Shown: in pieces, positions 1 through 64,000 of the stretch | Position numbering within the stretch: position 1 is the stretch's first letter | How the letters are laid out: the number at the start of each line of letters is the position of its first letter | NCBI RefSeq assembly: GCF_045037415.1 | Contig: NZ_CP173438.1 | Direction: 5' to 3' (one strand) | DNA length: 64,000 nt | Source of the DNA: Escherichia coli | GTDB lineage: Bacteria; Pseudomonadota; Gammaproteobacteria; Enterobacterales; Enterobacteriaceae | The notes under the pieces: generated by a model | Databases searched by the model: none | Told to the model about the DNA's origin: nothing | What the model saw: the letters and a program-made list of their open reading frames with translations, nothing else | Program-made: the position numbers and the translations under genes

Positions 1-419
1 ACCTGCCCCAACTGCTCTACACCGCGCAATCGTAGCTCCATAAAGAACTCAAATTCCGTCATGTTGGAGTTATTGAGTTTCGACCAGGCCAGCTCGCCGT
101 CTTCAATAATGACAACCGGCTTGCCTTCCAGAAGATCTTCCAGTTTTTCACTGTGCGCCATCAACCACATTACCAGGCGGTATAACAACGCCAGAGTAAT
201 AAAGACGATAAGTACCGGGACCATCGGCACATCATCATAAAACGCCACATCTCCCGCCGCTGAACCCAGTGTCAGAATGATTAACACTTCAAACAGCGAC
301 ATCTGCCGCACACCGCGTCTTCCGGTCATTTTGAGGAACAAAAAAACCAGTACAAAGGTATAAAGACTACGTAGTGCAACTTCGCCAAGGAAATCAAAAG
401 GCACTTTATCAAATGCCAT
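1..419 (-). CDS. ycaP: YcaP-like inner-membrane protein, N-terminal part; gene runs off the window start
   Basis: Minus-strand ATG at 419-417 gives MAFDKVPFDFLGEVALRSLYTFVLVFLFLKMTGRR..., hydrophobic; position next to ycaO matches the K-12 order as I recall it. Not in the ORF track because it is truncated. Confidence 0.6.
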   Translation of the reverse strand, partial: MAFDKVPFDFLGEVALRSLYTFVLVFLFLKMTGRRGVRQMSLFEVLIILTLGSAAGDVAFYDDVPMVPVLIVFITLALLYRLVMWLMAHSEKLEDLLEGKPVVIIEDGELAWSKLNNSNMTEFEFFMELRLRGVEQLGQ

Positions 420-572
420 ACGGTGGAGATCGAACGCCTTCATTTTTATGCTCTTATCGTGGTTTATCCGCTAAAAGCATAGCCAACAGTTCATCGGCAT
501 GGCGGCGGTGATAGCGCCTTTGAGATAAAACCCGTATTATTGCGCGCTTTCCGTACGACTAAAGTGATTTTC

Positions 573-2333
573 ATGACGCAAACATTTATCCCCGGCAAAG
601 ATGCCGCTCTGGAAGATTCCATCGCTCGCTTCCAGCAAAAACTTTCAGACCTCGGTTTTCAGATTGAAGAGGCCTCCTGGCTGAATCCCGTGCCTAATGT
701 CTGGTCTGTACATATTCGCGACAAAGAGTGCGCACTGTGTTTTACCAACGGTAAAGGCGCAACCAAAAAAGCGGCGCTGGCTTCTGCCCTCGGTGAATAT
801 TTCGAGCGTCTCTCAACCAACTACTTTTTTGCGGACTTCTGGCTGGGCGAAACCATCGCCAACGGCCCATTCGTGCATTATCCCAACGAAAAATGGTTCC
901 CACTGACCGAAAATGACGATGTACCAGAAGGGCTGCTCGATGACCGTCTGCGCGCATTTTACGATCCGGAGAATGAACTGACCGGTAGTATGCTGATTGA
1001 CCTGCAATCCGGTAACGAAGATCGTGGTATTTGCGGTCTACCGTTTACGCGCCAGTCCGACAATCAGACCATTTATATTCCGATGAATATCATTGGTAAC
1101 TTGTACGTTTCTAACGGTATGTCTGCTGGCAATACCCGTAACGAAGCACGCGTTCAGGGGTTATCCGAAGTTTTCGAACGTTACGTGAAAAACCGCATTA
1201 TTGCTGAAAGCATCAGCTTGCCGGAAATCCCGGCAGACGTGCTGGCACGTTATCCAGCAGTAGTTGAAGCGATCGAAACGCTGGAAGCGGAAGGTTTCCC
1301 GATCTTCGCTTATGACGGTTCGCTTGGCGGCCAGTATCCGGTGATTTGCGTGGTACTGTTCAATCCTGCTAACGGTACCTGCTTTGCCTCATTCGGTGCG
1401 CATCCTGATTTTGGCGTTGCACTGGAACGTACCGTGACCGAGTTGCTGCAAGGTCGTGGCCTGAAAGATCTGGATGTGTTTACTCCACCAACCTTCGATG
1501 ATGAAGAAGTCGCTGAACATACCAACCTCGAAACGCACTTTATCGATTCCAGCGGTTTAATCTCCTGGGACCTGTTCAAGCAGGATGCCGATTATCCGTT
1601 TGTTGACTGGAGCTTCTCCGGCACCACGGAAGAAGAGTTCGCCACGCTGATGGCTATCTTCAAAAAGGAAGATAAAGAAGTTTATATTGCCGATTACGAG
1701 CATCTGGGTGTCTACTCTTGCCGTATTATCGTACCTGGCATGTCCGATATTTATCCGGCTGAAGATCTGTGGTTGGCGAATAACAGTATGGGCAGCCATT
1801 TACGTGAAACGATTCTGTCACTGCCCGGTAGCGAGTGGGAAAAGGAAGATTACCTGAACCTCATCGAGCAACTGGATGAAGAAGGTTTTGATGACTTTAC
1901 CCGCGTGCGTGAACTGTTGGGCCTGGCGACCGGGTCGGATAACGGCTGGTACACTCTGCGTATCGGTGAATTAAAAGCCATGCTGGCGCTGGCTGGTGGC
2001 GATCTGGAACAGGCTCTGGTCTGGACCGAATGGACGATGGAGTTTAACTCATCAGTATTCAGCCCGGAACGCGCCAATTATTATCGCTGCCTGCAAACAT
2101 TGTTATTACTGGCGCAGGAAGAAGATCGCCAGCCGCTGCAATATCTGAATGCGTTTGTTCGCATGTACGGCGCAGATGCCGTGGAAGCCGCCAGTGCAGC
2201 AATGAGCGGCGAAGCGGCGTTTTATGGCTTGCAACCAGTAGATAGCGATCTGCACGCGTTTGCTGCACATCAGTCGTTGTTGAAGGCCTACGAAAAGCTG
2301 CAACGCGCCAAAGCAGCATTCTGGGCAAAATAA
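573..2333 (+). CDS. ycaO: YcaO, ribosomal protein S12 methylthiotransferase accessory factor
   Basis: ORF 540..2333; start moved to ATG 573 (MTQTFIPGKDAALEDSIARF...), matching the recalled 586-aa E. coli YcaO. Confidence 0.9.
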   Translation: MTQTFIPGKDAALEDSIARFQQKLSDLGFQIEEASWLNPVPNVWSVHIRDKECALCFTNGKGATKKAALASALGEYFERLSTNYFFADFWLGETIANGPFVHYPNEKWFPLTENDDVPEGLLDDRLRAFYDPENELTGSMLIDLQSGNEDRGICGLPFTRQSDNQTIYIPMNIIGNLYVSNGMSAGNTRNEARVQGLSEVFERYVKNRIIAESISLPEIPADVLARYPAVVEAIETLEAEGFPIFAYDGSLGGQYPVICVVLFNPANGTCFASFGAHPDFGVALERTVTELLQGRGLKDLDVFTPPTFDDEEVAEHTNLETHFIDSSGLISWDLFKQDADYPFVDWSFSGTTEEEFATLMAIFKKEDKEVYIADYEHLGVYSCRIIVPGMSDIYPAEDLWLANNSMGSHLRETILSLPGSEWEKEDYLNLIEQLDEEGFDDFTRVRELLGLATGSDNGWYTLRIGELKAMLALAGGDLEQALVWTEWTMEFNSSVFSPERANYYRCLQTLLLLAQEEDRQPLQYLNAFVRMYGADAVEAASAAMSGEAAFYGLQPVDSDLHAFAAHQSLLKAYEKLQRAKAAFWAK

Positions 2334-2664
2334 AATCAAATAGCCTACGCAATGTAGGCTTAATGATTCGTCTGAGTTATATTACGGGGCGTTTTTTTAA
2401 TGCCCCGCTTTACATATATTTGCATTAATAAAATAATTGTAATTATAAGGTTAAATATCGGTAATTCGTATTTAATAAATACGATCGATATTGTTACTTT
2501 ATTCGCCAGGTGCTCCCTTTTAATTAACTGTTTTAGCGGAGGATGCGGAAAAAATTCAACTCATTTGTTAATTTTTAAAATTTATTTTTATTTGGATAAT
2601 CAAATATTTACTCCGTATTTGCATAAAAACCATGCGAGTTACGGGCCTATAAGCCAGGCGAGAT

Positions 2665-2678
2665 ATGATCTATATCAA
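2665..2678. promoter_or_regulatory. FNR-type half-site pair (aTGAT-N4-ATCAA) in the focA-pflB promoter region
   Basis: Sequence atgatctatatcaa matches TTGAT-N4-ATCAA at 9 of 10 positions; a tataat hexamer lies at 2688..2693; the focA-pfl operon is known to be FNR-activated. Confidence 0.45.
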
Positions 2679-2738
2679 TTTCTCATCTATAATGCTTTGT
2701 TAGTATCTCGTCGCCGACTTAATAAAGAGAGAGTTAGT

Positions 2739-3596
2739 GTGAAAGCTGACAACCCTTTTGATCTTTTACTTCCTGCTGCAATGGCCAAAGTGGCCGAAGA
2801 GGCAGGTGTCTATAAAGCAACGAAACATCCGCTTAAGACTTTCTATCTGGCGATTACCGCCGGTGTTTTCATCTCAATCGCATTCGTCTTCTATATCACA
2901 GCAACCACTGGCACAGGTACAATGCCCTTCGGCATGGCAAAACTGATTGGCGGCATTTGCTTCTCTCTGGGGTTGATTCTTTGTGTTGTCTGCGGAGCCG
3001 ATCTCTTTACTTCCACAGTGTTGATTGTTGTTGCCAAGGCGAGTGGGCGCATCACCTGGGGTCAGTTGGCGAAAAACTGGCTAAATGTTTATTTTGGCAA
3101 CCTGGTCGGCGCACTGCTGTTTGTACTTTTAATGTGGCTTTCCGGCGAGTATATGACCGCAAATGGTCAATGGGGACTAAACGTCCTACAAACCGCCGAC
3201 CACAAAGTGCACCATACTTTTATTGAGGCCGTCTGTCTTGGTATCCTGGCAAACCTGATGGTATGTCTGGCAGTATGGATGAGTTATTCTGGCCGCAGCC
3301 TGATGGACAAAGCGTTCATTATGGTGCTGCCGGTCGCGATGTTTGTTGCCAGCGGTTTTGAGCACAGTATCGCAAACATGTTTATGATCCCGATGGGTAT
3401 TGTAATCCGCGACTTCGCATCTCCGGAATTCTGGACCGCTGTCGGTTCTGCACCGGAAAATTTTTCTCACCTGACCGTGATGAACTTCATCACTGATAAC
3501 CTGATTCCGGTTACGATCGGTAATATTATCGGCGGTGGTTTGTTGGTTGGGTTGACATACTGGGTCATTTACCTGCGTGAAAACGATCACCATTAA
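2739..3596 (+). CDS. focA: FocA formate channel
   Basis: ORF 2400..3596; in-frame GTG at 2739 gives MKADNPFDLLLPAAMAKVAEEAGVYKATKHPL..., the FocA N-terminus; polytopic membrane protein. Confidence 0.9.
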   Translation: MKADNPFDLLLPAAMAKVAEEAGVYKATKHPLKTFYLAITAGVFISIAFVFYITATTGTGTMPFGMAKLIGGICFSLGLILCVVCGADLFTSTVLIVVAKASGRITWGQLAKNWLNVYFGNLVGALLFVLLMWLSGEYMTANGQWGLNVLQTADHKVHHTFIEAVCLGILANLMVCLAVWMSYSGRSLMDKAFIMVLPVAMFVASGFEHSIANMFMIPMGIVIRDFASPEFWTAVGSAPENFSHLTVMNFITDNLIPVTIGNIIGGGLLVGLTYWVIYLRENDHH

Positions 3597-3650
3597 TGGT
3601 TGTCGAAGTACGCAGTAAATAAAAAATCCACTTAAGAAGGTAGGTGTTAC

Positions 3651-5933
3651 ATGTCCGAGCTTAATGAAAAGTTAGCCACAGCCTGGGAAGGTTTTACCAA
3701 AGGTGACTGGCAGAATGAAGTAAACGTCCGTGACTTCATTCAGAAAAACTACACTCCGTACGAGGGTGACGAGTCCTTCCTGGCTGGCGCTACTGAAGCG
3801 ACCACCACCCTGTGGGACAAAGTAATGGAAGGCGTTAAACTGGAAAACCGCACTCACGCGCCAGTTGACTTTGACACCGCTGTTGCTTCCACCATCACCT
3901 CTCACGACGCTGGTTACATCAACAAGCAGCTTGAGAAAATCGTTGGTCTGCAGACTGAAGCTCCGCTGAAACGTGCTCTTATCCCGTTCGGTGGTATCAA
4001 AATGATCGAAGGTTCCTGCAAAGCGTACAACCGCGAACTGGACCCGATGATCAAAAAAATCTTCACTGAATACCGTAAAACTCACAACCAGGGCGTGTTC
4101 GACGTTTACACTCCGGACATCCTGCGTTGCCGTAAATCCGGTGTTCTGACCGGTCTGCCAGATGCTTATGGCCGTGGTCGTATCATCGGTGACTACCGTC
4201 GCGTTGCACTGTACGGTATCGACTACCTGATGAAAGACAAACTTGCACAGTTCACCTCTCTGCAGGCTGATCTGGAAAACGGCGTAAACCTGGAACAGAC
4301 TATCCGTCTGCGCGAAGAAATCGCTGAACAGCACCGCGCTCTGGGTCAGATGAAAGAAATGGCTGCGAAATACGGCTACGACATCTCTGGTCCGGCTACT
4401 AACGCTCAGGAAGCTATCCAGTGGACTTACTTCGGCTACCTGGCTGCTGTTAAGTCTCAGAACGGTGCTGCAATGTCCTTCGGTCGTACCTCCACCTTCC
4501 TGGATGTGTACATCGAACGTGACCTGAAAGCTGGCAAGATCACCGAACAAGAAGCGCAGGAAATGGTTGACCACCTGGTCATGAAACTGCGTATGGTTCG
4601 CTTCCTGCGTACTCCGGAATACGATGAACTGTTCTCTGGCGACCCGATCTGGGCAACCGAATCTATCGGTGGTATGGGCCTCGACGGTCGTACCCTGGTT
4701 ACCAAAAACAGCTTCCGTTTCCTGAACACCCTGTACACCATGGGTCCGTCTCCGGAACCGAACATGACCATTCTGTGGTCTGAAAAACTGCCGCTGAACT
4801 TCAAGAAATTCGCCGCTAAAGTGTCCATCGACACCTCTTCTCTGCAGTATGAGAACGATGACCTGATGCGTCCGGACTTCAACAACGATGACTACGCTAT
4901 TGCTTGCTGCGTAAGCCCGATGATCGTTGGTAAACAAATGCAGTTCTTCGGTGCGCGTGCAAACCTGGCGAAAACCATGCTGTACGCAATCAACGGTGGC
5001 GTTGACGAAAAACTGAAAATGCAGGTTGGTCCGAAATCTGAGCCGATCAAAGGCGATGTCCTGAACTATGATGAAGTGATGGAGCGCATGGATCACTTCA
5101 TGGACTGGCTGGCTAAACAGTACATCACTGCACTGAACATCATCCACTACATGCACGACAAGTACAGCTACGAAGCCTCTCTGATGGCGCTGCACGACCG
5201 TGACGTTATCCGCACCATGGCGTGTGGTATCGCTGGTCTGTCCGTTGCTGCTGACTCCCTGTCTGCAATCAAATATGCGAAAGTTAAACCGATTCGTGAT
5301 GAAGACGGTCTGGCTATCGACTTCGAAATCGAAGGCGAATACCCGCAGTTTGGTAACAACGATCCGCGTGTAGATGACCTGGCTGTTGACCTGGTAGAAC
5401 GTTTCATGAAGAAAATTCAGAAACTGCACACCTACCGTGACGCTATCCCGACTCAGTCTGTTCTGACCATCACTTCTAACGTTGTGTATGGTAAGAAAAC
5501 TGGTAACACCCCAGACGGTCGTCGTGCTGGCGCGCCGTTCGGACCGGGTGCTAACCCGATGCACGGTCGTGACCAGAAAGGTGCTGTAGCGTCTCTGACT
5601 TCCGTTGCTAAACTGCCGTTTGCTTACGCTAAAGATGGTATCTCCTACACCTTCTCTATCGTTCCGAACGCACTGGGTAAAGACGACGAAGTTCGTAAGA
5701 CCAACCTGGCTGGTCTGATGGATGGTTACTTCCACCACGAAGCATCCATCGAAGGTGGTCAGCACCTGAACGTTAACGTGATGAACCGTGAAATGCTGCT
5801 CGACGCGATGGAAAACCCGGAAAAATATCCGCAGCTGACCATCCGTGTATCTGGCTACGCAGTACGTTTCAACTCGCTGACTAAAGAACAGCAGCAGGAC
5901 GTTATTACTCGTACCTTCACTCAATCTATGTAA
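3651..5933 (+). CDS. pflB: Pyruvate formate-lyase (formate C-acetyltransferase)
   Basis: 760-aa ORF; glycyl-radical region RVSGYAVRF near the C-terminus; RBS aagaaggtagg upstream. Confidence 0.95.
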
Positions 5934-5975
5934 TTAGATTTGACTGAAATCGTACAGTAAAAAGCGTACAATAAA

Positions 5976-6001
5976 GGCTCCACGAAAGTGGGGCCTTTTT
6001 T
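5976..6001 (+). terminator. Intrinsic terminator downstream of pflB
   Basis: ggctccac-gaaa-gtggggcc stem-loop followed by a T run. Confidence 0.55.
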
Positions 6002-6124
6002 AGCACGAGAGCCTTTTTTGTCAGCTATCTATACTTTAAGGTGACTGCCAAAACAGACTCGACGTAGCCTTCGAGCTGCGCACCAACACGGCCTCAGATG
6101 GGCCACATCTGGAGAAACACCGCA

Positions 6125-6865
6125 ATGTCAGTTATTGGTCGCATTCACTCCTTTGAATCCTGTGGAACCGTAGACGGCCCGGGTATTCGCTTTATCACCT
6201 TTTTCCAGGGCTGCCTGATGCGCTGCCTGTATTGTCATAACCGCGACACCTGGGATACGCATGGCGGTAAAGAAGTTACCGTTGAAGATTTGATGAAGGA
6301 AGTGGTGACCTATCGCCACTTTATGAACGCTTCCGGCGGCGGCGTTACCGCATCCGGCGGTGAGGCAATCCTACAAGCTGAGTTTGTTCGTGACTGGTTC
6401 CGCGCCTGCAAAAAAGAAGGCATTCATACCTGTCTGGACACCAACGGTTTTGTTCGTCGTTACGATCCGGTGATTGATGAACTGCTGGAGGTAACCGACC
6501 TGGTAATGCTCGATCTCAAACAGATGAACGACGAGATCCACCAAAATCTGGTTGGAGTTTCCAACCACCGCACGCTGGAGTTCGCTAAATATCTGGCGAA
6601 CAAAAATGTGAAGGTGTGGATCCGCTATGTTGTTGTCCCAGGCTGGTCTGACGATGACGATTCAGCGCATCGCCTTGGTGAATTTACCCGTGATATGGGC
6701 AACGTTGAGAAAATCGAGCTCCTCCCCTACCACGAACTGGGCAAACACAAATGGGTGGCAATGGGTGAAGAATACAAACTCGATGGTGTTAAACCACCGA
6801 AGAAAGAGACCATGGAACGCGTGAAAGGCATTCTTGAGCAGTACGGTCATAAGGTCATGTTCTAA
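6125..6865 (+). CDS. pflA: Pyruvate formate-lyase activating enzyme (radical SAM)
   Basis: ORF 6098..6865; start at ATG 6125 ([23 protein letters not shown]...); CxxxCxxC motif CLYCHNRD. Confidence 0.9.
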
Positions 6866-6877
6866 TTTCCCCGTAAA

Positions 6878-6907
6878 GCGGCAACTTTATTGAGTTGCCG
6901 CTTTTTT
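6878..6907 (+). terminator. Intrinsic terminator of pflA
   Basis: gcggcaact-ttattg-agttgccgc hairpin followed by tttttt. Confidence 0.6.
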
Positions 6908-6911
6908 GTGC

Positions 6912-6952
6912 ACAGAAAAGCAGAGTGTGAAACAGTAAGTTCACACTCTGCT
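6912..6952 (-). terminator. Hairpin terminator of ycaD, facing the pflA terminator
   Basis: 13-bp inverted repeat agcagagtgtgaa / ttcacactctgct with a T run on the minus strand. Confidence 0.5.
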
Positions 6953-6961
6953 TGAATTCAT

Positions 6962-8110
6962 TTACACGTGAGCCACGGGTTTCGGCGTATGGCCGGCGTT
7001 GCGAAGCAGCATCAGCAAATAGATAAACGATACGCTGGCGATCATGATAAACAATAAATTATCGGAGAAATTCTGCATTAGCATAGCGGTAAATGACGGG
7101 CCAAGCAGGCTTCCCACGGTATAGCTCAACAGTAAGGCCTGGTTCATCGCCACCAGTTGATGATGTTCAACTTTCTCACAAGCCCAGGCCATCGCCACCG
7201 GATATAGCGTAAAGCCAGCGGCACCGAGGATGAATAACGCTGGGGCCATCGCCGCCTGGCTAAGCATCGCAATACTGCCGAGAATGACGACAAAGACCTG
7301 AACACGCAACACCAGCAGTCGACCAAACTTATCCGCCAGACGTCCAATCGGCCATTGTCCGAGGATACCCGCACTGACCAGTACCGCCATCCAGAAACCA
7401 ATGCTGGCATTGCTCACCCCTTTGTGATTGAGGTACAGCGGCATCAGGCCATATAGAGATCCCAGCACGATTCCTGAGATAATGCAGCCATTCACGCCAA
7501 GCCGCGCCTGACGGAGTTTTAGCATTGACGTAATTGACGTCGAATCATGGTTTTCAGTCTGCTGATTCAGGACACGCGTAAACAACAGCGGTAAGATTCC
7601 TGCCAACGTCAAACCTGTAACCCACGGCAATACACTCATCAACTCGGTTGAGACTTTGCTGACCAGTAACTGGCCTAAAAACGTTCCGACGTAATAAACC
7701 ATCATATACGCAGCAAGCAACCGCCCGCGGTTACGCGACGTCCCACTGCACATCAGCGCACTCTCAACAACCACCCAAATCATGGCACAGCCGATGCCAG
7801 CGACAAAACGCCACGCCAACCAACTCCAGAATCCAATCATCAGGCCAAGGCCGGCACAGCCAGCGGCAAAAATGAAGGAGGCCAGATAATAGCTGCGGTT
7901 AAAGCCAATGCGTTTAATGACATACCCTGTCAGCAATGTACCGACAAGGTTGCCGGTAAAATAGGATGAGCTGACAACGCCTACCTGCCATGTAGACATG
8001 TGTTCCTGGGCGAGCCAAAGCGGCACGAGTGTATTTAACACCGCGATCGCCAGAGTCAACAAAAGCAGGCCAGACAGCAAAAGCATGACAGGCCGGGTAT
8101 ACGTGGACAT
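6962..8110 (-). CDS. ycaD: MFS transporter YcaD
   Basis: 382-aa polytopic membrane protein [37 protein letters not shown]..., matching recalled YcaD. Confidence 0.85.
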
Positions 8111-8423
8111 GAATTAAAACCGTGAGGAAGTTCAAATTTCATGCGCATCATGCCACCGCCAAAAACATTGTCAATGGGTGAAAATACGCGCATATCGCAG
8201 CGGCGGTATTATCGATTTATATTACTCATTCATAACGCTAATGCTGAAGAGACGATTAATCTCATCTGATTGTTTTTATTGATCTAACACAAATTTCATA
8301 CGCTTCGTTCAGTCGAAAAATTTCATGGTCACAGCAAACTCATATTTCCCGTCTATGCTTTCAGAGCAATGCATCGCGTCTGACCGATTTAGACGTACCA
8401 CTGACTCTCGAAAGGAGAAGAGG

Positions 8424-9050
8424 ATGACCAAACCGTATGTTCGTCTTGATAAAAATGATGCTGCCGTTTTGCTTGTTGATCACCAGGCTGGTTTACTTTC
8501 CCTTGTACGGGATATCGAACCCGATAAGTTTAAAAATAACGTGCTGGCGCTGGGTGACCTGGCTAAGTATTTCAACTTACCAACTATTCTTACCACCAGT
8601 TTTGAAACCGGTCCTAACGGCCCATTAGTTCCAGAACTGAAAGCACAATTCCCCGATGCACCTTACATTGCTCGCCCGGGAAATATTAACGCCTGGGATA
8701 ACGAAGATTTTGTAAAAGCTGTCAAAGCGACAGGTAAAAAACAGTTAATTATTGCCGGTGTGGTAACCGAAGTTTGCGTGGCATTCCCGGCGCTTTCAGC
8801 CATTGAAGAAGGGTTTGACGTCTTTGTCGTGACTGACGCGTCAGGGACCTTTAATGAAATTACCCGGCATTCGGCATGGGATCGCATGTCGCAAGCTGGT
8901 GCGCAATTGATGACATGGTTCGGCGTGGCGTGCGAGCTGCATCGCGACTGGCGTAATGATATTGAAGGACTGGCGACGTTGTTCTCTAACCACATTCCTG
9001 ATTATCGTAACTTGATGACCAGTTATGACACGTTAACGAAGCAGAAATAA
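8424..9050 (+). CDS. ycaC: YcaC isochorismatase-family hydrolase
   Basis: ORF 8325..9050; start at ATG 8424 with RBS aaaggagaagagg (MTKPYVRLDKNDAAVLLVDHQAGL...). Confidence 0.85.
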   Translation: MTKPYVRLDKNDAAVLLVDHQAGLLSLVRDIEPDKFKNNVLALGDLAKYFNLPTILTTSFETGPNGPLVPELKAQFPDAPYIARPGNINAWDNEDFVKAVKATGKKQLIIAGVVTEVCVAFPALSAIEEGFDVFVVTDASGTFNEITRHSAWDRMSQAGAQLMTWFGVACELHRDWRNDIEGLATLFSNHIPDYRNLMTSYDTLTKQK

Positions 9051-9085
9051 AAGCGAACCGGGGCCGAAACCCCGGTTGTTACTGA

Positions 9086-9949
9086 TTAATTTGCGACAGC
9101 CATCCCCACGGTCATATGCAAACCATAGAATACGCCACGACCGATTAATTCCCCTGCCAGAAGCAGAATGAATGATACAGAAAGTAGCGGAACCGCAGGC
9201 TGATAACCTTTTAGCTGTGGTGCAATCCACACGCACAGGGCAACGGCCAAAAGCACGATCCGCCAGGACATCAGCGCACCATAGTCCGGCACCAGCGCTG
9301 CGGCCTGCTGCACAGAGCTATGAATAGTCGCCAGCTCTGCGCCCTGCATCACTGACATCACGCCACTCACTACCAGTGCCAGAACAGAAATGGCTGGCAG
9401 CAGACGCATCGCCCAGCCATCGACGCCAGCCAGACTCAGCAACAGGTAACCCAGTAACGGGCCGCCCATAAACATCGTCAGGAAGAAGCCCATCGGTGTC
9501 CAGATGCTGTACCAGGTGGGTACTGTATCGATGCTGTTATACACACGCACCATCATCCAGACAAAGACTACGCCAAGAACCATCGTCACCACCAGCCAAA
9601 GCGTACGCAATGCCGGTGAAAGCTTTTTCAGCATTGCCAGCAACCAGCCGATGCCGCCTACAGCAAAAAAGATCGAACCGCTGGCGATTTCGTTACTGAG
9701 TGCTGAAGCCCCTACCCGATTGAGCGAGTTAAAAGCGCGCATCGGTGAACCAAGATGAAGCATAGAGGAGATAAAGCCAATGCCCATCAGCACCCATAAA
9801 CCCAACATGCAGGCGATAACACGCTGCTGGGCTTCTGCTCGCAGGTCGCCTTTGAGCAGCGCCAAAGCCAGAACGATAAAACCACCCGCGACACATTGCC
9901 CGAAGACCGTGAAGATCATCAGCGGCCATTCATGCCATCCACTTCCCAT
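9086..9949 (-). CDS. dmsC: DMSO reductase membrane anchor subunit
   Basis: ORF 9086..10012 trimmed to the MGSGWHEWPLMIFTVFGQ... start; polytopic membrane protein directly downstream of dmsB. Confidence 0.85.
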   Translation of the reverse strand: MGSGWHEWPLMIFTVFGQCVAGGFIVLALALLKGDLRAEAQQRVIACMLGLWVLMGIGFISSMLHLGSPMRAFNSLNRVGASALSNEIASGSIFFAVGGIGWLLAMLKKLSPALRTLWLVVTMVLGVVFVWMMVRVYNSIDTVPTWYSIWTPMGFFLTMFMGGPLLGYLLLSLAGVDGWAMRLLPAISVLALVVSGVMSVMQGAELATIHSSVQQAAALVPDYGALMSWRIVLLAVALCVWIAPQLKGYQPAVPLLSVSFILLLAGELIGRGVFYGLHMTVGMAVAN

Positions 9950-9950
9950 C

Positions 9951-10568
9951 TCACACCTCCTTCGGGTTTGCCAGATAGCCAGTGGTATCCCCGGTTGGGC
10001 GGCTGTTGGCATTGGGTTTGATCACAATATTCGGTTTGGTAAAGTGAGCTCGCGGCAACGGCGCAACGGCCGCCAGATCGCCATGTTTTTTACGCAGCTC
10101 GTCGATAGGGCCGAAATCCAGCGCCCGTAGCGGGCAGGACTCTACGCAGATCGGTTTTTTTCCCTCCGCAACACGGTCATAACAACCATCGCATTTGGTC
10201 ATATGGCCTTTCGTTTCGTTATATTGCGGTGCGCCATACGGGCAAGCCATATGACAGTAACGGCAGCCAATGCATACATCTTCATCGACCACAACAAAAC
10301 CATCTTCACGTTTATGCATCGCACCGCTCGGGCAGACTTTAGTACAAGCCGGATCTTCGCAGTGGTTACATGAAATCGACAGATAGTAGGCAAACACGTT
10401 CTGGTGCCAGACACCGTTATCTTCCTGCCAGTCGCCACCAGCATATTCATAAATGCGGCGGAAGCTGACTTCTGGCGTCAAATCTTTGTAGTCTTTACAA
10501 GCCAGCTCGCAGGTTTTGCAACCGGTGCAACGGCTGGAATCAATAAAAAATCCATACTGGGTTGTCAT
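9951..10568 (-). CDS. dmsB: DMSO reductase iron-sulfur subunit
   Basis: 205 aa with four ferredoxin-type Cys clusters (CTGCKTCELACK, CNHCEDPACTKVCP, CIGCRYCHMACP, CDGC...C). Confidence 0.9.
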   Translation of the reverse strand: MTTQYGFFIDSSRCTGCKTCELACKDYKDLTPEVSFRRIYEYAGGDWQEDNGVWHQNVFAYYLSISCNHCEDPACTKVCPSGAMHKREDGFVVVDEDVCIGCRYCHMACPYGAPQYNETKGHMTKCDGCYDRVAEGKKPICVESCPLRALDFGPIDELRKKHGDLAAVAPLPRAHFTKPNIVIKPNANSRPTGDTTGYLANPKEV

Positions 10569-10578
10569 CGGTTACTCC

Positions 10579-13023
10579 TTACACCTTTTCAACCTGAACA
10601 AGGTTTGTATGTGACGGATTCCCCTTAGCGAGAGGAGACGGACGTTGAGTGGTCAGTACGTTAATACAACCGCCCTTATCGACACGTTTTGTATCCGGGT
10701 CATACCAGGCACCTTCACCCAGTGCGACCACACCCGGCATCATTCGTGGCGTCACTTTCGCCTCAATATGAACCTCACCACGATCGTTAAAGATCCTGAC
10801 TTTATCGCCGTTGTTGATACCGCGTTTTTGCGCATCAAGCGGGTTGATCCACATTTCCTGACGGCAAGCTGCTTTCAGCACATCAACGTTGCCGTAAGTT
10901 GAGTGAACGCGAGATTTATAGTGGAAACCCGTAAGCTGCAGCGGATACTGTTTGTTCAGCGGATCCTGATAACTTTCAAAACCCGGCGTATAGATCGGCA
11001 GTGGATCGATCACATCACCTTCTGGCAATTCCCAGGTAGCGGCAATGTCAGCCAGCGCCTGCGAATAAATCTCAATTTTCCCCGATGGCGTGGTCAGTGG
11101 ATTTGCCTGCGGATCTTCACGGAAAGCTTTATAAGCAACGTGATGCCCTTGTGGGTCGCGCTTTTTAAAAATCCCCTGCTTACGGAACTCTTCAAACGTT
11201 GGCAGTTCAGGAATCGCTTCCCGCGACTGGGCATACAGATGCCGCATCCACTCTTCCTGGGTACGGCCCTCAGTAAACTGTTGCTCAACGCCAAGACGTT
11301 TTGCCAGTTCGCTGGTCATTTCATAGATGGTCTTACATTCAAAGCGCGGTTTAATCACCTGATCGTTGAAAATCACGTAAGACATATTCCCGCAGGATGC
11401 ATCCAGTGCAAAGTCCATCTGTTCTGAAGCGGTGCAGTCAGGCAGCAGGATGTCAGCATATTTCGCCGATGAGGTCATGTGGCAGTCGATAACCACAATC
11501 AGCTCGCACTTCTTATCATCCTGAAGGATTTCATGGGTACGGTTGATTTCAGAATGCTGGTTAATCAGGCAGTTACCGGCATAGTTCCAGATCATTTTGA
11601 TCGGCACATCCAGCTTATCTTTCCCGCGCACACCATCACGCAGCGCTGTCATTTCCGGGCCACGTTCAATGGCATCGGTCCACATAAACATCGAAATGCT
11701 GGTCTGGATCGGGTTTTCGAGGGTCGGCATACGGACAAACGGTAAGCTGTATGAACCTTCACGCGCGCCGCTGTTGCCTCCGTTAATACCAACGTTACCG
11801 GTCAGAATCGCCAGCATCGAGATAGCACGGGTTGCGATTTCACCGTTAGCGTGACGCTGCGGGCCCCATCCCTGGCTGATAAACGCCGGTTTGGTACTAC
11901 CGATTTCACGAGCCAATTTGATGATTTTGTCTGCCGGAACACCAGTGATTTGCGAGGCCCATTCCGGCGTTTTAGCCACGCCATCTGGCCCTTCACCCAG
12001 AATATAAGCTTTATAGTGACCATTTTTCGGCGCACTGGCTGGCAGTGTTTTCTCGTCGTAGCCAACGCAATATTTATCGAGGAATGCCTGATCCACCAGG
12101 TTTTCGGTGATCATGACATACGCCAGACCGTTAACCAGTGCGGCATCTGTTCCCGGACGAATAGGGATCCACTCATCTTCGCGCCCGGCACCGGTGTCGG
12201 TATAGCGCGGATCGATGATGATCATGCGAGCATTAGATTTCTGGCGCGCCTGTTCAAGATAGTAAGTCACCCCACCGCCACTCATTCGCGTTTCGCCAGG
12301 GTTATTACCAAACAGCACTACCAGTTTACTGTTTTCGATATCCGACGGGCTGTTACCATCTGCCCAGCCGCCGTAGGTATAGTTCAAACCTTCCGCAATT
12401 TGCGCGGAAGAGTAGTCACCGTAATGGTTCAGATAACCGCCGCAGCAGTTCATCAGGCGCGCGACCAGGGTATTTCCCGGCGGCCAGGAGCGGGTCATGG
12501 TGCCACCCAGCGTACCGGTGCCATAGTTCAGATAGATGGATTCGTTGCCGTACTCTTTGATCAGGCGCTGCATATTGGTCGCGATGATGTCGTAGGCTTC
12601 TTCCCAGCTAATGCGCTCGAATTTGCCTTCACCGCGCGCCCCGACTCGTTTCATCGGATATTTCAGGCGGTCGGGATTGTAAACGCGGCGACGCATGGAA
12701 CGACCACGCAGACAGGCGCGCACCTGGTGCAGGCCGTCATAGTTGTCATCGCCAGTATTATCCGTTTCAACATATTTGATTTCACCGTCCACGACGTGCA
12801 TACGTAGCGGGCAGCGACTACCACAGTTAACTGTACAGGCGCTCCAGATAACCTTTTCGTCTGATTTTGTTGGAATGGCGCTATCGACAGCGTGCGCAAT
12901 CCGACTAAAAGGTAATGTTAATGCGCTGCTGGCCATTGCCAGGCCGCCGATCGCTGTCGTTTTTACCAAACCACGGCGACTCACCTCAGCAGCCAATACC
13001 GCATCAGGGATTTTCGTTTTCAT
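10579..13023 (-). CDS. dmsA: DMSO reductase catalytic subunit (molybdopterin), Tat signal peptide
   Basis: 814 aa; N-terminal twin-arginine motif SRRGLVKT; molybdopterin oxidoreductase Cys motifs. Confidence 0.9.
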   Translation of the reverse strand: MKTKIPDAVLAAEVSRRGLVKTTAIGGLAMASSALTLPFSRIAHAVDSAIPTKSDEKVIWSACTVNCGSRCPLRMHVVDGEIKYVETDNTGDDNYDGLHQVRACLRGRSMRRRVYNPDRLKYPMKRVGARGEGKFERISWEEAYDIIATNMQRLIKEYGNESIYLNYGTGTLGGTMTRSWPPGNTLVARLMNCCGGYLNHYGDYSSAQIAEGLNYTYGGWADGNSPSDIENSKLVVLFGNNPGETRMSGGGVTYYLEQARQKSNARMIIIDPRYTDTGAGREDEWIPIRPGTDAALVNGLAYVMITENLVDQAFLDKYCVGYDEKTLPASAPKNGHYKAYILGEGPDGVAKTPEWASQITGVPADKIIKLAREIGSTKPAFISQGWGPQRHANGEIATRAISMLAILTGNVGINGGNSGAREGSYSLPFVRMPTLENPIQTSISMFMWTDAIERGPEMTALRDGVRGKDKLDVPIKMIWNYAGNCLINQHSEINRTHEILQDDKKCELIVVIDCHMTSSAKYADILLPDCTASEQMDFALDASCGNMSYVIFNDQVIKPRFECKTIYEMTSELAKRLGVEQQFTEGRTQEEWMRHLYAQSREAIPELPTFEEFRKQGIFKKRDPQGHHVAYKAFREDPQANPLTTPSGKIEIYSQALADIAATWELPEGDVIDPLPIYTPGFESYQDPLNKQYPLQLTGFHYKSRVHSTYGNVDVLKAACRQEMWINPLDAQKRGINNGDKVRIFNDRGEVHIEAKVTPRMMPGVVALGEGAWYDPDTKRVDKGGCINVLTTQRPSPLAKGNPSHTNLVQVEKV

Positions 13024-13193
13024 AATGGCTCACTCAAGCTTGCTCACGATTGATTCCAGTAACAAACCGTATTGTGTAATTATTTCTATAGCAGATCGCT
13101 ATATAGGCTTGTATACATCGAATAATTTGAAAATCAAAGAGATAGGTGGATTTTCACTCGAAAGTAGTATTACTTGTAAGTGAGGAGTAATTA

Positions 13194-13207
13194 TTGTTCG
13201 GTATCAA
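13194..13207. promoter_or_regulatory. FNR-type site (TTGtT-N4-ATCAA) upstream of dmsA
   Basis: ttgttcggtatcaa about 170 bp upstream of the dmsA start; dmsABC is a classical FNR-activated operon; the site lies 13 bp outside the prophage attL core. Confidence 0.45.
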
Positions 13208-13219
13208 AGGGAGACAAAA

Positions 13220-13239
13220 AAAGCGCCCGCAGGCGCTTT
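13220..13239. repeat. attL core (20-bp direct repeat aaagcgcccgcaggcgcttt)
   Basis: Exact copy of the sequence at 51877..51896; contains the gcgcccgcaggcgc terminator palindrome. Confidence 0.8.
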
Positions 13240-13322
13240 AACGTTTCTTGCCCCTCCTGATGATTTACTTATTTTTCAACGAATAAGCCAAAACAGGGGG
13301 AACAAATTAACACAAATTATAA

Positions 13323-14315
13323 CTAATCGATGGACAGTTTATGGACACTTTCAGCCAGCGGATTAAAGTTGATCGCGTCCAGTAAAAAGTCCGGCGAAAA
13401 ATGAGCGTACGTCATTGTTTGCTGAATCGTTGCGTGCCCCAGGATTCGTTGCAACGTAACAATATTTCCGCCATTCATCATAAAGTGTGTGGCAAATGTA
13501 TGACGCATGACATGCGTAGCCTGCCCCTTCGGCAAATCCGGTTTCACCTCCTGAAGAATCTCCCGGAACTTCAGATAATCAACCTGATACAATAACCCCG
13601 TTCGACGGGTTTTAATCAGAGGCACGACCGAATCCGCCACAGGAACCGAACGGGATTTTCCGTTTTTGGTGTTAAAGAACGTCACCCGGTTGCCAACGAT
13701 ATGCTCTCCACGTAGTTCCGATGCTTCACTCCATCGGGCACCAGTAGAAAGACACAGAATGGCAACACGACGCACATCACCCTCCAGTCGCTCAAGAAGC
13801 CGTTCAATCTCATCATCAGAAAGAAAGGCCATCTCTGTGTTCTGAACTTTCAGTTTTCGTATACCGCGTACAGGGTTCGCGTTGTGAAAGACCTCAGCTT
13901 CAATCAGCACCGTGAACATGGTAGACAGTACGCATAAGTCACGATTAATACTGGACGGCATTAATCCGGCCTGTAATTTCTCTGACCGATATTCAAGCAT
14001 AAATTTTCGCGTCATCTGACTGGCGCGAGGATCTCCCATTTCACGAACAACCTTCCCTAGCCTAACCCTGTAGCTATCCCCGTAAGCCTGATTACGCCCA
14101 TCAAGCATCCACCACGCATCAAGCAGCTCTGATAATCGCCGCTGATCAGCTGGCTTAGCCTGCCATGGCTTGTCATGAAAGTTCTGTAACACATACTTCT
14201 CAAACTCCTGAGCCTTTGATTTCAGGGCAAAGATTTTTCGAATCCGCTTTCCTTCCGCCCCCTGCGGTCTGACATCGACCTGATAACGTCCGTCTTTGAG
14301 TTGCTTAATCGACAT
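13323..14315 (-). CDS. int: P2-type tyrosine integrase
   Basis: ORF 13323..14330 trimmed to MSIKQLKDGRYQVDVRP...; closely parallels the recalled P2 Int (MAIKKLDDGRYEVDIRP...), with ILCLSTGARW, HVMRHTFATHF and LGHATIQQTMTYAHF catalytic motifs. Confidence 0.9.
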   Translation of the reverse strand: MSIKQLKDGRYQVDVRPQGAEGKRIRKIFALKSKAQEFEKYVLQNFHDKPWQAKPADQRRLSELLDAWWMLDGRNQAYGDSYRVRLGKVVREMGDPRASQMTRKFMLEYRSEKLQAGLMPSSINRDLCVLSTMFTVLIEAEVFHNANPVRGIRKLKVQNTEMAFLSDDEIERLLERLEGDVRRVAILCLSTGARWSEASELRGEHIVGNRVTFFNTKNGKSRSVPVADSVVPLIKTRRTGLLYQVDYLKFREILQEVKPDLPKGQATHVMRHTFATHFMMNGGNIVTLQRILGHATIQQTMTYAHFSPDFLLDAINFNPLAESVHKLSID

Positions 14316-14384
14316 GATTAGCCCCTCCAACGGATAAATTAACTAAACACTCCTTGCGATATGTAATTCGCTCAATGTGTAGAG

Positions 14385-14726
14385 TCAGCCAACATTGCGG
14401 CCTGATCGGGGTGATTTTTGGGTAATACCGATTGAAACCTGATCGCCCTCCGACTGAATAGATCCATCAAGAGAGAGAGCCGGAGCAATCTGCCCGGCGA
14501 CAGGTAGCGTCTTATCTTTTATTAGCCACAGCATGTATTTTTCAAAGCGATCGACTTGCAGAACCGCCTCAACGATTTTTGCTCTAGCGTTCTTTTGCCC
14601 CGATTCGTAATTCCTTATGGTTGCCAAAGACAACCCAGTAATATCCGCAAACTGCTTTTGTGTTAACCCTTCCGCCTTACGTATCTGACGTAACTTTTTT
14701 GCGTAGTCTATTGACAAGATAACCAT
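14385..14726 (-). CDS. P2 C-like immunity repressor (HTH)
   Basis: ORF 14385..14780 trimmed to MVILSIDYAKKLRQIRKAEGLTQKQFADITGLSLATIRNYESGQ...; C-terminal GQIAPALS motif resembles recalled P2 C; divergent from the early operon. Confidence 0.75.
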   Translation of the reverse strand: MVILSIDYAKKLRQIRKAEGLTQKQFADITGLSLATIRNYESGQKNARAKIVEAVLQVDRFEKYMLWLIKDKTLPVAGQIAPALSLDGSIQSEGDQVSIGITQKSPRSGRNVG

Positions 14727-14830
14727 TTGAGTATTAACCTCTCGCACAAAGATAACCTTTTGGTTATCTTTACAAGCCAAAACAAACCATCACAAGGCGC
14801 GACAAGCGCACCAACGCAAGAGGATAACAA

Positions 14831-15352
14831 ATGCGGGACTTCATTGCCGATAAAGAGTTATCTGACCACCAACCACTTCAGGAAAGTGACGCACTCAGCG
14901 GATCCATTGATGCCGCCAACGACGACGAGCACGAAGAAAACAAGAAAAAGCGTTCCTACAAAAAAGGAGCGACTTTGCGGCTGGATGGTCCGATCGCCGG
15001 GCTTTGCTCTCTGGAAAAAGGCGCGGCATATATTGGGCTAACAAAATCTGCACTGCGCGTAGCCATTCATCGCGGTCAAATGCCGGGACACAAGACGCGC
15101 ACAAACCCGGAAGATGAAAACTCAGACGGAGTATGGTGGTTTAACGCCAAAGAGTGGGACAAGTTGGCTGATGAGCTACCAGAGCACGAGCCCCCAGAAT
15201 GGCACAACTGGAAAAGTTACTGGACGTATGACCGCCAGAAAAGGAAGTTCTCTCCAGCTAATAAAGAAGACTGCCAGACCATTAACGGTAAGCGAGTTTA
15301 TACAGGCAGAAGCTCAAAACTGGACCAACTCAGAAACAACAGAGGCAACTAA
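14831..15352 (+). CDS. Early HTH protein, possible Cox/excisionase-like regulator; start uncertain
   Basis: Contains helix-turn-helix-like segment AYIGLTKSALRVAIHRGQMPG; first gene divergent from the repressor. Confidence 0.4.
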   Translation: MRDFIADKELSDHQPLQESDALSGSIDAANDDEHEENKKKRSYKKGATLRLDGPIAGLCSLEKGAAYIGLTKSALRVAIHRGQMPGHKTRTNPEDENSDGVWWFNAKEWDKLADELPEHEPPEWHNWKSYWTYDRQKRKFSPANKEDCQTINGKRVYTGRSSKLDQLRNNRGN

Positions 15353-15356
15353 TCGT

Positions 15357-15779
15357 ATGAAAACAAACACGTCAGATTTCACAATAACTATTTCAAAAAA
15401 TGACCAAGCATTAATTGATAACCTGAAATACCTTGCGGAAAAACATAATAACGGACGAATTGCAATTAATTTACGACACATCACAGGAGTAACAATTGTA
15501 ACCAGTTACTGGCATCTATATCTAATCGCTAAATCAGTACTTGAAAACAAAGATTCTGTTGTCAATGGAAGAGATATAGATACTCTTCCTGCACAAATCA
15601 AACCGATAGCCTATCAATTGCGTAATCGTTTTAAAAATGAAGGTGGGATTATATTTGACTTTCCCGCAGCTGTAGCCGTGAGCTTCTCTCGGGGGGATAT
15701 ACTTCACTCATTTCGTTTTGCTCTATCAGGTGACGAGACATTATGGCAGCTAGAAGATGCCGGGAGCAGCCCGGCATAA
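15357..15779 (+). CDS. Hypothetical protein, AT-rich cargo gene
   Basis: ATG at 15357 (MKTNTSDFTITISKNDQALIDNLKYLAEKH...), about 140 aa; visibly lower GC than neighbours; no motif recognised. Confidence 0.45.
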   Translation: MKTNTSDFTITISKNDQALIDNLKYLAEKHNNGRIAINLRHITGVTIVTSYWHLYLIAKSVLENKDSVVNGRDIDTLPAQIKPIAYQLRNRFKNEGGIIFDFPAAVAVSFSRGDILHSFRFALSGDETLWQLEDAGSSPA

Positions 15780-15785
15780 ATCAAA

Positions 15786-15977
15786 TTAAAAATCAACCAG
15801 TTGTGTGACAGGTGGGTATTTACGCTGAATTTTGTCAGTTACTAACGCCAGTAATATATGAATCTCTGTGTTTAATGCGTCTTTATCACCCGTCGTTTTT
15901 ACCCTGGGAGGGTTAATGTTATCCAGAGCAGCACTAAGTTCACTCAACAAATTAACAACTTTTTTATCTTCTGACAT
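15786..15977 (-). CDS. Hypothetical small protein (63 aa), convergent with the preceding gene
   Basis: ATG at 15977 preceded by RBS aagagg; MSEDKKVVNLLSELSAALDNINPPRVKTTGDKDAL... Confidence 0.4.
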   Translation of the reverse strand: MSEDKKVVNLLSELSAALDNINPPRVKTTGDKDALNTEIHILLALVTDKIQRKYPPVTQLVDF

Positions 15978-16114
15978 GAAAACCTCTTAACAATTTAATT
16001 AAACATAAGCCAGGACCTGAACCGGCCAGTCCAAGTCCTAGACACACAAAAAAAATACCACAAATCAATACAAGGTGACACGAGTACACCTTACCGAAGG
16101 TACAGAGTTTTAAT

Positions 16115-16465
16115 ATGAAACTACAGCGCAATTCTTCACAGCAGCGCTTCCGCAACGGTGCGGAACGCCATGCTAACCGTTTCGCTACCAGTGCATCACG
16201 TAGCAACTCTCGCTACAGCCTGAGCGAAACACACGCAACGCCGGATGGCTACCCAGTAAAACAAATTGGTGAACACACTTGGCTGATTGAAAAAGCAGGA
16301 ATCGTGGTTCACAGATGCCAGCGCAACCCATTTACCGGAAACCGCATTTTTGCACTGAGCAACGGCGACAATCAGTTCGGGCAGGATTTCACATTATACG
16401 AAGCACTTCGCACGGTTGATCGTCTGCTTCACGGGCAAAGTTTTATTAAACAGGCTGATTTATAA
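16115..16465 (+). CDS. Hypothetical phage early protein
   Basis: 116-aa ORF, first gene of a co-oriented early array running to gene A. Confidence 0.45.
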   Translation: MKLQRNSSQQRFRNGAERHANRFATSASRSNSRYSLSETHATPDGYPVKQIGEHTWLIEKAGIVVHRCQRNPFTGNRIFALSNGDNQFGQDFTLYEALRTVDRLLHGQSFIKQADL

Positions 16466-16475
16466 CAGGTGCTTT

Positions 16476-16754
16476 ATGACCAAAGAGCATGCACAAGGTG
16501 TATTTATCCGTTTTATTGATTTTCGCGGTGAACTGTTATTACGCGCATCAGCCATTGACGGAGTTGTTCCATCCGAAAAAAATGCAGCTACTTACGTTTA
16601 TCTGAACGGCACGCGCCTGACCGTAGAACTTCCGTACCAGACTGTACACGAAATCATTAGCGAAGCGGAAAAAGCACGTAAGACTAATGGCGATGAACCC
16701 TATATCGAAATTATTTGTATGGATTCAGAAGCAGAAATTCAGAAAGCAGATTAA
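16476..16754 (+). CDS. Hypothetical phage early protein
   Basis: ATG 16476 (MTKEHAQGVFIRFIDFRGELLLRASAIDGV...), 92 aa. Confidence 0.45.
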   Translation: MTKEHAQGVFIRFIDFRGELLLRASAIDGVVPSEKNAATYVYLNGTRLTVELPYQTVHEIISEAEKARKTNGDEPYIEIICMDSEAEIQKAD

Positions 16755-16765
16755 AGGGCGTTGCG

Positions 16766-17008
16766 ATGGGCAAAGAATATAAAACTCTCATTAACAAAGC
16801 ACTTGAGCGTTTTTATTTTCGCTTAAGTGCATCAGGCGCTCATGCTGAACGTGCAGCCCGTGACTCATTGACCAGGGCAATCCGGAGTCTGTATGACGTG
16901 GCTTTTTACGCTGATGATCTGGATGCACTTAACGAACTTTCCGAGCTGATCTGTGCCGCAGAATGCGGGGAACATATTGAACCGTATAAGCTGGGGAATA
17001 TCGCATGA
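16766..17008 (+). CDS. Hypothetical phage early protein
   Basis: ATG 16766 (MGKEYKTLINKALERFYFRLSASGAHAERAARD...), 80 aa. Confidence 0.4.
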   Translation: MGKEYKTLINKALERFYFRLSASGAHAERAARDSLTRAIRSLYDVAFYADDLDALNELSELICAAECGEHIEPYKLGNIA

Positions 17009-17118
17009 GTATATTTATGTCATGGATTGTTCTGATTATTTCAGTGGTCTGCGCAATTGGCATTGTGCGAATTATTCATTCAGTAAAAAAGATTGAACGT
17101 TTTTTCACTGGTGAATAA
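17005..17118 (+). CDS. Small hydrophobic peptide (37 aa, single TM)
   Basis: ATGA overlap with the preceding stop; MSIFMSWIVLIISVVCAIGIVRIIHSVKKIERFFTGE; below the ORF-track length cut-off. Confidence 0.3.
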   Translation: MSIFMSWIVLIISVVCAIGIVRIIHSVKKIERFFTGE

Positions 17119-17211
17119 CGATACAAATAAAACATCAAATTAAATAAGAAAACGTGAAAACCATCCGTATTAACGGAGGTATTCGCACACGCAAATAACG
17201 GAGATACAAAA

Positions 17212-17622
17212 ATGCACGCAAAAGAAGAAGGTATCATCAGAGCACTGAAAGAAATTTCAAAGACAGAAAACGAAGTAGCGAAAAAAGCCATAGCAAATAA
17301 TCATATGGACGTCGCAACCCACACACTGATAGTCGCAAGAGTCACGGCAGAAGCAGCCGAAATTATCGCAAAACAGGATGCTGAACTGGCGGTTCTCAGA
17401 ACACAACCAGTCACCGGACTGGATTTGTCTAACACCGGACGCCTTATTTACACAATTGGCTCGGAGCTACAGCGATACACCATTATCGCCGGGTTACAGG
17501 ATAAATACCTGATCACTCCTCACCCCATAAGGGAATCAGAAATTCTGACAAATCTCCGCCTGATAGAGCGCTCTCAAGTCGCATTCATTGATGACGCACA
17601 GTGCACCGTATTTAACGCATAG
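17212..17622 (+). CDS. Hypothetical phage early protein
   Basis: 136-aa ORF with upstream aacggaga RBS-like sequence. Confidence 0.45.
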   Translation: MHAKEEGIIRALKEISKTENEVAKKAIANNHMDVATHTLIVARVTAEAAEIIAKQDAELAVLRTQPVTGLDLSNTGRLIYTIGSELQRYTIIAGLQDKYLITPHPIRESEILTNLRLIERSQVAFIDDAQCTVFNA

Positions 17623-17645
17623 AGTTACTGGACAAAGGGGGCGCA

Positions 17646-17849
17646 ATGGCAATTAAGCATTTTCCCGTCGTTCGCTTTACCTCCAGAGGGCGCGAATACG
17701 AGGTCGACGAACGCCTGATTACCACTATCGACAAACATCGTTCGGAAAAGGATGCACACCACATCTACCTCACTGACGGCACTTACTTCTGCGCCACTAA
17801 TGTGGCGCGGGTAAACCTTATCCGACAGGTACAGGAGCCACGCAGATGA
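17646..17849 (+). CDS. Hypothetical phage early protein
   Basis: 67-aa ORF with upstream RBS aaaggggg; ATGA-coupled to the next gene. Confidence 0.4.
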   Translation: MAIKHFPVVRFTSRGREYEVDERLITTIDKHRSEKDAHHIYLTDGTYFCATNVARVNLIRQVQEPRR

Positions 17850-18112
17850 CCATTCTGGACTACATCGCTACTCATCCGGGGTGTAGCGGCGGAGAGATCG
17901 CCGCAGCACTGAATACTCCAACCACAGCCATTAATGCTGAGTTACGCCAACTTTGGCGCGGCGGCTTAGTCATCAGAACAAACCGCAGCACAGGTGGTCG
18001 CGCTCGCAAAACTGGAGGCCAGGCTTCTTACCACGTAAACCCGATGCCGTTCGGGTGTAGCAATCCACTTACTCACATGTTTAACCAGCTACTGAAGGAA
18101 GCCAGAACATGA
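17846..18112 (+). CDS. Winged-helix DNA-binding protein
   Basis: MTILDYIATHPGCSGGEIAAALNTPTTAINAELRQLWRGGLVIRTNRS... is a wHTH-like pattern; translationally coupled to its neighbours. Confidence 0.45.
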   Translation: MTILDYIATHPGCSGGEIAAALNTPTTAINAELRQLWRGGLVIRTNRSTGGRARKTGGQASYHVNPMPFGCSNPLTHMFNQLLKEART

Positions 18113-18408
18113 GCACCATCAACCACCAGAAGCTACGCGAACTGGCATTTGCCCTGCAACGAATGGCAACACCTCAAAAATTACTGGCATTTCGCGCAAT
18201 GCTCTCGCCGTCTGCTGCGCTGGCATTGCTGGATGAGCTGGAGCACGCCAGAACCACGGCTCCTGCCATTCGCCTGACGCTCCATCATGAAATCGCTGAT
18301 TTCTGCGCGACATTGGAGGTGCCAGGCGAACCGGAAACGCCGGAAGCAATACAGCAAGAGCTGCTGCAACGTATTGACAAGGTTTTTGATTTTTTTCTGA
18401 ACCAGTAA
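18109..18408 (+). CDS. Hypothetical phage early protein
   Basis: 99-aa ORF with ATGA overlap to the upstream gene. Confidence 0.4.
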   Translation: MSTINHQKLRELAFALQRMATPQKLLAFRAMLSPSAALALLDELEHARTTAPAIRLTLHHEIADFCATLEVPGEPETPEAIQQELLQRIDKVFDFFLNQ

Positions 18409-18730
18409 GAAACCAGAGCATGCACACACAAAAAAACCGCTTGCCATGCCGCAATCAGTCAGGTTACATTTCCGCTGCACCTCATAAAACGGGTGCCGGG
18501 TTTCGCAGCCTGCTGACTACACAAGCGCACAACCGCGCCAGCGGTTTTTTTGTGCGTACTGTATTGCCACGTTTTTTTCGCGTCAGAATTATGGCGGGGC
18601 GTACGGGGCCGACTTCGGTCGGGCCGGGTTCTTGTGTAGCCGGTACTGCGAACCTCGTACGTCTCGCCACCCACAGTTTCGCAGCTCTGGATGGTGAGTT
18701 TTCACAACTTACTACACAAGGGGCCACACC

Positions 18731-18961
18731 ATGGCAAACCGCAAACAGCACCGCGCTATCGCGGAGCGTCGTCACATCCAGACTGAAATCAACCGCAGAC
18801 TTTCCCGCGCATCACGCGTCGCGCAAATCATGCACATCAATATGCTGCATGAGCGCAGCCACGCACTATCAAACATTTATTCCGCCTCTGTTTTCAGCTA
18901 TCTGGCGGATGATCTGCACGAGCTTCAACAGCTCATCCAGCAGCAAAACAAACTCCATTAA
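18731..18961 (+). CDS. Hypothetical phage early protein
   Basis: 76-aa ORF after a 300-bp structured noncoding stretch. Confidence 0.35.
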   Translation: MANRKQHRAIAERRHIQTEINRRLSRASRVAQIMHINMLHERSHALSNIYSASVFSYLADDLHELQQLIQQQNKLH

Positions 18962-19033
18962 TTCCTGTTCCGGGCCTTTCCTGCACCTTGCGGCGGGAGG
19001 CCTTCGCACATCTGTAACAAGAGGATTGCCGCA

Positions 19034-19399
19034 ATGATTCTCGCCAACGACTTTCTTGAATACCTGCTCAATACAGAACGTGATCTTGCCGCTCGCGTGC
19101 GTGATCGTTATGACATGTACCTGAAATCCCTGCCTGTACCGCAGCTCGCTGACGGAAAGATTGTTATTGATGGTCGCTACATGATTGACAGCCACGAGGG
19201 AAATTACAGGCTTTACCGCATTGAAGGTGGCACCCCGTCCGTTATTGGCATTTACCAGCGCCCATCCTCTGCAATCGTCGATGTGATTGCCGACAGCATC
19301 CGCATCACACATCGCCATGCCGACACAGAAGACACCGTGCTGGAAATTCAGCGGCTGGCTACAGTCTGCCGCGACACCCTGAATGGCATGACGAAGTAA
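19034..19399 (+). CDS. Hypothetical phage early protein, immediately upstream of gene A
   Basis: 121-aa ORF; position is analogous to P2 B or the orf80-83 group. Confidence 0.4.
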   Translation: MILANDFLEYLLNTERDLAARVRDRYDMYLKSLPVPQLADGKIVIDGRYMIDSHEGNYRLYRIEGGTPSVIGIYQRPSSAIVDVIADSIRITHRHADTEDTVLEIQRLATVCRDTLNGMTK

Positions 19400-19405
19400 A
19401 TCACT

Positions 19406-22228
19406 ATGACGGCAGAGTACCTCAGGGACTGGCAACAACCGCGCCACGCAGTGGGGCGTGAAGGAACGGGGATCCCCGCTCCTGAATCCGCGCTTTCCTC
19501 CTGGCTGGATGCCTACCGGGCAGAGAACGAGCGCCGCCAGGAAATGGCTGATGCGGCGTTCTCAGCCACGCCGCTGGGCAACCTGATTAATAAAAGCCTG
19601 GACGCACAGGAAAAACAGGACAAAACCATCACACTGGCAGGAGACGCCAGAAAACAGGCACGTGGCGCGGTGGATGAAGCCATGGCCTCGCTGCGCCTGC
19701 TGCCGTCCTATCTGCGCGATCCGCTTATTCGCCACCTCTCCTTCCTGCGCAAAAAACAGGAAGCCGATCGCCGGAAAGGCAAAAAGAGCTGGCAGGCGGA
19801 ACGCTATGCACGCGGAACCCTGCGCAAAATATTCGAACGTCTGGATAGCACTGACGGACGCTGGCTGACACCGGGTTATCGCTCCCTTGCCGGACGCGAA
19901 CGCCTGGACGATTTGCTTTACCTGCCGCAGCTCAACAAACACCAGATACAGACGCTGGCCACCATGACGGCGGCGATGTTCAGCAGCACCTTCGAAAAAC
20001 TCTGCGATGGCTTTGGCGCGACCGATGGCGAGCTGACCATGGATGTAACCCTGAAGGCGTATCAGATGCTGGCCCGCATGGCGTTACACCTGCACGCCAT
20101 GCCTCCACATTATGACGCACTGACAACAGACAAAGACCGGAGGAACGAACCGGACACGGAGCTGCTGCCGGGCGCAATCCTTCGCCTGACCTGTGCGGAA
20201 TGGTGGAAACGCAAACTGTGGCTGTTACGTTGCGAGTGGAGAGAAGAACAACTCCGCGCCGCCTGTCTGGTTTCCAGAAAAACATCACCCTATCTGAGCC
20301 AGGACGCGTTAAGCGAGTTTCGCGCACAGCGCGAGAAAACACGCGATTTCCTGAAAAGTTTCATGCTGGAAAATGAAGACGGGTTCACGATTGATCTCGA
20401 GACAGTGTATTACGCGGGAGTAAGTAACCCGGTTCACCGTAAGGCAGAAATGATGGCCACCATGAAGGGACTGGAACTTCTGGCCGAAGCCCGTGGCGAC
20501 AAAGCGGTGTTTCTGACTGTCACCTGCCCGTCAAAATACCACGCCACAACGGAGAACGGTCATCCGAATCCCAAATGGAACGGGGCCACAATGCGCGACT
20601 CCAGCGATTACCTGGTTAACACGTTTTTTGCGGCGGTCCGCAAAAAACTGAACCGCGACGGCCTGCGCTGGTATGGCATCCGCACGGTGGAGCCTCATCA
20701 TGACGGCACCGTGCACTGGCATATGATGGTCTTTGCACATCCGGAAGAAATCGACACCATTGTGTCCCATACCCGCGATATTGCCATTCAGGAAGACCGC
20801 CACGAGCTGGGCAATGATATTACTCCGCGCTTTAAGGTGGAGTATGTCGACGGCTCAAAAGGCACGCCAACCAGCTACATCGCCACCTACATCGGAAAGA
20901 ACCTGGACAGCCGCGCCGTGGATGGCATCGACCCGAAAACGGGCAAGCCACGCGTGGACCACGAAACCGGAAAATCAATGGCCGAGAGCGTGGAGCGCGC
21001 CATCGGCTGGGCGCGCCTTCACCGGGTCCGTCAGTTCCAGTTCTTTGGCATCCCCTCCCGTCAGGTGTGGCGTGAACTGCGCCGCCTTGCCAGCCAGATG
21101 GCACGCAATCCGGAAGGCCCGCAACGGCTGAAAGATGATGCAATGGATGCGGTACTCGCTGCCGCCGATGCCGGGTGTTTTGCCACCTACATTGAAAAAC
21201 AGGGTGGCGTGCTTGTTCCACGCAAGGACTACCTGATTCGCACCGCCTACGACCTCGCAGATGAGCTGAACGATTACGGCGAACAGAGCGTACAGATTTA
21301 CGGGATCTGGTCACCACTCATCGGGGAATCCTCCCGTGTGTGCACGCATCCGGATAACTGGAAGCTGGTAAGACGTAAACCGGAAGCGGAAGACAGCGCC
21401 CGCGAAAATGGTTTTGACCTTCAGGGCGGCCCTGCCGCCCCTTGGACTCGTGGCAATAACTGTCCCCGTGTACAGGAAACGGACAACAACGGGACAGAAC
21501 AGCCGGAAGAACGGCCAGCACCGTGGCCGCAGCTCCCTGACGGCGTTGAAGTGAACGAATGGATGCGCTCACTGAAACGACACGAACGCCGGGCGCTGAT
21601 GCGTTCGCTTCGTGACAAACAGGCAAAAAACAGCAGCGATGAAATGCAGAGCTGGACACAGAGCCGCAAACAGCAGCGGCCTTTGCCTGATAACCACGAA
21701 TTACTCGCTAAAGAATGGCGGGAGTCTGCTGAATCTCTCGGCCTGCATATCGGTGAACAACAGATGCAGCACCTGTTACGGGGCGGCAGTCTGTACGTTG
21801 ACGGCAGCATCATTGCACCGCAGGGATTTGAAATTGTACGCAAACCGGATACCCGCCCGGACAGCCGAATCACGCAGCTCTGGCAGCGCCTGAGCCGTAA
21901 TCATGGCGTAAGCAGCACGGAGATCCGCCATAACCCGGTCGCCAGCTATCTGGCACAGCTGGGGGCATCAGACCCTGAAGCCGCCGCACGCCTGGCATCC
22001 ACACTTCAGCAGGGCCAGAACACCATGAAAACACCCGTTACCGTGCTTTCTGACATGCTGCGCGCCATCCGCGACGCAGAGCACGCACAGAGAATCAGTG
22101 AAACCACTGAACGCGCCAGCCGCAAAGCAGACCTGCTGCGGGGTGGCCTGACCAGTGGAAACAAAAAACAGACAGAAACGGGACTTACGAATCCCGTAAA
22201 TGAGCAAAAAACGCGCAGCGATATATGA
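19406..22228 (+). CDS. P2 gpA-type rolling-circle replication initiation endonuclease
   Basis: 940 aa; HxH metal motif in TVEPHHDGTVHWHMMVFAHPEE, typical of gpA/gene II Rep proteins; longer than P2 A as I recall it (about 760 aa). Confidence 0.8.
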   Translation: MTAEYLRDWQQPRHAVGREGTGIPAPESALSSWLDAYRAENERRQEMADAAFSATPLGNLINKSLDAQEKQDKTITLAGDARKQARGAVDEAMASLRLLPSYLRDPLIRHLSFLRKKQEADRRKGKKSWQAERYARGTLRKIFERLDSTDGRWLTPGYRSLAGRERLDDLLYLPQLNKHQIQTLATMTAAMFSSTFEKLCDGFGATDGELTMDVTLKAYQMLARMALHLHAMPPHYDALTTDKDRRNEPDTELLPGAILRLTCAEWWKRKLWLLRCEWREEQLRAACLVSRKTSPYLSQDALSEFRAQREKTRDFLKSFMLENEDGFTIDLETVYYAGVSNPVHRKAEMMATMKGLELLAEARGDKAVFLTVTCPSKYHATTENGHPNPKWNGATMRDSSDYLVNTFFAAVRKKLNRDGLRWYGIRTVEPHHDGTVHWHMMVFAHPEEIDTIVSHTRDIAIQEDRHELGNDITPRFKVEYVDGSKGTPTSYIATYIGKNLDSRAVDGIDPKTGKPRVDHETGKSMAESVERAIGWARLHRVRQFQFFGIPSRQVWRELRRLASQMARNPEGPQRLKDDAMDAVLAAADAGCFATYIEKQGGVLVPRKDYLIRTAYDLADELNDYGEQSVQIYGIWSPLIGESSRVCTHPDNWKLVRRKPEAEDSARENGFDLQGGPAAPWTRGNNCPRVQETDNNGTEQPEERPAPWPQLPDGVEVNEWMRSLKRHERRALMRSLRDKQAKNSSDEMQSWTQSRKQQRPLPDNHELLAKEWRESAESLGLHIGEQQMQHLLRGGSLYVDGSIIAPQGFEIVRKPDTRPDSRITQLWQRLSRNHGVSSTEIRHNPVASYLAQLGASDPEAAARLASTLQQGQNTMKTPVTVLSDMLRAIRDAEHAQRISETTERASRKADLLRGGLTSGNKKQTETGLTNPVNEQKTRSDI

Positions 22229-22270
22229 AGCGCGCACAAAACAGGCAAAAACGGGATTTCAGAATCCCGT
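22178..22270. repeat. Two 20-bp palindromic direct repeats (acgggaYttMMgaatcccgt) spanning the gene A stop, upstream of parM
   Basis: acgggacttacgaatcccgt at 22178..22197 and acgggatttcagaatcccgt at 22251..22270, each within a conserved ~27-bp context. Confidence 0.5.
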
Positions 22271-22304
22271 AAACGATTAATTAATCAACATAAGGAAAAG
22301 CGAC

Positions 22305-23264
22305 ATGAAAATTTGTATCGACGACGGCTCCACCAACATCAAGCTGGCATGGACTGAGAATGGCGAACGCCGCAACGCCATCAGCCCGAACAGCTTCAAG
22401 TCGGAATGGTCTGCGCCGTTCGGTGGCATGCAGCCCGCGAACTACATGCTTGATGGCGTGCGCTATGGTTTTGATCCGGTTAGCGATCGCTTTGTCCAGA
22501 CGACCGACACGCAATACCAGTACAGCGATGTGAATGTAATCGCCATTCATCACGCGCTGGTCAAATCAGGCATCACGCCACAGGAGGTGGATGTGGTTGT
22601 CACCCTGCCACTGAGCGAGTATTTCGACACAAACGCACAGCCGGACATGGCCAACATCAACCGCAAAAAAGCGAACGTTATGCGCCCGGTGGAATACCAG
22701 AACGGCGAAGCATTCACTATCCGTAACGTGCGGGTTATGCCTGAATCCATTCCGGCTGGCTTTAAAGCACTGGCTGACATGAGTCCGTTTGAATCCCTGC
22801 TGATTGTGGATTTAGGCGGAACCACGCTGGATGTGGCAAAGGTTCAAGGGCAACTGGCAGGTATCAGCCAGGTGTTTTGCGATCCACACGTAGGCGTTTC
22901 CCTGATGGCCGATGCCGTACTGTCGGTGATGGCCACTAACGGTATGCGCACCAGTCACCACATCGCCAATACCATTATCGAACATCGCCATGATGAAGCC
23001 TGGCTGCGCCAGCACATCCACAATGACGCGCATTACGCCAGCCTGATGGCGGTTATTCGTGAAAAGGAAGAAACACTGAAACAACGCGTGATCCGCTCGC
23101 TGGCGGTTTTTTCGGGTTACGGGCGGGTGATGGTTGTCGGTGGAGGGGCGGAGATTGTGGCACCCGCTATCCGCGAAGTCTGCGGAGTTAATGCGACTTT
23201 CATCGCGGACGGGGTGCCACAGTTTGCTCTGGTTAATGGGCTGTACGCAATGGACAAGGAGTAA
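22305..23264 (+). CDS. ParM/StbA-like actin-family partition ATPase
   Basis: MKICIDDGSTNIKLAW...ISPNSFKSEW...YSDVNVIAIHHAL...VVGGGAEI parallels recalled plasmid R1 ParM (MLVFIDDGSTNIKLQW...ISPNSFKREW...YSDVNVVAVHHAL...). Confidence 0.8.
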   Translation: MKICIDDGSTNIKLAWTENGERRNAISPNSFKSEWSAPFGGMQPANYMLDGVRYGFDPVSDRFVQTTDTQYQYSDVNVIAIHHALVKSGITPQEVDVVVTLPLSEYFDTNAQPDMANINRKKANVMRPVEYQNGEAFTIRNVRVMPESIPAGFKALADMSPFESLLIVDLGGTTLDVAKVQGQLAGISQVFCDPHVGVSLMADAVLSVMATNGMRTSHHIANTIIEHRHDEAWLRQHIHNDAHYASLMAVIREKEETLKQRVIRSLAVFSGYGRVMVVGGGAEIVAPAIREVCGVNATFIADGVPQFALVNGLYAMDKE

Positions 23265-23268
23265 ACCA

Positions 23269-23583
23269 ATGACGACACCAACCAGACGGATAAGTTTCTA
23301 TCTGAAGCCCGCCGCCGTCAAGAGTGAACAGGAGGCGTGCAATTACCTCGATAGCCTGCCAGCCTCCGAACGCAGCCGCGCGCAACGCGCGGCCTTTCTG
23401 GCTGGGCTAGCGCTCATAAAGCGCAACCCAGCATTTGCCTACTGGATGGCCGAATGGCCAGAGGACAACCTCCCCTTCAATACCGTTAGCATCAAGGAAA
23501 CATACCAGGATAATCAGCCTAGCGGAGTTGAATGCAATTTTTATAAAATAAAAAAGAATATTCAGACCTTATTCCCAGAATAA
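23269..23583 (+). CDS. ParR-like centromere-binding protein
   Basis: MTTPTRRISFYLKPAAV...LDSLPASERSRAQRAAFLAGLAL parallels recalled R1 ParR (RTIAFKLNPDV...LDSIPQGERSRLNRAALTAGLAL); directly follows the parM-like gene. Confidence 0.65.
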   Translation: MTTPTRRISFYLKPAAVKSEQEACNYLDSLPASERSRAQRAAFLAGLALIKRNPAFAYWMAEWPEDNLPFNTVSIKETYQDNQPSGVECNFYKIKKNIQTLFPE

Positions 23584-23666
23584 TCTGATAATTGTATGTG
23601 AACTAATAAAATACAGACCAACACATCATTCTGGCACCCTTGCTAACAGGGTGCCAATGTTTCAAA

Positions 23667-24509
23667 TCATGATGAAATTGCCGAAGTTTTTTTATCGTGC
23701 TGAAGTACCGCAAATGCCATTAAAACCTCAAGAGAATAGCGGCGATAATACTTAACAAAACCATAATAAAATACTCGGGATGCAGCAATACAAAACAAGA
23801 GAAGAAAACAAAAAGGTAACAGTCTGATATTTATATCTATTAAAAAGGATAGAAGGAGCAGGAACATAAGCAACCAGACTGAAGCGAGAAAAACAAATGT
23901 AATGTTTCTACAAAAACCATACAAAGCAACATAGTTTTGCATTTTCACCTGATGATTTTTAGAATGTTCATACACATAATGATAAGCAAGGCGAAAAAGA
24001 TCGCCCCTCAAGCCCTTACGTCGATATAGCGTAGATACAGAAAAAACATTTATATAACCATCTCGTATTTGCGGCCAAAAGACTTTAATAAGTATAGAAT
24101 GCAGTGTGGTTTTATGATGTTCTGCTTTATCAAAAGCTGATACAGGAAATAAAAAAACTCCACGAATAAAATTAACTATACTGAACTTAGTATTATGTCG
24201 TTTTATTTTCAGGGAGCTTCTTTTAGAAAACAGATAAATTGAAGGATACCCAAGTTTACTGTTCATGTATTTTTCAATTAAACAGGATGATAGAATAGAT
24301 ATGAAGTGACCTGAAATATATGATAGAACGATTAATACCACATATATAAATACACTTATTATTTCTTTATATTTCAGGATATGGTTAAGAATACCTTCTA
24401 TATAAACAGGGTTAATTTCAATAGAAAACAAAAAAAGGATAAACAGGAATAACCCACCTGGAATTAGATAGCCCAAAAAGTCATAAAATGAAAACGGATT
24501 CTGTGTCAC
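23667..24509 (-). CDS. Polytopic membrane protein (280 aa, at least 4 TM), unknown function; second gene of the AT-rich cargo operon
   Basis: GTG start with RBS aggggg; two N-terminal and two C-terminal hydrophobic helices around a basic ~130-aa loop; about 32 percent GC by eye. Confidence 0.6.
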   Translation of the reverse strand: MTQNPFSFYDFLGYLIPGGLFLFILFLFSIEINPVYIEGILNHILKYKEIISVFIYVVLIVLSYISGHFISILSSCLIEKYMNSKLGYPSIYLFSKRSSLKIKRHNTKFSIVNFIRGVFLFPVSAFDKAEHHKTTLHSILIKVFWPQIRDGYINVFSVSTLYRRKGLRGDLFRLAYHYVYEHSKNHQVKMQNYVALYGFCRNITFVFLASVWLLMFLLLLSFLIDINIRLLPFCFLLLFCIAASRVFYYGFVKYYRRYSLEVLMAFAVLQHDKKTSAISS

Positions 24510-24548
24510 ACTTCCCCCTGTGTTACTTGTAAATTAAAGGGTAAAACA

Positions 24549-25046
24549 TTATTTGTTTTTCCGTAAAGGATTAGCTTTCCATCTTCTTACTAACCATTCG
24601 AATTCTTGATATGTAGTATCCGAATTAATGCTTTCTCTGATTGCTTTAATTAATGGCTCGGCAATATCATATGTCTCTACAACTGTTGTGTAAGATGTTC
24701 TTTTTATCATTTTTTCATCATAAATACCTTCACGAATACTTACAGCAACTCGCTCGTAAAAATTTAAAATATATTGAAATTTTCGACGCTCGGCCATTTC
24801 TTCATCTGTTATTATGCAACCATCACAAGGAAAAACATAAGAACGAAATGATTTGCCTGAACGATGCACTTGTTTCAGGGTATGCAATGACTCTATATAT
24901 TGCATATCTTGCCGACTCTCAAAAAGAAAGTTGGCCGTTTGAGTTTTTTTTGCGGTACGCACATTGTAGATAATGGTTCCAATGGCAACCAAAACGCCAA
25001 GCAGAACAATAGCATTGCTGATGATTTGTAGTGTTATTGGGTTCAT
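24549..25046 (-). CDS. N-terminally membrane-anchored protein (165 aa), unknown function; first gene of the AT-rich cargo operon
   Basis: MNPITLQIISNAIVLLGVLVAIGTIIYNV (one TM) followed by a ~140-aa charged soluble domain; AT-rich. Confidence 0.6.
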   Translation of the reverse strand: MNPITLQIISNAIVLLGVLVAIGTIIYNVRTAKKTQTANFLFESRQDMQYIESLHTLKQVHRSGKSFRSYVFPCDGCIITDEEMAERRKFQYILNFYERVAVSIREGIYDEKMIKRTSYTTVVETYDIAEPLIKAIRESINSDTTYQEFEWLVRRWKANPLRKNK

Positions 25047-25057
25047 CCTATTTCATC

Positions 25058-25088
25058 CATAAAAAAGGCGGGGAGCAAATCCCCGCCT
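25058..25088 (-). terminator. Intrinsic terminator / candidate attenuator directly upstream of the 165-aa gene
   Basis: Minus strand reads ggcgggg-atttgct-ccccgcc then tttttt; the T run ends about 12 nt before the ATG at 25046. Confidence 0.55.
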
Positions 25089-25107
25089 CATTAGAGGTCA
25101 ACGTAGC

Positions 25108-25143
25108 TTAGAAACCATCAAATTCATCATACATTTTTTTCAT
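25108..25143 (-). CDS. Candidate leader peptide (11 aa, MKKMYDEFDGF)
   Basis: Strong SD gaggggg 5-6 nt upstream of the ATG; stop codon 18 nt before the terminator stem. Confidence 0.35.
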   Translation of the reverse strand: MKKMYDEFDGF

Positions 25144-25195
25144 ATCAACCCCCTCATAGAAATCATAACCACGTTTTGTGGTTTTTGTGACGTAT

Positions 25196-25224
25196 AAACT
25201 ACATCAAAGGCAAGCCACGGTCAA
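25196..25224 (-). promoter_or_regulatory. Candidate sigma-70 promoter for the leader and membrane-protein operon
   Basis: Minus strand: ttgacc, 17-bp spacer, tagttt; followed by the palindrome ccacaaaacgtgg before the leader RBS. Confidence 0.3.
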
Positions 25225-25769
25225 ATATATAGGCATGCTTACCTGCACAAAAGTGCACAAATTTGCACAATTTTTTTGAACGACTTTTTACCCTTCCGGC
25301 CCGCATGGCGGCTGGATCCGTCAAGGATCCGTGCGTGCACAAAAAAACGCGCTTTTTCTGCGCGCAGGTGACGGGGGAACAGCCCGCGTTTCAGGGGGTA
25401 AATAGCATTCCCTGAACGATGTCGCAGAGACACAACAGAATGGCCATATTTCTCACGCTGAGCATGAAAAAGGCGTGAGGGCTTTTGATTTGATGGGGTG
25501 AAAGGTAAGGCCGTCAAAATCGCACTGAGGCAGCGAGAACATGCAGTCAACGCGGTGGAATTGCGTAAGAGTCTGACCGTCGATGGTGGCGATAAACTGG
25601 AAGGCGTCGTGAAATTATCTGATTGATACAGGAGCTGGAGAGCCGGGGCATAAATTTTTTATGCCCCGGCGAAGCAGCAGACAAGCGAAGCGCGTCAGCG
25701 ATACGGCACCTTGCCGACCATACTTCATAAGTGCAAAATACGAGCAAAGAAATCAATGGAGGCTGTCTT

Positions 25770-26294
25770 ATGGTCATTAATTACAAGCAGTTAAGAGAAA
25801 AACGGGAGCAGGTAAAGGAGAGCTTTCGCCGCAATGAAGATCTGACCCCGCTTGTACGCCTTGCCCAGGGCATTGTTGATGCTTATGAAATCTCGCTGGA
25901 GCTGCCATCACAGACCTGGACAGATAGCGACGGTAATCGCCAGCATTACGTTTCATGCGGACTGGAAGCAGCCGAAGGATTTCGCAGAATGCCTTTATCC
26001 CAGATCCCTGCCGCTACCCCCAAAGCACGGGGCAGCAATGATGAGCGAAAACTGACTTTTAGTATTGAAACGGTGGTTGACGACACACCTGGCGAAGTCG
26101 CGTTCGTGCACACTCCTGTTTCGATCGCAATGTATAACGATGAAATACAGGTTCGCGTTAATAATAATATCGTGCCACTTAAAGAAGGTAATTCACCCTA
26201 CACCACCGTTTGTGAAGCCATTCAATATTACGTTCTCTCTGAAATTGATAATCTCAAGCCTGACGGCACCCAGAAAATGGTTCAACTCTGGTAA
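25770..26294 (+). CDS. Hypothetical protein (174 aa), convergent on the portal gene
   Basis: ATG 25770 with RBS ggagg; MVINYKQLREKREQVKESFRRNEDLTPLVRLAQGIVDAYE...; no motif recognised. Confidence 0.45.
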   Translation: MVINYKQLREKREQVKESFRRNEDLTPLVRLAQGIVDAYEISLELPSQTWTDSDGNRQHYVSCGLEAAEGFRRMPLSQIPAATPKARGSNDERKLTFSIETVVDDTPGEVAFVHTPVSIAMYNDEIQVRVNNNIVPLKEGNSPYTTVCEAIQYYVLSEIDNLKPDGTQKMVQLW

Positions 26295-26308
26295 AAAGGA
26301 CAGCCCCA

Positions 26309-27355
26309 TCACGGGGCTGTTTTTTCATCAAGAAGAGCATAAGAGTTAAAACGGATCACCTCTTCGCCAAGCCAGTCATTGATGTGCTTCATAGCCTCCA
26401 TAACGGGCATCAGCTCGTTAATTGCGTAAACCCGCGCTGCCTTCTCCACATCGCCAAACGCACTTTTTTCGCCCGGCATCGCCCCCATCAGTTGCGGCGG
26501 AACGCGGTGCGCAGCCAGCACATCATCACGGGATGCCGCCTTAACATTCATGAATTCATCTTTTGCGGTGATCTGCTGGAACGGCAAAATTTGCACCCCC
26601 TCTTTGCCCCCGTTGGGCGCATGAATGAGCACGTTTTTAAACGCACCACCACCACGTGCCCCCTGTAGCGTTTCTTTCAGGGAGTCCATGCTTTCGCGGT
26701 TTACCTGCGCTGCACCGATGTAGATGATGCACCCGGCGTGGGATCCGTTGTCGTAGTACAGTTTTCTGAACATGTCCGCCGAATGAGAAAGGCTGGCCGA
26801 GAGTAATGCGCCAAGATATTCCGGCATGCCGTAGATTTCCTGGTTAATATCCGGATTCATCAGGTGGCACACTTTGCCAGGACGAAACTGAAACGCGTCC
26901 TTGCCATCCTGCACATACCACCATGATTCAAGATCGCTTCCGCGTCGCATGTATTTCGCCAGGGCGTGCCGTAATTTAAGCGGTTCGCCGAGCATATTGC
27001 TTCGAAGCTCAAGGAATGCGTTACCGAACACAAACCAGTCCAGCGCCAGCGCCGAGAAATCCTGCCGGGAAAGCAGCGGGTGCGGGATGTAGCAACCGAG
27101 TAATACATTGCGCTTAAAGTAAAGCGCAGACTGATGCCAGGACGTTTGCCGGGCTGCTCTTGCCAGACCGTACCAGTCCACCGGGGTTTCATACCACCGC
27201 CCGTTATCAGCACAGTACATATTGTCCAGCAGGTCATGCCCGGTCAGGCGATAAGGACCATCAAATGTGAATGCACTGAGCGATGATTCTTTCCTGAGCG
27301 CATCAGCGAGATCAATGCGTGAACTCATGCGCACTTTTTTATTTTTTCTGCTCAT
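26309..27355 (-). CDS. Portal protein (P2 gpQ-like)
   Basis: 348 aa (P2 Q is about 344); ATGA-coupled downstream of the large terminase, as in the P2 QP operon. Confidence 0.85.
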   Translation of the reverse strand: MSRKNKKVRMSSRIDLADALRKESSLSAFTFDGPYRLTGHDLLDNMYCADNGRWYETPVDWYGLARAARQTSWHQSALYFKRNVLLGCYIPHPLLSRQDFSALALDWFVFGNAFLELRSNMLGEPLKLRHALAKYMRRGSDLESWWYVQDGKDAFQFRPGKVCHLMNPDINQEIYGMPEYLGALLSASLSHSADMFRKLYYDNGSHAGCIIYIGAAQVNRESMDSLKETLQGARGGGAFKNVLIHAPNGGKEGVQILPFQQITAKDEFMNVKAASRDDVLAAHRVPPQLMGAMPGEKSAFGDVEKAARVYAINELMPVMEAMKHINDWLGEEVIRFNSYALLDEKTAP

Positions 27356-29106
27356 CAGAACTCCATAACCATGAAACGCTCGTTTTCTCCTTCGCCGCCA
27401 ATTGGTTCGTTAATGACAGCAAGCATGGTTGCCCACGCAAGGTCGCCGTGGCTGATCCCCCTCGCGCGGTCCGTTTCGTAAGTGATAAAGCCGCCCGGTG
27501 TTTTCACCTTACGCACGGCGTTAAAGGCCGCGACCAGCTCGCGTTCGGCGCGATCGTATTCCCACCGCCCGGCACGCATTATTTGCAGCATTTTCAGTAC
27601 CAGCGACCGTTTTGATGACAGCGTGAAGGTGTACGGAATAGCAGCAGGGAAAAACCGCTTCACTATCTGATAAACAGCCTCCCCGTTCCCGCCCGTCACA
27701 TCAATGCCGATGTGTTCCACGTTGTAGCGACACGTGAACTCTTCAATGACTCTGGCCTGTTCTTCAAACTCCAGCCCCTGAACGCGTCGCGTCTCCACCG
27801 TTCGAAAACGGCCGCCAGGAACAGCCGGAGGAACCACCACGGACACAGCGCCGCTGTCGCCGTTGCCACTACTGCCGTTTGCGTCATACCCAATCCATAC
27901 CGGACGATTCCCCATCGGGCGGGGAGCAAAAGGTTTCCAGTCTTTCCAGTCGTCGTATCCGTCAACACCGCAGCCAATCAGGATATTCAGGTTAAATGCC
28001 GATTCCCCTTCGCGGACAAACTCACACATATAGAGATTGAGGAACTCGTCTTCGGTGTTTTCATCACGAATTTCGTCGATATCGGTGTGTTTCCAGCCGT
28101 GATTAACCACATCTTCCAGCGTGACAATTTGCCGCCACGTCCGGTCAGGGCAGATAAGCCCATTATGCAGCGTTTTCCAGTCCACAGAAAAACGCTGGCG
28201 TTTATGCGAGGCCTTTTTCTCGTTCCAGCGGTCGCCGTTCCAGTAGGCGTATGCCTCGTGCGTTTCGGTGGATGGCGTGGAGAAGTAGGTGCGCCGCAGT
28301 CCGCTGAGGGTTGCCATAGCGCCAGCCACCTTGCGCAGTTCAGCAAAGCGACTGACCCAGAAAAATTCATCAAAATAAAAATTGCCCGTATAGGACTGTG
28401 CCGACGCAGCAGAAGTGCCGAGAAAATGCAGCTCTGCGCCGTTGGAGAGGATGATTTTATCGCCCCCTTTCAGCTCCACATCAACTTCAGCCGCGGCCTT
28501 CTGAATAATGCTTTTAAACTGGAACGCCTGACGACGCGACGCAGACAAAAAAATCTGGTTACGCTGGTAAGGTTGCGCCACATCGTCACGCAGCGCCATC
28601 AGCAGTGCTTCCTGTGCAAAATACCAGGTCGCCCCAATCTGTCGGGATTTCAGGATCATCCTGTTACGTATCCCGGCTTCCCTGCAAAGGGTCAGGGAGT
28701 CAAACCAGCCCCGCTGATGCCACTCCAGCCTGCTGATGATTTTTTCCCGCAGTGCGGCAATCTGTTCCGGCGTGAAATGATTTTTGAGTTTTTTCGCCCG
28801 GCCTTTCTTTCCTGCGGCCATCACATCCGGCTGGCCATCATGCAGCTTTTTAAGCTGCCGGGTCAGCAGGTCTATTTCCTTAAAGTCACCGCCTGTTTTA
28901 TTCTGTTTTTCAGTAAGCTGGATGAGGCGCGCATCGATGGACTGCGTGACACGCTGCACGGGTGGCGTTTCATCCCACTGGTCACGTTTTTTCCACGCAT
29001 AAATCGTGTTCGGGTTTATTCCCATCAGACGTGATATTTCTGCGGGCGGATAACCCTGCCAGTAAAGTTGCCGCGCACGCTGGCGCACAAAAGCGTCCTG
29101 AATCAT
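27355..29106 (-). CDS. Terminase large (ATPase) subunit (P2 gpP-like)
   Basis: 583 aa; Walker-A-like KSRQIGATWY; divergent from the O-N-M-L operon. Confidence 0.85.
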   Translation of the reverse strand: MIQDAFVRQRARQLYWQGYPPAEISRLMGINPNTIYAWKKRDQWDETPPVQRVTQSIDARLIQLTEKQNKTGGDFKEIDLLTRQLKKLHDGQPDVMAAGKKGRAKKLKNHFTPEQIAALREKIISRLEWHQRGWFDSLTLCREAGIRNRMILKSRQIGATWYFAQEALLMALRDDVAQPYQRNQIFLSASRRQAFQFKSIIQKAAAEVDVELKGGDKIILSNGAELHFLGTSAASAQSYTGNFYFDEFFWVSRFAELRKVAGAMATLSGLRRTYFSTPSTETHEAYAYWNGDRWNEKKASHKRQRFSVDWKTLHNGLICPDRTWRQIVTLEDVVNHGWKHTDIDEIRDENTEDEFLNLYMCEFVREGESAFNLNILIGCGVDGYDDWKDWKPFAPRPMGNRPVWIGYDANGSSGNGDSGAVSVVVPPAVPGGRFRTVETRRVQGLEFEEQARVIEEFTCRYNVEHIGIDVTGGNGEAVYQIVKRFFPAAIPYTFTLSSKRSLVLKMLQIMRAGRWEYDRAERELVAAFNAVRKVKTPGGFITYETDRARGISHGDLAWATMLAVINEPIGGEGENERFMVMEF

Positions 29107-29260
29107 TGCTCCCCCTGAGTAATTACAGGAAGATTACCCGCGCGCGAAACTGTTCTCCTTAACCCTCTGTTCTGACTGTTTTCTTACAACAAAAGCCCTT
29201 TGTATCAGCCTGTTACGCTTTGCCATCATGACTGAAGAACCAGTCAGAGGGGCAAAAACT

Positions 29261-30097
29261 ATGGCTAATGAAAAAAAGACATCCCGCAAAAAGTTTCGCG
29301 TGGCTGTCTCCGGATCAACTGTTGATGGCCGTGAAATCAGTCCGGTGCATCTGCGTGAAGCCGCCGAGAACTTCAACCCGGATGTTTACGCTGCCCGCGT
29401 GAACGTTGAGCACTATCTCTCGCCATGTCCGTCAAGCGAATTTTCCGCAATGGGCGATGTCACCGCACTGAGTACGGAAGACATTACGGAAGGTCCGCTG
29501 GCCGGACGTACTGCGCTGTATGCAGAAATCGAACCGACCGAGCGCATGAAGCAGCTTGTCGCTGACGGCAAGAAAATCTATTCCAGTATCGAACTGCACC
29601 CGCAGTTCTCCGTTAACGGGCGCGCCTATCTGGTCGGGCTGGCGATGACCGACACCCCGGCAAGCCTGGGCACTGAGCGCCTGAAATTCACGGCACAGCA
29701 ACGTCAGGCGGTGATGACGTTCAACAGTATCCAGGGTGAAGCACCGCTTATCTCCGAAGCCATCGAGTCTGAAATCATCGAAATGGCAGAACAACGCCAG
29801 GAAGAAGGCACCCAGTGGTTTAACCGCGTAATGGGGATTATTGGTCGTGGCCGCAAAGCGGATGACGCCAGTTTCTCCCGAATTCAGGAAGCGGTGGAAG
29901 GCGTTGCAACGTCACAGGCCGACATTATCGACCGTTTTAATGTGCTGGAAACCCGCCATCAGCAGGACCGCCAGAAAATCACGTCACTGACCACAGAGCT
30001 GACAGCATTGAAGGAAAAACTGCGCACGCAGGACGGCGATCCGCAGAACCGCTTCACCGCAACGGGCGCAGCCTCCGACCAGCTGGCTGACTTCTGA
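29261..30097 (+). CDS. Capsid scaffolding protein (P2 gpO-like)
   Basis: ORF 29228..30097 trimmed to ATG 29261 with RBS agagggg (MANEKKTSRKKFRVAVSGSTVDGREISP...), similar to the recalled P2 gpO N-terminus. Confidence 0.8.
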   Translation: MANEKKTSRKKFRVAVSGSTVDGREISPVHLREAAENFNPDVYAARVNVEHYLSPCPSSEFSAMGDVTALSTEDITEGPLAGRTALYAEIEPTERMKQLVADGKKIYSSIELHPQFSVNGRAYLVGLAMTDTPASLGTERLKFTAQQRQAVMTFNSIQGEAPLISEAIESEIIEMAEQRQEEGTQWFNRVMGIIGRGRKADDASFSRIQEAVEGVATSQADIIDRFNVLETRHQQDRQKITSLTTELTALKEKLRTQDGDPQNRFTATGAASDQLADF

Positions 30098-30120
30098 TAA
30101 GACAAAGGAGCAAATTTTTT

Positions 30121-31173
30121 ATGAATCTGGTGATGTCAGATATTACCCGCAACAAGCTGGGTTGCTATATGGCGCAGCAGGCGTCGCTTAACAATATCCC
30201 GGTATCTGCACTGGTATCGCGATTTACCGTGGAACCCGCGGTGCAGCAGCGTTTTGAAAACGCCTCAAAGGAAAGTACCGAATTTACGAAAAGAATTAAC
30301 GTGATCGGCGTGACCGACCAGAAAGGCGAAAAAATCCTCCTGGACACCACCGGGCCAATTGCGCGCACGAATAGCAGTTATGACGGCATCAAACGCCGTA
30401 ACCCGAATAACGTGATCGATATGAAGTCTCGTCAGTACCAGTGCGAACAGGTGAACTACGATACCTTTATTTCGTACCCACAGCTTGATACCTGGGCGGC
30501 CCACAGCGATTTTCAGTCCCGTATCAGTACACAGATCGCCCGGCAGGTAGCGCTTGATCGCATCATGATTGGCTTTAACGGCACATCCCACGCCTACGAG
30601 TCTGATTTTCACACCAACAAGCTGCTTCAGGACGTTAACGTGGGCTGGCTGGAGCACATCAGAACCGATGCCAGCGAGCGCGTAATGAATGACGTGACGC
30701 TGACCTCCCGCAACATGGACAACACTGTGGCGCACGCGGGTAAGTATGCGAATGCCGATGCTCTGGTACAGGATGCGCGCTCATCCCTGCTGGATGAATG
30801 GCACAAGGAAGCTGACGACCTCGCGGTGATTATGGGGCGCAACCTGTTTAACTCGCTGCGTCTGCCCGTGCTGAACAGCATCAGCGGCCAGAATCCCAAT
30901 GCGGAATTACTTGCCGGGCAGCTCATCCTGTCATCGCGCACCATTGGCGGGCTGGGCGTGTTCCTTGCGCCGTTCTTCCCGGATGCAACGATGCTTATCA
31001 CCTCGTTCAACAACCTGTCGATTTACTGGCAGAAAGGTTCAATGCGTCGCCTGATGAAAGACGAGCCGGAATACAACCGCATCGCCACCTACCAGTCCAT
31101 CAATGACGCTTATGTCGTTGAAGACTATGGCAAGTGCGCGATGGTCACTGGCCTGAAGTTCGCCGACAGCTAA
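30121..31173 (+). CDS. Major capsid protein (P2 gpN-like)
   Basis: 350 aa with RBS aaaggag; follows the scaffold gene as in P2. Confidence 0.85.
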   Translation: MNLVMSDITRNKLGCYMAQQASLNNIPVSALVSRFTVEPAVQQRFENASKESTEFTKRINVIGVTDQKGEKILLDTTGPIARTNSSYDGIKRRNPNNVIDMKSRQYQCEQVNYDTFISYPQLDTWAAHSDFQSRISTQIARQVALDRIMIGFNGTSHAYESDFHTNKLLQDVNVGWLEHIRTDASERVMNDVTLTSRNMDNTVAHAGKYANADALVQDARSSLLDEWHKEADDLAVIMGRNLFNSLRLPVLNSISGQNPNAELLAGQLILSSRTIGGLGVFLAPFFPDATMLITSFNNLSIYWQKGSMRRLMKDEPEYNRIATYQSINDAYVVEDYGKCAMVTGLKFADS

Positions 31174-31218
31174 TCAACTCACGGCGGGCATCATGCCCGC
31201 CTGTAACGGAGAGAAAAA

Positions 31219-32019
31219 ATGATTACTCCTGCACAACAACACTGGCAGAACGTGATGGCACAGCGCGCAGGCCGGGCGAATGAAGGTGTGGACCACGCCG
31301 CGTGTACCGCGCATGAAGAGGTGCTGTATCGTCTGCGTCTGGCACAGGCCAGGCTAAAGGCCATACAGGCCAGAAGCGCGAAAGCCGCCATCAAAAAAGA
31401 GTTGTTGCCGGACTTTTCCGGCTGGATTGAGGGAACGCTGGAGGCTGACGGCGGGCAACAGGACGAAGTAATTGCCACGCTGATGGTGTGGGCGATTGAC
31501 TGCGGCGATCTTCCGCTGGCGCTGCGTATTGGTGCATATGTGGTCCGTCACAACCTCATCATGCCGGATAACTTTGGCCGTACTGCTGCCACGGTACTGA
31601 CCGAAGAAATCTGCAACCCGGTACTGACGCAGGCTGGGACGGATGCCGACGCGGATTTATCCGCCTTTATCGAACCACTGGACACACTTTGGGAAATTAT
31701 CGCCAACCAGGACATGCCGGACGAAGTGCGCGCCAAATTATGCAAGGCGTGTGCCTTTGCCCGTCGTGGCCTGACCGATGCAGACAACATGGCCTCATCA
31801 CTGAAGCTGCTGCGCGAAGCGATGCACCTGAACCCGAACGCAGGTGTGAAACGCGAGATTGCAACCCTTTCCCGCGCCCTGAAAAAAGCCGATTCCGCAG
31901 CCGAACCAGAAGACGCCAGCGCACAGCAGGCGCAGGACGAAAGCAGCAAAAGTAAAAAGACAACGCGGAAGCCTGCAACACGAAAAACCACCGCGACGCA
32001 GAAGGCAAAGCGCGGTTAA
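31219..32019 (+). CDS. Terminase small / endonuclease subunit (P2 gpM-like)
   Basis: 266 aa with a basic Lys/Thr-rich C-terminal tail; position after N. Confidence 0.8.
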   Translation: MITPAQQHWQNVMAQRAGRANEGVDHAACTAHEEVLYRLRLAQARLKAIQARSAKAAIKKELLPDFSGWIEGTLEADGGQQDEVIATLMVWAIDCGDLPLALRIGAYVVRHNLIMPDNFGRTAATVLTEEICNPVLTQAGTDADADLSAFIEPLDTLWEIIANQDMPDEVRAKLCKACAFARRGLTDADNMASSLKLLREAMHLNPNAGVKREIATLSRALKKADSAAEPEDASAQQAQDESSKSKKTTRKPATRKTTATQKAKRG

Positions 32020-32120
32020 CGACTGACCCCGTCAGCGGGCGGCGTGCGCGGTGTTCCGGTTTGACTCCGTGACCGTTTACACCGCGCACCCACCGCCCGA
32101 TTTTTTCAGGAGTGAACCCC

Positions 32121-32615
32121 ATGAGTATGGTTGCCAGAACTAACCCCGGCCCCGCAGAGGACGACATCACCGACACCGATGATGGCGATACCCGTATTTC
32201 AGCGGGTGCATTCTGGCCGGATATTGTGCTGCGCGAGCTGCGTCTGGCGGTACGACTGCCGGGCCGCGTGACCACCTCCCGCCTGCTGCATACCGCCACC
32301 GGGGCCATAGCACACGTTACCCGCGAGCTGGAAGCATGGCAGCAGGAACAACAGGCGGCTGGCTATCAGACGCTGGCCGATGTTCCGGCCCCTGTAATTA
32401 ACGGAGAAAGCGTCAATCTCTGGCACTGGCGCAATGCTGTTTATACCGCCACACGCGCCCTGATTCTGGAGCGTTACCGCGATGCGGACACAACGGACAA
32501 GGGCGACCGCCGGGCGGACGCACTGGATATACAGACATCGGATTTGTGGCGCGATGTGAGCTGGGCCATCTCTGACATTCTGGGACGACCGCGAATGTTT
32601 GCGGAGCTGTGCTGA
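32121..32615 (+). CDS. Head completion protein (P2 gpL-like)
   Basis: ORF 32112..32615; ATG 32121 with RBS caggag; position and size (about 165 aa) as for P2 L. Confidence 0.75.
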   Translation: MSMVARTNPGPAEDDITDTDDGDTRISAGAFWPDIVLRELRLAVRLPGRVTTSRLLHTATGAIAHVTRELEAWQQEQQAAGYQTLADVPAPVINGESVNLWHWRNAVYTATRALILERYRDADTTDKGDRRADALDIQTSDLWRDVSWAISDILGRPRMFAELC

Positions 32616-32815
32616 TGAAAGTGAAGGCACTGGAAGGCGACACCGTGGATTCGCTCTGTTTCCGGTACTACGGCACGACACAGGGCGTCACCGAAAAGGT
32701 GCTGGATGCCAACCCCGGACTCTGTCAGCAGGTATTTCTGGACGCCGGGCAGGAAGTGGAGATGCCGGAGCCGGAGAAGAAGAAACGAGAAATGATTCAG
32801 TTGTGGGGGGAGTAG
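32615..32815 (+). CDS. Tail protein X (P2 gpX-like)
   Basis: ATG 32615 overlapping the L stop; MKVKALEGDTVDSLCFRYYGTTQGVTEKVLDANPGL..., about 66 aa. Confidence 0.75.
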   Translation: MKVKALEGDTVDSLCFRYYGTTQGVTEKVLDANPGLCQQVFLDAGQEVEMPEPEKKKREMIQLWGE

Positions 32816-32817
32816 CA

Positions 32818-33141
32818 GTGAGCACCATTCAAACAGGGATCACAGAGCAGGTTATTGCGTGGCTCTTTGACCACCTGCCAACGGTGTATGCAGTAGGCGC
32901 GGCGGTCAGCATTTCCGCGCTGATGAGTCTTTATGACGGACGAACACTGGTTCAGACCGTAACGGGATCGCTGGCGTGCGGCGTTCTTGCCATGGCCGTG
33001 GCCGGGTCGCTGCGCTTCTTCGGGATCCCTGAGGATGCAGTGACGTTTTTTGGTGCCTCAATCGGTTTTATGGGCGCAGAGAAAGCACGCGACAAGGTTA
33101 TTGCAATATTTGATCGCAGGGTGAAGGAGAGGAACGAATGA
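32818..33141 (+). CDS. Holin
   Basis: GTG start after RBS ggggggag; about 107 aa with hydrophobic helices; directly upstream of the endolysin. Confidence 0.65.
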   Translation: MSTIQTGITEQVIAWLFDHLPTVYAVGAAVSISALMSLYDGRTLVQTVTGSLACGVLAMAVAGSLRFFGIPEDAVTFFGASIGFMGAEKARDKVIAIFDRRVKERNE

Positions 33142-33530
33142 GCAACACATTTAAATTCAGCAGCCGGAGCGAAAAGAATTTGCAGGGTGTAAATCCTGAT
33201 CTGGTGAAAGTGACCCGACGGGCGCTGGAAATCTCGGAAGTGGATTTTGGTATCACCGAAGGATTGCGCAGTCGTTATCGTCAGAAGCAGCTCGTGACCA
33301 CAGGCAAGAGCCAGACCATGAACAGTCGCCATCTCACAGGGCATGCCGTGGATGTTGTGGCTTATGTCGGCAACCAGGTGTCATGGGAATGGCCGCTGTA
33401 CGAAAAAATCGCAGCAGCATTCAGACAGGCCAGCCAGGAACTGAATATTCCGGTGGAATGGGGCGGCGACTGGAAGACCCTGAAAGACGGACCGCATTTT
33501 CAGTTACCACACGGAGCCTATCCGGCATGA
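33138..33530 (+). CDS. Endolysin, peptidase M15-type (L-alanyl-D-glutamate endopeptidase family)
   Basis: 130 aa; metal-binding pattern SRHLTGHAVDV is typical of M15 peptidases; ATGA-coupled to holin and Rz. Confidence 0.7.
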   Translation: MSNTFKFSSRSEKNLQGVNPDLVKVTRRALEISEVDFGITEGLRSRYRQKQLVTTGKSQTMNSRHLTGHAVDVVAYVGNQVSWEWPLYEKIAAAFRQASQELNIPVEWGGDWKTLKDGPHFQLPHGAYPA

Positions 33531-33922
33531 AGCTCTGGCCCACGCTTGGCGTCGCTTTCCTTCTGATTACATCCATGCGTCTGTCGTGGTCGCTGGGCCG
33601 GGAGAACGCCAGAAACGAAGCGCAGGCCAGCACCCTGAAAAGTACCGTCGACACACTGAATATCATCAGCGCCGGGGTACAGGATATGCAGCAGGTGCTG
33701 GCTCAGCTCCGCGCGGAAAATCAGCAACGCAATCAGGACGGAGAGGTAAGACGTGAACAGCTACGCAACGATATTGCAAAAGATGAATGCGCCCACGCTT
33801 TGCCTGACGCTCGTTTTACTGACAGGTTGCGCAGGCACGCAGAACGCGCCAGGGCCAGCGCCGTCAGTCCGGCTTATACCGCAGACGCTGACCATGCCGG
33901 TAACGCCTCCCCCCTTCCCTGA
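33527..33922 (+). CDS. Rz-like i-spanin (LysB-like)
   Basis: N-terminal TM (MKLWPTLGVAFLLITSMRL) followed by a coiled-coil-like region. Confidence 0.65.
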   Translation: MKLWPTLGVAFLLITSMRLSWSLGRENARNEAQASTLKSTVDTLNIISAGVQDMQQVLAQLRAENQQRNQDGEVRREQLRNDIAKDECAHALPDARFTDRLRRHAERARASAVSPAYTADADHAGNASPLP

Positions 33923-34064
33923 CCCACCCACATGGGGAAACCTCGGAATATGGGGCGACCGCCTTCTGGATGCACTGGAAACCTGTAACGCGGATAAACG
34001 GGCCATTGCTGAACTGGATAAGAGAATAGCCGAACTGACACACCAGACGGGAGTAACACAATGA
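33783..34064 (+). CDS. Rz1-like o-spanin lipoprotein (LysC-like), overlapping the Rz frame
   Basis: Lipobox LLTGC in MNAPTLCLTLVLLTGCAGT; Pro-rich mature part; begins inside Rz in another frame. Confidence 0.6.
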   Translation: MNAPTLCLTLVLLTGCAGTQNAPGPAPSVRLIPQTLTMPVTPPPFPDPPTWGNLGIWGDRLLDALETCNADKRAIAELDKRIAELTHQTGVTQ

Positions 34065-35938
34065 CCAGTAAGAACTTTGCACTGATTACAGCCATGACAC
34101 AGGCTGAACTGACTCAAAAGGTGAATGAACATCTTGCGAAAGGGTGGCATCTTCAGGGGGAGACGCGGGTTGCCTACGAACCCGGCACCCCGTGGTATCT
34201 AATGCAGGCAATGGTGGCCGATGGCACTACAGACATCTCACCTGATTCCCCCCAGCACGGCAGCGTGCCGGAGTGGTATTACGTGGTGGTACTTGCTGGT
34301 CAATCCAATGCCATGTCATATGGTGAGGGAATGCCGCTGCCGGATTCTTACGATGCGCCCCACCCACGCATTAAGCAACTGGCCCGTCGCAACACAGTGA
34401 CTCCCGGTGGTAAAGCATGCGCATTTAACGACATCATTCCGGCAGACCACTGCCTGCATGATGTTCAGGATATGAGCGCACTGAATCACCCGAATGCAGA
34501 CCTGAGCAAAGGGCAGTATGGCTGTGTCGGACAGGGCTTGCATATTGCCAAACGCCTGTTGCCTTACATTCCACAGAATGCCGGGATTTTACTGGTTCCA
34601 TGCTGTCGTGGTGGTTCGGCATTCACCCAGGGCGCGGAGGGGACATTCAGCGAGTCCACAGGAGCCAGTCAGGATTCGGCTCGCTGGGGTGTGGGTAAAC
34701 CTTTATATCAGGACCTGATTTTGCGCACGAAGGCCGCATTGCAGAAAAACCCAAAAAACATGCTGCTGGCCGTATGCTGGATGCAGGGCGAATTTGACAT
34801 GAGCGCCGCTACGTACTCACAGCAACCTCCGCTGTTTACGGCCATGCTGAAACAGTTTCGTGCGGACATTACCGAGTTTAACACGCAGTGTCATGGAGGC
34901 AGAGCGGCAAGTGTGCCATGGATTTGTGGTGACACGACGTATTACTGGAAAAACACCTACGGCACGCAGTACGACACCATTTACGGGGCGTACAAAAACA
35001 GGGAGAGCGACAACGTTTTCTTTGTGCCGTTCCTGACCGATGGTAGTGGCAACAATACCTCCACCAACGCACCAACGGAAGATCCGGATGCTGCAAGTGA
35101 GGGATATTACGGTTCGGCATCCCGAACGAACAAAAACTGGGTATCATCAAATCGCCAGACGCATTTCAGCTCATGGGCGCGTCGTGGCATTATTCCCGAT
35201 CGTATGGCAACCGCTATTCTGAACGTAGCCGGTCGCACCTTAGCCTTCATCAGTGGTAAGGCACCGGAAATCAAACCCTCGCCCGGCGGCGACACGCCAT
35301 CGGGGCCGTCTGAAGATGCATCCGTACGCACAATCTCCCTGTTGCCGACAGCCGGAGATGCTGCTGCGCAGGGCTGGAGCATTAAGAATGGCGGAATTCA
35401 GTTGTCAGAGGGTGTATTTAAGATCACCAAGCAGAGCAATAAAGCCTGGTCCCTGACGCGCCCGGTGGATGACGCAGTCTCCCTGCTGACACGGGGTGGC
35501 AGACTGAGCTGTAAGTTTCGACTGTCAGGCGCACTGACCAACAATCAGTTCGGTCTGGGAATTTATCTGTATACCGATGTAGCGTTACCTGACGTCGTGG
35601 CGATGACCGGGACTGGTAACCCGTTCCTGATGTCGTTCTTCACCCAGACCACAGACGGCAAACTGAATCTGATGCATCACAAGAAAGCAGGAAACACAAA
35701 GTTGGGCGAGTTCGGGAATTACAGTAACGACTGGCAGACGCTGGAGCTGGTGTTCACCGCCGGCAGTGCCACGGTTACTCCGAAACTGAATGGAGTGGCT
35801 GGCCCGGCATTCCAGGTCATAAAAGACAGTCTGACACTGGGGCTGAATGCGCTGACGTTAACTGATATCACTAAAAATGCCGCGTACGGCGTCGATATCG
35901 GCAGCCTGGTGCTGGAAATCAATAATCCCGCAGCATAA
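34061..35938 (+). CDS. NanS-p-like sialate O-acetylesterase (DUF1737 N-domain plus SGNH/SASA esterase domain)
   Basis: 625 aa; N-terminus MTSKNFALITAMTQAELTQKVNEHLAKGWHLQGE resembles the DUF1737 start of prophage NanS-p proteins; GQSNAMSYGEG is the esterase active-site block. Confidence 0.7.
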   Translation: MTSKNFALITAMTQAELTQKVNEHLAKGWHLQGETRVAYEPGTPWYLMQAMVADGTTDISPDSPQHGSVPEWYYVVVLAGQSNAMSYGEGMPLPDSYDAPHPRIKQLARRNTVTPGGKACAFNDIIPADHCLHDVQDMSALNHPNADLSKGQYGCVGQGLHIAKRLLPYIPQNAGILLVPCCRGGSAFTQGAEGTFSESTGASQDSARWGVGKPLYQDLILRTKAALQKNPKNMLLAVCWMQGEFDMSAATYSQQPPLFTAMLKQFRADITEFNTQCHGGRAASVPWICGDTTYYWKNTYGTQYDTIYGAYKNRESDNVFFVPFLTDGSGNNTSTNAPTEDPDAASEGYYGSASRTNKNWVSSNRQTHFSSWARRGIIPDRMATAILNVAGRTLAFISGKAPEIKPSPGGDTPSGPSEDASVRTISLLPTAGDAAAQGWSIKNGGIQLSEGVFKITKQSNKAWSLTRPVDDAVSLLTRGGRLSCKFRLSGALTNNQFGLGIYLYTDVALPDVVAMTGTGNPFLMSFFTQTTDGKLNLMHHKKAGNTKLGEFGNYSNDWQTLELVFTAGSATVTPKLNGVAGPAFQVIKDSLTLGLNALTLTDITKNAAYGVDIGSLVLEINNPAA

Positions 35939-35961
35939 GGAAGAGCAGGAGAGCAAAACAG

Positions 35962-36429
35962 ATGCTTAAGACAAACAGTCTGCGAGAGTCCATGCTTCAT
36001 GGGTGTCGGTGGTGCCAGGCTAATCCCGAGAAATTCACCATTTTCGTGGAGAGCGGCAACATTGAAACGACCGGAGAAGCGCCCTCGTTTGTTTACCGCT
36101 ATCAGATGGTGATGTTTGTCATGGATTACGCCGGAGAGCTGGACGACCTCACGCTGCCGCTGCTGGCGTGGTTATCCGAAAATCAGCCACAGTTGTTGCT
36201 CAATCCGGAGCGTAATCAGGACATCAAATTTTCTGCCGTTATCAATGACGATGACAGCGCCGATCTCCTGTTTACGCTCCCCCTGCGGGAACGCGTTCGC
36301 ATCACGCGCAACAGTCAGGGCACACCGCAGGCAGAACACCTGCCGGAGCCAAAACCCCGTCTGCCTTCTTCCGAAGGCGACTGGTCGCATGTATTCCAGG
36401 ATGTGACGTGGGGTGAAAGCGATGGATAA
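35962..36429 (+). CDS. Tail completion protein (P2 gpR-like)
   Basis: 155 aa, same as P2 R; position before S-V-W-J-I. Confidence 0.75.
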   Translation: MLKTNSLRESMLHGCRWCQANPEKFTIFVESGNIETTGEAPSFVYRYQMVMFVMDYAGELDDLTLPLLAWLSENQPQLLLNPERNQDIKFSAVINDDDSADLLFTLPLRERVRITRNSQGTPQAEHLPEPKPRLPSSEGDWSHVFQDVTWGESDG

Positions 36430-37057
36430 GGCATTCACCCGCGTGGATGAAACCTTTGAGGCTATCCGCGACAGCCTGAATCAGCAGGCCATCAATAACA
36501 TCGCCAGAAAGCTGGCACAGGATTTACGTCGCGCCCAGCAGGCACGTATCCGGTCACAAAAAGCGCCGGACGGGACCGAATGGACACCACGCAGACGCCG
36601 CGTAACCCGGATACAGGAGCGCATTCGCTTTATCTGGAATAACGAAGCACGCACGCTGAAAAACTGGCATCACGACACAGGGAAATACGGGCGAACCATT
36701 ACCGGGTGGGATGAGGATAAAAACAATATCCGCACGTTTTACCGGGATGACATCGACCGTTTTCTGGAAATACGCACCCGGCGCATCAACCAGGACAGCA
36801 CAAAGCGCGTCCCCATGTTCGTAAAACTGCGCACCGCCCGCTACCTGAAAGCCCGTGCAGATGCCTCCGGTGTGACGGTGGGTTACAGCGGCGTGGCCGC
36901 ACGTATTGCACGCGTTCATCAGTTCGGTGAGCGCGATCAGGTTGCGCCGGGCATTTTCACCGATTACCCGGTACGTGAGCTGTTGGGTATCAGCCAGGCA
37001 GATGAGCGCCTGATTTATAACACGGTGCTGGGCCGGATTGCGGAGGCTGTACGGTGA
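36413..37057 (+). CDS. Tail completion / virion morphogenesis protein (P2 gpS-like)
   Basis: 214 aa; follows R and overlaps its end. Confidence 0.7.
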   Translation: MKAMDKAFTRVDETFEAIRDSLNQQAINNIARKLAQDLRRAQQARIRSQKAPDGTEWTPRRRRVTRIQERIRFIWNNEARTLKNWHHDTGKYGRTITGWDEDKNNIRTFYRDDIDRFLEIRTRRINQDSTKRVPMFVKLRTARYLKARADASGVTVGYSGVAARIARVHQFGERDQVAPGIFTDYPVRELLGISQADERLIYNTVLGRIAEAVR

Positions 37058-37635
37058 GCGCAGAACTCATGCGACTGCTGAGCAACATCATCCGCACCGG
37101 GATCATCTCTGAAGTTGATGAGAAGTCCTGGCGCGTGCGCGTTCGCAGCGGCGAACTGGAAACAGGCTGGTTGCGCTGGAACACCACGCGCGCGGGAGCC
37201 TTCAATGTGTGGCTGCCGCCATCACCAGGCGAACAGGTGGTAATTGCCTGCATTGGCGGCAACCCGGAAACCGCCATGATAATTGGCAGCCTGTGGAGTG
37301 ATGCCAGTCCGGCCCCCGGCAAAAGCCTGAAAGAAATCGTGGTCAGCGCGCCGGATGGCGCGGTGTTCCGCTACGACGCAGACGCTGGCGCACTGAGCGC
37401 CAGCGGCATGAAAACAGCCACCCTGCAGGCATCCGTCAGCGTGACACTGGATACGCCCGTCGTGGAATGCACAAACCTTCTGAGAACGGCGACGCTTGAC
37501 GTCACAAAAGAGGGAAAGATGAGCGGCAATATCACGCACAGCGGCGGCAATTTCACCTCAAACGGCATTACCGTGCATACGCATAAGCACGGTGGCGTTA
37601 AAGGTGGCAGCGATTCGACAGGAGGCCCGCAGTGA
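37054..37635 (+). CDS. Baseplate assembly protein V (spike, P2 gpV-like)
   Basis: 193 aa; GTG start after RBS ggagg; synteny. Confidence 0.8.
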   Translation: MSAELMRLLSNIIRTGIISEVDEKSWRVRVRSGELETGWLRWNTTRAGAFNVWLPPSPGEQVVIACIGGNPETAMIIGSLWSDASPAPGKSLKEIVVSAPDGAVFRYDADAGALSASGMKTATLQASVSVTLDTPVVECTNLLRTATLDVTKEGKMSGNITHSGGNFTSNGITVHTHKHGGVKGGSDSTGGPQ

Positions 37636-37982
37636 CAACCCGCTACACAGGAATGAACCCGGACGGGACGGGAAACCTGAACGATATGGAGCACCTGAAA
37701 CAGTCAGTCAGGGACATCCTGATCACCCCGCTGGCAAGCCGGGTTATGCGACGGGAATATGGCAGCCTTGTGCCTGATTTGATTGACGAACCCATGAATA
37801 ACACCACGCGTCTGCAATGCATGAGTGCTGCCGTGATTGCGCTGACACGATGGGAACCCCGCATTGCCCTGGACGCCATCGACGTTGTCTGGAAGGCAGG
37901 AGGCCGCGCCGGGGTGACGCTGTCGGGCACTGTCATGCAGACCATGCAGAATGTTGAATTAACCATCACGCTGAGAGAGTAA
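37632..37982 (+). CDS. Baseplate protein W (gp25-like)
   Basis: 116 aa (P2 W is 115); synteny. Confidence 0.8.
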   Translation: MTTRYTGMNPDGTGNLNDMEHLKQSVRDILITPLASRVMRREYGSLVPDLIDEPMNNTTRLQCMSAAVIALTRWEPRIALDAIDVVWKAGGRAGVTLSGTVMQTMQNVELTITLRE

Positions 37983-37985
37983 ATC

Positions 37986-38882
37986 ATGCCTGCTGTTGAT
38001 CTTTCCCAGTTACCGGAACCCGCCATCATCGCGGAGCCTGATTTTGAGGCAATTCTGGCTGACACAAAGGCCATGATGATTGCGTCCTATCCTGCCGAAC
38101 AGCGTGAAGCCGTCTCCGCCGCGCTGGAGCTGGAATCAGAACCCCTGAACGTTATCGCTCAAACCATGTCGTTTCGTGAAATGCTGTTACGCCAGCGGGT
38201 TAACGAGGGCGCACGCGCCTGCATGTTAAGCCACGGTTCAGGGACAAACCTGGACAACCTCGCGGGCAATATGAACACAAAGCGCCTGGTTATCACTCCG
38301 GCAACGGATACCACCGACGCGGTGATGGAGAGCGACACCTCGCTGAGACTGCGGGCGCAGCGGGCGTATGACGGCCTGAGTGTTGCTGGCCCGTCAGGTG
38401 CATACGAGTATTTTGCACGCAGCGCCAGCGGTCTGGTGCGTGATGCGCGGGCCATCAGCCCGTCTCCGGCCTGTGTGACGGTTTCCATTCTGTCCACTGA
38501 AGGCGACGGCACAGCAACGGAGGCGTTGCTTAATACCGTTCGCGCCGTTCTGAATGCAGAGGATACCCGCCCGGTGGCCGACCGACTGACCGTACAGAGC
38601 GCCAGCATCGTGACATGGCGGCTGAATGCAAAACTGTACTTTTACCCCGGCCCGGAATCCGAACCTATTCTGGCTGCGGCTGAATCGTCGTTCAGGAAGT
38701 GGCTGGCTGAGCAGGGGCTTATTGGTCAGGACGTGGCGTTGTCAGCCATTGCTGCCGCACTTCATGTGCACGGCGTGCAACGCGTGGAGATAATCGAACC
38801 CACACAGAATATGGCCATCAGCGACATACAGGCGGCGCGCTGTGAGTCATTCACCATCAGCGAAGGTGGGCGTAATGAGTAA
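37986..38882 (+). CDS. Baseplate protein J
   Basis: 298 aa (P2 J is about 302); synteny. Confidence 0.8.
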   Translation: MPAVDLSQLPEPAIIAEPDFEAILADTKAMMIASYPAEQREAVSAALELESEPLNVIAQTMSFREMLLRQRVNEGARACMLSHGSGTNLDNLAGNMNTKRLVITPATDTTDAVMESDTSLRLRAQRAYDGLSVAGPSGAYEYFARSASGLVRDARAISPSPACVTVSILSTEGDGTATEALLNTVRAVLNAEDTRPVADRLTVQSASIVTWRLNAKLYFYPGPESEPILAAAESSFRKWLAEQGLIGQDVALSAIAAALHVHGVQRVEIIEPTQNMAISDIQAARCESFTISEGGRNE

Positions 38883-39405
38883 TTCACTGTTACCGCCATC
38901 AGCCAGCAATTTCATGCGTTGCGCCGAAGCTGTCGGAGCGCGCATTACAGACATCCCGGTAGACCTCAACACGCTGTGGTCACCGGACACCTGCCCGGTG
39001 CATCTGCTGCCTTATCTCGCCTGGGCATTTTCCGTTGACCGCTGGGATCGCAACTGGCCGGAAGAGACAAAGCGACAGGTGATTCGTGATGCATGGCTGA
39101 TACACCGACACAAAGGGACCATCAGCGCACTGCGCCGGGCCATTGAGCCGCTGGGATACCTCATTCGCGTGTCTGAGTGGTGGGAGTTCGGCGGAGAACC
39201 GGGAACATTTACCGTTGAAGTCGGCACGCTGGACAGTGGCGTGACGGAGGAAATGTATCTGGAAATGGAGCGGTTGATTGCTGATGCCCGCCCGGTCAGC
39301 CGCCACATGACAGGGCTGAATATCATTCAGGAGATTCAGGGAGATATTTTCGCGGCGGCAGCAACTTACGACGGCGAAGTCATTACCATTTATCCGGACG
39401 ATTAA
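38875..39405 (+). CDS. Baseplate / tail protein I
   Basis: ATG 38875 overlapping the J stop; 176 aa as for P2 I. Confidence 0.8.
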   Translation: MSNSLLPPSASNFMRCAEAVGARITDIPVDLNTLWSPDTCPVHLLPYLAWAFSVDRWDRNWPEETKRQVIRDAWLIHRHKGTISALRRAIEPLGYLIRVSEWWEFGGEPGTFTVEVGTLDSGVTEEMYLEMERLIADARPVSRHMTGLNIIQEIQGDIFAAAATYDGEVITIYPDD

Positions 39406-39407
39406 GC

Positions 39408-41393
39408 ATGAGTACCACAACACGTAAATTTAAAACCGTTATCACCGATACGGGTGCCAAAAAATTAGCTCAGGCAGCCGCGCCAGATGGTAAGCCTGTC
39501 CGCCTGACTCATATGGCCGTGGGCGACGGTGGCGGCACGTTGCCCACACCAGACAGTAAGCAGACCCGTCTGGTGCATGAGGTGTGGCGACATACTGTTA
39601 ATCGCGTCATCCTGGACGCAACACATCAGAACCGCATTATTGCGGAGCTGGTTATTCCTCCTGAAACGGGCGGATTCTGGATCCGGGAAATTGGTGTATT
39701 TGATGAGCACGGCGATTTAATCGCGGTGGGCAATACTGCCGAAAGTTACAAGCCAGCCGTTGCCGAAGGGTCCGGTCGTGCACAAACATTTCGCACCATT
39801 CTGACCGTATCCAGCACTGCCACCGTGGTGCTTACCGTGGATAACACCATGGTGATGGCCACAGTGGATTACGTGGATGACAAACTGAAAGAGCATGAAC
39901 AGTCACGACGTCACCCGGACGCCTCGCTGACCGCAAAAGGCTTTGTTCAACTCAGTAGCGCCACTAACAGCGTGTCTGAAACGCAGGCTGCAACGCCGAA
40001 AGCAGTAAAGGCCGCGTATGACCTTGCTAACGGTAAATATACTGCGCAGGATGCCAGCACGACGCGAAAAGGCCTTGTCCAGCTCAGTAGCGCCACCAAC
40101 AGCACGTCTGAAACGCAGGCTGCAACGCCGAAAGCAGTAAAGGCCGCGTATGACCTTGCTAACGCAAAATATACCGCTCAGGACGCCACGACGGCACAAA
40201 AAGGGATAGTCCAGCTCAGTAGTGCCACCAACAGCACGTCTGAAACACTGGCCGCGACATCGAAAGCTGTTAAGGCGGTAATGGATGAAACGAACAAGAA
40301 AGCGCCCTTAAATAGTCCTGCACTGACCGGAACGCCAACAACACCAACTGCGCGACAGGGAACGAATAATACCCAAATCGCAAGCACGGCTTTCGTTATG
40401 GCTGCGATTGCCGCCCTTGTAGATTCGTCACCTGATGCACTGAACACGCTGAACGAGCTGGCTGCGGCGCTGGGCAACGACCCGAATTTTGCGACCACCA
40501 TGACTAACGCGCTTGCGGGTAAGCAACCGAAAGATGCCACCCTGACGGCGCTGGCCGGACTTACTACTGCGGCAGGCAAGTTTCCGTATTTTACGGGGAA
40601 TGATGTCGCCAGCCTGGCAACCCTGACAAAAGTCGGGCGGGATATTCTTGCGAAATCGACCGTTGCTGCCGTTATCGAATACCTCGGTTTACGAGAACTC
40701 GGCACAAGCGGGGAGAAAATACCGTTACTCAGTACAGCGAATACCTGGACCAATCGACAAACATTCAGCGGTGGCCTTTCTGGGGAACTGTCCGGCAATG
40801 CCGCTACTGCAACAAAGCTGAAAACAGCACGAAAAATTGCTGGAGTTGGTTTTGATGGTTCTAGCGATATTTCAATTAGTGCCAAAAATGTCAATGCATT
40901 TGCACTCCGACAAACAGGTAATACTGTTAATGGTGATACATCCGTTGGATGGAATTGGGATAGTGGTGCATATAACGCCATGATTGGTGGTGCATCTGCA
41001 TTAATTCTTCACTTTAATATAAATGCTGGTAGCTGTCCTGCCGTACAATTCCGTGTGAATTATAAAAATGGTGGCATTTCCTACAGGTCGGCTCGTGATG
41101 GTTATGGGTTTGAATTAGGTTGGTCAGATTTCTATACCACGACACGAAAACCTTCAGCGGGAGATGTTGGTGCATATACGCGGACAGAATGTAACTCAAG
41201 GTTTATTACAGGTATTCGCCTTGGCGGTCTGTCATCTGTTCAGACATGGAATGGTCCCGGCTGGTCTGACAGGTCAGGTTATGTCGTTACGGGTTCAGTT
41301 AACGGAAACCGTGATGAATTAATTGATACAACACAGGCAAGGCCAATTCAGTATTGCATTAATGGGACGTGGTATAACGCGGGGAGTATTTAA
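39408..41393 (+). CDS. Tail fibre protein (P2 gpH-like); C-terminal third lies inside the invertible segment
   Basis: 661 aa; internal 44-aa tandem repeats; the gix-like crossover site at 40672..40697 lies inside the gene. Confidence 0.85.
   Translation: MSTTTRKFKTVITDTGAKKLAQAAAPDGKPVRLTHMAVGDGGGTLPTPDSKQTRLVHEVWRHTVNRVILDATHQNRIIAELVIPPETGGFWIREIGVFDEHGDLIAVGNTAESYKPAVAEGSGRAQTFRTILTVSSTATVVLTVDNTMVMATVDYVDDKLKEHEQSRRHPDASLTAKGFVQLSSATNSVSETQAATPKAVKAAYDLANGKYTAQDASTTRKGLVQLSSATNSTSETQAATPKAVKAAYDLANAKYTAQDATTAQKGIVQLSSATNSTSETLAATSKAVKAVMDETNKKAPLNSPALTGTPTTPTARQGTNNTQIASTAFVMAAIAALVDSSPDALNTLNELAAALGNDPNFATTMTNALAGKQPKDATLTALAGLTTAAGKFPYFTGNDVASLATLTKVGRDILAKSTVAAVIEYLGLRELGTSGEKIPLLSTANTWTNRQTFSGGLSGELSGNAATATKLKTARKIAGVGFDGSSDISISAKNVNAFALRQTGNTVNGDTSVGWNWDSGAYNAMIGGASALILHFNINAGSCPAVQFRVNYKNGGISYRSARDGYGFELGWSDFYTTTRKPSAGDVGAYTRTECNSRFITGIRLGGLSSVQTWNGPGWSDRSGYVVTGSVNGNRDELIDTTQARPIQYCINGTWYNAGSI
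39937..40290 (+). repeat. Three tandem 132-bp (44-codon) repeats within the tail-fibre gene
   Basis: Units begin at about 39937, 40069 and 40201, each encoding KG-VQLSSATNS-SETQAATPKAVKAAYDLAN-KYTAQDA; the third is diverged. Confidence 0.75.
40672..40697. promoter_or_regulatory. gix/cix-like invertase crossover site (left)
   Basis: ttatcgaatacctcggtttacgagaa, compared with recalled Mu gixL TTATCCAAAACCTCGGTTTACAGGAA; in inverted orientation to the site at 43420..43445. Confidence 0.7.
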
Positions 41394-41395
41394 CG

Positions 41396-41929
41396 ATGAT
41401 GCACTTAAAAAACATTACTGCTGGCAACCCTAAAACAAAAGAGCAATACCAGCTAACAAAGCAATTTAACATCAAATGGCTTTATTCAGCTGATGGAAAA
41501 AACTGGTATGAGGAACAAAAGAATTTCCAGCCAGACACTTTGAAAATGGTCTATGACCATAACGGCGTTATTATTTGTATTGAAAAGGATGTTTCAGCAA
41601 TTAATCCGGAAGGCGCAAGCGTCGTTGAATTACCTGATATTACAGCAAATCGCCGGGCTGATATTTCGGGGAAATGGATGTTCAAAGATGGCGTAGTGGT
41701 AAAGCGAACTTATACCGAGGAAGAGCAGAGGCAACAAGCGGAAAATGAAAAGCAGAGCCTGTTGCAACTTGTCAGGGATAAAACTCAGCTATGGGACTCA
41801 CAGCTACGGCTGGGCATCATTTCCGACGAGAATAAACAAAAATTAACCGAGTGGATGCTCTATGCGCAGAAAGTCGAATCCACAGACACCTCCAGCCTGC
41901 CAGTAACATTTCCCGAACAACCTGAATGA
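41396..41929 (+). CDS. Tail fibre assembly chaperone (P2 gpG-like), variant 1
   Basis: 177 aa, [40 protein letters not shown]... Confidence 0.8.
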   Translation: MMHLKNITAGNPKTKEQYQLTKQFNIKWLYSADGKNWYEEQKNFQPDTLKMVYDHNGVIICIEKDVSAINPEGASVVELPDITANRRADISGKWMFKDGVVVKRTYTEEEQRQQAENEKQSLLQLVRDKTQLWDSQLRLGIISDENKQKLTEWMLYAQKVESTDTSSLPVTFPEQPE

Positions 41930-41957
41930 GACAAGGCCCGATAACGGGCCTTAATTT

Positions 41958-42485
41958 TTATTCAGGCTTTTGTGGCCATTCAGGATTTGCCGTATCCACA
42001 CGGTTGACCAGAACACTGTAGCGTTCCCATGCTTCCAGTCGTGTGCGTTCCTCGTCTGTTGCCATATTCAGCCTGACAGCGCGTTCCAGCGGCTGGATGA
42101 CTGATTCAGCTTCGGAAAGCAATGCGGCCTTTTGTGATTCGGCCTGTTGTTGCTGTTCGTCAGCCGTATAAATCCGTTTAACCACAGCTCCGTCCTTAAA
42201 CATCCACTTACCGGAATCATCGGTCCGACGATTGGCCGTTATATCGGGAACCTCGACGACGCTAAAACCTTCGGGATTAAGCGTGGAGGCATCTCTGGTG
42301 ATGGCGACAATAATATTATTTTCATCGTAAACAATCTTTATGGTGTCTGGCTGAAAGTTTTTCACTTCCTCATACCAGTTTTTTCCGTCCTCAGAGTAAA
42401 GCCAGATAACTCCGTGTTTCTTTGTTAACTCATACTGTTCCAGTGTTTTAGCATTACCCGCTTTTATGTTCTTTAAGTGCATCAT
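41958..42485 (-). CDS. Tail fibre assembly chaperone, variant 2 (alternative cassette)
   Basis: 175 aa, [40 protein letters not shown]...; a paralogue of the + strand G gene inside the invertible segment. Confidence 0.8.
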
Positions 42486-42486
42486 A

Positions 42487-43419
42487 TTAAACGCTCGCTA
42501 CATTATACCAGGTGCCATTTATATACTTTTGAACGGGTCTGTAATAAACACCCGCTATATTATCGGCAGAGTTAGACCCTGTATCCTGAACATTAATACC
42601 AGACAATACATGACCTGAAGGGCACTGGAAATTCCATGTTCGCCAGTTGTTCACTCCATAATATTGCTGTGAACCAAGTCGAACATCTTTCACATAACGG
42701 GAATCAAAGTTACCGTAATCCGAGGGATTAACACGCCCCGTAATATTTATGGTCTTATTACTTTGAATGCTTCCGGGAACAAAGCGCATAACATGGACGT
42801 AATTAGCATAAACATCCAGATTACCATCGCCATTTTGTTTAAAGCCCGTGTCATTATCACCCAATACAATCGAATTACCGCCAAGAGCACTGGATGTTCC
42901 GATACCCAGTGCACCATTCAGTTGACCACCAGATAACGGCAGTGCACCAACATCTCCTGCTGAAGGTTTTCTGGTGGTGGTGTAAAATTCGGACCAGTCG
43001 GCTTCAAAACCATAACCATCACGGGCTGAACGATAAAAAATACCGCCATTTTTATAATTAATCCGAAACTGAGCTGCAGGACAACTTCCGTCTCCCATAT
43101 AAAAATGAATAATTAACGTTGATGCACCACCAATATTTGCGTTATAGGCTCCGCTACTCCAGTTCCATCCAACTGCTTTATCATTCGCAACGGTGCTTCC
43201 TGTTTTCCCTAAGGCAAACGCACCAACATGACTTGCTTTTAATGTGATATCGGAGGAACCATCAAAAGCCACATTGCTTATTTTCCTGGCAGTTTTTAAT
43301 TTTGCAGCTGTAGAAGCATTGCCGGATAGTTCACCAGAAAGGCCACCGCTGAATGTTTGTCGATTAGTCCAGGTATTCGCTGTACTGAGTAACGGTATTT
43401 TCTCCCCGCTTGTGCCGAG
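42487..43419 (-). other. Promoterless alternative tail-fibre C-terminal cassette
   Basis: ORF 42487..43272 is the in-frame part; the reverse complement of 43300..43420 nearly repeats H codons at about 40700..40800; expressed only after inversion. Confidence 0.65.
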
Positions 43420-43445
43420 TTCTCGTAAACCGAGGTTTTAAATAA
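43420..43445. promoter_or_regulatory. gix/cix-like invertase crossover site (right)
   Basis: ttctcgtaaaccgaggttttaaataa, compared with recalled Mu gixR TTCCTGTAAACCGAGGTTTTGGATAA. Confidence 0.7.
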
Positions 43446-43499
43446 TGGCCGTTTCTGGCCTGCATGGCATGATTTGCGCTTTTGGACGGGAGATTCAGT

Positions 43500-44099
43500 G
43501 TGCTGATTGGCTATGTAAGGGTATCAACAAATGACCAGAATACAGACCTGCAACGAAACGCTCTTGTTTGTGCAGGATGTGAACAAATATTTGAAGATAA
43601 ATTAAGCGGGACAAAGACAGACCGACCGGGATTAAAACGCGCTTTAAAGCGCCTTCAAAAAGGTGACACGCTGGTTGTCTGGAAACTGGATCGCCTCGGG
43701 CGAAGCATGAAACATCTGATTTCTCTCGTCGGGGAACTACGGGAGCGAGGGATTAATTTTCGCAGTCTGACCGACAGCATAGACACATCTTCTCCAATGG
43801 GGCGTTTTTTCTTCCACGTGATGGGTGCCCTGGCTGAAATGGAACGTGAATTAATTGTTGAACGTACACTGGCCGGGCTGGCGGCAGCGCGCGCAAGGGG
43901 GCGCACAGGCGGACGTCGACCGAAGCTGACAAAAGAACAGCATGAGCAAATAGCAAGGCTAATCAAAAACGGGCACGACAGAAAACAACTGGCAATAATT
44001 TACGGCATTGGCACATCGACGATTTATCGTTATCACCCTGTAGGCGATATACAGACTGAAGAAACAACCGGGCAGACTCAGGAAAATGAAAACCGCTAA
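43500..44099 (+). CDS. Serine DNA invertase (Gin/Pin/Cin/Hin family)
   Basis: GTG start gives MLIGYVRVSTNDQNTDLQRNALVCAGCEQIFEDKLSG..., close to recalled Gin/Pin; catalytic Ser in VRVSTNDQ. Confidence 0.85.
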   Translation: MLIGYVRVSTNDQNTDLQRNALVCAGCEQIFEDKLSGTKTDRPGLKRALKRLQKGDTLVVWKLDRLGRSMKHLISLVGELRERGINFRSLTDSIDTSSPMGRFFFHVMGALAEMERELIVERTLAGLAAARARGRTGGRRPKLTKEQHEQIARLIKNGHDRKQLAIIYGIGTSTIYRYHPVGDIQTEETTGQTQENENR

Positions 44100-44120
44100 T
44101 CTGACCATTAGCGGTTTTTG
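44090..44120. terminator. Bidirectional terminator between the invertase and gpU
   Basis: ccgctaat-ctgacc-attagcgg hairpin with an A run on one side and a T run on the other. Confidence 0.5.
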
Positions 44121-44127
44121 TGTTAAA

Positions 44128-44622
44128 TCAGAACAGCCCTTTAACTGAACTGGCCGCGCTGTTAAGAGATGATGTCACCTTATCTTTGAAGCCGGACAGC
44201 ATATCACTGAACGATGAGGATTGCAGGCGCTCCCGCAAATCCTCATCACAGCGTTCAAGAGTCAGTGAAAATTCTATCTTTTTCGCCTTACCGTAGCGAT
44301 CAAACTCGGAGCGGGTCGTATTCGTTTCAGTCAGGACATACATGCCGTAAATCTGCCCGACGCCATCAATCAAAGGCCAGGGTCGTCCTGTATACGCCTG
44401 CGTGGTCAGCAGCGACAGCGACACTTCGCCACCTGTAATTTCAGGATAAAGCACACCAGAAAGAACGATGCGATCATCACCTGCACCGATATACTGCCAG
44501 CTTGCTGAACGGTTAACGCGTTCATTTTTCACATGCCGCCAGCTTTTGTTTTGCTGTAACTGCTGATGCGGCAGCGTGCGCAGCTCAAAAACAAACATGC
44601 CGTAGATCATCATCATGGCCAT
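44128..44622 (-). CDS. Tail protein U (P2 gpU-like)
   Basis: 164 aa; ...QQLQQNKSWRHVKNERVNRSASWQYIGAGDD... parallels recalled P2 gpU. Confidence 0.8.
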   Translation of the reverse strand: MAMMMIYGMFVFELRTLPHQQLQQNKSWRHVKNERVNRSASWQYIGAGDDRIVLSGVLYPEITGGEVSLSLLTTQAYTGRPWPLIDGVGQIYGMYVLTETNTTRSEFDRYGKAKKIEFSLTLERCDEDLRERLQSSSFSDMLSGFKDKVTSSLNSAASSVKGLF

Positions 44623-44628
44623 GACTCC

Positions 44629-47472
44629 TCAATCTTTATCGTAAAAACTGCCACGCCCGGCACGGGCGCGCCGTTCCATTTCTGCCCTGACCATTTCACC
44701 GACCAGTTTCGCCAGTTCGCGGGGATTCTGCGTAACAACGTTATGCAGATGAACATGAATTTCACCACCAAATCCGGAGGCAACAGGCTCCCGGTTACGG
44801 GAAGTTACAGGAACTGATGCCACTGGAGATCGTATAGCCTCCGCCACCGGGCGGGAGCTGGCCGCAACAACAGGGACCAGCGCCGGAGGCAGCGGAGCCG
44901 GGACCACGGGTGTGATATTAATTGCGGGGGCAGGCTTACTGACCTGCGCAATCTTCCGCTCCTGCCACTCCCCACGAACAGCAAGTGCTCGGGGCAGGTT
45001 TTTAAAGACAATATCGCCGGGGCCAATGCGTTTTTTCGTCTCCTCAACCAGCTTACCTGTGTTATCAGCAATTTTGCTGAGTCTGCGCAGCGTACCGGTA
45101 TTGCTGTCTGTGAGCGGTTTATTGTCTTTGGGGTTATCACCTCCGGTGCCATTGCCATTTTCCACAGGCTTCGGCGGATTGATTTTCGCCAGGTCCCCCT
45201 GAAGCAAGGCAACCTTGTCCTGAAGAATGGCCGCACGCTGTGCGTCTTCGATTTTCTTGCGCGCCCTTTCCGCTTCATCCGGAAGCACACCAAGCTTTTC
45301 AAGTATCCACGCCAGCGTATCCAGCAACATTTTTGCAGGTGTCAGAACAAGTTGTAACGCACCGCCAAGAACGTTACCGAATATCTCGCCAGCACTGGTA
45401 CATTTATCCAGAGTTTCCTTGCTGGACTCCATCGGAGACAGCAGCGATTTAAACCAGTTAAACACCTGGCTGATCCCACTCCCGATTGCGTCAAAAACAG
45501 GACCAAACCGTTCAAAGGTTTCGCGCAACGGGGTCAGCCTTTCCATAATCCCGCTGAACACCCCGGCAAAAAATGCCCTGATGGGATCCCAGTATTTCCA
45601 GATGAGAACGGCAGCTCCGGCAAGCGCAGCCACGATAAGGCCGACCGGACTGAACAACGCCCCGATAGCGCCCCCCAGTAACGAAACGGAACCCGTCACC
45701 ATTCCCCATAGTGCTGGCAGGAGTCTGACAGCATTCATTGAACCGGTCAGGAGGGAAAAGCCAAGACGCAGTTTTGCCAGCGGGCCAGCAAGCACACCAA
45801 TAGCCAGCGACAACGAGCCAACCGTTGCAGTCATTGCCAGCAACGCACCGCCTGCTATCAGTAGCTGGCGCGTCAGTACCGGATGGGCCTGCGCCAGCGA
45901 GGTGATTTTTTCAAGCACCCGCGTGAGCCACTGCGTGACAGAACGCAGCGGACCGTCAACCAGATCACTGATGCGAATACGAAGACCTTCCCATGCGCTG
46001 TCGAGATTTTTCAGGTCCCCATCAAGATTATCGGCCATTACTTTTGCAACGCGATCGGCCTCTCCCCTTGCCCCCTGCAATTCTCTGGTCAGTTTTTGCA
46101 GCTCTCCTGAACCAGCCGCCGCAACAAGCGTCTGCAAACCAACGAACGCCTCTTCTCCGGCGATGTCCTTGAAGAAGGAAACCTGGTCCACCTGTCCGTA
46201 TTTTTGTGTCGCCTTATAGAGATCAAGCAGCACATCCTCCATCGGGCGCATTTTGCCTCTGGCGTCAGCAACTGACACCCCCAGCTCTTTCAGCGCATCA
46301 GCCGCAGCTTTTGGCGGTGATGCAAGGCGGGACAGACTTGCGCGCATGGCCGTACCAGCATCGCTTCCACGAAGACCATTATTGGCAAGCATCCCGGCCA
46401 TGGCTGCCGCTTCTTCAAGACTGATACCAAGTTTTGCGGCAACCGGACCGGTATACTTCATGGTTTCGCCCAGCGCGCGTAAATCAGTATTGGTCCGGGT
46501 GAATGCCGCTGTCAGCGTATCGCCAACCCGGTCCATTTGATCGGCTGTCAGGTTGAACTGTGTGAGGATATTGGAGCCTATATCAGCCGTCTCGCCGAGT
46601 TCGACGCCACCTGCCAGCGCCATATTAAGAACACCGGGCAATGCGGCCTGAATGGCCTGCGGAGTAAAACCAGCCATTGCCAGAAAGCTCTGCCCACTGG
46701 CGGCATCACTCGCAGTAAACTGTGTTTCAGAGCCAAGTTTTAACGCCTGCTCACGCAGCGCCTTAAACTGCGGGCTGTTTTTGTCGATTCGCGTCAGCGC
46801 CTGAACGCGGGACATCTCTTTGCCGAACCCGATCGCGGGCTGCAAAAAACGCCCGGCAGCATAGCCGCCCGCCGCTGCCGCACCAATTGCCAGCGCACCA
46901 CCTGTTTTCAGTTTTCCCGCGGTTTCCTGCGCGCGCGAATACCGCTCACGAGCCTGCGTTACACGCGCAAGCGCCTGCCGTTCGCGTTCAAGCTGGTTGT
47001 TGTATTGTTCGGTGCGTCTGATGGCCTGCTGGATGGTGTTATCGCTGCCTGTCAGGGAAATGCCGTGGCGTTTCAGTTCTCCGCCAAGCTCCCGCATTTT
47101 CTGAATTTCCCGTGTGCGCGATTCATTCAGGCGTTCAAGCCGGGTGCTTAACTGCTGCATCAGCTTTTGTTGTTTTTCGCTGAGCACTGTACCCGTGCGT
47201 TGTAACTGATTAAGGGCGTTAAGCTGGCGTCGTGCTTTCACGATACCCGCATCCGCTTTACTGACAGCGTCGCGGGCGCGCTCAAATGAACGCGCCTGAC
47301 GCTCGAGATTTTTGATCGCCCCCTGCGTTCGCTGAATGGAGTCACCAAACTGCCCCATCAGGCGGCGGGCGTTTTCGGCAGGCCGGGTCAGCCTGTCAAC
47401 GGCGCTGAAAGCGACCCGGATGTCAAGAGTCTTCATTATCTGCATTCCCGCTGCGAAGTGCCGCCCGCTCAC
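44629..47472 (-). CDS. Tail tape measure protein (P2 gpT-like)
   Basis: 947 aa, Ala/Gly-rich with coiled-coil N-terminal region and hydrophobic centre; downstream of E/E'. Confidence 0.85.
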   Translation of the reverse strand: MSGRHFAAGMQIMKTLDIRVAFSAVDRLTRPAENARRLMGQFGDSIQRTQGAIKNLERQARSFERARDAVSKADAGIVKARRQLNALNQLQRTGTVLSEKQQKLMQQLSTRLERLNESRTREIQKMRELGGELKRHGISLTGSDNTIQQAIRRTEQYNNQLERERQALARVTQARERYSRAQETAGKLKTGGALAIGAAAAGGYAAGRFLQPAIGFGKEMSRVQALTRIDKNSPQFKALREQALKLGSETQFTASDAASGQSFLAMAGFTPQAIQAALPGVLNMALAGGVELGETADIGSNILTQFNLTADQMDRVGDTLTAAFTRTNTDLRALGETMKYTGPVAAKLGISLEEAAAMAGMLANNGLRGSDAGTAMRASLSRLASPPKAAADALKELGVSVADARGKMRPMEDVLLDLYKATQKYGQVDQVSFFKDIAGEEAFVGLQTLVAAAGSGELQKLTRELQGARGEADRVAKVMADNLDGDLKNLDSAWEGLRIRISDLVDGPLRSVTQWLTRVLEKITSLAQAHPVLTRQLLIAGGALLAMTATVGSLSLAIGVLAGPLAKLRLGFSLLTGSMNAVRLLPALWGMVTGSVSLLGGAIGALFSPVGLIVAALAGAAVLIWKYWDPIRAFFAGVFSGIMERLTPLRETFERFGPVFDAIGSGISQVFNWFKSLLSPMESSKETLDKCTSAGEIFGNVLGGALQLVLTPAKMLLDTLAWILEKLGVLPDEAERARKKIEDAQRAAILQDKVALLQGDLAKINPPKPVENGNGTGGDNPKDNKPLTDSNTGTLRRLSKIADNTGKLVEETKKRIGPGDIVFKNLPRALAVRGEWQERKIAQVSKPAPAINITPVVPAPLPPALVPVVAASSRPVAEAIRSPVASVPVTSRNREPVASGFGGEIHVHLHNVVTQNPRELAKLVGEMVRAEMERRARAGRGSFYDKD

Positions 47473-47586
47473 GCCAGCTAACCACTTCGCCGGGCGTCAT
47501 CATGAAGATTTCGGCGGGCGACCAGTTGAAAATGGCGGCAATATCCGCCACCAGATCTTCGATGTGCTCAAAGCACACCAGGGTGA

Positions 47587-47961
47587 TTACGCTGCCGTCT
47601 CCTGCACGCTCTTCGCGCCAGAGTCTGGCTCGCTCATAAAATTTACAGCCACAGCGCACAACTGAATAAAATCGCGTGACGACATTTTTTTAATCATCAC
47701 TTCATCCAGTCGTGGCGAGGTCACGCGAGGCAACAGCGTGAACATGGTATCCGCTTTCAGATTCAGCACATCAGACAGCGACAGACCACGCAGGGATCCC
47801 GCCTGCTCAATAGCCCCGGTGATCTCCACATATGTGATTTTTTCGGCACCACGCTCAATTGGCCGGGAAAGTTTTACACCACGTTCGACAGCCATATCCT
47901 CACCTGACGTCACATCATCCGCTACGGTGTTATTCCGGGTTTCAGTATCGATATCTTTCAT
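47587..47961 (-). CDS. Tail assembly chaperone E (P2 gpE-like) with overlapping -1 frame E' extension (47423..47659)
   Basis: 124-aa ORF whose 3' end overlaps a -1 frame ORF running into T; A7 run at about 47685..47691 near the start of the shared window. Confidence 0.7.
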   Translation of the reverse strand: MKDIDTETRNNTVADDVTSGEDMAVERGVKLSRPIERGAEKITYVEITGAIEQAGSLRGLSLSDVLNLKADTMFTLLPRVTSPRLDEVMIKKMSSRDFIQLCAVAVNFMSEPDSGAKSVQETAA

Positions 47962-48016
47962 CAGTTGTCTCCTTTTCAGTCAGAGGCGACGCACTGCGCC
48001 GCCTGCATATTACTTA

Positions 48017-48529
48017 TCAGCCAAGCCCAAGCGCGGAACGAATGCGGTCAGGCACAATGTCCTTGCCGTCCTTCCGGTAGATGTGGTTCAACAGGTCGAT
48101 TTCCCACAGCGGGCGATCGTTAACGCTCAGCTTGTAGTAGGTGTTTTTGACAGCGTAAGTGTGTGATGTGGCTTCGCCCTGTTTGGCCTCCCCCATATCA
48201 ATTTCCGTCACACGCCCGCGCATCTCGATTTCATACAGATCGCTTTCTGCATCGGTGTAATATTCACCCGCAAAACGCAGCAGCGTGCCGTCAATCGTGC
48301 CGCCATACTTAAGGAACAGTGCACGAACAGCTCCCCCCATGACAAAGCTCGCATCAAGCGCGGAGTCGTCCAGACCGAGATCAATACTTACTGCTCCCAT
48401 CATGCCACCACCACGATAGCTGTCGGTTTTGCGCGTCAGTTTGGGCGGCGTGACGGATGTCACTTTACCCACTTCGTTTTCACCATCCACAAACAACGTA
48501 AAAAAGCGAAGATGTTTTGGTACAGCCAT
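48017..48529 (-). CDS. Tail tube protein (P2 gpFII-like)
   Basis: 170 aa (P2 FII is 172); position between sheath and E. Confidence 0.85.
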   Translation of the reverse strand: MAVPKHLRFFTLFVDGENEVGKVTSVTPPKLTRKTDSYRGGGMMGAVSIDLGLDDSALDASFVMGGAVRALFLKYGGTIDGTLLRFAGEYYTDAESDLYEIEMRGRVTEIDMGEAKQGEATSHTYAVKNTYYKLSVNDRPLWEIDLLNHIYRKDGKDIVPDRIRSALGLG

Positions 48530-49713
48530 CAGGCACCTCCCAGCACCGCAAATGCGGGACCAAAGAATTCATCAGTAAACGTCTGGTAAAGCTCCATGTC
48601 TTCCAGCGGGGGAACGGGCGTATATTTGTAGCGAATACGCACACGCCCCTGACGTAAATCCGTGGTGCCGTTATCCACCACGTCATACCAGCACTCCGCG
48701 CCAATCAGTTTCCCGGCAGTAACCAGCGAATCCAATTTTGCCCTGATGGCACTGATAACATCCTTCACGTTCGCAGGCGTCAGTGGACTGTCGATGGTTT
48801 CAAACTGCGCTTCCGCAATTGAATCAGCCAGCACCTGTGCGGTTCGGGTATACACCTCAAAGATGTAGGCGTTCGTTTCCGGTGTGCGGTTGCCCCAGAA
48901 GCGGAACCCGTTACGACGAATAATGGTCGTGATTTCTTTGTTGTTGAGGCTGTTGGCATCACTGTCTTCGGCCTGTAACGACCAGAACACATGCCTCGAC
49001 ATCCCCAGCACATTTTTAACCGGAACGTTGGACAGCGATTTGTGCCAGCCCTGCTCATGGTCAATGTACGCACGAAGGCCGCACGCATAAGCAGGCGCGG
49101 GGAACGTTTCGTTTTTGCCACTTTTCGGGTTGTAGGCGATGAAGTCAGGCCATAAGAGCATCACCTCACGTTCGTTGAATTTCTGGCGGTAGGTAATCGC
49201 CTCAGCCATCGTGTTACAACCATGACATGTGGCATACACAAACGCGCGCAGTTTACCCGCAATCACGCACAGGGATTTTGTCACCGCCTCCGTGTCCAGC
49301 TCCGGCGCGGCCAGAATACGCGGACGGTATCCGATGCTTTCATCCTGCTCTGCAACAAGCAGCGCATACATCCCCGTATAGCTGCCGTCAGATTCAGAAC
49401 CACCGATAACCAGTTGATCCTGCGTCCTACCGCCTTCTTCTTTGTGTTCAGCCACGCGAACGACGATCACTTTTGTGCTCACCTGGTCTGCGATAGCCTT
49501 AAGCGCACGATAAAGCGTCCCCGTAGTCCCGCATTTTCCCAGCACGTCATTGACGCGGGTCAGCAGTGTGGGCTTGTTCAGCGGGAACAGCTCCGCATCC
49601 GCATCATCCGCCGTTGCCACGATACCGATAACGCTGGAATCAACATCATTAATCGCTGTTACCAGGTCGGTACTTTCCGTGACACGGGCACCATGAAAAC
49701 GAGTTTCACTCAT
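48529..49713 (-). CDS. Tail sheath protein (P2 gpFI-like)
   Basis: 394 aa (P2 FI is 396); ATGA-coupled to FII. Confidence 0.85.
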   Translation of the reverse strand: MSETRFHGARVTESTDLVTAINDVDSSVIGIVATADDADAELFPLNKPTLLTRVNDVLGKCGTTGTLYRALKAIADQVSTKVIVVRVAEHKEEGGRTQDQLVIGGSESDGSYTGMYALLVAEQDESIGYRPRILAAPELDTEAVTKSLCVIAGKLRAFVYATCHGCNTMAEAITYRQKFNEREVMLLWPDFIAYNPKSGKNETFPAPAYACGLRAYIDHEQGWHKSLSNVPVKNVLGMSRHVFWSLQAEDSDANSLNNKEITTIIRRNGFRFWGNRTPETNAYIFEVYTRTAQVLADSIAEAQFETIDSPLTPANVKDVISAIRAKLDSLVTAGKLIGAECWYDVVDNGTTDLRQGRVRIRYKYTPVPPLEDMELYQTFTDEFFGPAFAVLGGA

Positions 49714-49870
49714 AGCTTCAGCCCCTTGTATCCGTTAAATGATTCGGCAACAATCATCACCCACCACGCGCGTAATCTCACCCCTGCGCCGTTCTCCCGC
49801 CACGGCGACAACAAAAAGCAGTAACCCCCTCCGCACGCACATGCGACCATGCCGCACAGGGAGGGAGCAG

Positions 49871-50980
49871 ATGACCGACACCACCATGCAATTGCTCAGT
49901 CAGGGCACAGACCCCGTGAAAATGCCGGATTTTGATATTCTCGCGGAGGGTAAAACGCTGTCAGGCGTGGCAGAGCGCCTGATGAGCCTGTCACTGACCG
50001 ACAACCGGGGATTTGAGGCGGACCAGCTCACCATCACGCTGGATGATGCGGATGGTCAGTTGCAGCTACCGCCACGGGGCGCGCGCCTGACGGTTCTCAT
50101 TGGCTGGAAAGGAGAACCGCTGACAGAAAAAGGCACTTACATTGTTGATGAAATCGCTCACGAAGGACCGCCGGACAGGCTGACTGTTTCAGCCAGAAGC
50201 GCAGATTTTCGGGATGAATTTAACGTTAAACGTGAGGTGTCCTGGCATGATGTGACCGTTGAGCGTGTGGTATCCGCCATCGCTCATCGGTATGGTCTGA
50301 AACCGCAAATCAGCGAAATGCTGATGGATATCGAAATCGACCACGCCGACCAGACCGAAGAAAGCGACATGTCCTTCCTTACGCGCATGGCGGAAATGCT
50401 GGGCGCAATCACCACGGTAAAAAGCGGTAATCTGTTATTCATCATGCCCGGCGGTGGCGTGAACGCACAGGGCCAGCCGTTGCCATCGTTTGCCATCACA
50501 CGCAGCAGCGGCGATCGCCATCAGTTCCGCATTGCTGACCGCGAAGCGTATACGGGGGTACGCGCTTACTGGCTTGATCTTAATTACGGGAAAAAGAAAA
50601 AAGTCAGCGTGAAACGCCGTAAACCGCCAAAACCCAAAAAGGAGAAAAGCAGCAGCCGCGAAGGTGATTATATGGAAGGCGCGGAAGGCAATGTGTTTGT
50701 GTTACGCAAGACTTATCAGAACGAGCAGGCAGCAAGACGCGCAGCGGCGGCAAAGTGGCAGCAACTACAACGCGGAGCCGCATCATTCTCCATCACGCTG
50801 GCGCGTGGACGTGCAGAACTCTACCCCGAAATGCATGGCACGGTAACAGGATTTAAAAGCGAGATTGATAATCAGGACTGGATCATTGCAAAAGCCGAGC
50901 ACACCATTGATAACAGCGGTTTTACCACGCAGCTTGAGCTTGAGGCAAAAATCCCGGAATGGATAGCGGAAACAGAGTGA
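49871..50980 (+). CDS. Tail protein D (P2 gpD-like, late control gene D)
   Basis: ORF 49739..50980 trimmed to ATG 49871 with RBS gggaggg; about 370 aa; assigned by size and position next to ogr. Confidence 0.7.
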   Translation: MTDTTMQLLSQGTDPVKMPDFDILAEGKTLSGVAERLMSLSLTDNRGFEADQLTITLDDADGQLQLPPRGARLTVLIGWKGEPLTEKGTYIVDEIAHEGPPDRLTVSARSADFRDEFNVKREVSWHDVTVERVVSAIAHRYGLKPQISEMLMDIEIDHADQTEESDMSFLTRMAEMLGAITTVKSGNLLFIMPGGGVNAQGQPLPSFAITRSSGDRHQFRIADREAYTGVRAYWLDLNYGKKKKVSVKRRKPPKPKKEKSSSREGDYMEGAEGNVFVLRKTYQNEQAARRAAAAKWQQLQRGAASFSITLARGRAELYPEMHGTVTGFKSEIDNQDWIIAKAEHTIDNSGFTTQLELEAKIPEWIAETE

Positions 50981-51020
50981 GCAACTTAGAATAGGCAGCA
51001 CCACGTTAAGGGAGGTCGCT

Positions 51021-51281
51021 ATGTTCCGTTGTCCGCTTTGTGGCGCATCTGCCCGTATCCGCACCAGTCGTCCGGAAAATGATTCAAACACCGTGCGGCA
51101 AAAGTATTACCAGTGTAACAATCTGGAATGCGGCGTATGCTTCTCAACACTGGAAGCTTTCCATAAATTCACATCAAAACACGCCTCCGGCGTTCACTCT
51201 TCAGAAGGTATCCCGTGGCATGATCTGCCAGCTTCACACAGGGGAAACAATCAGATGAGTTTGCCTTTATCTCAGAATTAA
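51021..51281 (+). CDS. ogr: Ogr/Delta-type zinc-finger late transcription activator
   Basis: MFRCPLCGASARIRTSR...YYQCNNLECGVCF has the CxxC...CxxxxC pattern and parallels recalled P2 Ogr. Confidence 0.8.
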   Translation: MFRCPLCGASARIRTSRPENDSNTVRQKYYQCNNLECGVCFSTLEAFHKFTSKHASGVHSSEGIPWHDLPASHRGNNQMSLPLSQN

Positions 51282-51472
51282 CAGGCAGAATTGCCGGAGT
51301 AACAAAAAAGCGATAGATTACGTGCGGGTGCCTTTCGGCTGATGGTCGGAGGGAATACCCGAAGGCCAGATGTGGAAAGGCCCCGAGTCAACTTTAACGT
51401 TAACCCGAGGCCCTAACCATCTACCCTCAGCAAGTGATAGGTTAGCGCCTCCCCGAAAAAGGAGCAAGCGCT

Positions 51473-51613
51473 ATGTCGCAAAAATCGCTTACGGCCATCA
51501 CATTCTGCGTGACGGCAATCCTCATCATCTGGATGCTGCACGGTTCGCTGTGTGAAATACGGATGAGTTTCTGGGGAGCGGAGTTTGCGGCGTTCTTACA
51601 GTGTAAGCAGTAA
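51473..51613 (+). CDS. Hok/Gef-family type I toxin (46 aa), with overlapping mok-like frame 51370..51555
   Basis: MSQKSLTAITFCVTAILIIWMLHGSLCEIRMSFWGAEFAAFLQCKQ: N-terminal TM then the SLCEIR signature and an E-AAF block as in Hok; RBS aggag. Confidence 0.6.
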   Translation: MSQKSLTAITFCVTAILIIWMLHGSLCEIRMSFWGAEFAAFLQCKQ

Positions 51614-51707
51614 GGAAACCGCGACGGGGAAGGCAACTTCCCCGTCAATCGGTTGCCAGGGTAAAGGTCGAAAAGGCACCCTATTTCCAGTTGACGTGAA
51701 CAACAAG

Positions 51708-51739
51708 CCCGCAGCGTAAAAACTGCGGGTTTTCTTTTT
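51708..51739 (+). terminator. Intrinsic terminator downstream of the hok-like gene
   Basis: cccgcag-cgtaaaaa-ctgcggg followed by ttttcttttt. Confidence 0.6.
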
Positions 51740-51772
51740 GGTTCCCTCACTCATGAGGACACCAAAAAACAA

Positions 51773-51803
51773 AGCCCACAGCATAGAAGCTGTGGGCTTT
51801 TTG
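51773..51803 (+). terminator. Second intrinsic terminator
   Basis: agcccacagc-atagaa-gctgtgggct followed by ttttt. Confidence 0.55.
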
Positions 51804-51876
51804 CATTCAAAGATGGACGTTATATGGACACTTAAAAATAAAATCCATTTATTTTCAAATGATTAAACCTCTACTT

Positions 51877-51896
51877 AAAGCGCCCGCAGGCGCTTT
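51877..51896. repeat. attR core (20-bp direct repeat), also the serS terminator
   Basis: Exact copy of 13220..13239; lies about 22 bp downstream of the serS stop. Confidence 0.8.
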
Positions 51897-51918
51897 TTAG
51901 ATTCAGAAAAATTGGGTA

Positions 51919-53232
<1,314 letters not shown>

Positions 53233-53301
53233 TTAAATGGGAGATGTGGCCACAGCCTGCGACCACAGGGATACATTAACAACATTACCGCAACGATAAC
53301 A

Positions 53302-54645
53302 TTAACGGTAGCGTTTTATGGGGCTATTTTGATCCTGTTCAGCCAGCCAGGCGAGCTTTTCGCCAATCTTGCCTTCAAGGCCCCTGTTTGTCGGGAAATA
53401 ATAGCGTGTTTGTGCTATTTCCGGCGGGAAGTAAACCTCACCGGCAGCATAAGCGTTTGCTTCATCATGAGCGTAACGATATTCCTGCCCGTAGCCCATT
53501 TCCTTCATTAATTTCGTCGGCGCATTACGCAAATGAACCGGCACGTCATAATCCGGACGTTCGCGAGCATCGGCCAGCGCGGCTTTAAACGCAGTGTAGA
53601 CAGCGTTGCTTTTTGGCGCGCAGGCCAGGTAAACAATCGCCTGAGCAATGGCGCGTTCACCTTCCGCCGGGCCAACGCGAGTAAAGCAATCCCAGGCCGC
53701 AATTGCCACCTGCATCGCCCGTGGGTCGGCATTGCCGACATCTTCGGAAGCAATTGCCAGGCAACGACGCGCAACATATAACGGATCGCCACCGGCGGTA
53801 ATAATTCGCGCATACCAGTAGAGCGCCGCATCGGGTGCGCTACCACGTACCGACTTATGCAATGCGGAAATCAGATCGTAAAAGCGATCGCCTTTGTTAT
53901 CAAAGCGGGCGCTACGTTCACCGGCGATTTCGGTCAGTAATTCAGGCTTCAGGACCCGCTTACCGCTATCATCGACTTCGGCCATATCCGCCATCATTTC
54001 CAGCGTATTTAACGCCCGGCGCGCGTCGCCATTCACCAGTTCAGCAATGGCGCGTCGTGTTTCATCTGGCAGAACAATATCCTGACCACCATAGCCACGG
54101 GTTTTGTCTTCCATCGCCTGAGTTAGTACTTGCTCAATATCCTCTGTACTCAGGGATTTCAACAGATAGACACGGGCACGGGAAAGCAGTGCCGAATTAA
54201 GCTCAAACGACGGGTTTTCAGTGGTTGCGCCAATAAAAGTGATGGTGCCGTCTTCAATATGTGGCAGAAATGCATCCTGCTGGCTTTTGTTGAAACGGTG
54301 AACTTCGTCAACAAAAAGAATAGTGCGGCGACCTGCATTGCGGTTTTGCCGAGCGCGTTCGATCGCCTCGCGAATCTCTTTCACGCCAGAGGTGACGGCA
54401 GAAATACGTTCCACATCAGCGTTCGCATAGCGGGCAATCACTTCAGCGAGGGTTGTTTTGCCGGTACCCGGCGGCCCCCAGAGGATCATAGAATGCAGAT
54501 GCCCGGCTTCGATAGCGCGCGGCAACGGCTTCCCCACAGCCAGCAAATGTTGCTGGCCGATATACTGTGCTAAATTTTCTGGCCGCATACGCGCGGCCAG
54601 GGGTTGAAAAGTATTATCCGAAAAATCGAGCGACAGATTGCTCAC
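53302..54645 (-). CDS. rarA: Replication-associated recombination protein A (AAA+ ATPase)
   Basis: 447 aa; Walker [10 protein letters not shown]. Confidence 0.9.
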
Positions 54646-54655
54646 TCAGGTGCCT

Positions 54656-55267
54656 CTACTTACGTTGATCATCTACCGTGACGCCTTGCGGCGGGGTGAA
54701 GGTAAATTTCGCTGCATCCACAGCCCCATTTTGCTGGGATTTCAGCTGATAACTGCTGCGCTGATCGTCCTGCTCCACCGCGCTAAACTGATGGATTGTG
54801 CCATCACGTCCCACGTTAATGGTGAACTGCTTCAGATTGCCATTGCTGGCTTTCGGCGTCAGAACAAAGTCATCGCCATTCTGTTTGATATTGTACTGCT
54901 GCCAGTCGCTGGACTGGTTGCGGGCAATCAGCATAAACGGCGTATTACCGGTGGCATCTTTCAGCCAGGTTGCCGTAGCTTGCTCAACGAACGGGTTATA
55001 GAACCACAGTGTTTTACCGTCAGAAACCAGAATGCTTTCATCAGGTTGAGTCATATGCCAGTTGAATAAGTTTGGACGTTTCACCCACAGATCGCCCTGA
55101 CCTTCCTGCACCGCCGCGCCGCTACCGTCAGTCACTTTTTGTGTGAAGCTGGCGTGGAAGCTGCTGACTTTATCCAGGCGGCTTTTCAGATCGCTTGCGG
55201 CATCAGCCCAAACGCTGCTTGCTACTAAGCTTGAGAGTAATGCACAGGTGATGGCAATTTTTTTCAT
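54656..55267 (-). CDS. lolA: Outer-membrane lipoprotein carrier protein LolA
   Basis: Signal peptide [21 protein letters not shown]; about 203 aa. Confidence 0.9.
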
Positions 55268-55425
55268 CATTATTCCTCAAATTACGTCACTCCCGACCGG
55301 GAGCTCCCTCTACTCTCTATTCCAGGCTAATAATCAGCTTGAGGAAAGAAGAAAATACTGAATTTTCAGTTACCAGATTGCCGGATGCGACGCTACCGCG
55401 CCTTATCCGGCCTACGATGCATTAA

Positions 55426-58400
55426 TTAGTCAAACGGCGGTGGGGCCAGCACTTCACGATTACCGTTGTGCCCCTGTTCGCTGACAATCCCCTGCGCTTC
55501 CATCTGTTCGATAATACGCGCTGCACGGTTATAACCAATGCGGAACTGACGCTGTACGCCAGAAATTGATGCTTTGCGTTTTTCAGTGACAAACTGCACC
55601 GCCTGATCGAACAACGGATCCAGCTCTTCAGCGCCATCGAAACCGCCCGCGCCACCTTCGCTTTCGCTGTCGGAGGTGATGCCATCAACATACTGTGGGC
55701 GACCACGCGCTTTCCAGTCCTGCACCACGGCATGAACTTCTTGATCGCGAACAAAAGCACCATGGACACGTACCGGCAAAGTGGAGTTCGGCCCAGAGTA
55801 GAGCATATCCCCCATACCCAGCAGTGATTCCGCACCAGCCTGATCAAGAATGGTACGTGAGTCAATCTTACTGGATACGGTAAAGGCGATACGGGTCGGA
55901 ATATTCGCTTTAATCAGACCAGTAATAACATCAACCGATGGACGCTGCGTTGCCAGTACGAGGTGGATACCCGCGGCACGAGCTTTTTGCGCCAGACGTG
56001 CTATCAGCTCTTCCACTTTTTTACCTACCGTCATCATCAGGTCGGCAAATTCGTCCACCAACACCACTATGTACGGTTCTTTTTTCAGCACCGGATGCTG
56101 CGCATCCATACTATCACCCGGCTTCCAGTACGGGTCTGGAATCGGACGCATCATGCGATCGGCTTCAGCAATTTTTTCGTTATAACCCGCCAGATTACGC
56201 ACACCCAGCGCAGACATCAGTTTATAACGACGCTCCATCTCGTTAACACACCAGCGCAGCGCGTTGGCGGCATCTTTCATATCAGTAACAACTTCCGTTA
56301 ACAGGTGCGGAATGCCTTCATAAACCGAAAGCTCCAGCATTTTCGGGTCGATCATGATGAAACGCACATCTTCTGGCTGTGCTTTATAAAGCATGCTCAG
56401 GATCATCGCGTTCACCCCGACAGACTTACCGGAACCGGTAGTCCCCGCAACCAACAAGTGCGGCATTTTCGCCAGATCGGCAACCACCGGCTCACCGGCG
56501 ATATCTTTACCCAGCACCACGGTTAATGGCGACGGATTATCGCGGAATTTGGCGTTATCCAAAACCTCGCGCAGATAAACGGTTTGTCGTTTTTTATTCG
56601 GTAACTCCAGACCTACATAGGGTTTGCCAGGAATAACTTCAACGACACGCACCGCCACCGTCGAAAGTGAACGGGCAAGGTCACGTGACAAGTTAGAAAT
56701 GCGCGCCGCTTTTACGCCCGGTGCCAGGTTCAATTCAAAGCGAGTGATAACTGGCCCCGGAGAGTAATTGACAACATCGGCTTTAATACGGAAATCAGCC
56801 AGACGCGCTTCTACCAGGCGCGCCATTTGTTCAAGCGCAAAGGTATCTACCGGCTCCACTTCGCTCGGCGGCGGTGTCAGCAAATCCAGAGAAGGCAGTG
56901 GCGTCGTCGGTTTATGCAACGGACGGCTGTCGCCATTACGCATCAACAGCGGATGAAGCAGGGTATCCTGCGGCTGTGGCGCAACTGGCTGTTGCGGCTG
57001 CTGATATTGCGGCTGTGGTACAACCGGCTGCTGCGGCTGCTGATACTGCGGCTGCTGTGTAACCGGCTGTTGTGGCTGCTGATACTGCGGCTGCTGTGCA
57101 ACCGGTTGTTGTGGCTGCTGATATTGCTGCTGCGGTGCAACCGGTTGTTGCGGCTGCTGATACTGCGGCTGCGGTGCAACCGGTTGTTGCGGCTGCTGAT
57201 ATTGCTGCTGCGGTGCTACCGGTTGTTGCGGCTGCTGTACAGGTTCAACAATTGGCGTAAACAGCGGTTCGTGTGGACCATCATCCAGCAACGCTTTCAT
57301 TGGCGAAAATTCAAAATCATCCAGCGAGAACGGATTCGCCCCAGCCGGTTGTTCGCCGGAATAACGTTGTTGTTGAGTTTGAGCAAACTGACGAGCCAGT
57401 TCTGCCTCTGCCGCAGCATCTGCATCTTCTGTGTTCACGGGCACATCATGTTGATACTGTTCGCCATAGCGTTGCTGCTGCGTCTGGGCGAACTGACGTG
57501 CCAGTTCATCCTGCTGCATCGCATCGATTTCATCATCGTTGTACTGATCGCCAGAATCGTACTGATTACGCTGGGCTTCACGGGCTTTTTCTTCTGCCGC
57601 ACGCTGTGAGGGCAGCTTAATACCGTAAGACGCCAGTTCACGACGAGTTGGCACGCGGATGCGTTTCGGTCGTGGCAACTGCGGGCCAATCCCCTCTTTG
57701 ACCTGCGGACGCGGTCCACCGCTATTTGCCAGACTGAAGACTGGCGCGGCAACGGTTGCGGCAGCCCCCGTCGCCAGTGTCGCTTTTTTCACGCCAGATG
57801 CCAGCGGAGAAACGGCGGCAGCGGCTTCCACTGGAGGTACTGCTGCAACAGAAGGTGCTTTTAGCGAAGATTTGATCGGTTCTGGTTCTTTAACAGGTTC
57901 TGGAATCGGTTGATACCAGGCCGCAAGTTGTTCGCGTTCACGGGCTCGCTTCTCTTCCACTTCTTCAAAGTAGTAAAGCGGCGGACGCGTGGGTTTTGTC
58001 TCTTCTACAACGGGTTCAGGCTCCACAACAGGCTGCTGTTCAACAGGTTGCGGCTGTTGGTACAACGGTTCCTGAGCGGCTGGCTGCTGATAAGTTTGCT
58101 CAGTCTGGTATGTAGACTGTGGAGCAAAAGTGGATTGCTGCTCTTCGGCTTGCCAGGCGTTACCTGCCACCGCTTGTTCTGGCGCAGGGGCGTAATACGG
58201 CTGTTGCGCAGGCTGTTCCGCCGCAGTTGCGTAATACGGTTGCTGAACAGGTTGTTCCGCCGCAGGAGCGTAGTAAGGTTGTTGCGCAGGTTGTTCAGCT
58301 GCAGGTGCATAATACGGCTGCTGTGGCTGTACTGGTTGTTGCAGCGGCTCATTATATTGCACTGCAGGCTGCGCATATTGTGGCTGCTGTGGGTAACCTT

Positions 58401-59532
58401 CCGGTGCAGGAGCAATAACCGGTTCTCCCGTTTGCGGCCCCGGTACAGGCTGCCAGGCTACTGTAGATTGCGCAGGTGGAACATCAACAGAGGCAACTGG
58501 CGGCGTCTGAGTCACAGGTTCAACCGGTGCAGCCCAGCTTTGTGTCGCCGTGGTAGCAGCAGCTGCTACAGCAACAGGTTCGGTAATTGGCGCACCGTTT
58601 AATAATGGATCGTACTCGTCATATTCTGGCTGCGTTGCACGATTGCCCGAAAAGAGGACGTCGTCAGGGTCGGCAGCCACACCGCGTGCAGTGTAGGTAA
58701 TCTCTTCGTCATCATCCATCCGCTTACCGGAGAACAACGCAGCGTCTGTTTGCCGCCCCATCGGATTAATGAATTTTTCCGCCAACCGTTTACGACGCGC
58801 TAGCGCGCCGCGAAGAATACGGGCACGGCGTGATTCATGCTGTTTGCCGTGATTTTCATCTTCATACTCTTCGTCGTCTTCATACTCATCTTCATCGACC
58901 CAGGTATCATCGCGACGGGTACGATTACTGGCGAAGGTAAGAATATTTAAAATCCAGCCGCCGAGTTTTTCAGCAATGGTCACCCATGACCAACCGGTGA
59001 ACAGCGTCAGGCCCGCTGCCCAAACGCAGAGCAGCGCAATAGTTCCCCCGCTACTGTGTAGCAGTGGTTGTAGCGTAGTGCTTAGTAAGCTGCCAATGAC
59101 GCCACCGGAGGCAAAATACCAGATATCGTCAGCGTTGATTGCCGCCAGACCACAGGAGGTAAGGATGAGCGCCAAAACGCCAATGATGCGTAGCGAAACG
59201 GCAAAATAATCAATGTATTCGTCGCTGGACTGATGACGCCAGGCAAACCAACAACCGCCGACAATAATGACGGGAATGGTGTAAGCCATCACGCCAAAAA
59301 TAAAGAACAGCGTATCTGCCAGCCACGCACCGGGCATCCCACCTAAATTATGGATAGGTTCATGCCAGGCCGTTTGCGACCAGCTGGGGTCCGAAGGGTT
59401 AAAGCTTAGTAAGGCAGCCATCAACCAGACGGCAAACAGGACAATAAGGATCAGCAACGCCTCCAGAAGGCGGCGGCCGCTACTTAACTTTGTCAATGTG
59501 ACTTCTTTGTCTTCAGTGTATTCCTGGCTCAA
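55426..59532 (-). CDS. ftsK: DNA translocase FtsK
   Basis: 1368 aa; N-terminal TM domain, long PQ-rich linker, C-terminal motor with Walker A GTTGSGKS. Confidence 0.9.
56986..57240. repeat. Tandem ~39-bp repeats encoding the PQ-rich FtsK linker
   Basis: Repeated ggctgctgatactgcggctgctgtgcaaccggttgttgc-type units encoding [13 protein letters not shown] iterations. Confidence 0.7.
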
Positions 59533-59666
59533 GAAAGGCTCTCCAGGTTACAGGCTTTTCCTGCCCGATGCTAAAACGGACAACAGTACCAGGTTACCCC
59601 AGTACTGTTGCTGTATGGATTAACAGGAGTGTAATCAAAATACGCCGATTTTGCACCTGTTCCGTG

Positions 59667-60161
59667 TTAGCGCGTCTTAATAACCAGACGATTACTCTGC
59701 TTGACTTCTTCCATAACAACGTATGTCCGTGTGTCATTGACGCCAGGCAGACGCAGCAGGGTTTCCCCCAGTAACTTACGGTAAGCAGACATATCCGGCA
59801 CGCGTGTTTTCAACAGGTAGTCGAAATCACCGGATACTAAATGACACTCCTGAATTTCTTCAAGTTTTTGTACAGCGGTATTGAATTGTTCAAACACATC
59901 CGGTGCGCCACGATTCAGAGTAATCTCAACGAATACCAGAAGTGATGCATCCAGATAATGGGGGTTCAGCAGCGCCGTATAGCCCTGAATAAACCCTTGT
60001 CTTTCCAGCCGACGCACACGCTCAAGGCACGGCGTTGGGGAAAGTCCCACACGTTTAGAAAGCTCGACGTTAGAAATACGCCCATCCTTTTGCAACTCAT
60101 TAAGAATGTTACGATCGATACGGTCGAGATCTTTGCCAGGGCGCTTCTTGCTATCTACCAT
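59667..60161 (-). CDS. lrp: Leucine-responsive regulatory protein
   Basis: ORF 59667..60215 trimmed to MVDSKKRPGKDLDRIDRNILNELQKDGRISNVELSKRVGLSPTPCLERVRRLE..., 164 aa. Confidence 0.9.
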   Translation of the reverse strand: MVDSKKRPGKDLDRIDRNILNELQKDGRISNVELSKRVGLSPTPCLERVRRLERQGFIQGYTALLNPHYLDASLLVFVEITLNRGAPDVFEQFNTAVQKLEEIQECHLVSGDFDYLLKTRVPDMSAYRKLLGETLLRLPGVNDTRTYVVMEEVKQSNRLVIKTR

Positions 60162-60575
60162 TATTATTGTCTCTCTGTATTCCTTCCCTACTCCTGTCTG
60201 ACCCTGAAACATCACTGTTCAGAGTCGCTACCCGTCACGATAGACCGAAATCATGAAGATTCACGGCGCGCAATGCCTGGGTCTACGGTGAGAAGACCGT
60301 TGCCTTGTGGCAGCTATCGACATCACGAATGGCGTCTGTCCACGCCATACGTAGATTTCACTAGCACGGTAAACATGGTATTTACATGCATGGTTATGCG
60401 CATATAAGAATACTGTTTTTTTTCTTCCTCGAATGTTTTCGCAAAACACCAGGGGATTGTCAAAGCAAAACATCGATTTTTAGTACAACATGCCAGATAT
60501 TCATTAACAGGGGCGTTTATTCATCATTTAATCGGCTTATAAAGCGGGAAATTTAAGTAGCAGAGGTGATAATGA

Positions 60576-61670
<1,095 letters not shown>

Positions 61671-61792
61671 TTTTACAAATCAGTAACAAAAGTAAAGAAG
61701 GCGACACCATGCGACTATGGGTCGCCTTTATTTTTTCCCCGTTGTAACATTGCTCTGCAAATAATTCTGATAACTCACCTGCTAAGCGTGCA

Positions 61793-63559
61793 ATGAATAA
61801 ATCCCGTCAAAAAGAATTAACCCGCTGGTTAAAACAGCAAAGCGTCATCTCCCAACGTTGGCTGAATATTTCTCGTCTGCTGGGCTTTGTGAGCGGCATA
61901 TTGATCATTGCCCAGGCCTGGTTCATGGCGCGAATTCTGCAACATATGATTATGGAGAATATTCCCCGTGAAGCCCTGCTGCTTCCCTTTACGTTACTGT
62001 TTCTGACCTTTGTACTGCGCGCATGGGTGGTCTGGTTACGCGAACGGGTGGGTTATCACGCCGGGCAGCATATCCGCTTTGCCATCCGCCGTCAGGTTCT
62101 CGACCGTCTGCAACAAGCAGGGCCAGCGTGGATTCAGGGTAAACCTGCGGGGAGCTGGGCGACGCTGGTACTCGAGCAAATTGACGATATGCATGATTAC
62201 TATGCACGCTACCTGCCGCAAATGGCGCTGGCAGTGTCGGTGCCGCTGCTGATTGTGGTGGCTATCTTCCCCTCTAACTGGGCCGCGGCGCTCATTCTGC
62301 TGGGCACTGCACCGCTAATTCCGTTATTTATGGCGCTGGTTGGAATGGGGGCTGCCGATGCTAACCGACGTAACTTTCTCGCTCTTGCTCGCTTAAGTGG
62401 GCATTTCCTCGATCGCCTGCGCGGCATGGAAACATTGCGTATTTTTGGTCGTGGTGAAGCTGAAATTGAAAGTATTCGTTCTGCTTCGGAAGATTTCCGC
62501 CAACGGACAATGGAAGTGCTACGGCTGGCGTTTTTATCCTCCGGCATTCTCGAATTTTTTACCTCGCTGTCGATTGCTCTGGTGGCGGTCTACTTTGGTT
62601 TTTCCTACCTCGGCGAGCTGGATTTTGGTCACTACGATACTGGCGTGACGCTGGCTGCGGGTTTTCTGGCCCTGATCCTTGCGCCAGAGTTTTTCCAGCC
62701 ATTACGCGATCTCGGTACGTTTTATCATGCTAAAGCCCAGGCTGTTGGTGCAGCTGACAGTTTGAAAACGTTTATGGAAACCCCGCTAGCCCATCCGCAG
62801 CGCGGTGAAGCGGAATTAGCATCGACCGATCCGGTGACCATTGAAGCCGAGGATCTGTTTATCACGTCGCCGGAAGGTAAAACGCTGGCCGGACCGCTGA
62901 ATTTTACTTTGCCAGCAGGCCAACGAGCAGTGTTGGTTGGTCGCAGCGGTTCAGGTAAAAGTTCACTGTTGAACGCGCTTTCTGGTTTTCTCTCATATCA
63001 GGGATCGCTACGAATCAACGGGATAGAATTACGCGATTTATCACCGGAATCATGGCGTAAACATCTCTCCTGGGTTGGGCAAAACCCACAATTACCGGCA
63101 GCAACATTACGGGATAACGTACTACTGGCGCGACCTGATGCCAGCGAACAAGAGTTACAAACAGCGCTGGATAACGCCTGGGTCAGTGAGTTTCTACCGC
63201 TCCTGCCACAAGGCGTTGATACGCCTGTTGGCGACCAGGCTGCCCGCCTTTCCGTGGGGCAGGCGCAGCGCGTGGCGGTGGCCCGTGCGTTACTAAATCC
63301 CTGTTCGCTATTACTGTTGGATGAACCCGCTGCCAGCCTTGATGCTCACAGTGAACAGCGCGTAATGGAGGCGCTGAATGCCGCCTCTCTGCGCCAGACA
63401 ACGTTAATGGTCACCCACCAGTTAGAAGATCTTGCTGACTGGGATGTCATTTGGGTAATGCAGGATGGTCAGATTATTGAGCAAGGACGTTACGCGGAAT
63501 TAAGTGTGGCTGGTGGCCCATTCGCCACATTACTGGCCCATCGTCAGGAGGAGATTTAA
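61793..63559 (+). CDS. cydD: ABC transporter CydD (cysteine/glutathione export for cytochrome bd assembly)
   Basis: 588 aa; N-terminal TM domain and C-terminal ABC domain (GRSGSGKSS, LSVGQAQRVAVARAL). Confidence 0.9.
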   Translation: MNKSRQKELTRWLKQQSVISQRWLNISRLLGFVSGILIIAQAWFMARILQHMIMENIPREALLLPFTLLFLTFVLRAWVVWLRERVGYHAGQHIRFAIRRQVLDRLQQAGPAWIQGKPAGSWATLVLEQIDDMHDYYARYLPQMALAVSVPLLIVVAIFPSNWAAALILLGTAPLIPLFMALVGMGAADANRRNFLALARLSGHFLDRLRGMETLRIFGRGEAEIESIRSASEDFRQRTMEVLRLAFLSSGILEFFTSLSIALVAVYFGFSYLGELDFGHYDTGVTLAAGFLALILAPEFFQPLRDLGTFYHAKAQAVGAADSLKTFMETPLAHPQRGEAELASTDPVTIEAEDLFITSPEGKTLAGPLNFTLPAGQRAVLVGRSGSGKSSLLNALSGFLSYQGSLRINGIELRDLSPESWRKHLSWVGQNPQLPAATLRDNVLLARPDASEQELQTALDNAWVSEFLPLLPQGVDTPVGDQAARLSVGQAQRVAVARALLNPCSLLLLDEPAASLDAHSEQRVMEALNAASLRQTTLMVTHQLEDLADWDVIWVMQDGQIIEQGRYAELSVAGGPFATLLAHRQEEI

Positions 63560-64000
63560 ATGCGCGCTTTGCTACCCTATCTGGCACTGTATAAACGTCA
63601 TAAATGGATGTTAAGTCTTGGTATCGTGCTGGCAATTGTCACGCTGCTCGCCAGTATCGGTCTGTTGACACTTTCGGGCTGGTTCCTCTCCGCCTCAGCG
63701 GTTGCGGGGGTTGCCGGACTGTACAGCTTCAACTATATGCTACCCGCTGCGGGCGTGCGTGGCGCAGCAATCACCCGTACTGCCGGGCGCTATTTTGAAC
63801 GCCTGGTAAGTCACGATGCGACTTTCCGCGTGTTGCAGCATCTGCGCATTTACACCTTCAGCAAATTACTGCCCCTCTCCCCTGCAGGACTGGCGCGCTA
63901 TCGTCAGGGCGAATTACTCAACCGCGTGGTGGCGGATGTTGATACGCTCGATCATCTTTACCTGCGCGTTATCTCGCCGCTGGTAGGCGCTTTTGTGGTG
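63560..64000 (+). CDS. cydC: ABC transporter CydC, N-terminal part; gene runs off the window end
   Basis: ATG 63560 overlapping the cydD stop; MRALLPYLALYKRHKWMLSLGIVLAIVTLLASIGLLTLSGWFL... Confidence 0.8.
   Translation, partial: MRALLPYLALYKRHKWMLSLGIVLAIVTLLASIGLLTLSGWFLSASAVAGVAGLYSFNYMLPAAGVRGAAITRTAGRYFERLVSHDATFRVLQHLRIYTFSKLLPLSPAGLARYRQGELLNRVVADVDTLDHLYLRVISPLVGAFVV

Follow-up and report, generated by a model that had tools for sequence, protein, structure and literature searches.

The stretch of Escherichia coli DNA analyzed here (64,000 nt, NZ_CP173438.1; hereafter the window) contains a P88-like prophage (Xuanwuvirus, P2-family), and the locus beside its portal gene raises the question of where the cohesive-end site cos is located and what is encoded by the 174-aa gene placed next to it. 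An earlier note on this DNA described a noncoding stretch, a hairpin and the 174-aa ORF (25770-26294) with a good ribosome-binding site and a stop codon 14 nt from that of the portal gene Q (26309-26311), and these elements are all present as described. It also supposed that the gene stands where cos is expected and left the packaging site unlocated, and in these two points the picture changes: a diverged cos having the architecture of P2, 186 and P4 is proposed at about 25243-25409, inside the noncoding interval instead of the place of the gene. In our judgment the locus as a whole is very probably explained by a diverged P2-type cos, an old hairpin from the 3' end of the P-Q transcript and an optional cargo cassette inserted later (Table 1). 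This is ordinary phage biology, now precisely located, and current understanding is not overturned by it. Prophages of the P88 type (Xuanwuvirus) were counted in 1205 of 5426 complete E. coli genomes, that is about a fifth, and they are common in ST131.

Table 1. Coordinates of the features discussed in the text (positions are those of the window).
Feature	Position	Strand	Remarks
cos region (predicted extent)	25243..25409	+	167-bp segment common to phage and P4-like satellites
Three TGCAC boxes, 10 bp apart (25244, 25254, 25264)	25244..25268	+	presumed cosB-like terminase recognition
Proximal (fourth) TGCAC box followed by A-tract	25336..25347 (box 25336-25340)	+	-31 from core; about 72 bp beyond the triple array
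GC-rich core GGTGACGGGGGAACAGCCC	25367..25385	+	putative 19-nt cohesive end (cosN equivalent), placed to within about 2 nt
Spacer conserved in P88-type phages	25410..25698		93-95% identity in P88, 520873, Shae_phiSM and others
Hairpin	25642..25670		13 perfect pairs (25642-25654 with 25658-25670), 3-nt loop
Inserted cargo cassette (moron), about 635 bp	25699..26333	+	junctions mapped against P88
Weak sigma-70 promoter candidate TTGCCG-17-CAAAAT	25711..25739	+	predicted; TTGTCT-17-CAAAAT is its counterpart in the Salmonella orthologue, in the same position
174-aa gene, WP_000236495.1	25770..26294	+	phrog_5091 member; GGAGG at 25758-25762, 7 nt before ATG
Bidirectional intrinsic terminator	26300..26325		stem acagcccc/ggggctgt, stem-loop 26300-26320; T-runs on both strands; scan lists the - strand
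Portal gene (P2 Q homologue)	26309..27355	-	Pfam Phage_portal; 47% identity to P2 Q
Terminase large subunit (P2 P homologue)	27355..29106	-	45% identity to P2 gpP; enzyme expected to cut cos
Terminase small subunit (gpM homologue)	about 31219-32016		37% identity to P2 counterpart

Position and architecture of the proposed cos site

Since the terminase subunits of this prophage share only 37-45% identity with their P2 counterparts, its cos is expected to be diverged as well. The earlier failure to recognize the P2/186 consensus is borne out, as neither the P2 nor the 186 cohesive end is found in the window at up to three mismatches. Comparison with the cos regions of P2-family phages nevertheless reveals the same build, that is a triple array of 5-bp boxes and one proximal box at nearly identical distances from the core: TGCAT boxes are found in P2, 186 and P4 at -123(4)/-111/-101/-29, and TGCAC boxes in the window at -123/-113/-103/-31. 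The proximal element is represented by TGCATTAAAA at -29 in P2, 186 and P4 and by a TGCAC box with an A-tract at -31 here. The 19-nt 5' cohesive ends of P2, 186 and P4 (GGCGAGGCGGGGAAAGCAC or GGCGTGGCGGGGAAAGCAT) have their putative counterpart in a GC-rich core of the same length class, whose ends are placed from sequence. Of its 19 nucleotides, 13 agree with the P2 cohesive end, and in the Trabulsiella version 15 do so. Taken alone, 13/19 is not significant, with 21 sites in the window reaching at least this agreement with the P2 core and the best of them (15/19) located at 16659. The combination of core, proximal and distal boxes at one site is, however, unique in the window to 25367-25385, which is also the sole match there to a degenerate P2-like core pattern. 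The triple TGCAC array occurs once in 64 kb against a chance expectation of 0.03, and no better candidate for cos was found elsewhere in the window, where the earlier note had allowed for one in another part of the prophage.

The same offsets, -123/-113/-103/-31, recur in phages of Salmonella, Trabulsiella and Edwardsiella, in one satellite and in one divergent E. coli phage. Distal and proximal boxes co-vary between lineages, being TGCAT, TGCAC or TGAAC, and in Edwardsiella both of them are switched to TGAAC. Comparisons with the satellite and the divergent phage indicate that the TGCAC boxes were kept while the sequence between boxes and core diverged. With their distances from the core fixed, the TGCAT, TGCAC and TGAAC boxes offer natural specificity variants for DNA recognition by terminases of the P2 family. 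As in P2, 186 and P4, the core is flanked on one side by the cargo genes that follow gpA and on the other by the 3' end of Q, although its distance from the portal stop differs: 168 bp in P2 (168-177 bp for the known P2-type sites), about 314 bp in cassette-free phages of the P88 type and 923 bp here. In 120 IMG/VR loci the cos motif precedes the portal stop by about 195-345 nt, except where cargo has been inserted between the two; because these loci were picked by the scan pattern, the invariance of the core among them is partly due to construction.

From this architecture we infer that cos is a diverged copy of the P2 site lying within the noncoding stretch flagged earlier. The small and large terminase subunits would bind the TGCAC boxes and introduce staggered nicks in the core, at predicted positions, giving 19-nt 5' cohesive ends; virion DNA would then have the core as its left end, and the first gene inward from there would be the 174-aa one. 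No paper testing terminase binding to TGCAY boxes was found. The cos of phage lambda is composed of the nicking site cosN and of cosB with its R boxes, for which terminase binding has been demonstrated, and yields a 12-nt overhang. The site proposed here follows the same logic, a nicking site with repeated boxes on one side, but it is unrelated to lambda in sequence, would leave a longer overhang, and binding of the small terminase subunit to its boxes is presumed.

Deposited sequences bear on the position of the ends in two ways. Deletions of 1, 5 and 7 nt are observed in three phage records, all of them within the core region (25367-25390), which fits assembly trouble at physical ends. No deposited phage record starting at the core was found, and literature searches returned no determined cos for P88, no motif string and no physical-end data for any phage of the P88 type. 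The linear record LR595891 (P88_4B11) begins at the equivalent of 25289 and not at the core, and the junction formed by its two ends falls exactly on the equivalent of 25288/25289; its start was treated as arbitrary. Were it a physical end, or were the cohesive ends represented by CGCATGGCGGCTGGATCCG (25302-25320), which is similar to the 186 end over its first ten bases and whose counterpart CGCGTGGCGG in relatives matches that end at 9 of the first 10 positions, cos would be cut elsewhere in the conserved block. We regard this as quite improbable: within the region, conservation in the satellite and divergent phages is lowest over the stretch 25302-25320, only 11 positions of its full 19-mer agree with the 186 end, the box geometry of P2, 186 and P4 fits only with a core start at about 25367, and the indels in deposited genomes gather around the core and not there.

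Hardly credible at all is the reading in which the TGCAC repeats, instead of being packaging signals, serve the adjacent ParM/StbB module as its partition centromere or a regulator as operators. Iterated short boxes one helical turn apart are indeed typical of centromeres and operators, and genes for ParM and a Plasmid_stab_B protein are located 1.7-3 kb upstream, but the same boxes at the same core distances are present in phages and satellites devoid of ParM (L016, L014, L142, L011 and L012), on which ground the centromere was rejected, and P2, 186 and P4 carry TGCAT boxes at matching positions with no partition genes annotated or detected near cos.

The extent of the proposed packaging site is delimited by its other carriers. 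Three P4-like satellites (L011, L022 and L065) match the phage over 25243-25409 with 81% identity and have otherwise in common with it only a 36-nt piece of isrK and, in the case of L022, an integrase gene; the divergent P2-like phage L012 has this segment as well. The sharing of cos between helper phages and their satellites is known for P2, 186 and P4, and the situation here parallels that of P4, which has only cos in common with P2 (PMC9122126). The three satellites encode an integrase, an Icd-like protein, a Toprim primase and an ogr/delta protein. Satellites with the TGCAC cos resemble P4 and, unusually, have a P2-family major capsid gene. The 167-bp signature can be used to find satellites mobilized by phages of the P88 type, and the located cos permits correct orientation and delimiting of such prophages.

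Spacer, hairpin and the inserted cassette

The intergenic gap is actually wider than first stated, covering 25047-25769, with its left part belonging to the neighboring cargo module; the view that it has no convincing ORF stands. The sole ORF annotated there by deposited relatives (42 aa, 25498-25626) was rejected as coding by codon-position statistics, variable sites being distributed as 17/21/20 across codon positions, and by internal stops in 3 of 55 distinct copies. Apart from cos and the cargo part, the noncoding stretch is a lineage-specific spacer ending in the hairpin, missing from satellites and divergent phages. A search of 24900-26500 against Rfam gave only a sub-threshold match to SorX.

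The hairpin was previously described as a 9-bp one, and its arms ccggggcat/atgccccgg are present at 25643-25651 and 25661-25669, but the stem is longer, closing to 13 pairs. Its folding energy as RNA is -31.6 kcal/mol (z = -7.3) for the + strand and -29.3 (z = -6.8) for the - strand, values beaten or equalled by none of 200 shuffles. In relatives it is kept 20-50 nt past the portal stop, and the annotations of P2 and 186 place the terminators tQ and tW at the equivalent position. Neither strand has a U-tract or T-run after the stem and the terminator scan did not list it; lacking the U-tract, it is not a canonical intrinsic terminator. It is probably the ancestral 3' end of the P-Q transcript, the positional equivalent of P2 tQ. 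Its exceptional stability, its maintenance across phages of the P88 type even with a cargo gene inserted upstream and the missing U-tract, hence no textbook terminator, could also be reconciled with a functional part of the packaging signal (e.g., cosQ-like) or with the end of an sRNA instead of a transcript-end remnant. This is improbable, however: satellites using the same cos have no hairpin, for which reason it is judged from sequence comparison not to be part of cos, divergent phages with this cos have unrelated sequence in its place, no Rfam family matches it, and in the window it is 640 bp away from Q in a lineage that is yet widespread.

Between this putative old transcript end and Q, the collinearity with P88 is interrupted. 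Homology stops after GCGCGTCAG (25690-25698) and restarts at about 26334, 21 nt of P88 being replaced by the cassette. The suggestion of the earlier note that the 174-aa gene is cargo is thereby substantiated, for the cassette is either present or absent in otherwise collinear phages. It is missing from P88, 520873, Shae_phiSM and others, and most phages of the P88 type are without it. Among the 120 IMG/VR loci that have this cos, 15 contain it; of the 5426 complete E. coli genomes, 396 do (7%), always beside a portal gene. Inserted later between the hairpin and Q, it carries a possible weak promoter, which the consensus promoter scan did not report, a Shine-Dalgarno site, the 174-aa gene and the bidirectional terminator. 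The last six portal codons are rewritten by the cassette (tail DEKTAP here versus DTQPTS in P88), and the terminator also encodes this new portal C-terminus.

Morons, known from lambdoid phages, are autonomous promoter-gene-terminator insertions between conserved phage genes. The cassette is similar to them as a discrete insertion missing in collinear relatives and unrelated to its neighbors, with its own terminator and a plausible promoter; it differs in that the promoter is weak and predicted, and in that the insertion also rewrote the six final codons of an essential portal gene. The gpA-gpQ hotspot of this prophage holds the 174-aa gene, a DUF4760 gene and a 280-aa gene. Compared with the hotspot as described (old and tin in P2; PMC9122126), the 174-aa gene belongs to a small sub-site between cos and Q, which in the loci sampled is occupied only by genes of the phrog_5091 family, and no report credits it with defense activity. 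The exact arrangement is catalogued as "hypothetical" in Table S5, P2 gpA-gpQ hotspot, of Rousset et al. 2022 (PMC9122126).

The 174-aa protein and its possible role

Conservation and coding signal, on which the reality of the 174-aa gene depended in the earlier note, are both clear. Full-length homologues are found down to 46% identity, an exhaustive search collected 87 cluster representatives, and dN/dS of 0.17 points to purifying selection. Homology search assigns the protein to phrog_5091 (E 1.4e-67, residues 1-168), a profile matched by the window protein and by all 30 distant relatives tested; no function is assigned to this family, and it has neither a Pfam entry nor a solved structure. 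No family in Pfam, NCBIfam or PADLOC (PADLOC-DB 2.0) matches the protein, literature searches for WP_000236495 found nothing, and structural similarity searches gave only matches below significance, the AF2 model having pLDDT of 77.8. It is a soluble, mildly acidic alpha+beta protein of phrog_5091. A 167-aa paralogue (pairwise E 2e-9, hhalign probability 97.7%) occupies the same cos-Q slot. More distant members are encoded in a lambdoid prophage, where they lie between the antiterminator Q and holin genes, and in a myovirus, within its tail module. A packaging role was rejected, as the gene is missing from most phages whose portal genes are nearly identical and since distant members are encoded at unrelated places in phages of other types. 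Our best guess is a protein-binding accessory factor acting in conflict between phage and host or between phages, by exclusion or anti-defense, and not a packaging component.

Two variants of this guess may be distinguished, both held tentatively. The protein may be an anti-phage exclusion or defense factor that the prophage expresses, as P2 does with old and tin, in agreement with the patchy distribution of the gene, its moron organization with own terminator and possibly own promoter, and its position in the cos-proximal gpA-gpQ hotspot, where more than one third of the tested systems defended against phage (PMC9122126). We hold this as a possibility rather than an expectation: no PADLOC model matches the protein, enzymatic and membrane domains are missing from it, a defense system made of one small soluble protein would be unusual, and Rousset et al. 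(PMC9122126) do not list it in their table of evaluated systems. It is about equally conceivable, and equally doubtful, that the protein is an anti-defense (counter-immunity) one, binding and blocking a host or satellite factor, a reading against which stand structural similarities all below significance and no match to known anti-defense families.

Returning to the preferred reading of an accessory conflict factor beside a diverged cos, both may speculatively be joined. In such a scheme, which we would not rate as likely, phrog_5091 would be an uncharacterized phage conflict class preferring the cos-Q slot in the P2-family, and the TGCAC cos would define a separate packaging-specificity group. 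Proteins of phrog_5091 could serve in anti-defense, exclusion or anti-satellite action, with a slot at the far left of virion DNA, and the TGCAC-cos group is possibly distinct from P2, 186 and P4, with its own satellite cohort. As widespread cargo in a locus known for anti-phage systems, the 174-aa gene is a reasonable candidate for a functional screen. In one locus (L139) the genes of the 174-aa and 167-aa paralogues stand in tandem.

Position and architecture of the cos region

The prophage is P88-like (genus Xuanwuvirus, family Peduoviridae), and phages vB_EcoM-569R5 and 705R2, as well as many E. coli ST131 chromosomes, contain the region at 100% identity. Identity of the prophage's head and packaging proteins with those of P2 reaches only 37-47% (gpM 37%, gpP 45%, Q 47%). 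The earlier note reported no match to the P2/186 cohesive end, and correctly so, since none with ≤3 mismatches to either is present in the 64-kb window. Its statement that the packaging site is unlocated has to be revised: comparison with relatives places cos at ~25243-25409, inside the noncoding interval flagged there, and we hold this assignment to be very probable. The segment 25244-25698 is preserved at 93-95% identity in P88, 520873, 500465-2, Shae_phiSM and others, where its equivalent runs directly into the portal stop, and the conserved block was found in 1205 of 5426 complete E. coli genomes. Two partial matches also surfaced there, namely a satellite-like element, in that search matching the window over 25243-25409 only and encoding no portal or terminase gene, and a divergent P2-like phage matching 25244-25388 only. 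In a wider sample of 120 motif-bearing IMG/VR loci, the portal stop follows the core at a distance of ~195-345 nt, except where a cargo gene stands between the two.

Coordinates of the genes and the noncoding interval in the window
Feature	Position	Strand
Replication endonuclease gpA	19406-22228	+
ParM	22305-23264	+
Plasmid_stab_B protein	to 23583	+
280-aa membrane protein	23667-24509	-
DUF4760 protein	24549-25046	-
Flagged noncoding interval	25047-25769	
174-aa gene	25770-26294	+
Portal Q	26309-27355	-
Terminase large subunit	27355-29106	-

Within the shared segment three TGCAC boxes (25244, 25254 and 25264), a further TGCAC box with an A-tract (25336-25347) and GCGCAGGTGACGGGGGAACAGC stay conserved while the intervening sequence diverges. 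Alignment with cos regions of the P2 family, proposed in the earlier note, revealed a layout like that of P2, 186 and P4. In the circularised ends of these three, relative to the start of the 19-nt cohesive end, TGCAT boxes are positioned at -123(4), -111, -101 and -29; taking 25367 as the start of the core, the window boxes fall at -123, -113, -103 and -31, and the same values are found in Salmonella, Trabulsiella and Edwardsiella phages, the satellite and the divergent E. coli phage. In the Edwardsiella prophage (L142, ~4585-4740; core GGTGACGGGGGACACGCCC), which keeps this geometry, the proximal and two of the three distal boxes read TGAAC and the remaining, first distal one reads TGCAA. 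Distal and proximal boxes are thus altered alike, i.e., they co-vary, as they should if a single protein recognises every one, and TGAAC represents a third natural specificity variant beside TGCAT and TGCAC. The core of the P88-type phage L139 carries a substitution (GGTGCCGGGGGAACAGCCC).

Between the window core GGTGACGGGGGAACAGCCC and the P2 end 13 of 19 bases agree (15 of 19 in the Trabulsiella version), a similarity not significant alone, as 21 window sites score 13/19 or higher, up to 15/19 at 16659. Only one triple-box array exists in the window, with 0.03 expected by chance. A clear cos match elsewhere in the prophage had been envisaged; core, proximal box and distal array come together in the window at 25367 only. 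Three deposited phages bear deletions of 7 nt (Chuche, L149), 5 nt (P88_4B11, LR595891, L001) and 1 nt (503458, L150), all confined to the core or its edge (equivalent of 25367-25390), the rest of the 190-nt alignment being collinear. We take them for probable assembly errors at physical DNA ends, a hint rather than proof, the alternative being real variation in the overhang. Placement of the core at 25302 or at the start point of LR595891 fails, both being poor on conservation and on box geometry, and the reading of the boxes as a ParM centromere fails because phages without ParM carry the same boxes. The cohesive end most likely occupies 25367-25385, within ~2 nt, and the exact 19-nt ends, deduced from sequence comparison, are put forward with somewhat better than even confidence; that terminase binds the boxes, and precisely where it nicks, we infer. 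The window cos adds a new sequence to the well-known P2/186/P4 type, and literature searches returned no paper describing it. Directly left of the core a short GC hairpin is located (25347-25365, acgcgc-tttttct-gcgcgt), called terminator-like on the - strand by the scan, comparable to the hairpin ccgccc...gggcgg at the same place in P2 and not conserved in the satellite.

Spacer and hairpin between cos and the 174-aa gene

The segment 25410-25698 is a lineage-specific spacer that neither the satellites nor more distant phages sharing this cos possess, and has no Rfam match. As previously proposed, the stretch left of the 174-aa gene is noncoding. The sole ORF annotated there in relatives (42 aa, 25498-25626) was rejected as a gene, its variable sites being distributed 17/21/20 over codon positions and internal stops occurring in 3 of 55 distinct copies. 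The inverted repeat ccggggcat/atgccccgg (25643-25651 and 25661-25669) is present as described and extends to a longer, perfect 13-bp stem (25642-25654 with 25658-25670) with a 3-nt loop, folding as RNA at -31.6 kcal/mol (z = -7.3) on the + strand and at -29.3 kcal/mol (z = -6.8) on the - strand, with none of 200 shuffles as good. It closes the spacer and in cassette-free P88-type phages is located 20-50 nt downstream of the portal stop, the equivalent place in P2 and 186 being occupied by the annotated terminators tQ and tW; in two loci (L032 and L039) it persists with another cargo gene upstream of it. As both strands lack a U-tract, it does not qualify as a textbook intrinsic terminator; we interpret it as what was probably once the 3'-end structure of the P-Q transcript and today lies 640 bp from Q.

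Cargo cassette and its 174-aa product

Homology to P88 is lost after GCGCGTCAG (25690-25698), a sequence in which the former portal stop codon survives on the - strand, and is regained at ~26334. Approximately 635 bp thereby stand in place of 21 bp of P88 sequence, and consequently the portal C-terminus reads DEKTAP rather than DTQPTS. The final portal codons lie both inside and beside a new stem-loop (26300-26320) with T-runs on both strands, indicating a bidirectional terminator. The ORF itself was found as first reported, with GGAGG 7 nt upstream of ATG and with 14 nt between its stop and that of the portal gene (26309-26311). It is preceded by TTGCCG-17-CAAAAT (25711-25739), not reported by the promoter scan, with the counterpart TTGTCT-17-CAAAAT at the same position of the Salmonella orthologue. 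Presence of the cassette in 15 of the 120 IMG/VR loci supports the suggestion that the gene is further cargo, as we are almost certain it is; among complete E. coli genomes the cassette occurs in 396 of 5426, invariably whole and beside a portal gene.

The ORF is a real gene, as shown by full-length homologues down to 46% identity and by a purifying signal (dN/dS 0.17 against an 85%-identical copy). The protein belongs to phrog_5091, a catalogued, function-unassigned family (E 1.4e-67; matched by 31 of 31 aligned relatives), and gave no match in Pfam, NCBIfam or PADLOC; exhaustive profile search collected 87 cluster representatives, nearly all single-domain and of 155-175 aa. A 167-aa paralogue (pairwise E 2e-9; hhalign probability 97.7%) is found in that same cos-Q interval of further P88-type phages and of an Edwardsiella phage, and the cos-portal interval of L139 (5001-6175) contains both, of 167 and 175 aa, in tandem. 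Among the loci sampled this slot is occupied by phrog_5091 only. The family is not tied to cos: the Trabulsiella member adjoins gpA, a distant one is flanked by antiterminator Q and the holin gene in a lambdoid prophage, and another is situated within a myovirus baseplate module. A packaging role was rejected, as most phages with near-identical portal genes are without the gene and distant relatives reside in unrelated modules.

The AlphaFold model (pLDDT 77.8) predicts an antiparallel sheet with two N-terminal helices and one C-terminal helix packed on it, in a soluble, mildly acidic protein (pI 5.0). The exact gene arrangement of the window is listed in the table of the P2 gpA-gpQ hotspot, a known cargo site, with the protein given as "hypothetical" and not among the systems tested (Rousset et al., 2022; PMC9122126). 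We commit to a putative protein-binding accessory factor in phage-host or phage-phage conflict. More specifically, an exclusion or defence factor is a tentative option, and an anti-defence factor an equally tentative one, the remainder falling to other roles in lysogenic conversion. For the interval as a whole, the best explanation, a likely one, is a P2-type cos whose recognition letters are altered, then a spacer bearing the old transcript-end hairpin, and lastly a moron. No surprise to a specialist, cos and cargo gene are useful for annotation and provide a lead for functional screens.

Satellites and neighbouring cargo

Three satellite copies (L011, NZ_CP051609.1 3784461-3798627; L022; L065) form a P4-resembling family with a TGCAC-type cos, encoding a P4-type integrase, an Icd-like protein, an 889-aa Toprim primase, a second integrase, an ogr/delta zinc-finger protein, a MazEF pair and a 449-aa protein with the P2-family major capsid domain (Pfam E 1e-71), unlike P4 (NC_001609) with no capsid gene among its annotated genes. 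By whole-element BLAST, cos is essentially the sole segment shared with the window, apart from a 36-nt piece of isrK RNA and, in one copy, an integrase gene, which parallels P4, having only the core cos signal in common with P2 (PMC9122126). The second integrase gene of L022 (6863-7788) is 88% identical in DNA to window 13353-14278, the prophage integrase gene in matching E. coli annotation, suggesting possible exchange between helper and satellite. In the early region of the prophage isrK Hfq-binding RNA (RF01394, 65 bits; 18477-18551, +) adjoins C4 antisense RNA (RF01695, 83 bits; 18587-18674, +).

The integrated prophage also encodes a ParM/StbA actin-like segregation protein with a Plasmid_stab_B protein; such a system is noted for about a quarter of P2-like phages, which may persist as plasmids (Rousset et al., 2022; PMC9122126). 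Of the gap, 25047-25243 on the left is part of the neighbouring cargo module. The 280-aa multi-pass membrane protein, a phrog_12528 member, has a weak PADLOC match (E 1e-5) to Csx27, a type VI-B CRISPR-associated membrane protein, and may constitute a two-gene module with the adjoining DUF4760 gene. Upstream of the latter an 11-codon micro-ORF (MKKMYDEFDGF*, 25110-25145, - strand) is preceded by a promoter-like site (25191-25162) and followed, just before the DUF4760 start, by a terminator-like hairpin (25089-25065). In related loci it is present only with the DUF4760 gene, its DEFDGF tail being invariant despite synonymous changes, and it could be a leader peptide/attenuator or a small partner peptide.

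Follow-up and report, generated by a model that had tools for sequence, protein, structure and literature searches.

The window, as we call the whole stretch of 64,000 nucleotides of Escherichia coli DNA that was analysed, carries an apparently intact P88-like prophage (Xuanwuvirus, Peduoviridae) in the dmsA/serS interval. Its lysis cassette lies in a late structural operon of the P2 type, between gpX and gpR, with gpX directly upstream as in P2 (Table 1). The open reading frames of gpM and of every cassette gene are uninterrupted. By blastp the M, L, X, R and S proteins are just 26-48% identical in amino acids to those of P2, so the phage is not a close relative of P2. The cassette is 100% identical to that of E. 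coli 4/1-1, phage vB_EcoM-569R5 and phage 705R2.

The four genes of the cassette are translationally coupled. The stop of the holin gene overlaps the start of the endolysin gene in the sequence ATGA, the stop of the endolysin gene overlaps the start of the Rz gene in the same way, and so does the stop of the LysC-family gene with the start of the esterase gene that follows it. At the level of protein families the cassette is a mosaic: it joins a lambda-type holin, a peptidase of the T5/RB49/ChiX type and a P2-type o-spanin. Open reading frames on the minus strand (e.g. 32952-33344 and 33761-34150) were set aside as antisense to well-supported genes. The sole match of an Rfam scan of both strands over 31000-37500 was a meaningless sub-threshold miRNA. 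A promoter and terminator scan of 32000-36500 gave a count not above that of shuffled sequence; we claim no regulatory signal within the cassette, and no equivalent of the lysC attenuator of P2.

Table 1. Features of the lysis cassette and its neighbours, in window coordinates
Feature	Position	Strand	Evidence
gpX (tail protein X)	32609..32815	+	Pfam Phage_tail_X E=9e-21; 48% aa identity to P2 X
Holin, 107 aa, lambda-S family	32818..33141	+	Pfam PF05106 Phage_holin_3_1 E=4e-19; PHROG 126
Exchanged module: endolysin ORF, last ~12 holin codons, first ~7 Rz codons	33105..33547		blastn break points, junction alignments
M15C endolysin, 130 aa	33138..33530	+	Pfam PF13539; PHROG 465; PDB matches
i-spanin (Rz equivalent), 131 aa	33527..33922	+	PHROG 214 'Rz-like spanin' E=1.5e-39
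o-spanin (Rz1/LysC family)	33753..34064	+	Pfam PF23793 LysC E=1.2e-13; 31% identity to P2 LysC, E=5e-6
NanS-p-type sialate O-acetylesterase, 625 aa (DUF1737 + SASA + DUF6645)	34061..35938	+	Pfam; PDB NanS 3PT5 1.7e-125, NanS-p 6YP6 1.7e-29

The endolysin and its catalytic residues

The first-pass annotation had read the second gene of the cassette as an M15 peptidase endolysin from a metallopeptidase block, SRHLTGHAVDV. That reading is confirmed by evidence that goes beyond a chance motif. The open reading frame is intact, and in the Pfam profile search its product scores 47 bits against Peptidase_M15_4 (PF13539, E=4e-12), for which the cut-off is 25. It matches PHROG 465, 'endolysin', at E=3.7e-76. 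With Serratia marcescens ChiX (PDB 5OPZ) it shares 61% identity over 126 aa, gap-free, at E=7e-48; the other PDB matches are 8Q2G (2e-45) and 2MXZ of T5 (6e-22), and the protein is 62% identical to M15C peptidase 23RI. Profile searches gave no match to any lysozyme or transglycosylase family, and blastp found no similarity to P2 gpK.

The block itself is present as S63-R-H65-L-T-G-H-A-V-D72-V, encoded at 33324-33356. Alignment identifies the zinc ligands as H65 (33330-32), D72 (33351-53) and H120 (33495-97), and the catalytic D117 and the conserved W112 complete the set of catalytic residues. H65/D72/H120/D117 align without gaps to H68/D75/H123/D120 of ChiX, an L-Ala-D-Glu endopeptidase by experiment, in which H68/D75/H123 bind zinc and D120 is essential (PMC5778951). 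With W112 included, they align equally without gaps to H62/D69/H117, D114 and W109 of EndoRB49 (PMC10487532). Judged by its sequence, then, the protein is a real M15C zinc peptidase. The gap-free identity to 5OPZ covers 126 of its 130 residues, so a predicted LAS fold is safe to assume.

EndoRB49 and EndoT5 (PDB 8Q2G, 2MXZ, 8P3A) resemble the window enzyme in being single-domain globular proteins of ~130 aa with an H-x6-D...D-x2-H arrangement and a conserved Trp. They differ between themselves in one respect that bears on regulation. In T5 a Ca2+-binding loop of ~13 residues separates the Trp from the catalytic Asp, whereas RB49, ChiX and the window enzyme have only 4 residues there (W112-KTLK-D117 in the window). 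Since the calcium loop of T5 is absent, regulation by Ca2+ is not expected, and the enzyme is predicted to be Ca2+-independent. ChiX, the closest solved homologue, serves non-lytic chitinase secretion and not phage lysis. It is encoded on the chromosome, in chiWXYZ, whereas the window endolysin lies in a prophage; our comparison of chiWXYZ proteins with those of the window covered ChiX.

The bond cut by the enzyme is predicted to be L-Ala-D-Glu, by transfer from homologues of 61% identity whose activity has been measured (PMC5778951, PMC10487532). The name of the Pfam family reads 'D-alanyl-D-alanine carboxypeptidase'. If that description of PF13539 were taken at its word, and homologues are so annotated in some phage records, the protein would be a member of M15 of the VanY/DD-carboxypeptidase type that trims D-Ala-D-Ala. 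We believe this is very improbable, because the nearest characterised relatives (ChiX at 61%, the RB49 type at ~60%, and T5) are all L-Ala-D-Glu endopeptidases biochemically, and a DD-carboxypeptidase would not lyse cells.

The protein also appears, from its sequence and surroundings, to be an endolysin of the canonical type: cytoplasmic, signal-less and encoded next to holin and spanin genes of a late operon. Its highest hydropathy over 15 residues is 0.61 (KD), and it has no hydrophobic segment. The RefSeq annotation lists no second muralytic gene in the prophage. RefSeq already names the gene 'M15 family metallopeptidase' in E. coli genomes, the GenBank record of P88 (KP063541 / NC_026014; AIZ95139 = YP_009113074) has 'endolysin; Peptidase M15', and the P88 endolysin was included in a published M15_C alignment (PMC10487532). 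The enzyme class, structure, mechanism and occurrence in P88-type phages are thus on record, and there is nothing new in the endolysin. The first-pass annotation was correct in essence about a feature that is ordinary and already known.

Holin, spanins and the predicted course of lysis

The holin is a lambda-S-family protein, scoring 69 bits against PF05106, where the cut-off is 23.8 and lambda S itself scores 105 bits; the two proteins are both 107 aa long and match pairwise at E=4e-5. Its gene begins with GTG and has GGGGGAG ahead of the start. The dual-start (Met-Lys-Met) motif is absent, for the N-terminus reads V/M-STIQTGITEQ, with neither a second start codon nor a basic residue. A hydropathy scan too crude to count the transmembrane domains exactly shows several hydrophobic segments. 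The P2 holin, gpY, belongs to PF04550, and blastp gave no match between it and the window holin at E<10.

The cassette had been described as P2-like in its holin and in its layout, and it is here that the description has to be taken apart. When all cassette proteins were compared by blastp with P2 Y, K, LysA, LysB and LysC, only LysC was matched, so we have dropped the idea of a P2-like holin. P2 (NC_001895) has the order Y-K-lysA-lysB-lysC and shares with the window the position of the cassette after gpX in the late operon. Its K is a lambda-R-type enzyme (55% identical to lambda R, PDB 1AM7), whereas the window enzyme is an M15 peptidase. P2 also has lysA; in the window there is no open reading frame between the endolysin and Rz genes, and blastp with P2 LysA found no counterpart. 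What stands of the P2-like layout is the o-spanin and the geometry of the overlapping spanin genes.

The i-spanin has an N-terminal membrane anchor by hydropathy. It has no blastp match to P2 LysB, and it falls below the cut-off for Pfam DUF2570. P2 LysB belongs to PHROG 89 and matches PHROG 214, the family of the window Rz, weakly (2e-4). Relative to P88 and PhiSM the anchor of the window Rz has a deletion of 4 codons, which shortens the hydrophobic stretch enclosed by K2 and R18 to only 15 residues. The o-spanin scores 51 bits against PF23793, with a cut-off of 27. It lies in the +1 frame of Rz, as LysC does in P2, and has the lipobox LLTGC and 11.7% Pro. Its start is ambiguous: GTG at 33753 (with the SD sequence GGAGAGG), ATG at 33783, or 33804, the RefSeq choice. 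Neither Pfam Rz1 (PF06085) nor Phage_lysis (PF03245), both of which match lambda, has a match in the window cassette.

The first-pass annotation had placed the endolysin, Rz and an embedded Rz1 within 33138-34064. All three are there, but Rz1 is not embedded, since Rz ends at 33922 while Rz1 continues for another 142 nt, to 34064. The two genes overlap by 140-170 nt; in P2 the overlap is 146 nt and the extension 145 nt. The geometry is that of the overlapped lysB/lysC type of P2 and not that of the lambda type, in which Rz1 is embedded.

We propose that lysis would proceed as follows. When the late phase ends, the holin would permeabilise the inner membrane, and the soluble endolysin would thereby be released to the periplasm. 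There the zinc-dependent M15C (LAS-type) L-alanyl-D-glutamate endopeptidase would sever the stem peptides of peptidoglycan from its glycan strands. The two-component spanin, made of the membrane-anchored Rz equivalent and the LysC-family lipoprotein, would then disrupt the outer membrane. Dependence on the holin and actual lysis are predicted. Families, catalytic residues and gene order, like the exchange with GH108 and the prevalence described below, are direct observations, and we are very confident of the overall explanation, that this is a P88-type lysis cassette with an M15C L-Ala-D-Glu endolysin as an exchangeable module.

The esterase insertion at the 3' end

P88 has the same gene order as the window from X through holin, M15 endolysin and Rz to LysC. 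The amino acid identities are 96.9% for the endolysin, 92.5% for the holin and 93.3% for Rz, and the two are ~95% identical in nucleotides over 29601-34008. Apart from the anchor codons that the window Rz lacks, the difference lies at the end of the cassette. In P88 LysC is followed directly by gpR. In the window an insertion of 1995 nt (34009-36003, by break points against P88) stands between them, where it replaces 93 nt of P88 and gives LysC a different C-terminus over its final ~16-20 residues. It carries a NanS-p-type esterase gene, which we regard as a more interesting neighbour than the endolysin.

The presence of this gene gives some appeal to the idea that the peptidase is not a lysis enzyme at all but works as ChiX does, alongside a holin-like channel with which the lysogen would release a protein such as the adjacent esterase without lysis. 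The esterase is secretable and its gene is translationally coupled to the cassette. ChiX, to which the enzyme is 61% identical, works in chitinase secretion with ChiW, a single-start holin-like protein of the lambda-S family, and with two spanin-like genes (PMC4259817), and the window holin likewise lacks the dual-start motif. However, the cassette is placed between gpX and gpR, among the late structural genes of a P2-type prophage, and it holds the only annotated muralytic gene, so that the phage would otherwise have no endolysin. P88, which shares this cassette, can be induced by mitomycin and forms plaques (PMC5285337), and it has no esterase gene. We judge non-lytic release to be highly unlikely and keep to the reading of the gene as the phage's endolysin.

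Over its catalytic and C-terminal parts the esterase shares 86% identity with the copies that lambdoid (Stx-type) prophages carry, but over the N-terminal DUF1737 only 29%. A tblastn search of a phage collection with this N-terminal domain found only three P88-like phages, those with the insertion, and a 5.8-billion-protein index returned near-identical fragments only. In phi24B DUF1737 is reported to be the capsid-anchoring domain (2026 cryo-EM preprint). In this sub-lineage the NanS-p insertion has also remodelled the cassette at its 3' end, and its DUF1737 is lineage-specific. We suggest tentatively, and at odds we would call rather poor, that this swapped domain fits a P2-type capsid. If it does, the virions of these very common E. 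coli prophages would bear a mucin-active esterase on their surface.

Exchange of the endolysin gene

The modularity of the lysis enzyme, which the first-pass annotation had claimed, is borne out by a comparison within the genus of the window phage. Citrobacter phage PhiSM (Shae_phiSM, OR565851), a live temperate phage (PMC6456863), has a holin 88% and an Rz 89% identical in amino acids to those of the window. Its endolysin slot is filled by an unrelated muramidase of 181 aa, Glyco_hydro_108 + PG_binding_3 by Pfam scan, which follows a spacer of 54 nt and has its own ribosome-binding site. In 32 E. coli genomes, too, a gene of this type fills the slot that the same holin and Rz genes enclose. 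The flanks of the versions that carry GH108 are ~93-97% identical to the window in nucleotides (~95%). Homology to PhiSM breaks at ~33104 and ~33548, inside the 3' end of the holin gene and the 5' end of the Rz gene. The endolysin gene is exchanged independently, as a module of its own, and the swap can be seen directly.

The M15 peptidase had also been said to stand in place of a P2 gpK-type lysozyme. We believe P2 is the wrong comparison partner here, for the phage belongs to Xuanwuvirus, the P88 group, and in that group M15 is the majority state. Of the 5426 complete E. coli genomes, 1012 (about 19%) carry the gene, against the 32 with GH108, and M15 is probably the resident allele of the P88 lineage as well. 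That a gpK-type enzyme was replaced cannot be shown.

One may still ask whether the M15 gene was imported recently, displacing a muramidase of the GH108 or lambda-R/gpK type in the immediate ancestor of this prophage. Enzymes of this type do circulate among unrelated phage groups. Endolysins 74-77% identical to that of the window have unrelated holins and spanins as neighbours in 9NA, phiP27, Mu-like prophages and a Serratia lambdoid prophage, and the holin partners of this peptidase are of at least 3-4 types: the lambda-S family in the window, Phage_holin_8 + Phage_holin_3_7 in phiP27, and a protein without family in 9NA. The GC content of the endolysin gene (0.529) is below that of holin (0.552), Rz (0.588) and gpX (0.570), a modest dip that would fit an import but that we do not count as evidence of which way the gene moved, and the sharp breaks against PhiSM would also suit an import. 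Yet M15 outnumbers GH108 by 1012 genomes to 32. Within E. coli the M15 allele has itself diverged, with 264 genomes at 90-95% nucleotide identity, to about the degree seen in its flanks, and this points to a long residence. The M15 gene is tightly coupled by an ATGA overlap on each side, and it is the GH108 allele, with its spacer and separate ribosome-binding site, that looks like the insert. A recent import of M15 seems to us unlikely.

The practical value of the endolysin is limited: it is a small, single-domain, probably Ca-independent, predicted L-Ala-D-Glu peptidase in about a fifth of complete E. coli genomes. Its locus is a textbook case of mosaicism at the level of modules, in which near-identical flanks enclose an M15 peptidase gene in some phages and a GH108 muramidase gene in others.

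The enzyme and its standing

We agree with the first-pass annotation that the 130-aa protein is an M15 peptidase endolysin, which it proposed from the block S63-RH65LTGHAVD72-V (33324-33356). The protein reaches 47 bits with Pfam Peptidase_M15_4 (E=4e-12; the cut-off is 25 bits) and E=3.7e-76 with PHROG 465 'endolysin', and no glycosidase family matches it in Pfam and PHROG profile searches. A search of solved structures brings up ChiX from Serratia marcescens (5OPZ, E=7e-48; 61% identity over 126 residues without gaps), the M15C peptidases 23RI and 8Q2G, and the T5 endolysin (2MXZ, E=6e-22). The residues that EndoRB49 uses, H62/D69/H117, D114 and W109 (PMC10487532), align with H65, D72, H120, D117 and W112. 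In the T5 enzyme a Ca2+-binding loop separates the Trp from the catalytic Asp. This loop is absent here, so we infer an enzyme without calcium regulation. A hydropathy scan finds no hydrophobic segment, so the endolysin should be cytoplasmic and dependent on the holin. The feature is real and in all likelihood functional.

It is also already known. The gene is 'endolysin; Peptidase M15' in the GenBank record of phage P88 and 'M15 family metallopeptidase' in RefSeq, and a published M15_C alignment includes the P88 protein (PMC10487532). P88 is inducible and plaque-forming, and its paper calls the lysin 'phylogenetically distinct' and says nothing further (PMC5285337). Of 5426 complete E. coli genomes, 1012 carry the gene with a nucleotide identity of at least 90%. 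Since it is both very common and annotated, its interest is low.

A cassette that is not P2's

The ORF listing and direct reading give a dense run of genes from gpL to gpS, all on the same strand, with ATGA overlaps between neighbours at 33138, 33527 and 34061. No Rfam family matches the cassette region, and a scan of the region gives promoter-like and terminator-like sites at no higher frequency than shuffled sequence does.

Genes of the late region around the lysis cassette
Feature	Coordinates	Remarks
gpL	32112-32615	
gpX	32609-32815	
107-aa membrane protein (holin)	32818-33141	GTG start, GGGGGAG ahead
130-aa ORF (endolysin)	33138-33530	
131-aa ORF (i-spanin, Rz)	33527-33922	anchor at N-terminus
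Proline-rich lipoprotein ORF (o-spanin)	33753 or 33783 to 34064	+1 frame relative to the 131-aa ORF
625-aa ORF (esterase)	34061-35938	+ strand
gpR	35962-36429	
gpS	36413-37057	

The cassette around the enzyme had been described as P2-like, with an embedded Rz1, and here we disagree. The holin belongs to PF05106 (69 bits), as does lambda S (105 bits), which is of equal length and matches it pairwise at E=4e-5. P2 gpY belongs to a different family, PF04550, and blastp finds no similarity between it and the window holin. P2 lysA has no counterpart in the cassette. The i-spanin falls in PHROG 214 (E=1.5e-39), and blastp does not match it to P2 LysB. The o-spanin matches Pfam LysC (51 bits), has the lipobox LLTGC and 11.7% proline, and is 31% identical to P2 LysC. 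Its gene starts within Rz but ends 142 nt beyond it, which is the geometry of P2 lysB/lysC (overlap 146 nt, extension 145 nt), so it is 'overlapped' rather than 'embedded'.

P2 gpK is 55% identical to lambda R, so P2 joins its own holin to a lambda-type enzyme, whereas this phage joins a lambda-type holin to a T5/RB49/ChiX-type enzyme. P2 was the wrong reference: the structural proteins beside the cassette share just 26-48% identity with those of P2, and the phage thus belongs to a separate P2-like genus.

The N-terminal membrane anchor of the i-spanin carries a 12-nt (4-codon) deletion at 33566-33567 (Rz codons ~14-15). It reads LLIT-SMRL where P88 and the Citrobacter phage PhiSM have LLIAGWGTSMRL, and only 15 hydrophobic residues are left between K2 and R18. 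This variant is common, with 250 genomes at least 99% identical across the cassette.

The endolysin slot as an exchange module

PhiSM, of the same genus, is 95.5% identical to the window up to 33104 and 93.4% identical from 33548. Between these breaks, which fall about 12 codons upstream of the holin stop and about 7 codons inside Rz, it has an unrelated 181-aa gene with Glyco_hydro_108 and PG_binding_3 domains, and 32 E. coli genomes have this GH108 version. As had been suggested, the lysis enzyme can be swapped as a module, and the exchange is directly demonstrable, with GH108 as the partner and not the gpK-type enzyme that the first-pass annotation had named. PhiSM is a live temperate phage (PMC6456863), so both alleles work. 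The GH108 allele has a 54-nt spacer ahead of it, whereas the M15 allele has ATGA coupling on both sides. This tight coupling, the 1012:32 ratio and the diversification of the M15 allele favor M15 over GH108 as the resident allele, although the slightly lower GC of the endolysin gene (0.529) is a weak counterpoint.

Endolysins 74-77% identical to this one occur in phages unrelated to it, namely siphovirus 9NA, phiP27 (an Stx2e phage), Mu-like prophages and a lambdoid prophage of Serratia. The family is very large, with 1309 phage records and no fewer than 7890 protein clusters (E<=1e-20). By blastp the holins of 9NA and phiP27 do not match the window holin, nor do the spanins compared from the 9NA, phiP27, Mu-like and Serratia phages match ours. 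The phiP27 holins are Phage_holin_8 and Phage_holin_3_7, the 9NA protein labelled as a holin has no match to a holin family, and the Mu-like loci inspected yielded no holin.

A cassette of the same four families (Phage_holin_3_1, Peptidase_M15_4, DUF2570, LysC) lies at 5655-6930 of L007, the lambdoid prophage locus on the chromosome of Serratia sp. P2ACOL2; this lambda-type prophage has a Q antiterminator, Nu1/GpA terminase and gpW. Its endolysin is 74% identical to ours but its holin only 27%, and its spanins have no similarity detectable by blastp.

The prophage and its esterase insertion

Over 1.5 kb the region matches E. coli chromosomes (e.g. that of strain 4/1-1) and the phages vB_EcoM-569R5 and 705R2 at 100% identity, and P88 and other Xuanwuvirus members at ~95%. 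The 4/1-1 prophage aligns with the window at 99.6%, between dmsA and serS (~13.3-51.6 kb). The gpM ORF (terminase small/endonuclease subunit) is intact at 31219-32019, but in 4/1-1 it is interrupted by a nonsense codon (Q to stop) and carries a pseudogene annotation, so the functional copy looks to be that of the window. RefSeq annotation transfer places a ParM-type segregation pair in the early region (~22305-23583) and a Hok/Gef toxin gene at the serS-proximal end (~51473-51613). A 2.78-kb segment (40668-43449), which holds the tail-fibre assembly genes together with the 3' portion of the tail-fibre gene, is inverted relative to 4/1-1 and adjoins a recombinase gene (~43500-44099). The segment resembles an invertible host-range switch of the Mu G / P1 C type in the other orientation.

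Between lysC and gpR the window has 1995 nt (34009-36003) where P88 has 93 nt. The insert encodes a NanS-p-type sialate O-acetylesterase (DUF1737, SASA and DUF6645) that matches NanS (1.7e-125) and the NanS-p C-domain (1.7e-29) in the PDB. The LysC tail takes 16 new residues from the insertion; over 34009-34064 it ends ...KRAIAELDKRIAELTHQTGVTQ, while P88 and PhiSM have ...KRAIELLEQRRLQRLNNEDNNHAEN. A query of 33900-36100, running from the 3′ end of Rz/LysC across the esterase into gpR, finds this arrangement in 372 complete E. coli genomes. A lambdoid prophage copy shares 86% identity over residues 69-625, the catalytic and C-terminal portions, but only 29% over residues 1-68, the DUF1737 part. 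In searches of the phage collection and protein index, this N-terminal variant is confined to this lineage. According to a 2026 preprint, the phi24B esterase binds the capsid through its DUF1737 domain, which raises the possibility that P2-type virions may be decorated with esterase.

Follow-up and report, generated by a model that had tools for sequence, protein, structure and literature searches.

The locus considered here has already been described: it is the invertible tail-fibre segment of prophage Phi1 in E. coli EC958, for which Forde et al. (2014, PLoS One 9:e104400; PMC4134206) reported two crossover sites, a 2773-bp segment, and PacBio reads from one culture that were divided between the orientations at approximately 50% each. 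Their account does not cover the enhancer, the mosaic invertase, or the Mu and P1 cassettes that the fibre tips resemble. Comparable segments are the G segment of phage Mu, which is served by the invertase Gin and gix sites, and the C segment of phages P1 and P7, which is served by Cin and cix sites. Based on the analysis presented below, we assign a probability of roughly 0.93 to the reading that this locus is a site-specific inversion switch of the Din family (Gin/Cin/Pin/Hin), residing in the P2-like prophage Phi1 of ST131.

The 64-kb stretch of DNA that was analysed (the window) is identified from its sequence as prophage Phi1 of E. coli ST131, a P2-like phage belonging to Xuanwuvirus (P88-like Peduoviridae). 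P2-type late genes, the gene order of P88, and high identity were found by reference to the annotation of EC958 and P88. Escherichia phages 503458 and 520873 stand at the head of the phage matches, among which is also the Xuanwuvirus P884B11.

Two 26-bp sites of the gix type, inverted relative to each other, lie where the original prediction had placed them. The left site (40672-40697, + strand; TTATCGAATACCTCGGTTTACGAGAA) falls within gene H and has its TC core at 40684-40685, whereas the core of the right site (43420-43445, - strand; reverse complement TTATTTAAAACCTCGGTTTACGAGAA) reads GA at 43432-43433; thus, the central dinucleotides are identical and the sites are inversely oriented. Both have the same letters as sites in Table 3 of Forde et al. 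(PMC4134206), Phi1_5prime for the left and Phi1_3prime for the right. In the Mu record, TTATCCAAAACCTCGGTTTACAGGAA is present at both annotated boundaries of the G segment, and comparison with it shows 4 mismatches in the 26 positions of each window site. The two sites differ from one another at 3 positions, all of which are within the outer half-site. When up to 3 mismatches were allowed, a search of the 64 kb for the full site returned exactly two matches, namely the left and right sites on opposite strands, compared with an expectation of 0.00 for shuffled sequence; alignment with the Mu sequence likewise identifies them as gix-type. No extra crossover sites of the kind expected in a multi-segment shufflon were found by this search of the window, and such a shufflon was rejected, given that the full site is present only twice. 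With one mismatch allowed, the core pattern AAACCNNGGTTT gave four further matches, none of them in the prophage late region, and a total near that expected by chance.

The invertible segment measures ~2.77 kb from outer end to outer end of the sites, and spans 40685-43432 from core to core. The sites themselves lie at the outer ends of an extended inverted repeat of 170 nt (89% identity), with its left arm at 40668-40837 (+ strand) and its right arm at 43280-43449 (- strand). Inward of each site, the repeat continues for ~112 nt with one mismatch, and is near-perfect from 40672 to 40783 in the left arm. The neighbouring tail module FI-U (44128-49713), which is inverted relative to P2, has neither a flanking inverted repeat nor a gix-like site. 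It was considered as a second invertible segment or as a product of the invertase, but this was rejected, since this order is also that of P88, an inducible phage. On this comparison of gene order, the inverted FI-U module is a fixed feature of the genus.

The segment inverts in nature and within one strain. Amongst complete E. coli genomes, 122 carry it in the orientation of the window and 114 in the flipped orientation; what was found is not a single orientation accompanied by an inactivated invertase, the combination named beforehand as evidence against a switch, but two orientations alongside an invertase that is intact (see below). Many ST131 genomes show one or the other orientation at 100% identity, as do two assemblies of a single strain, EC958. 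One of these assemblies, CP138232.1, carries the segment at the same locus adjoining serS and agrees over 23,701 nt with the window flipped in silico (0 mismatches), and the flip is the only difference between the two EC958 assemblies. Orientation also differs among similarly named isolates, for example between 1162T7 and 1162C, and between S2, S4 and S5 on the one hand and S3, S6 and S9 on the other. Short-read assembly sometimes places a segment between inverted repeats in the wrong orientation, and the second orientation might be ascribed to a mis-assembled inverted repeat of this kind. Such an artefact can be dismissed, since each orientation is represented at full length by more than 100 complete genomes, the flipped assembly was compared base by base over 23.7 kb, and PacBio reads spanning the segment have been reported (PMC4134206).

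The length of the inverted repeat raises the question of whether RecA-dependent homologous recombination within its 112-170 nt could generate both orientations, in which case the gix-like sequences and the invertase would be relics. The near-perfect stretch of ~112 nt would suit such a process, and comparison of the assemblies confines the crossover only to 40681-40750, a stretch of 70 bp that is identical in both arms. Against this, the repeat starts exactly at the gix-type sites, and the invertase is intact, its catalytic half being almost identical to Gin. Furthermore, a 100-nt repeat normally recombines at a far lower rate than an approximately 1:1 split of orientations implies. The even division of reads in a single culture (PMC4134206), together with the near 1:1 ratio among genomes, indicates a rate far above what is usual for a repeat of this size, and we regard recombination through RecA as extremely unlikely.

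The contents of the segment were all present as predicted. The constant N-terminal part of tail-fibre gene H (39408-40683, + strand; ~425 aa) lies outside the segment, and comprises a tail-collar N-terminal domain and three Phage_fiber_2 repeats. Inside it lie two in-frame C-termini, alternatives to one another, and a separate chaperone for each. In the orientation of the window, H ends in a tip of the Mu S' type (40686-41393, + strand), which is the variable end currently expressed; it is followed by the tail-fibre assembly chaperone G (41396-41929, + strand), which has a Caudo_TAP domain and is likewise currently expressed. The opposite strand carries the silent chaperone G' (41958-42485) and a silent, promoterless alternative C-terminus of H (42487-43431), with a reading frame that is open from 43431 to a stop at 42487-42489. 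Between the convergent genes G and G' there is a GC-rich hairpin (41933-41952, + strand), which is followed by a run of T on the + strand only. The prediction of two alternative tail fibres is borne out by an in-silico flip at the core, which yields an in-frame fibre H' of 740 aa followed directly by its own chaperone G'; a 740-aa fibre is annotated by RefSeq in the flipped assembly. The last ~150 residues of the two tips cannot be aligned, with the exception of the final motif. A promoter scan found no promoter belonging to the cassettes themselves; the cassettes are part of the late operon. NCBIfam gave no useful match to the chaperones and fibre parts, nor did PADLOC to the chaperones.

A serine DNA invertase of 199 aa with a Gin-type catalytic domain is encoded at 43500-44099 (+ strand). 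It starts 54 bp outside the right site, compared with a predicted distance of about 55 bp, at a GTG codon that is common to the RefSeq annotation and Mu gin. The protein has a Resolvase domain (PF00239, 2.1e-50, residues 3-135) and an HTH_7 domain (PF02796, 1.4e-12, residues 138-180), matches a chain of the Gin crystal structure with E = 3e-100, and is 81% identical to Mu Gin, 73% to Cin, and 94% to the invertase of P88. Ser9, Arg8 and the DRLGR motif are intact, and do not vary among this protein, Gin, Cin and the P88 invertase. His106 and Met114 are also present; position 114 is Val in both crystallised Gin chains (4m6f, 3uj3). Residues 1-119 show one difference from Gin, while the DNA-binding domain has diverged from it and scores 52.6 bits against the domain of Hin and 42.8 bits against that of Gin. 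Judged by its residues and domains, the invertase is intact. PADLOC and NCBIfam matched it with serine-recombinase models only, all below threshold. According to the promoter scan, the invertase has no sigma-70-like promoter between its start codon and the right site. A hairpin with a 12-bp stem (44089-44118) lies between the converging genes for the invertase and tail protein U.

The original prediction had envisaged an enhancer inside the invertase gene, and a putative recombinational (Fis) enhancer can be placed within its 5' end at 43518-43585, by homology to the one that is annotated in the record for P7 cin. This stretch is identical to Mu gin at 68 of 68 positions, as are the first 110 nt of the gene (110/110), and begins 73 bp from the right site, which is consistent with a figure of ~100 bp given for hin. 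Placement of the enhancer in Mu relies on the P7 annotation, together with a position reportedly described by Kahmann et al. in 1985. The Fis sites of Hin are spaced 48 bp apart. The best G...C 15-mers of the window (43522-43536 and 43571-43585) are 49 bp apart; assignment of Fis sites by consensus was dropped on account of this spacing, and placement of the enhancer relies on the identity to Mu. Homology thus suggests that an enhancer is present in cis in the 5' part of the invertase gene. In Hin, the residues that contact Fis and the enhancer have been described (PMC3798978). The equivalents of the former (Gln150, Arg153, Leu154) are kept in the invertase of the window, as are those of the latter in basic helix B (Lys46, Arg47, Lys50), in each case offset by one relative to Hin numbering. 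Inversion is predicted to depend on Fis.

Catalysis can probably be attributed to the adjacent invertase. Din invertases are able to complement each other, and the segment might instead be flipped mainly in trans by another member of the family encoded in the same genome, with the adjacent gene playing a minor role. Further Din invertases are indeed present in EC958, and Forde et al. inferred action in trans for the segment of Phi4, whose own invertase is truncated (PMC4134206). By contrast, the gene next to the segment of Phi1 is full length, retains all catalytic and Fis-contact residues, occupies the canonical position beside the site, and contains the putative enhancer, making a predominant contribution in trans very unlikely.

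As a Din-type switch, the locus would operate as follows. Dimers of the invertase would bind both 26-bp gix-type sites and, with host Fis bound to the enhancer in the 5' end of the invertase gene, would assemble an invertasome on supercoiled DNA. Both sites would be cut at the central TC dinucleotide, and rotation by 180 degrees followed by religation would flip ~2.75 kb. Because the left site is inside H, the constant N-terminal part of 425 aa, driven by the late operon of the phage, is joined to either of the two variable ends: in the orientation of the window to a C-terminus of 236 aa of the Mu S' type, accompanied by a U'-type chaperone, and after inversion to a different C-terminus of 315 aa, accompanied by a U-type chaperone. 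Expression would be limited to the cassette that adjoins the constant part, so that progeny phage would have one of two receptor-binding tips, and the two tips are predicted to confer different host ranges. With every proposed element present and inversion documented, the interpretation of the locus as an invertible tail-fibre switch is supported.

The lysogen might profit from the switch as well as the phage, but this appears unlikely. The adjacent invertase may act as a master invertase whose targets extend to segments in other prophages of ST131, for example Phi4; this hypothesis was raised for Phi4 by Forde et al. (PMC4134206). Alternatively, the products of one orientation may alter the adsorption of other phages, by analogy with PinQ and PinR of the K-12 cryptic prophages, for which such an effect has been reported. 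The window offers no support for altered adsorption, since the cassettes are promoterless and in the late operon. As a switch serving the phage, the locus would be a textbook example of bet-hedging over host range, and has little importance beyond annotation. In ST131 genomes it explains spurious contigs, apparent sequence differences between assemblies of one strain, and tail-fibre pseudogenes that annotation pipelines label "partial". The split of approximately 1:1 in more than 230 complete genomes means that the assembled orientation is an outcome of sampling, and not a character of the strain.

Amongst known systems, Phi1 of EC958 shows no difference of substance. The window and NZ_HG941718.1 can be matched base by base, with 40672-40697 corresponding to c961070..961095 and 43420-43445 to 958322..958347. 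Escherichia phage P88 (Xuanwuvirus) agrees in gene order, and this extends to the invertase, the fibre cassettes and a tail module that is on the opposite strand. Its invertase is 94% identical, and its fibre is 99% identical over the constant part (residues 1-430). However, in P88 as deposited, the expressed cassette is of the other type and the S'-like one is silent, and its second tip is 43% identical to that of H' over 83 aa.

The C segment of P1 and P7 has the same architecture, and the enhancer is annotated within cin, at its 5' end. Identity to P7 amounts to 92% for G' (compared with U') and 88% for the current tip (compared with the end of S). By contrast, the C segment of P7 is 4.0 kb in length, Cin is only 73% identical, and the inverted repeats of P1 and P7 are much longer than those of the window (~0.6 kb in the P1 C segment). 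With respect to Mu, the phage of the window is of the P2-like and not the Mu-like type, its fibre has a constant part that is unrelated except for the repeats, the inverted repeats are 170 nt in length compared with 34 bp in the Mu G segment, and in the last 83 aa of the second tip identity to Mu S is just 51%. Nevertheless, the two share 26-bp sites with a TC core, the left of which is within the fibre gene, and the same layout, in which a fibre end and chaperone are followed by an inverted chaperone and fibre end, with the invertase just outside. The likeness extends to the cassettes, where identity is 97% between G and U', 90% between G' and U, and 88% between S' and the last 165 aa of the current tip, as well as to the putative enhancer.

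Two gix-type crossover sites lie in opposite orientation at 40672-40697 (TTATCGAATACCTCGGTTTACGAGAA) and 43420-43445 (TTATTTAAAACCTCGGTTTACGAGAA, given as reverse complement). Their positions bear out the original prediction, which had also noted that each departs from Mu gix in only a few places. TC is the central dinucleotide of both, inverted between them. The gix reference used here was read from the Mu record; TTATCCAAAACCTCGGTTTACAGGAA is present at both annotated G-segment boundaries, and each window site has 4 mismatches to it over 26 positions. The two window sites share identical inner half-sites. When the site pattern was searched with up to 3 mismatches, only these two were found in 64 kb, versus 0.00 in shuffles. 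A longer inverted repeat (170 nt, 89%) has the sites as its outer ends and is near-perfect for ~112 nt inward of each, with one mismatch at 40751/43366.

The left site falls within the tail-fibre gene H (39408-41393, 661 aa), near codons 422-430. H has a constant part, 99% identical to the P88 fibre, that comprises a tail-collar N-terminal domain and three Phage_fiber_2 repeats; the latter are encoded by three tandem 132-bp repeats (39917-40312) that are 75-88% identical. All components that had been proposed to lie between the sites were found: the current C-terminus of H and its downstream Caudo_TAP chaperone gene G (41396-41929), and on the minus strand the second chaperone gene G' (41958-42485) and an alternative H end, an open frame that extends from the right site to the stop codon at 42487-42489. 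Upon in-silico inversion of 40684-43433, H remains in frame and now encodes 740 aa, and G' begins two bases past the new stop. A GC-rich hairpin (41933-41952) follows G, between the two chaperone genes, and has a T-run on the plus strand only. In the flipped state, late transcription running past G' would encounter this hairpin without a T-run and, we infer, could continue in the direction of the right site and the invertase gene.

Over its last 165 residues the expressed tip shares 88% identity with both Mu S' and the end of P7 S, and G shares 97% with Mu U'; by sequence, the tip now expressed is assigned to the Mu G(-) type. The silent cassette has a U-type chaperone (90% identity with Mu U and 92% with P7 U'), and its tip shares only 51% identity with Mu S over the last 83 residues. 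At the DNA level the silent cassette is closest to Shigella phage SfMu (91%). Given these differences between the cassettes, the two tips likely differ in receptor specificity.

Both orientations occur in sequenced genomes. With the in-silico flipped sequence as query (3701 nt, including ~480 nt of flank on each side), the flipped form was found at a coverage of at least 80% in 114 of 5,426 complete E. coli genomes, and the 40 matches listed are all single-piece with 100% coverage and identity. The window orientation was found in 122 genomes. The orientation differs among similarly named isolates (1162T7 vs 1162C; S2/S4/S5 vs S3/S6/S9), and strain EC958 appears in both sets, with NZ_HG941718.1 in the window orientation and NZ_CP138232.1 flipped. 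In the flipped EC958 assembly the segment is at the same locus adjoining serS, and RefSeq annotates the 740-aa fibre. The locus is not confined to one orientation, and its invertase is intact. That the second orientation is an assembly artefact is excluded by the 114 genomes, by the 0 mismatches in 23,701 bases between the flipped EC958 assembly and the in-silico flipped window, and by PacBio reads, ~50% of which support each orientation (PMC4134206).

Compared with the unflipped window, the flipped EC958 assembly differs from 40751 to 43366, while the outer half-site differences at 40676, 40677 and 40680 are unmoved. This places the exchange between 40681 and 40750, with the core (40684-85) inside that interval. 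RecA-dependent recombination within the inverted repeat could also produce both orientations, and the crossover interval does offer 70 nt of identity; however, the invertase is intact, the repeat starts exactly at the crossover sites and the switching rate is high, which makes this route unlikely. Flipping in trans by another Din invertase is possible but unnecessary. The observation of a Gin-like invertase beside an invertible tail-fibre cassette is confirmed, and its interpretation as a tail-fibre switch, predicted to alter host range, is supported.

The same locus was described by Forde et al. 2014 as prophage Phi1 of EC958, with crossover sites TTATCGAATACCTCGGTTTACGAGAA at c961070..961095 and TTATTTAAAACCTCGGTTTACGAGAA at 958322..958347 (PMC4134206). 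Using the relation EC958 position = 962367 - (window position - 39400), these map exactly onto 40672-40697 and 43420-43445. Since the switch has been published for this very prophage, its novelty is nil. It was also suggested that Phi4, which has a truncated invertase, may be acted on in trans by the Phi1 invertase (PMC4134206), and invertible fibre segments have also been shown in P2-like prophages of other E. coli strains (PMC4272514).

Many chromosomes of E. coli ST131, EC958 and JJ1887 among them, carry the region 39400-44700 at 100% identity. The JJ1887 match is in two pieces (6,078 bp of the record vs 5,301 bp of the query); an IS1A-family element lies somewhere inside this copy (NZ_CP014316.1). 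In the annotated EC958 record, the prophage adjoining serS is P2-like and complete, with replication genes, portal, terminase, capsid and lysis genes, and baseplate V, W, J and I. These are followed by the tail fibre, a pair of tail-fibre assembly genes, a partial fibre and a "recombinase family protein"; U, tape measure, E, tube and sheath come next and lie on the opposite strand, and D, ogr and hok are last. Over 44.6 kb the window differs from NZ_HG941718.1 at only 5 positions, 23097 and the four adjacent bases 45357-45360 in the tape-measure gene; at the latter, the newer EC958 assembly CP138232.1 matches the window. The nearest phage records are Escherichia phages 503458 and 520873; other matches include Xuanwuvirus P884B11 and Escherichia phage P88 (Xuanwuvirus P88), the latter with the same gene order.

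In phage P2 the tail module runs the same way as V-W-J-I-H-G and D. In the window, the module (44128-49713, minus strand; sheath FI, tube FII, E, E', tape measure T, U) is opposite in direction, so that a short spacer separates the divergent sheath and D genes (D and ogr lie on the plus strand at about 49871-51281). Neither a gix-like site nor an inverted repeat was found flanking 44128-49713, and P88 has the same inverted layout; a second switch was therefore rejected, and the direction is regarded as a fixed feature of the genus. Between the lysis and tail-completion genes, a 625-aa ORF annotated as a DUF6645 domain protein (34061-35938, plus strand) gave no match in PADLOC or NCBIfam. P2 is not known to have a gene at this position, and the ORF may be a moron of unknown function. 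An accessory cluster between the replication/ParM-like genes and the portal gene (23667-25046, minus strand; 25770-26294, plus strand) encodes a 280-aa ORF with a weak Csx27-like PADLOC match (1.1e-5), a 165-aa DUF4760 protein and a 174-aa hypothetical protein; its position suits a hotspot, variable or defence-related, of P2-like phages. At the right end of the prophage, directly before serS, is a toxin gene of the hok/gef family (about 51473-51613, plus strand).

The invertase gene (43500-44099) has a GTG start, as does Mu gin, and encodes Resolvase and HTH_7 domains. The protein shares 81% identity with Gin, 73% with Cin and 94% with the P88 invertase; all of them have Ser9, Arg8 and the DRLGR motif unchanged, and residues 1-119 differ from Gin once. 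Gin is also the top solved-structure match (E = 3e-100). His106 is present in the window protein, as is Met114, where both crystallised Gin chains (4m6f, 3uj3) have Val. At the DNA level, identity to Mu gin is 110/110 over the first 110 nt and 197/200 over the first 200 nt, with 43-50 matches per 50-nt window (86-100%) to about nt 350 and 22-30 beyond. The gene is a mosaic of a Mu gin-like 5' part and a diverged 3' third encoding the DNA-binding domain, for which the Hin domain gives a higher score (52.6 bits) than the Gin domain (42.8 bits).

The Mu enhancer is reportedly located inside the 5' part of gin (Kahmann et al. 1985, which PMC3798978 cites for enhancer action), and an enhancer within the invertase gene was among the features the original prediction had named to look for. 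A putative one is found at 43518-43585, where the putative enhancer annotated at nucleotides 19-86 of P7 cin aligns and where 68/68 positions are identical to Mu gin. It starts 73 bp from the right site, a distance that agrees with the ~100 bp separating hix from the proximal Fis site in the Hin system (PMC3798978). No confident pair of Fis sites was made out within it. Hin contacts Fis and the enhancer through helix 1 of the DNA-binding domain and basic helix B (PMC3798978). Allowing for a one-residue offset from Hin numbering, these contact positions are conserved in helix 1 (Gln150, Arg153, Leu154) and in helix B (Lys46, Arg47, Lys50). On every feature that can be judged from the DNA, the switch is a full member of the Gin/Cin/Pin/Hin class.

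Follow-up and report, generated by a model that had tools for sequence, protein, structure and literature searches.

The phage tail fibre repeat Pf2 (PF03406, Phage_fiber_2) has long been recognised in the Stf protein of phage lambda and in the H protein of phage P2 (PMC3368898). In both P2 gpH and lambda Stf it carries the motif KGxVQLSSATNSxSETxAATPKAVK, and conservation of the motif reaches not only lambda Stf but also the S protein of phage Mu. Among PDB sequences, searched both with a single sequence and with a profile of 21 units (one of them Mu-derived, the single-sequence search having already found Mu S), the Mu tail fibre S is the only solved protein with the Pf2 motif, at aa 117-159; the other profile matches (E > 0.04) were set aside as chance. 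Mu S (gp49; PDB 5YVQ, 8JU3, 9KI1) has this one unit in its constant part, followed by a Gin-type switched tip (PMC11915804), and a description of the aa 117-159 segment was not found in the Mu S papers examined. The side tail fibres EPclA-D of EHEC prophages also contain Pf2, their alleles vary in length by whole structural periods, and in rotary-shadowed EHEC prophage fibres a small globular knob that lies between two stalks has been tentatively attributed to Pf2 (PMC3368898). Finally, phage P88 and its relatives in Xuanwuvirus have the same three units as the fibre described here, and their invertible segment is arranged in the same way, with an invertase and two genes for assembly proteins.

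The tail-fibre gene H analysed here (39408-41393, + strand, 661 aa) lies in a stretch of 64,000 nucleotides of an Escherichia coli contig (NZ_CP173438.1), referred to below as the window. Its product matches PF12571 (180 bits), PF03406 three times (203 bits) and, weakly, gp37_C; the PF12571 match is to an N-terminal tail-collar fibre domain for baseplate attachment (aa 6-153, 39423-39866, + strand, E 2.5e-53). H belongs to a P88-like (Xuanwuvirus, P2-family) E. coli prophage. Over its first 1285 nt it has 98.4% DNA identity to H of phage P88, with other Xuanwuvirus members similarly at about 98%, and over nt 229-1285 it has 85% identity to P2 gene H. At least 1000 contigs encode exactly this H protein (P0108). 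Around the repeats, a 751-nt segment (39750-40500) shows 100% identity in the complete E. coli genomes sampled, ST131 strains EC958 and JJ1886 among them; 220 E. coli genome records match it at 99% or more, and roughly 1800 E. coli genomes contain a match. The gene order is the V-W-J-I-H-G of P2: Phage_base_V, GPW_gp25, Baseplate_J and Tail_P2_I adjoin the H homologue on its upstream side, as read in loci L004 (100% identical over the stretch) and L087 (identical over the 751-nt query segment).

Some features of the wider prophage were observed in passing. In L087 (E. coli 4/1-1, NZ_CP023844.1, 19659-21881) H has 740 aa against 661 aa in the window, despite 100% identity over 39750-40500; its different variable end may come from the invertible segment described below, in its opposite orientation or with another cassette. 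The gpM gene, intact in the window (31219-32019), is annotated with an internal stop in the L087 strain. The window contains no tRNA genes.

All three repeat units fall within PF03406, with 203 bits against a gathering cut-off of 22, and the best stretch spans profile positions 1-42 of 42. The setting is that of the family: a tail-fibre protein with PF12571, a Caudo_TAP gene downstream and contiguous units spaced 44 aa apart. The window units share with P2 gpH and lambda Stf the motif, the protein class and the place after the N-terminal attachment domain. In this arrangement P2 gpH has two units and the window three, and nothing else differs; Mu S differs in its N-terminal domain and has only one unit. 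In EPclA-D the length-variable parts are Gly-X-Y triplets and heptads (collagen-like and coiled-coil), whereas in the window H it is the 44-aa Pf2 unit itself. The repeat is therefore already known, as a curated Pfam family in a common and known prophage.

Structure of the array

Tandem Repeats Finder places one array at 39935-40276, with a period of 132, 2.6 copies, 86% matches, no indels and a score of 488, and a repeat search of the window finds three copies from 39917 on, spaced by exactly 132 nt. The 132-bp periodicity at 39936-40331 is real and far above chance, and it is in frame with H, so that 132 nt correspond to a 44-aa period. Unit 1 (39936-40067, + strand, aa 177-220) reads KGFVQLSSATNSVSETQAATPKAVKAAYDLANGKYTAQDASTTR and is a PF03406 stretch; unit 2 (40068-40199, + strand, aa 221-264) contains the best such stretch, at aa 217-258. 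The terminal unit 3 (40200-40331, + strand, aa 265-308) keeps the motif to about its nt 84 (40283, '...AATSKAVKA') and then passes into a P2-type shaft, VMDETNKKAPLNSPALTG. A lead-in with the residues DASLTA (39917-39935, + strand) already resembles the 3' tail of a repeat unit, comparable to DASTTR before unit 2 and DATTAQ before unit 3.

The units are not equally alike. Units 1 and 2 match at 116 of 132 nt (88%) and 38 of 44 aa, whereas unit 3 matches them at 79/132 and 83/132 nt respectively (60-63%), a divergence of about 40%. Similarity of unit 3 to the other two is confined to its first 84 nt, where 61-66 positions match, and there is none past about nt 84. Two full units that resemble each other are thus followed by a terminal unit that is both diverged and truncated. 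An earlier note on this DNA had described three nearly identical 44-aa units at 39937-40290; the tandem 132-bp array is indeed present, but close similarity holds for units 1 and 2 only, and those limits begin one base out of frame and end inside unit 3.

Long antisense ORFs at 39903-40199 and 40178-40981 (both - strand) overlap the repeat and shaft region of H. A Pfam search with them gave no match above the cut-off, and they are probably non-coding artefacts of the repeat.

Age of the units and exchange in the 59-nt core

The earlier note had also called the three units the result of a recent duplication. Read in this way, they would have been copied in this prophage and would still be nearly identical at the DNA level, and a perfect 59-nt core within an overall identity of 88% between units 1 and 2 is what might be expected. 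Against this stand the 16 differences between the two units, which comprise six synonymous and six non-synonymous codon differences, and the much larger divergence of unit 3. The 12% divergence of units 1 and 2 is about equal to that between P2 and the window in the neighbouring part of H (85% identity). Phages P88, 503458, 520873 and P884B11, whose H genes are 2-3% diverged, share the three units down to the diagnostic differences, and in the sampled E. coli genomes the array shows 100% identity; since the H of P88 differs by about 2%, the three-unit state is older than the spread of the prophage group. Among IMG/VR relatives, adjacent non-terminal units match at 89-132 of 132 nt, with a median of about 115, and two of the 46 pairs are 100% identical. 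The 116/132 of the window is typical of adjacent units in the Pf2 fibre family, and truly recent duplicates (132/132) look different. Divergence at the DNA level, which the note itself had regarded as the mark of an ancient rather than a recent repeat, is what was found. In its present form the array is therefore no recent duplication, and an origin of all three units in this way is very unlikely.

A narrower event is suggested by the distribution of the differences. A 59-nt core is identical in unit 1 (39974-40032, + strand) and unit 2 (40106-40164, + strand), and all 16 mismatches lie outside it; a run of at least 59 matches would arise by random placement with P = 0.0005. The core has no synonymous change between the two units, and its flanks have all six. 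A generally invariant core was considered as the cause of this identity and rejected: across 22 distinct arrays the core shows 85-88% identity both within and between arrays, no higher than the flanks, and the orthologous core of P2 differs from that of the window at 5-6 of 59 positions. Because the core is not generally conserved, its identity in units 1 and 2 reflects a later exchange, by gene conversion or crossover, and the 59-nt core is the only part with recent, local homogenisation. Unit 2 itself looks chimeric: 36 of its first 37 nt agree with the 5' end of the P2 terminal unit, and the rest is of the unit-1 type. Misaligned exchange that took an array from two units to three would leave just such a unit. 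The window units are otherwise orthologous to those of P2, at 108-116 of 132 nt, with 116/132 between unit 3 and the P2 terminal unit.

Copy number among related fibres

Comparison with homologous fibres, which the earlier note had proposed as a check, shows that copy number varies among relatives, and its view of the units as a substrate for length variation holds: fibres with N-terminal domains at least 96% identical carry one to eight units. P2 and Shae_phiSM (a Citrobacter phage of Xuanwuvirus) have two units and P88 has three; E. coli FDAARGOS_943, a complete genome, has one, the terminal unit alone; and four, five or six occur in database proteins that share the N-terminal domain. In an IMG/VR sample retrieved by the N-terminal domain alone, with 77 usable fibres, 17 fibres have one unit, 25 have two, 16 have three and 14 have four, with one fibre each at five, six, seven and eight. 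Between close relatives the steps are always of 132 nt (44 aa), and the frame is kept. The one-, two- and three-unit states rest on finished genomes. No paper on Pf2 copy-number variation was found in a literature search, and the P88 paper makes no mention of the repeats, although copy number can be expected to vary when an in-frame tandem repeat forms part of a fibre shaft.

In one clade, with a fibre N-terminal domain only 60-63% identical to that of the window, the Pf2 motif has a period of 56 aa, not 44, in two to five copies. The IMG/VR loci with this period are L061, L067-L069, L071-L073 and L075-L082, and the fibre gene starts at 3501 in each.

The sequences of the gained and lost units are informative. 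In Shae_phiSM, whose H is 96.4% identical to that of the window over the first 1285 nt, the first unit joins the 5' end of unit 1 to the 3' end of unit 2. The extra unit of four- and five-unit alleles has the opposite composition, the 5' end of unit 2 followed by the 3' end of unit 1, with 0-3 mismatches to a synthetic chimera of this kind and none in L004 and L088. The chimeric units of L004, L088 and L089 lie in H genes that are otherwise 98.4-100% identical. In composition the two kinds of chimeric unit are reciprocal, as a single misaligned exchange would yield, and the exchange points fall in the 59-nt core. Larger changes are also seen: L012 (six units) and L014 (eight units) differ by the triplication of one unit, with adjacent units 100% identical, and L007 has a two-unit duplication.

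The closest four-unit allele calls for some caution. L004 (GCA_002886295.1, PGHA01000059.1) is a 6.7-kb draft contig corresponding to 36408-42361 of the window, with one extra 132-nt chimeric unit; apart from this unit, it does not differ from the window in the 3000 nt upstream, anywhere in H or in the 968 nt downstream. This allele is either a very recent expansion or an artefact of short-read assembly caused by the 59-nt core, as a de Bruijn assembler with k below 59 that mis-traverses the cycle formed by the core could make both chimeric products. A search of RefSeq complete E. coli genomes for the four-copy array gave no full-cover match at 99% or more, and the top matches were three-copy genomes aligned as two joined pieces. 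Two chromosome-scale records, OZ038821.1 and CAXJNS010000001.1, do, however, carry the same four-unit array.

These data also bear on a second alternative, in which Pf2 is an ancient structural repeat whose units are kept similar only by selection on the protein, without ongoing exchange of DNA, and copy number differs only through swaps of whole modules. The motif is conserved out to Mu S and lambda Stf, and mean identity within arrays (87.2%) is barely above that between arrays (85.3%), which implies that concerted evolution is weak and that most copy-number differences are old. Against this alternative stand a core free of synonymous change beside flanks that have six, although this core is not especially conserved elsewhere, the exact reciprocal chimeras of L004, L088, L089 and Shae_phiSM in otherwise closely similar H genes, and the identical adjacent units of L012 and L014. 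It is likewise very unlikely. A programmed, high-frequency contingency locus (VNTR-like switching of phase or length, with a role comparable to that of the invertase switch) is very improbable: the in-frame period, the variable copy number and the site in a host-range gene would suit it, but the units are long, their identity is no more than 88% for units 1 and 2 and about 60% for unit 3, perfect homology extends over just 59 nt, the three-unit allele is 100% identical and uniform in length in every sampled E. coli genome of the lineage, an isogenic four-unit form is absent from the complete genomes searched, and it is the downstream invertase system that provides the programmed switch of this locus.

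The array is very probably the known Pf2 repeat, situated between the attachment domain and the shaft and made length-variable by misaligned recombination in the 59-nt core. Homologous misalignment in this core, through unequal crossing-over or replication slippage, would yield the chimeric units of relatives with one unit more or fewer. Each unit may constitute one structural module of a trimeric proximal shaft, in which case gain or loss of a unit would alter the length or reach of the fibre and leave the receptor-binding tip and the invertase switch untouched. A single-sequence AlphaFold2 model of H residues 153-361 (pLDDT 39, pTM 0.22, all-helix) was rejected as unusable.

Module joint, invertible segment and fibre length

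The same N-terminal domain (at least 96% identical) is fused to at least three unrelated distal modules, with the point of fusion in the last unit, directly following 'AATPKAVK'. The distal modules begin with AVMDETNKK (P2 type), AANDNANGR (NDNANGR type) or AYDNAEKRLQ (Mu S type), as in L007, L012, L016 and other loci. BLAST matches in E. coli end at query positions 525-527 or begin at 438-475, so that the breakpoints cluster in the last unit; the matches that begin at 438-475 are proteins annotated as lambdoid 'prophage tail fiber N-terminal domain'. The last unit is a mosaic joint between the N-terminal domain and the distal fibre modules, and the conserved first ~80 nt of the unit may serve as a patch of homology for swaps of distal modules between phages. 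In the window the joint is at about 40274, inside unit 3.

Downstream of the repeats lies what is, by its gene content and sites, predicted to be a complete Din-type invertible tail-fibre segment. The left crossover site, 26 bp with the sequence TTATCGAATACCTCGGTTTACGAGAA, is at 40672-40697 (+ strand), where the constant part of H ends (about aa 426), and its inverted partner, the 26-bp right site TTATTTAAAACCTCGGTTTACGAGAA, is at 43420-43445 (- strand). Both agree with crossover sites of the Gin/Cin/Hin type, and it is exactly at these sites that homology between H and the inverted copy begins. A tail-fibre assembly protein for the expressed tip (41396-41929, + strand; PF02413 Caudo_TAP, E 3.6e-37) is followed by an alternative assembly protein in the invertible segment (41958-42485, - strand; PF02413, E 4.2e-38) and by an alternative variable C-terminal fibre segment in the silent orientation (42487-43272, - strand), which has a gp37_C match and shares inverted repeats I1 and I2 with H. 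Beside the segment, whose inverted 26-bp sites have the core AAACCnnGGTTT, is a gene for a serine DNA invertase of the Din/Gin/Cin type (43482-44099, + strand; PF00239 Resolvase, E 1.5e-50; PF02796 HTH_7), which in P88 and Shae_phiSM is annotated 'DNA invertase'. The P88 fibre has a different variable C-terminal part and is longer (765 aa against 661 aa in the window). P2 has no invertase, yet its H has the same 'AVIEYLGL' junction as the window. The array lies in the constant part of the fibre, as had been proposed, because it is about 340 nt upstream of the crossover site at 40672-40697.

The adenovirus fibre offers a point of reference: it is trimeric, and the length of its shaft is set by the number of repeat motifs, with the receptor-binding knob unchanged. 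Adenoviruses are eukaryotic viruses, and their fibre is unrelated to the Pf2 fibre in sequence and fold.

The value of the array for discovery is small, and its practical value is modest. In draft genomes the 59-nt core can cause short-read assemblers to gain or lose one unit, which advises caution in reading fibre lengths from them. Those who engineer P2, R-type or tailocin-like fibres could take advantage of Pf2 both as a natural spacer whose length can be adjusted and as a natural site for splicing on new tips. For P2-like fibres, Pf2 copy number, from one to eight, is an easily scored in-frame length polymorphism. Tentatively, and as a possibility rather than the expected outcome, the Pf2 array may act as an evolvable 'length dial', in which steps of 44 aa tune the reach of the tip through O-antigen or capsule, and hence adsorption and host range, and in which the conserved 5' two thirds of the unit double as a patch for the exchange of modules among P2-like, Mu-like and lambdoid phages.

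Follow-up and report, generated by a model that had tools for sequence, protein, structure and literature searches.

The reversed sheath-tube operon of a P88-like Escherichia coli prophage as a probable single ancient inversion typical of its lineage

Introduction

When the tail sheath and tube genes of a P2-type prophage are read against the genes on either side of them, is this the trace of an assembly error, of a DNA segment that can still be flipped, or of an order inherited from an ancestor? The question arises from a prophage region within the 64,000-nucleotide stretch of E. coli DNA analysed here (hereafter, the window). In P2, the strand that carries genes V to G also carries FI, FII, E, T, U, D and ogr, as the preliminary description of the locus stated for FI to D and as the P2 record confirms, whereas in the window FI to U are reversed and D diverges from FI. 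That description left three readings side by side, namely a lineage-specific arrangement, a fixed inversion and an assembly artefact, and hinted at a role for a neighbouring serine invertase. Here, we conclude with a probability of roughly 0.93 that the order goes back to a single ancient inversion, fixed in the ancestor of a clade and inherited as the typical arrangement of that lineage, to which this P88-like prophage belongs.

Results

The window carries a complete set of P2-type contractile tail genes (FI, FII, E/E', T, U and D) together with an Ogr-like activator, as identified by PHROG and NCBIfam matches and by a zinc-finger motif. According to the ORF map and the PHROG matches, H (39408-41393) and G (41396-41929) are on the + strand, as are the invertase gene that follows them and, downstream of the block, D and ogr; U, T, E/E', FII and FI are all on the - strand, between 44128 and 49713, in agreement with the strands initially assigned to FI-U and to D/ogr. 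The reversed operon opens with the gene for the tail sheath protein gpFI (48529-49713; phrog_23, E 1e-124) and continues with that for the tail tube protein gpFII (48017-48529; phrog_55, major tail tube in annotations). It is followed by gpE (47587-47961; phrog_103) and an overlapping E' frame of the GpE family (47423-47578), both also supported by the annotation of an identical E. coli locus, E and E' together spanning 47423-47961. The gene for the tape measure protein gpT, assigned by PHROG, occupies 44629-47472 (the RefSeq start is at 47436), and the operon closes with a gpU-like tail protein (44128-44622; phrog_76) that is 46% identical to P2 U.

On the + strand, D (49871-50980) encodes a VgrG-like tail or baseplate hub protein homologous to P2 D, and ogr (51021-51281) an Ogr/Delta-like late activator recognized by NCBIfam and by its CX2C-X24-CX4C zinc finger. 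The ATG codons of FI (49713, complement) and D (49871) are separated by a divergent control region of 157 bp (49714-49870), close to the approximately 150 bp estimated at first; in six lineages this spacer measures 151-157 bp.

The prophage is a P88-like member of the genus Xuanwuvirus (Peduoviridae), integrated beside serS. Several complete E. coli chromosomes match the region at 100% identity; in them the prophage lies beside serS, rarA, lolA and ftsK, and the same host genes are found in the window at 51.9-59.5 kb. When the 10.1-kb interval 41300-51400, rather than the whole prophage, was used as a query against the phage collection, it was collinear with P88, P884B11, PhiSM, PhiR44_2, Chuche and 500465-2 at 91-96% identity, with 72-93% of the query covered. 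In most Xuanwuvirus records one uninterrupted alignment runs from the invertase (or U) to ogr, and gene order and strands from J to ogr are the same as in P88, judging from annotations and a local tblastn map. P88, P884B11, PhiSM, PhiR44_2 and Chuche share the invertase on the + strand, U-T-E-FII-FI on the - strand, D and ogr on the + strand and an FI-D spacer of 157 bp; these relatives differ from the window only in the variable parts of the tail fibre and in small cargo, and some records carry IS100 insertions. Functional phages with this exact arrangement had been named beforehand as the sign of an order normal for the lineage, and two plaque-forming temperate phages have it: plaques are obtained with P88, which is inducible and has been engineered genetically (PMC5285337), and the Citrobacter phage PhiSM, released spontaneously, both forms plaques and establishes lysogeny in E. 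coli K-12 (PMC6456863).

The arrangement is also frequent. A 1-kb query spanning the FI-D junction, counted at a query coverage of at least 80%, was found in 1354 of 5426 complete E. coli genomes (approximately 25%), nearly always at more than 95% identity. The invertase-U junction was found, at the same minimum coverage, in 620 complete E. coli genomes; where it is missing, U borders other cargo. In STEC409, for example, an IS1 element and a family-9 glycosyltransferase gene lie beside U, and FI-U are still on the opposite strand.

In order to place the inversion within the family, D and FI were compared by tblastn to 50,697 phage records. In all 47 records listed in both searches in which D was at least 63% identical, FI and D were adjacent and on opposite strands. 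These divergent-order phages belong to five genera and one further phage, namely Xuanwuvirus, Novemvirus (Enterobacter phiT5282H), Reginaelenavirus (Klebsiella 3LV2017 and Kp48xx), Reipivirus (ST16-OXA48phi5.4 and Kp4847-1), Senquatrovirus (Salmonella SEN4/5) and the unclassified Serratia phage KSP20. Records in which D was at most 53% identical keep FI to U and D on one strand, and the canonical order is found in P2, 186, Cartapus, Yersinia YenM_42.18, Erwinia ENT90, Klebsiella ST437-OXA245phi4.1, Pseudomonas phiCTX and Burkholderia KS5. A neighbour-joining tree built on concatenated FI, D and FII sequences and rooted on phiCTX recovered the divergent-order phages as monophyletic in 200 of 200 bootstraps; the simplest history is one inversion in the ancestor of the clade. 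The canonical P2 order is ancestral. As had been proposed from the window, a single inversion of 44.1-49.8 kb restores it and yields exactly the layout of Cartapus.

The left junction of the block lies next to a Gin/Pin-like serine DNA invertase gene (+ strand, 43500-44099; phrog_125, E 1e-96), for which the ORF map gives 43482/43500 and whose GTG start at 43500 agrees with RefSeq; the equivalent position of the identical E. coli locus is annotated as a recombinase family protein. At the junction itself, a hairpin with a 12-bp stem (44089-44118; -15.7 kcal/mol, z -4.6), seen in the sequence and in a terminator scan, is common to the convergent invertase and U genes, and is probably a bidirectional terminator. 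A pattern search detected exactly two gix-like sites of 26 bp in the 64-kb window, where 0.01 would be expected by chance. The left site is within the tail-fibre gene H (40672-40697) and the right one, TTCTCGTAAACCGAGGTTTTAAATAA, is directly upstream of the invertase gene (43420-43445). They are carried by the inverted repeats 40668-40837 and 43280-43449 and sit at the ends of inverted repeats of 170 nt and 330 nt, which delimit a fibre segment of 2.7 kb resembling the Mu G segment, with an inverted copy of the fibre C-terminus (42487-43272, - strand) and an inverted chaperone copy (41958-42485, - strand). PADLOC and NCBIfam gave no assignment for the unknown cargo ORFs.

The nearby recombinase invites the view that the adjacent enzyme flips the 5.6-kb block as well, which would make it a second invertible segment and a phase-variable tail operon, and indeed the block begins only 29 bp past the invertase stop codon. 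A Gin/Hin-type segment would have crossover sites at both ends and would occur in both orientations in close relatives. However, the pattern search of the window gave no gix-like site at 44.1 or 49.8 kb, as already stated in the preliminary description, since both sites instead bound the fibre segment; a search around the sheath-tube block gave no flanking inverted repeats and, apart from the fibre-segment repeats, only short pairs of low identity. A single orientation was observed in the 1354 genomes identified with the FI-D junction query and in the 47 phage records, and flipping the block would part FI from its promoter region. Moreover, the block is inverted in relatives that have no invertase, such as STEC409, SEN5 and phiT5282H (the latter two without cargo) and ST16-OXA48phi5.4 (DUF262 gene in this position). 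Because the gix-like sites bound the fibre segment and invertase-free relatives share the inverted block, the neighbouring invertase flips only the 2.7-kb tail-fibre segment and has no role for the sheath-tube block; the link hinted at earlier does not hold, and a second invertible segment is highly improbable.

That the order is an artefact of assembly, or an inversion that arose recently in this strain alone, is less probable still, to the point of being negligible: nothing speaks for it beyond the deviation from the P2 order. Junctions 100% identical to those of the window are present in the independent complete genomes of strains 4/1-1, HS1496, E2855 and 1444, and sequencing of virion DNA gave the same order for P88 (by 454), PhiSM, SEN4/5 and KSP20. 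The artefact is excluded by the FI-D junction in a quarter of the complete E. coli genomes and by these independently sequenced phage isolates, whereas the other two readings put forward initially, a lineage-specific arrangement and a fixed inversion, stand as one and the same, and no observation spoke against an order typical of the lineage. It could also be proposed that a foreign FI-U cassette entered the ancestor of the clade and was inserted backwards. P2-like genomes are mosaic, and the slot beside U is a hot spot for cargo, but FI, FII, U and D are alike in their identity to P2 (46, 42, 46 and 48-49%, respectively), with the flanking J and I close to these values (54 and 61%), which fits descent in common. 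In addition, read in the direction of FI, the dyad of the FI-D spacer (GTTGT-N12-AGAAC) is centred 88.5 bp from the FI ATG, compared to approximately 82.5 bp for GTTGT-N12-CCAAC in the pF promoter of P2; the similar distances suggest that the native promoter moved with its genes. We thus consider replacement of the module improbable and retain the single ancestral inversion.

This inversion would have severed D from the F operon, and once cut away D needs start signals of its own. In P2, U overlaps D, which closes the F operon, whereas in the window D forms a unit by itself, with a ribosome-binding site of its own, the strong Shine-Dalgarno sequence GGGAGGGAG, and a new N-terminus: residues 19-369 align with P2 D at 48% identity, and the initial 18 or so residues are unalignable with it.

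The FI-D spacer of the six lineages is mostly diverged in sequence and holds one conserved element, G(G/T)T(C/G)T-N12-ACAA(C/T). In the window this is the dyad GTTCT-N12-ACAAC (49791-49812), a candidate Ogr-type activator site brought out by comparing the two divergent late spacers of the window, FI/D and P/O. Measured from its centre, the FI ATG is 88.5 bp away and the D ATG 69.5 bp away, and across the six lineages these distances are 81.5-88.5 bp and 68.5-76.5 bp. Hexamers resembling a -10 element of the form xAxxAT lie about 46 bp to either side of the dyad, GATGAT towards FI (reverse complement of 49753-49758) and GACCAT towards D (49845-49850); the corresponding distance in P2 pF is 47 bp. 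In late promoters of the P2 type that depend on Ogr, the dyad is centred approximately 55 bp upstream of the transcription start, and a start at this distance would leave a leader of about 14 nt before the D ATG. A sigma-70 consensus scan gave no promoter in the FI-D spacer, which is expected for activator-dependent promoters and is not positive evidence for one.

The consensus of Ogr-dependent P2 late promoters is TGT-N12-ACA (as cited in PMC3931495). It is perfect in the spacers of KSP20, Kp4871-3 and SEN5; the dyad of the window is imperfect, with one mismatch (TCT-N12-ACA), and the exact consensus, matched seven times in the window against 16.6 expected, is absent from its FI-D spacer. A box identical to that of the dyad, GTTCT-N12-ACAACAAAAG, is located in the divergent P/O spacer of the window (29169-29190). 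The relaxed dyad pattern occurs three times in the 64 kb, compared to 0.9 expected, and two of these occurrences are in the FI/D and P/O spacers. The third exact box, at 45351-45372 within T, is probably there by chance.

According to the P2 record, a single activator-binding site is common to the divergent promoters pP and pO, whose starts are 111 bp apart. By analogy, the FI-D dyad probably serves both genes as a bidirectional late promoter: one Ogr-type dyad in mid-spacer would activate the FI operon and D divergently, in each direction via a weak -10 element about 46 bp from its centre. We lean towards the dyad of the F promoter having travelled with FI, so that it would now activate both FI-U and D. 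It is less likely, if tenable, that D is not driven by the shared dyad and uses either an independent promoter, be it Ogr-independent or with an unrecognised site, or low constitutive expression. In favour of this, the leader predicted for D is very short, GACCAT is a weak hexamer, and in P2 a promoter close to the end of D serves ogr by itself, so that this region can carry separate promoters. Yet the spacer has only one conserved element, which keeps its distance to the D ATG in lineages that are otherwise diverged, and D, as an essential late tail protein, needs late expression.

Discussion

The simplest history of the locus is one in which the FI-FII-E/E'-T-U block was inverted once, in the clade ancestor, along with its upstream late promoter. 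One breakpoint would lie between the fibre/cargo region and the F promoter, and the other at the U/D boundary. All descendants have retained G, variable cargo, the reversed U, T, E, FII and FI genes, and then D and ogr reading away from FI, with the orientation fixed. Many genomes already deposited with annotation show the arrangement, as do ICTV-classified genera; the papers on P88, PhiSM, SEN4/5 and Serratia PP4 do not mention the orientation, and we found no paper discussing the inversion. What is mildly new here is the bidirectional FI/D late control region that we infer and the use of the inversion as a clade marker, the rest being ordinary and typical of the lineage.

P2 synteny is not universal within Peduoviridae, and a reversed sheath-tube block beside D should not be taken as a flag for mis-assembly or for a degraded prophage. 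The reversed order is the norm in a very common clade of prophages of E. coli, Klebsiella, Salmonella, Enterobacter and Serratia, and the inversion could serve as a simple marker of this clade. As to regulation, the predicted Ogr-type dyad makes it slightly the better bet that the inversion rewired the late regulon of the clade, creating a second bidirectional control region for FI-U and an independent D. If so, the late genes would run from two bidirectional boxes (P/O and FI/D), compared to the three control regions with four promoters of P2, and the rewired control would define the clade as a clean synapomorphy; we found no paper describing such rewiring. The putative FI/D promoter would then offer a small example of an operon that is split by inversion and yet keeps its regulation, thanks to a symmetric activator site.

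Among the closest known counterparts is the F operon of P2 (FI, FII, E, E', T, U and D, under pF) followed by ogr: the same nine genes are present, at 33-49% protein identity, together with an Ogr-type zinc-finger activator and a GTTGT-N12-xxAAC dyad some 83-89 bp upstream of the FI ATG. In P2, however, the operon lies on one strand, whereas in the window FI-U are inverted and D diverges from FI. The FI/D region itself is reminiscent of P2 pP/pO, with back-to-back late units approximately 150-170 bp apart and a single dyad roughly midway; the transcription starts of pP and pO have been mapped, while those of FI and D in the clade are predicted. Cartapus (Elveevirus) shares the fibre module of the window, in which an invertible segment and a Gin-like invertase separate G from the tail operon, but continues from the invertase into the canonical FI to U, D and ogr, and thus corresponds to the window without the inversion. 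Finally, the G segment of Mu and the C segment of P1, flipped by Gin and Cin, share with the fibre segment of the window the 26-bp gix-like sites, the alternative fibre C-termini and the chaperones, and the 2.7-kb segment is 90-95% identical to those of Mu, P1, P7 and D108. These systems account for the fibre segment alone, the sheath-tube block being devoid of such sites.

Variable cargo within and around the tail genes

A variable cargo slot spans the interval from the fibre chaperone gene G to the 3' end of U (41930-44127), and its content was compared with that of the equivalent position in the related loci L003, L007, L010 and L012. In the window, the slot holds an alternative fibre segment together with the invertase, whereas the E. 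coli member STEC409 carries IS1 and a GT9 glycosyltransferase, ST16-OXA48phi5.4 carries a DUF262 gene and a hypothetical gene, and the slot is empty in both SEN5 and phiT5282H.

Additional cargo was identified at two other positions. A 625-aa ORF on the + strand (34061-35938), located between the spanin genes and the tail-completion gene R, aligns along its entire length with phrog_143, a PHROG of unknown function, while NCBIfam and PADLOC gave no match for it; P88 does not carry this ORF at the corresponding position. An AT-rich island (23667-26294), whose GC content drops to 0.33 at 24-25 kb, separates the replication/partition genes from the portal gene, at the position of the old/tin slot of P2. 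The sole matches of its ORFs were to PHROGs of unknown function (phrog_12528, phrog_2284 and phrog_5091), and a PADLOC search of these ORFs gave no match.

In the Xuanwuvirus phages 520873 (CP025923/NC_049344) and 503458 (CP025874/NC_049341), IS100 (IS21-family) insertions are found inside the tail gene block, and they break the match into several pieces.

Annotation of gene D and of the PhiSM record

Read from 49871, the D frame (49871-50980, + strand) is unbroken, and full-length D proteins (369 aa) align to it. In the E. coli prophages L003 (15050-15850) and L004 (12881-13681), RefSeq/PGAP annotates D as an 801-bp gene whose start corresponds to window position 50180, along with a small antisense pseudo 'hypothetical protein'. 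Since the frame is open from 49871 and aligns to full-length D, the RefSeq D of this prophage type appears to be systematically truncated.

We note that product names are displaced in the GenBank record of Citrobacter phage Shae_phiSM (OR565851.1; L002), where the sheath gene FI carries the name 'late control gene D protein' and the product name given to D is 'ogr/Delta-like zinc finger family protein'. The PhiSM tail has been described as long and non-contractile, with siphovirus morphology (PMC6456863), but the PhiSM genome carries the full P2-type set of sheath, tube and baseplate genes, whose products are 97-100% identical to the window proteins.

Probable start of gene O and possible late promoter boxes

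For the scaffold gene O (29228-29263), the second ATG, at 29261, is a more probable start than 29228. GAGGGG precedes this ATG, P2 O aligns to the longer ORF only from residue 16 of the latter onwards, and a start at 29261 leaves space for a putative pO promoter at a distance of 55 bp from the shared dyad. On the - strand, the tape-measure gene contains a third exact GTTCT-N12-ACAAC box (45351-45372), and a one-mismatch copy lies on the same strand within the spanin region (33586-33607).

S and V overlap (37054-37057), and this lineage therefore lacks a separate intergenic V promoter; in this it differs from P2, which has pV.
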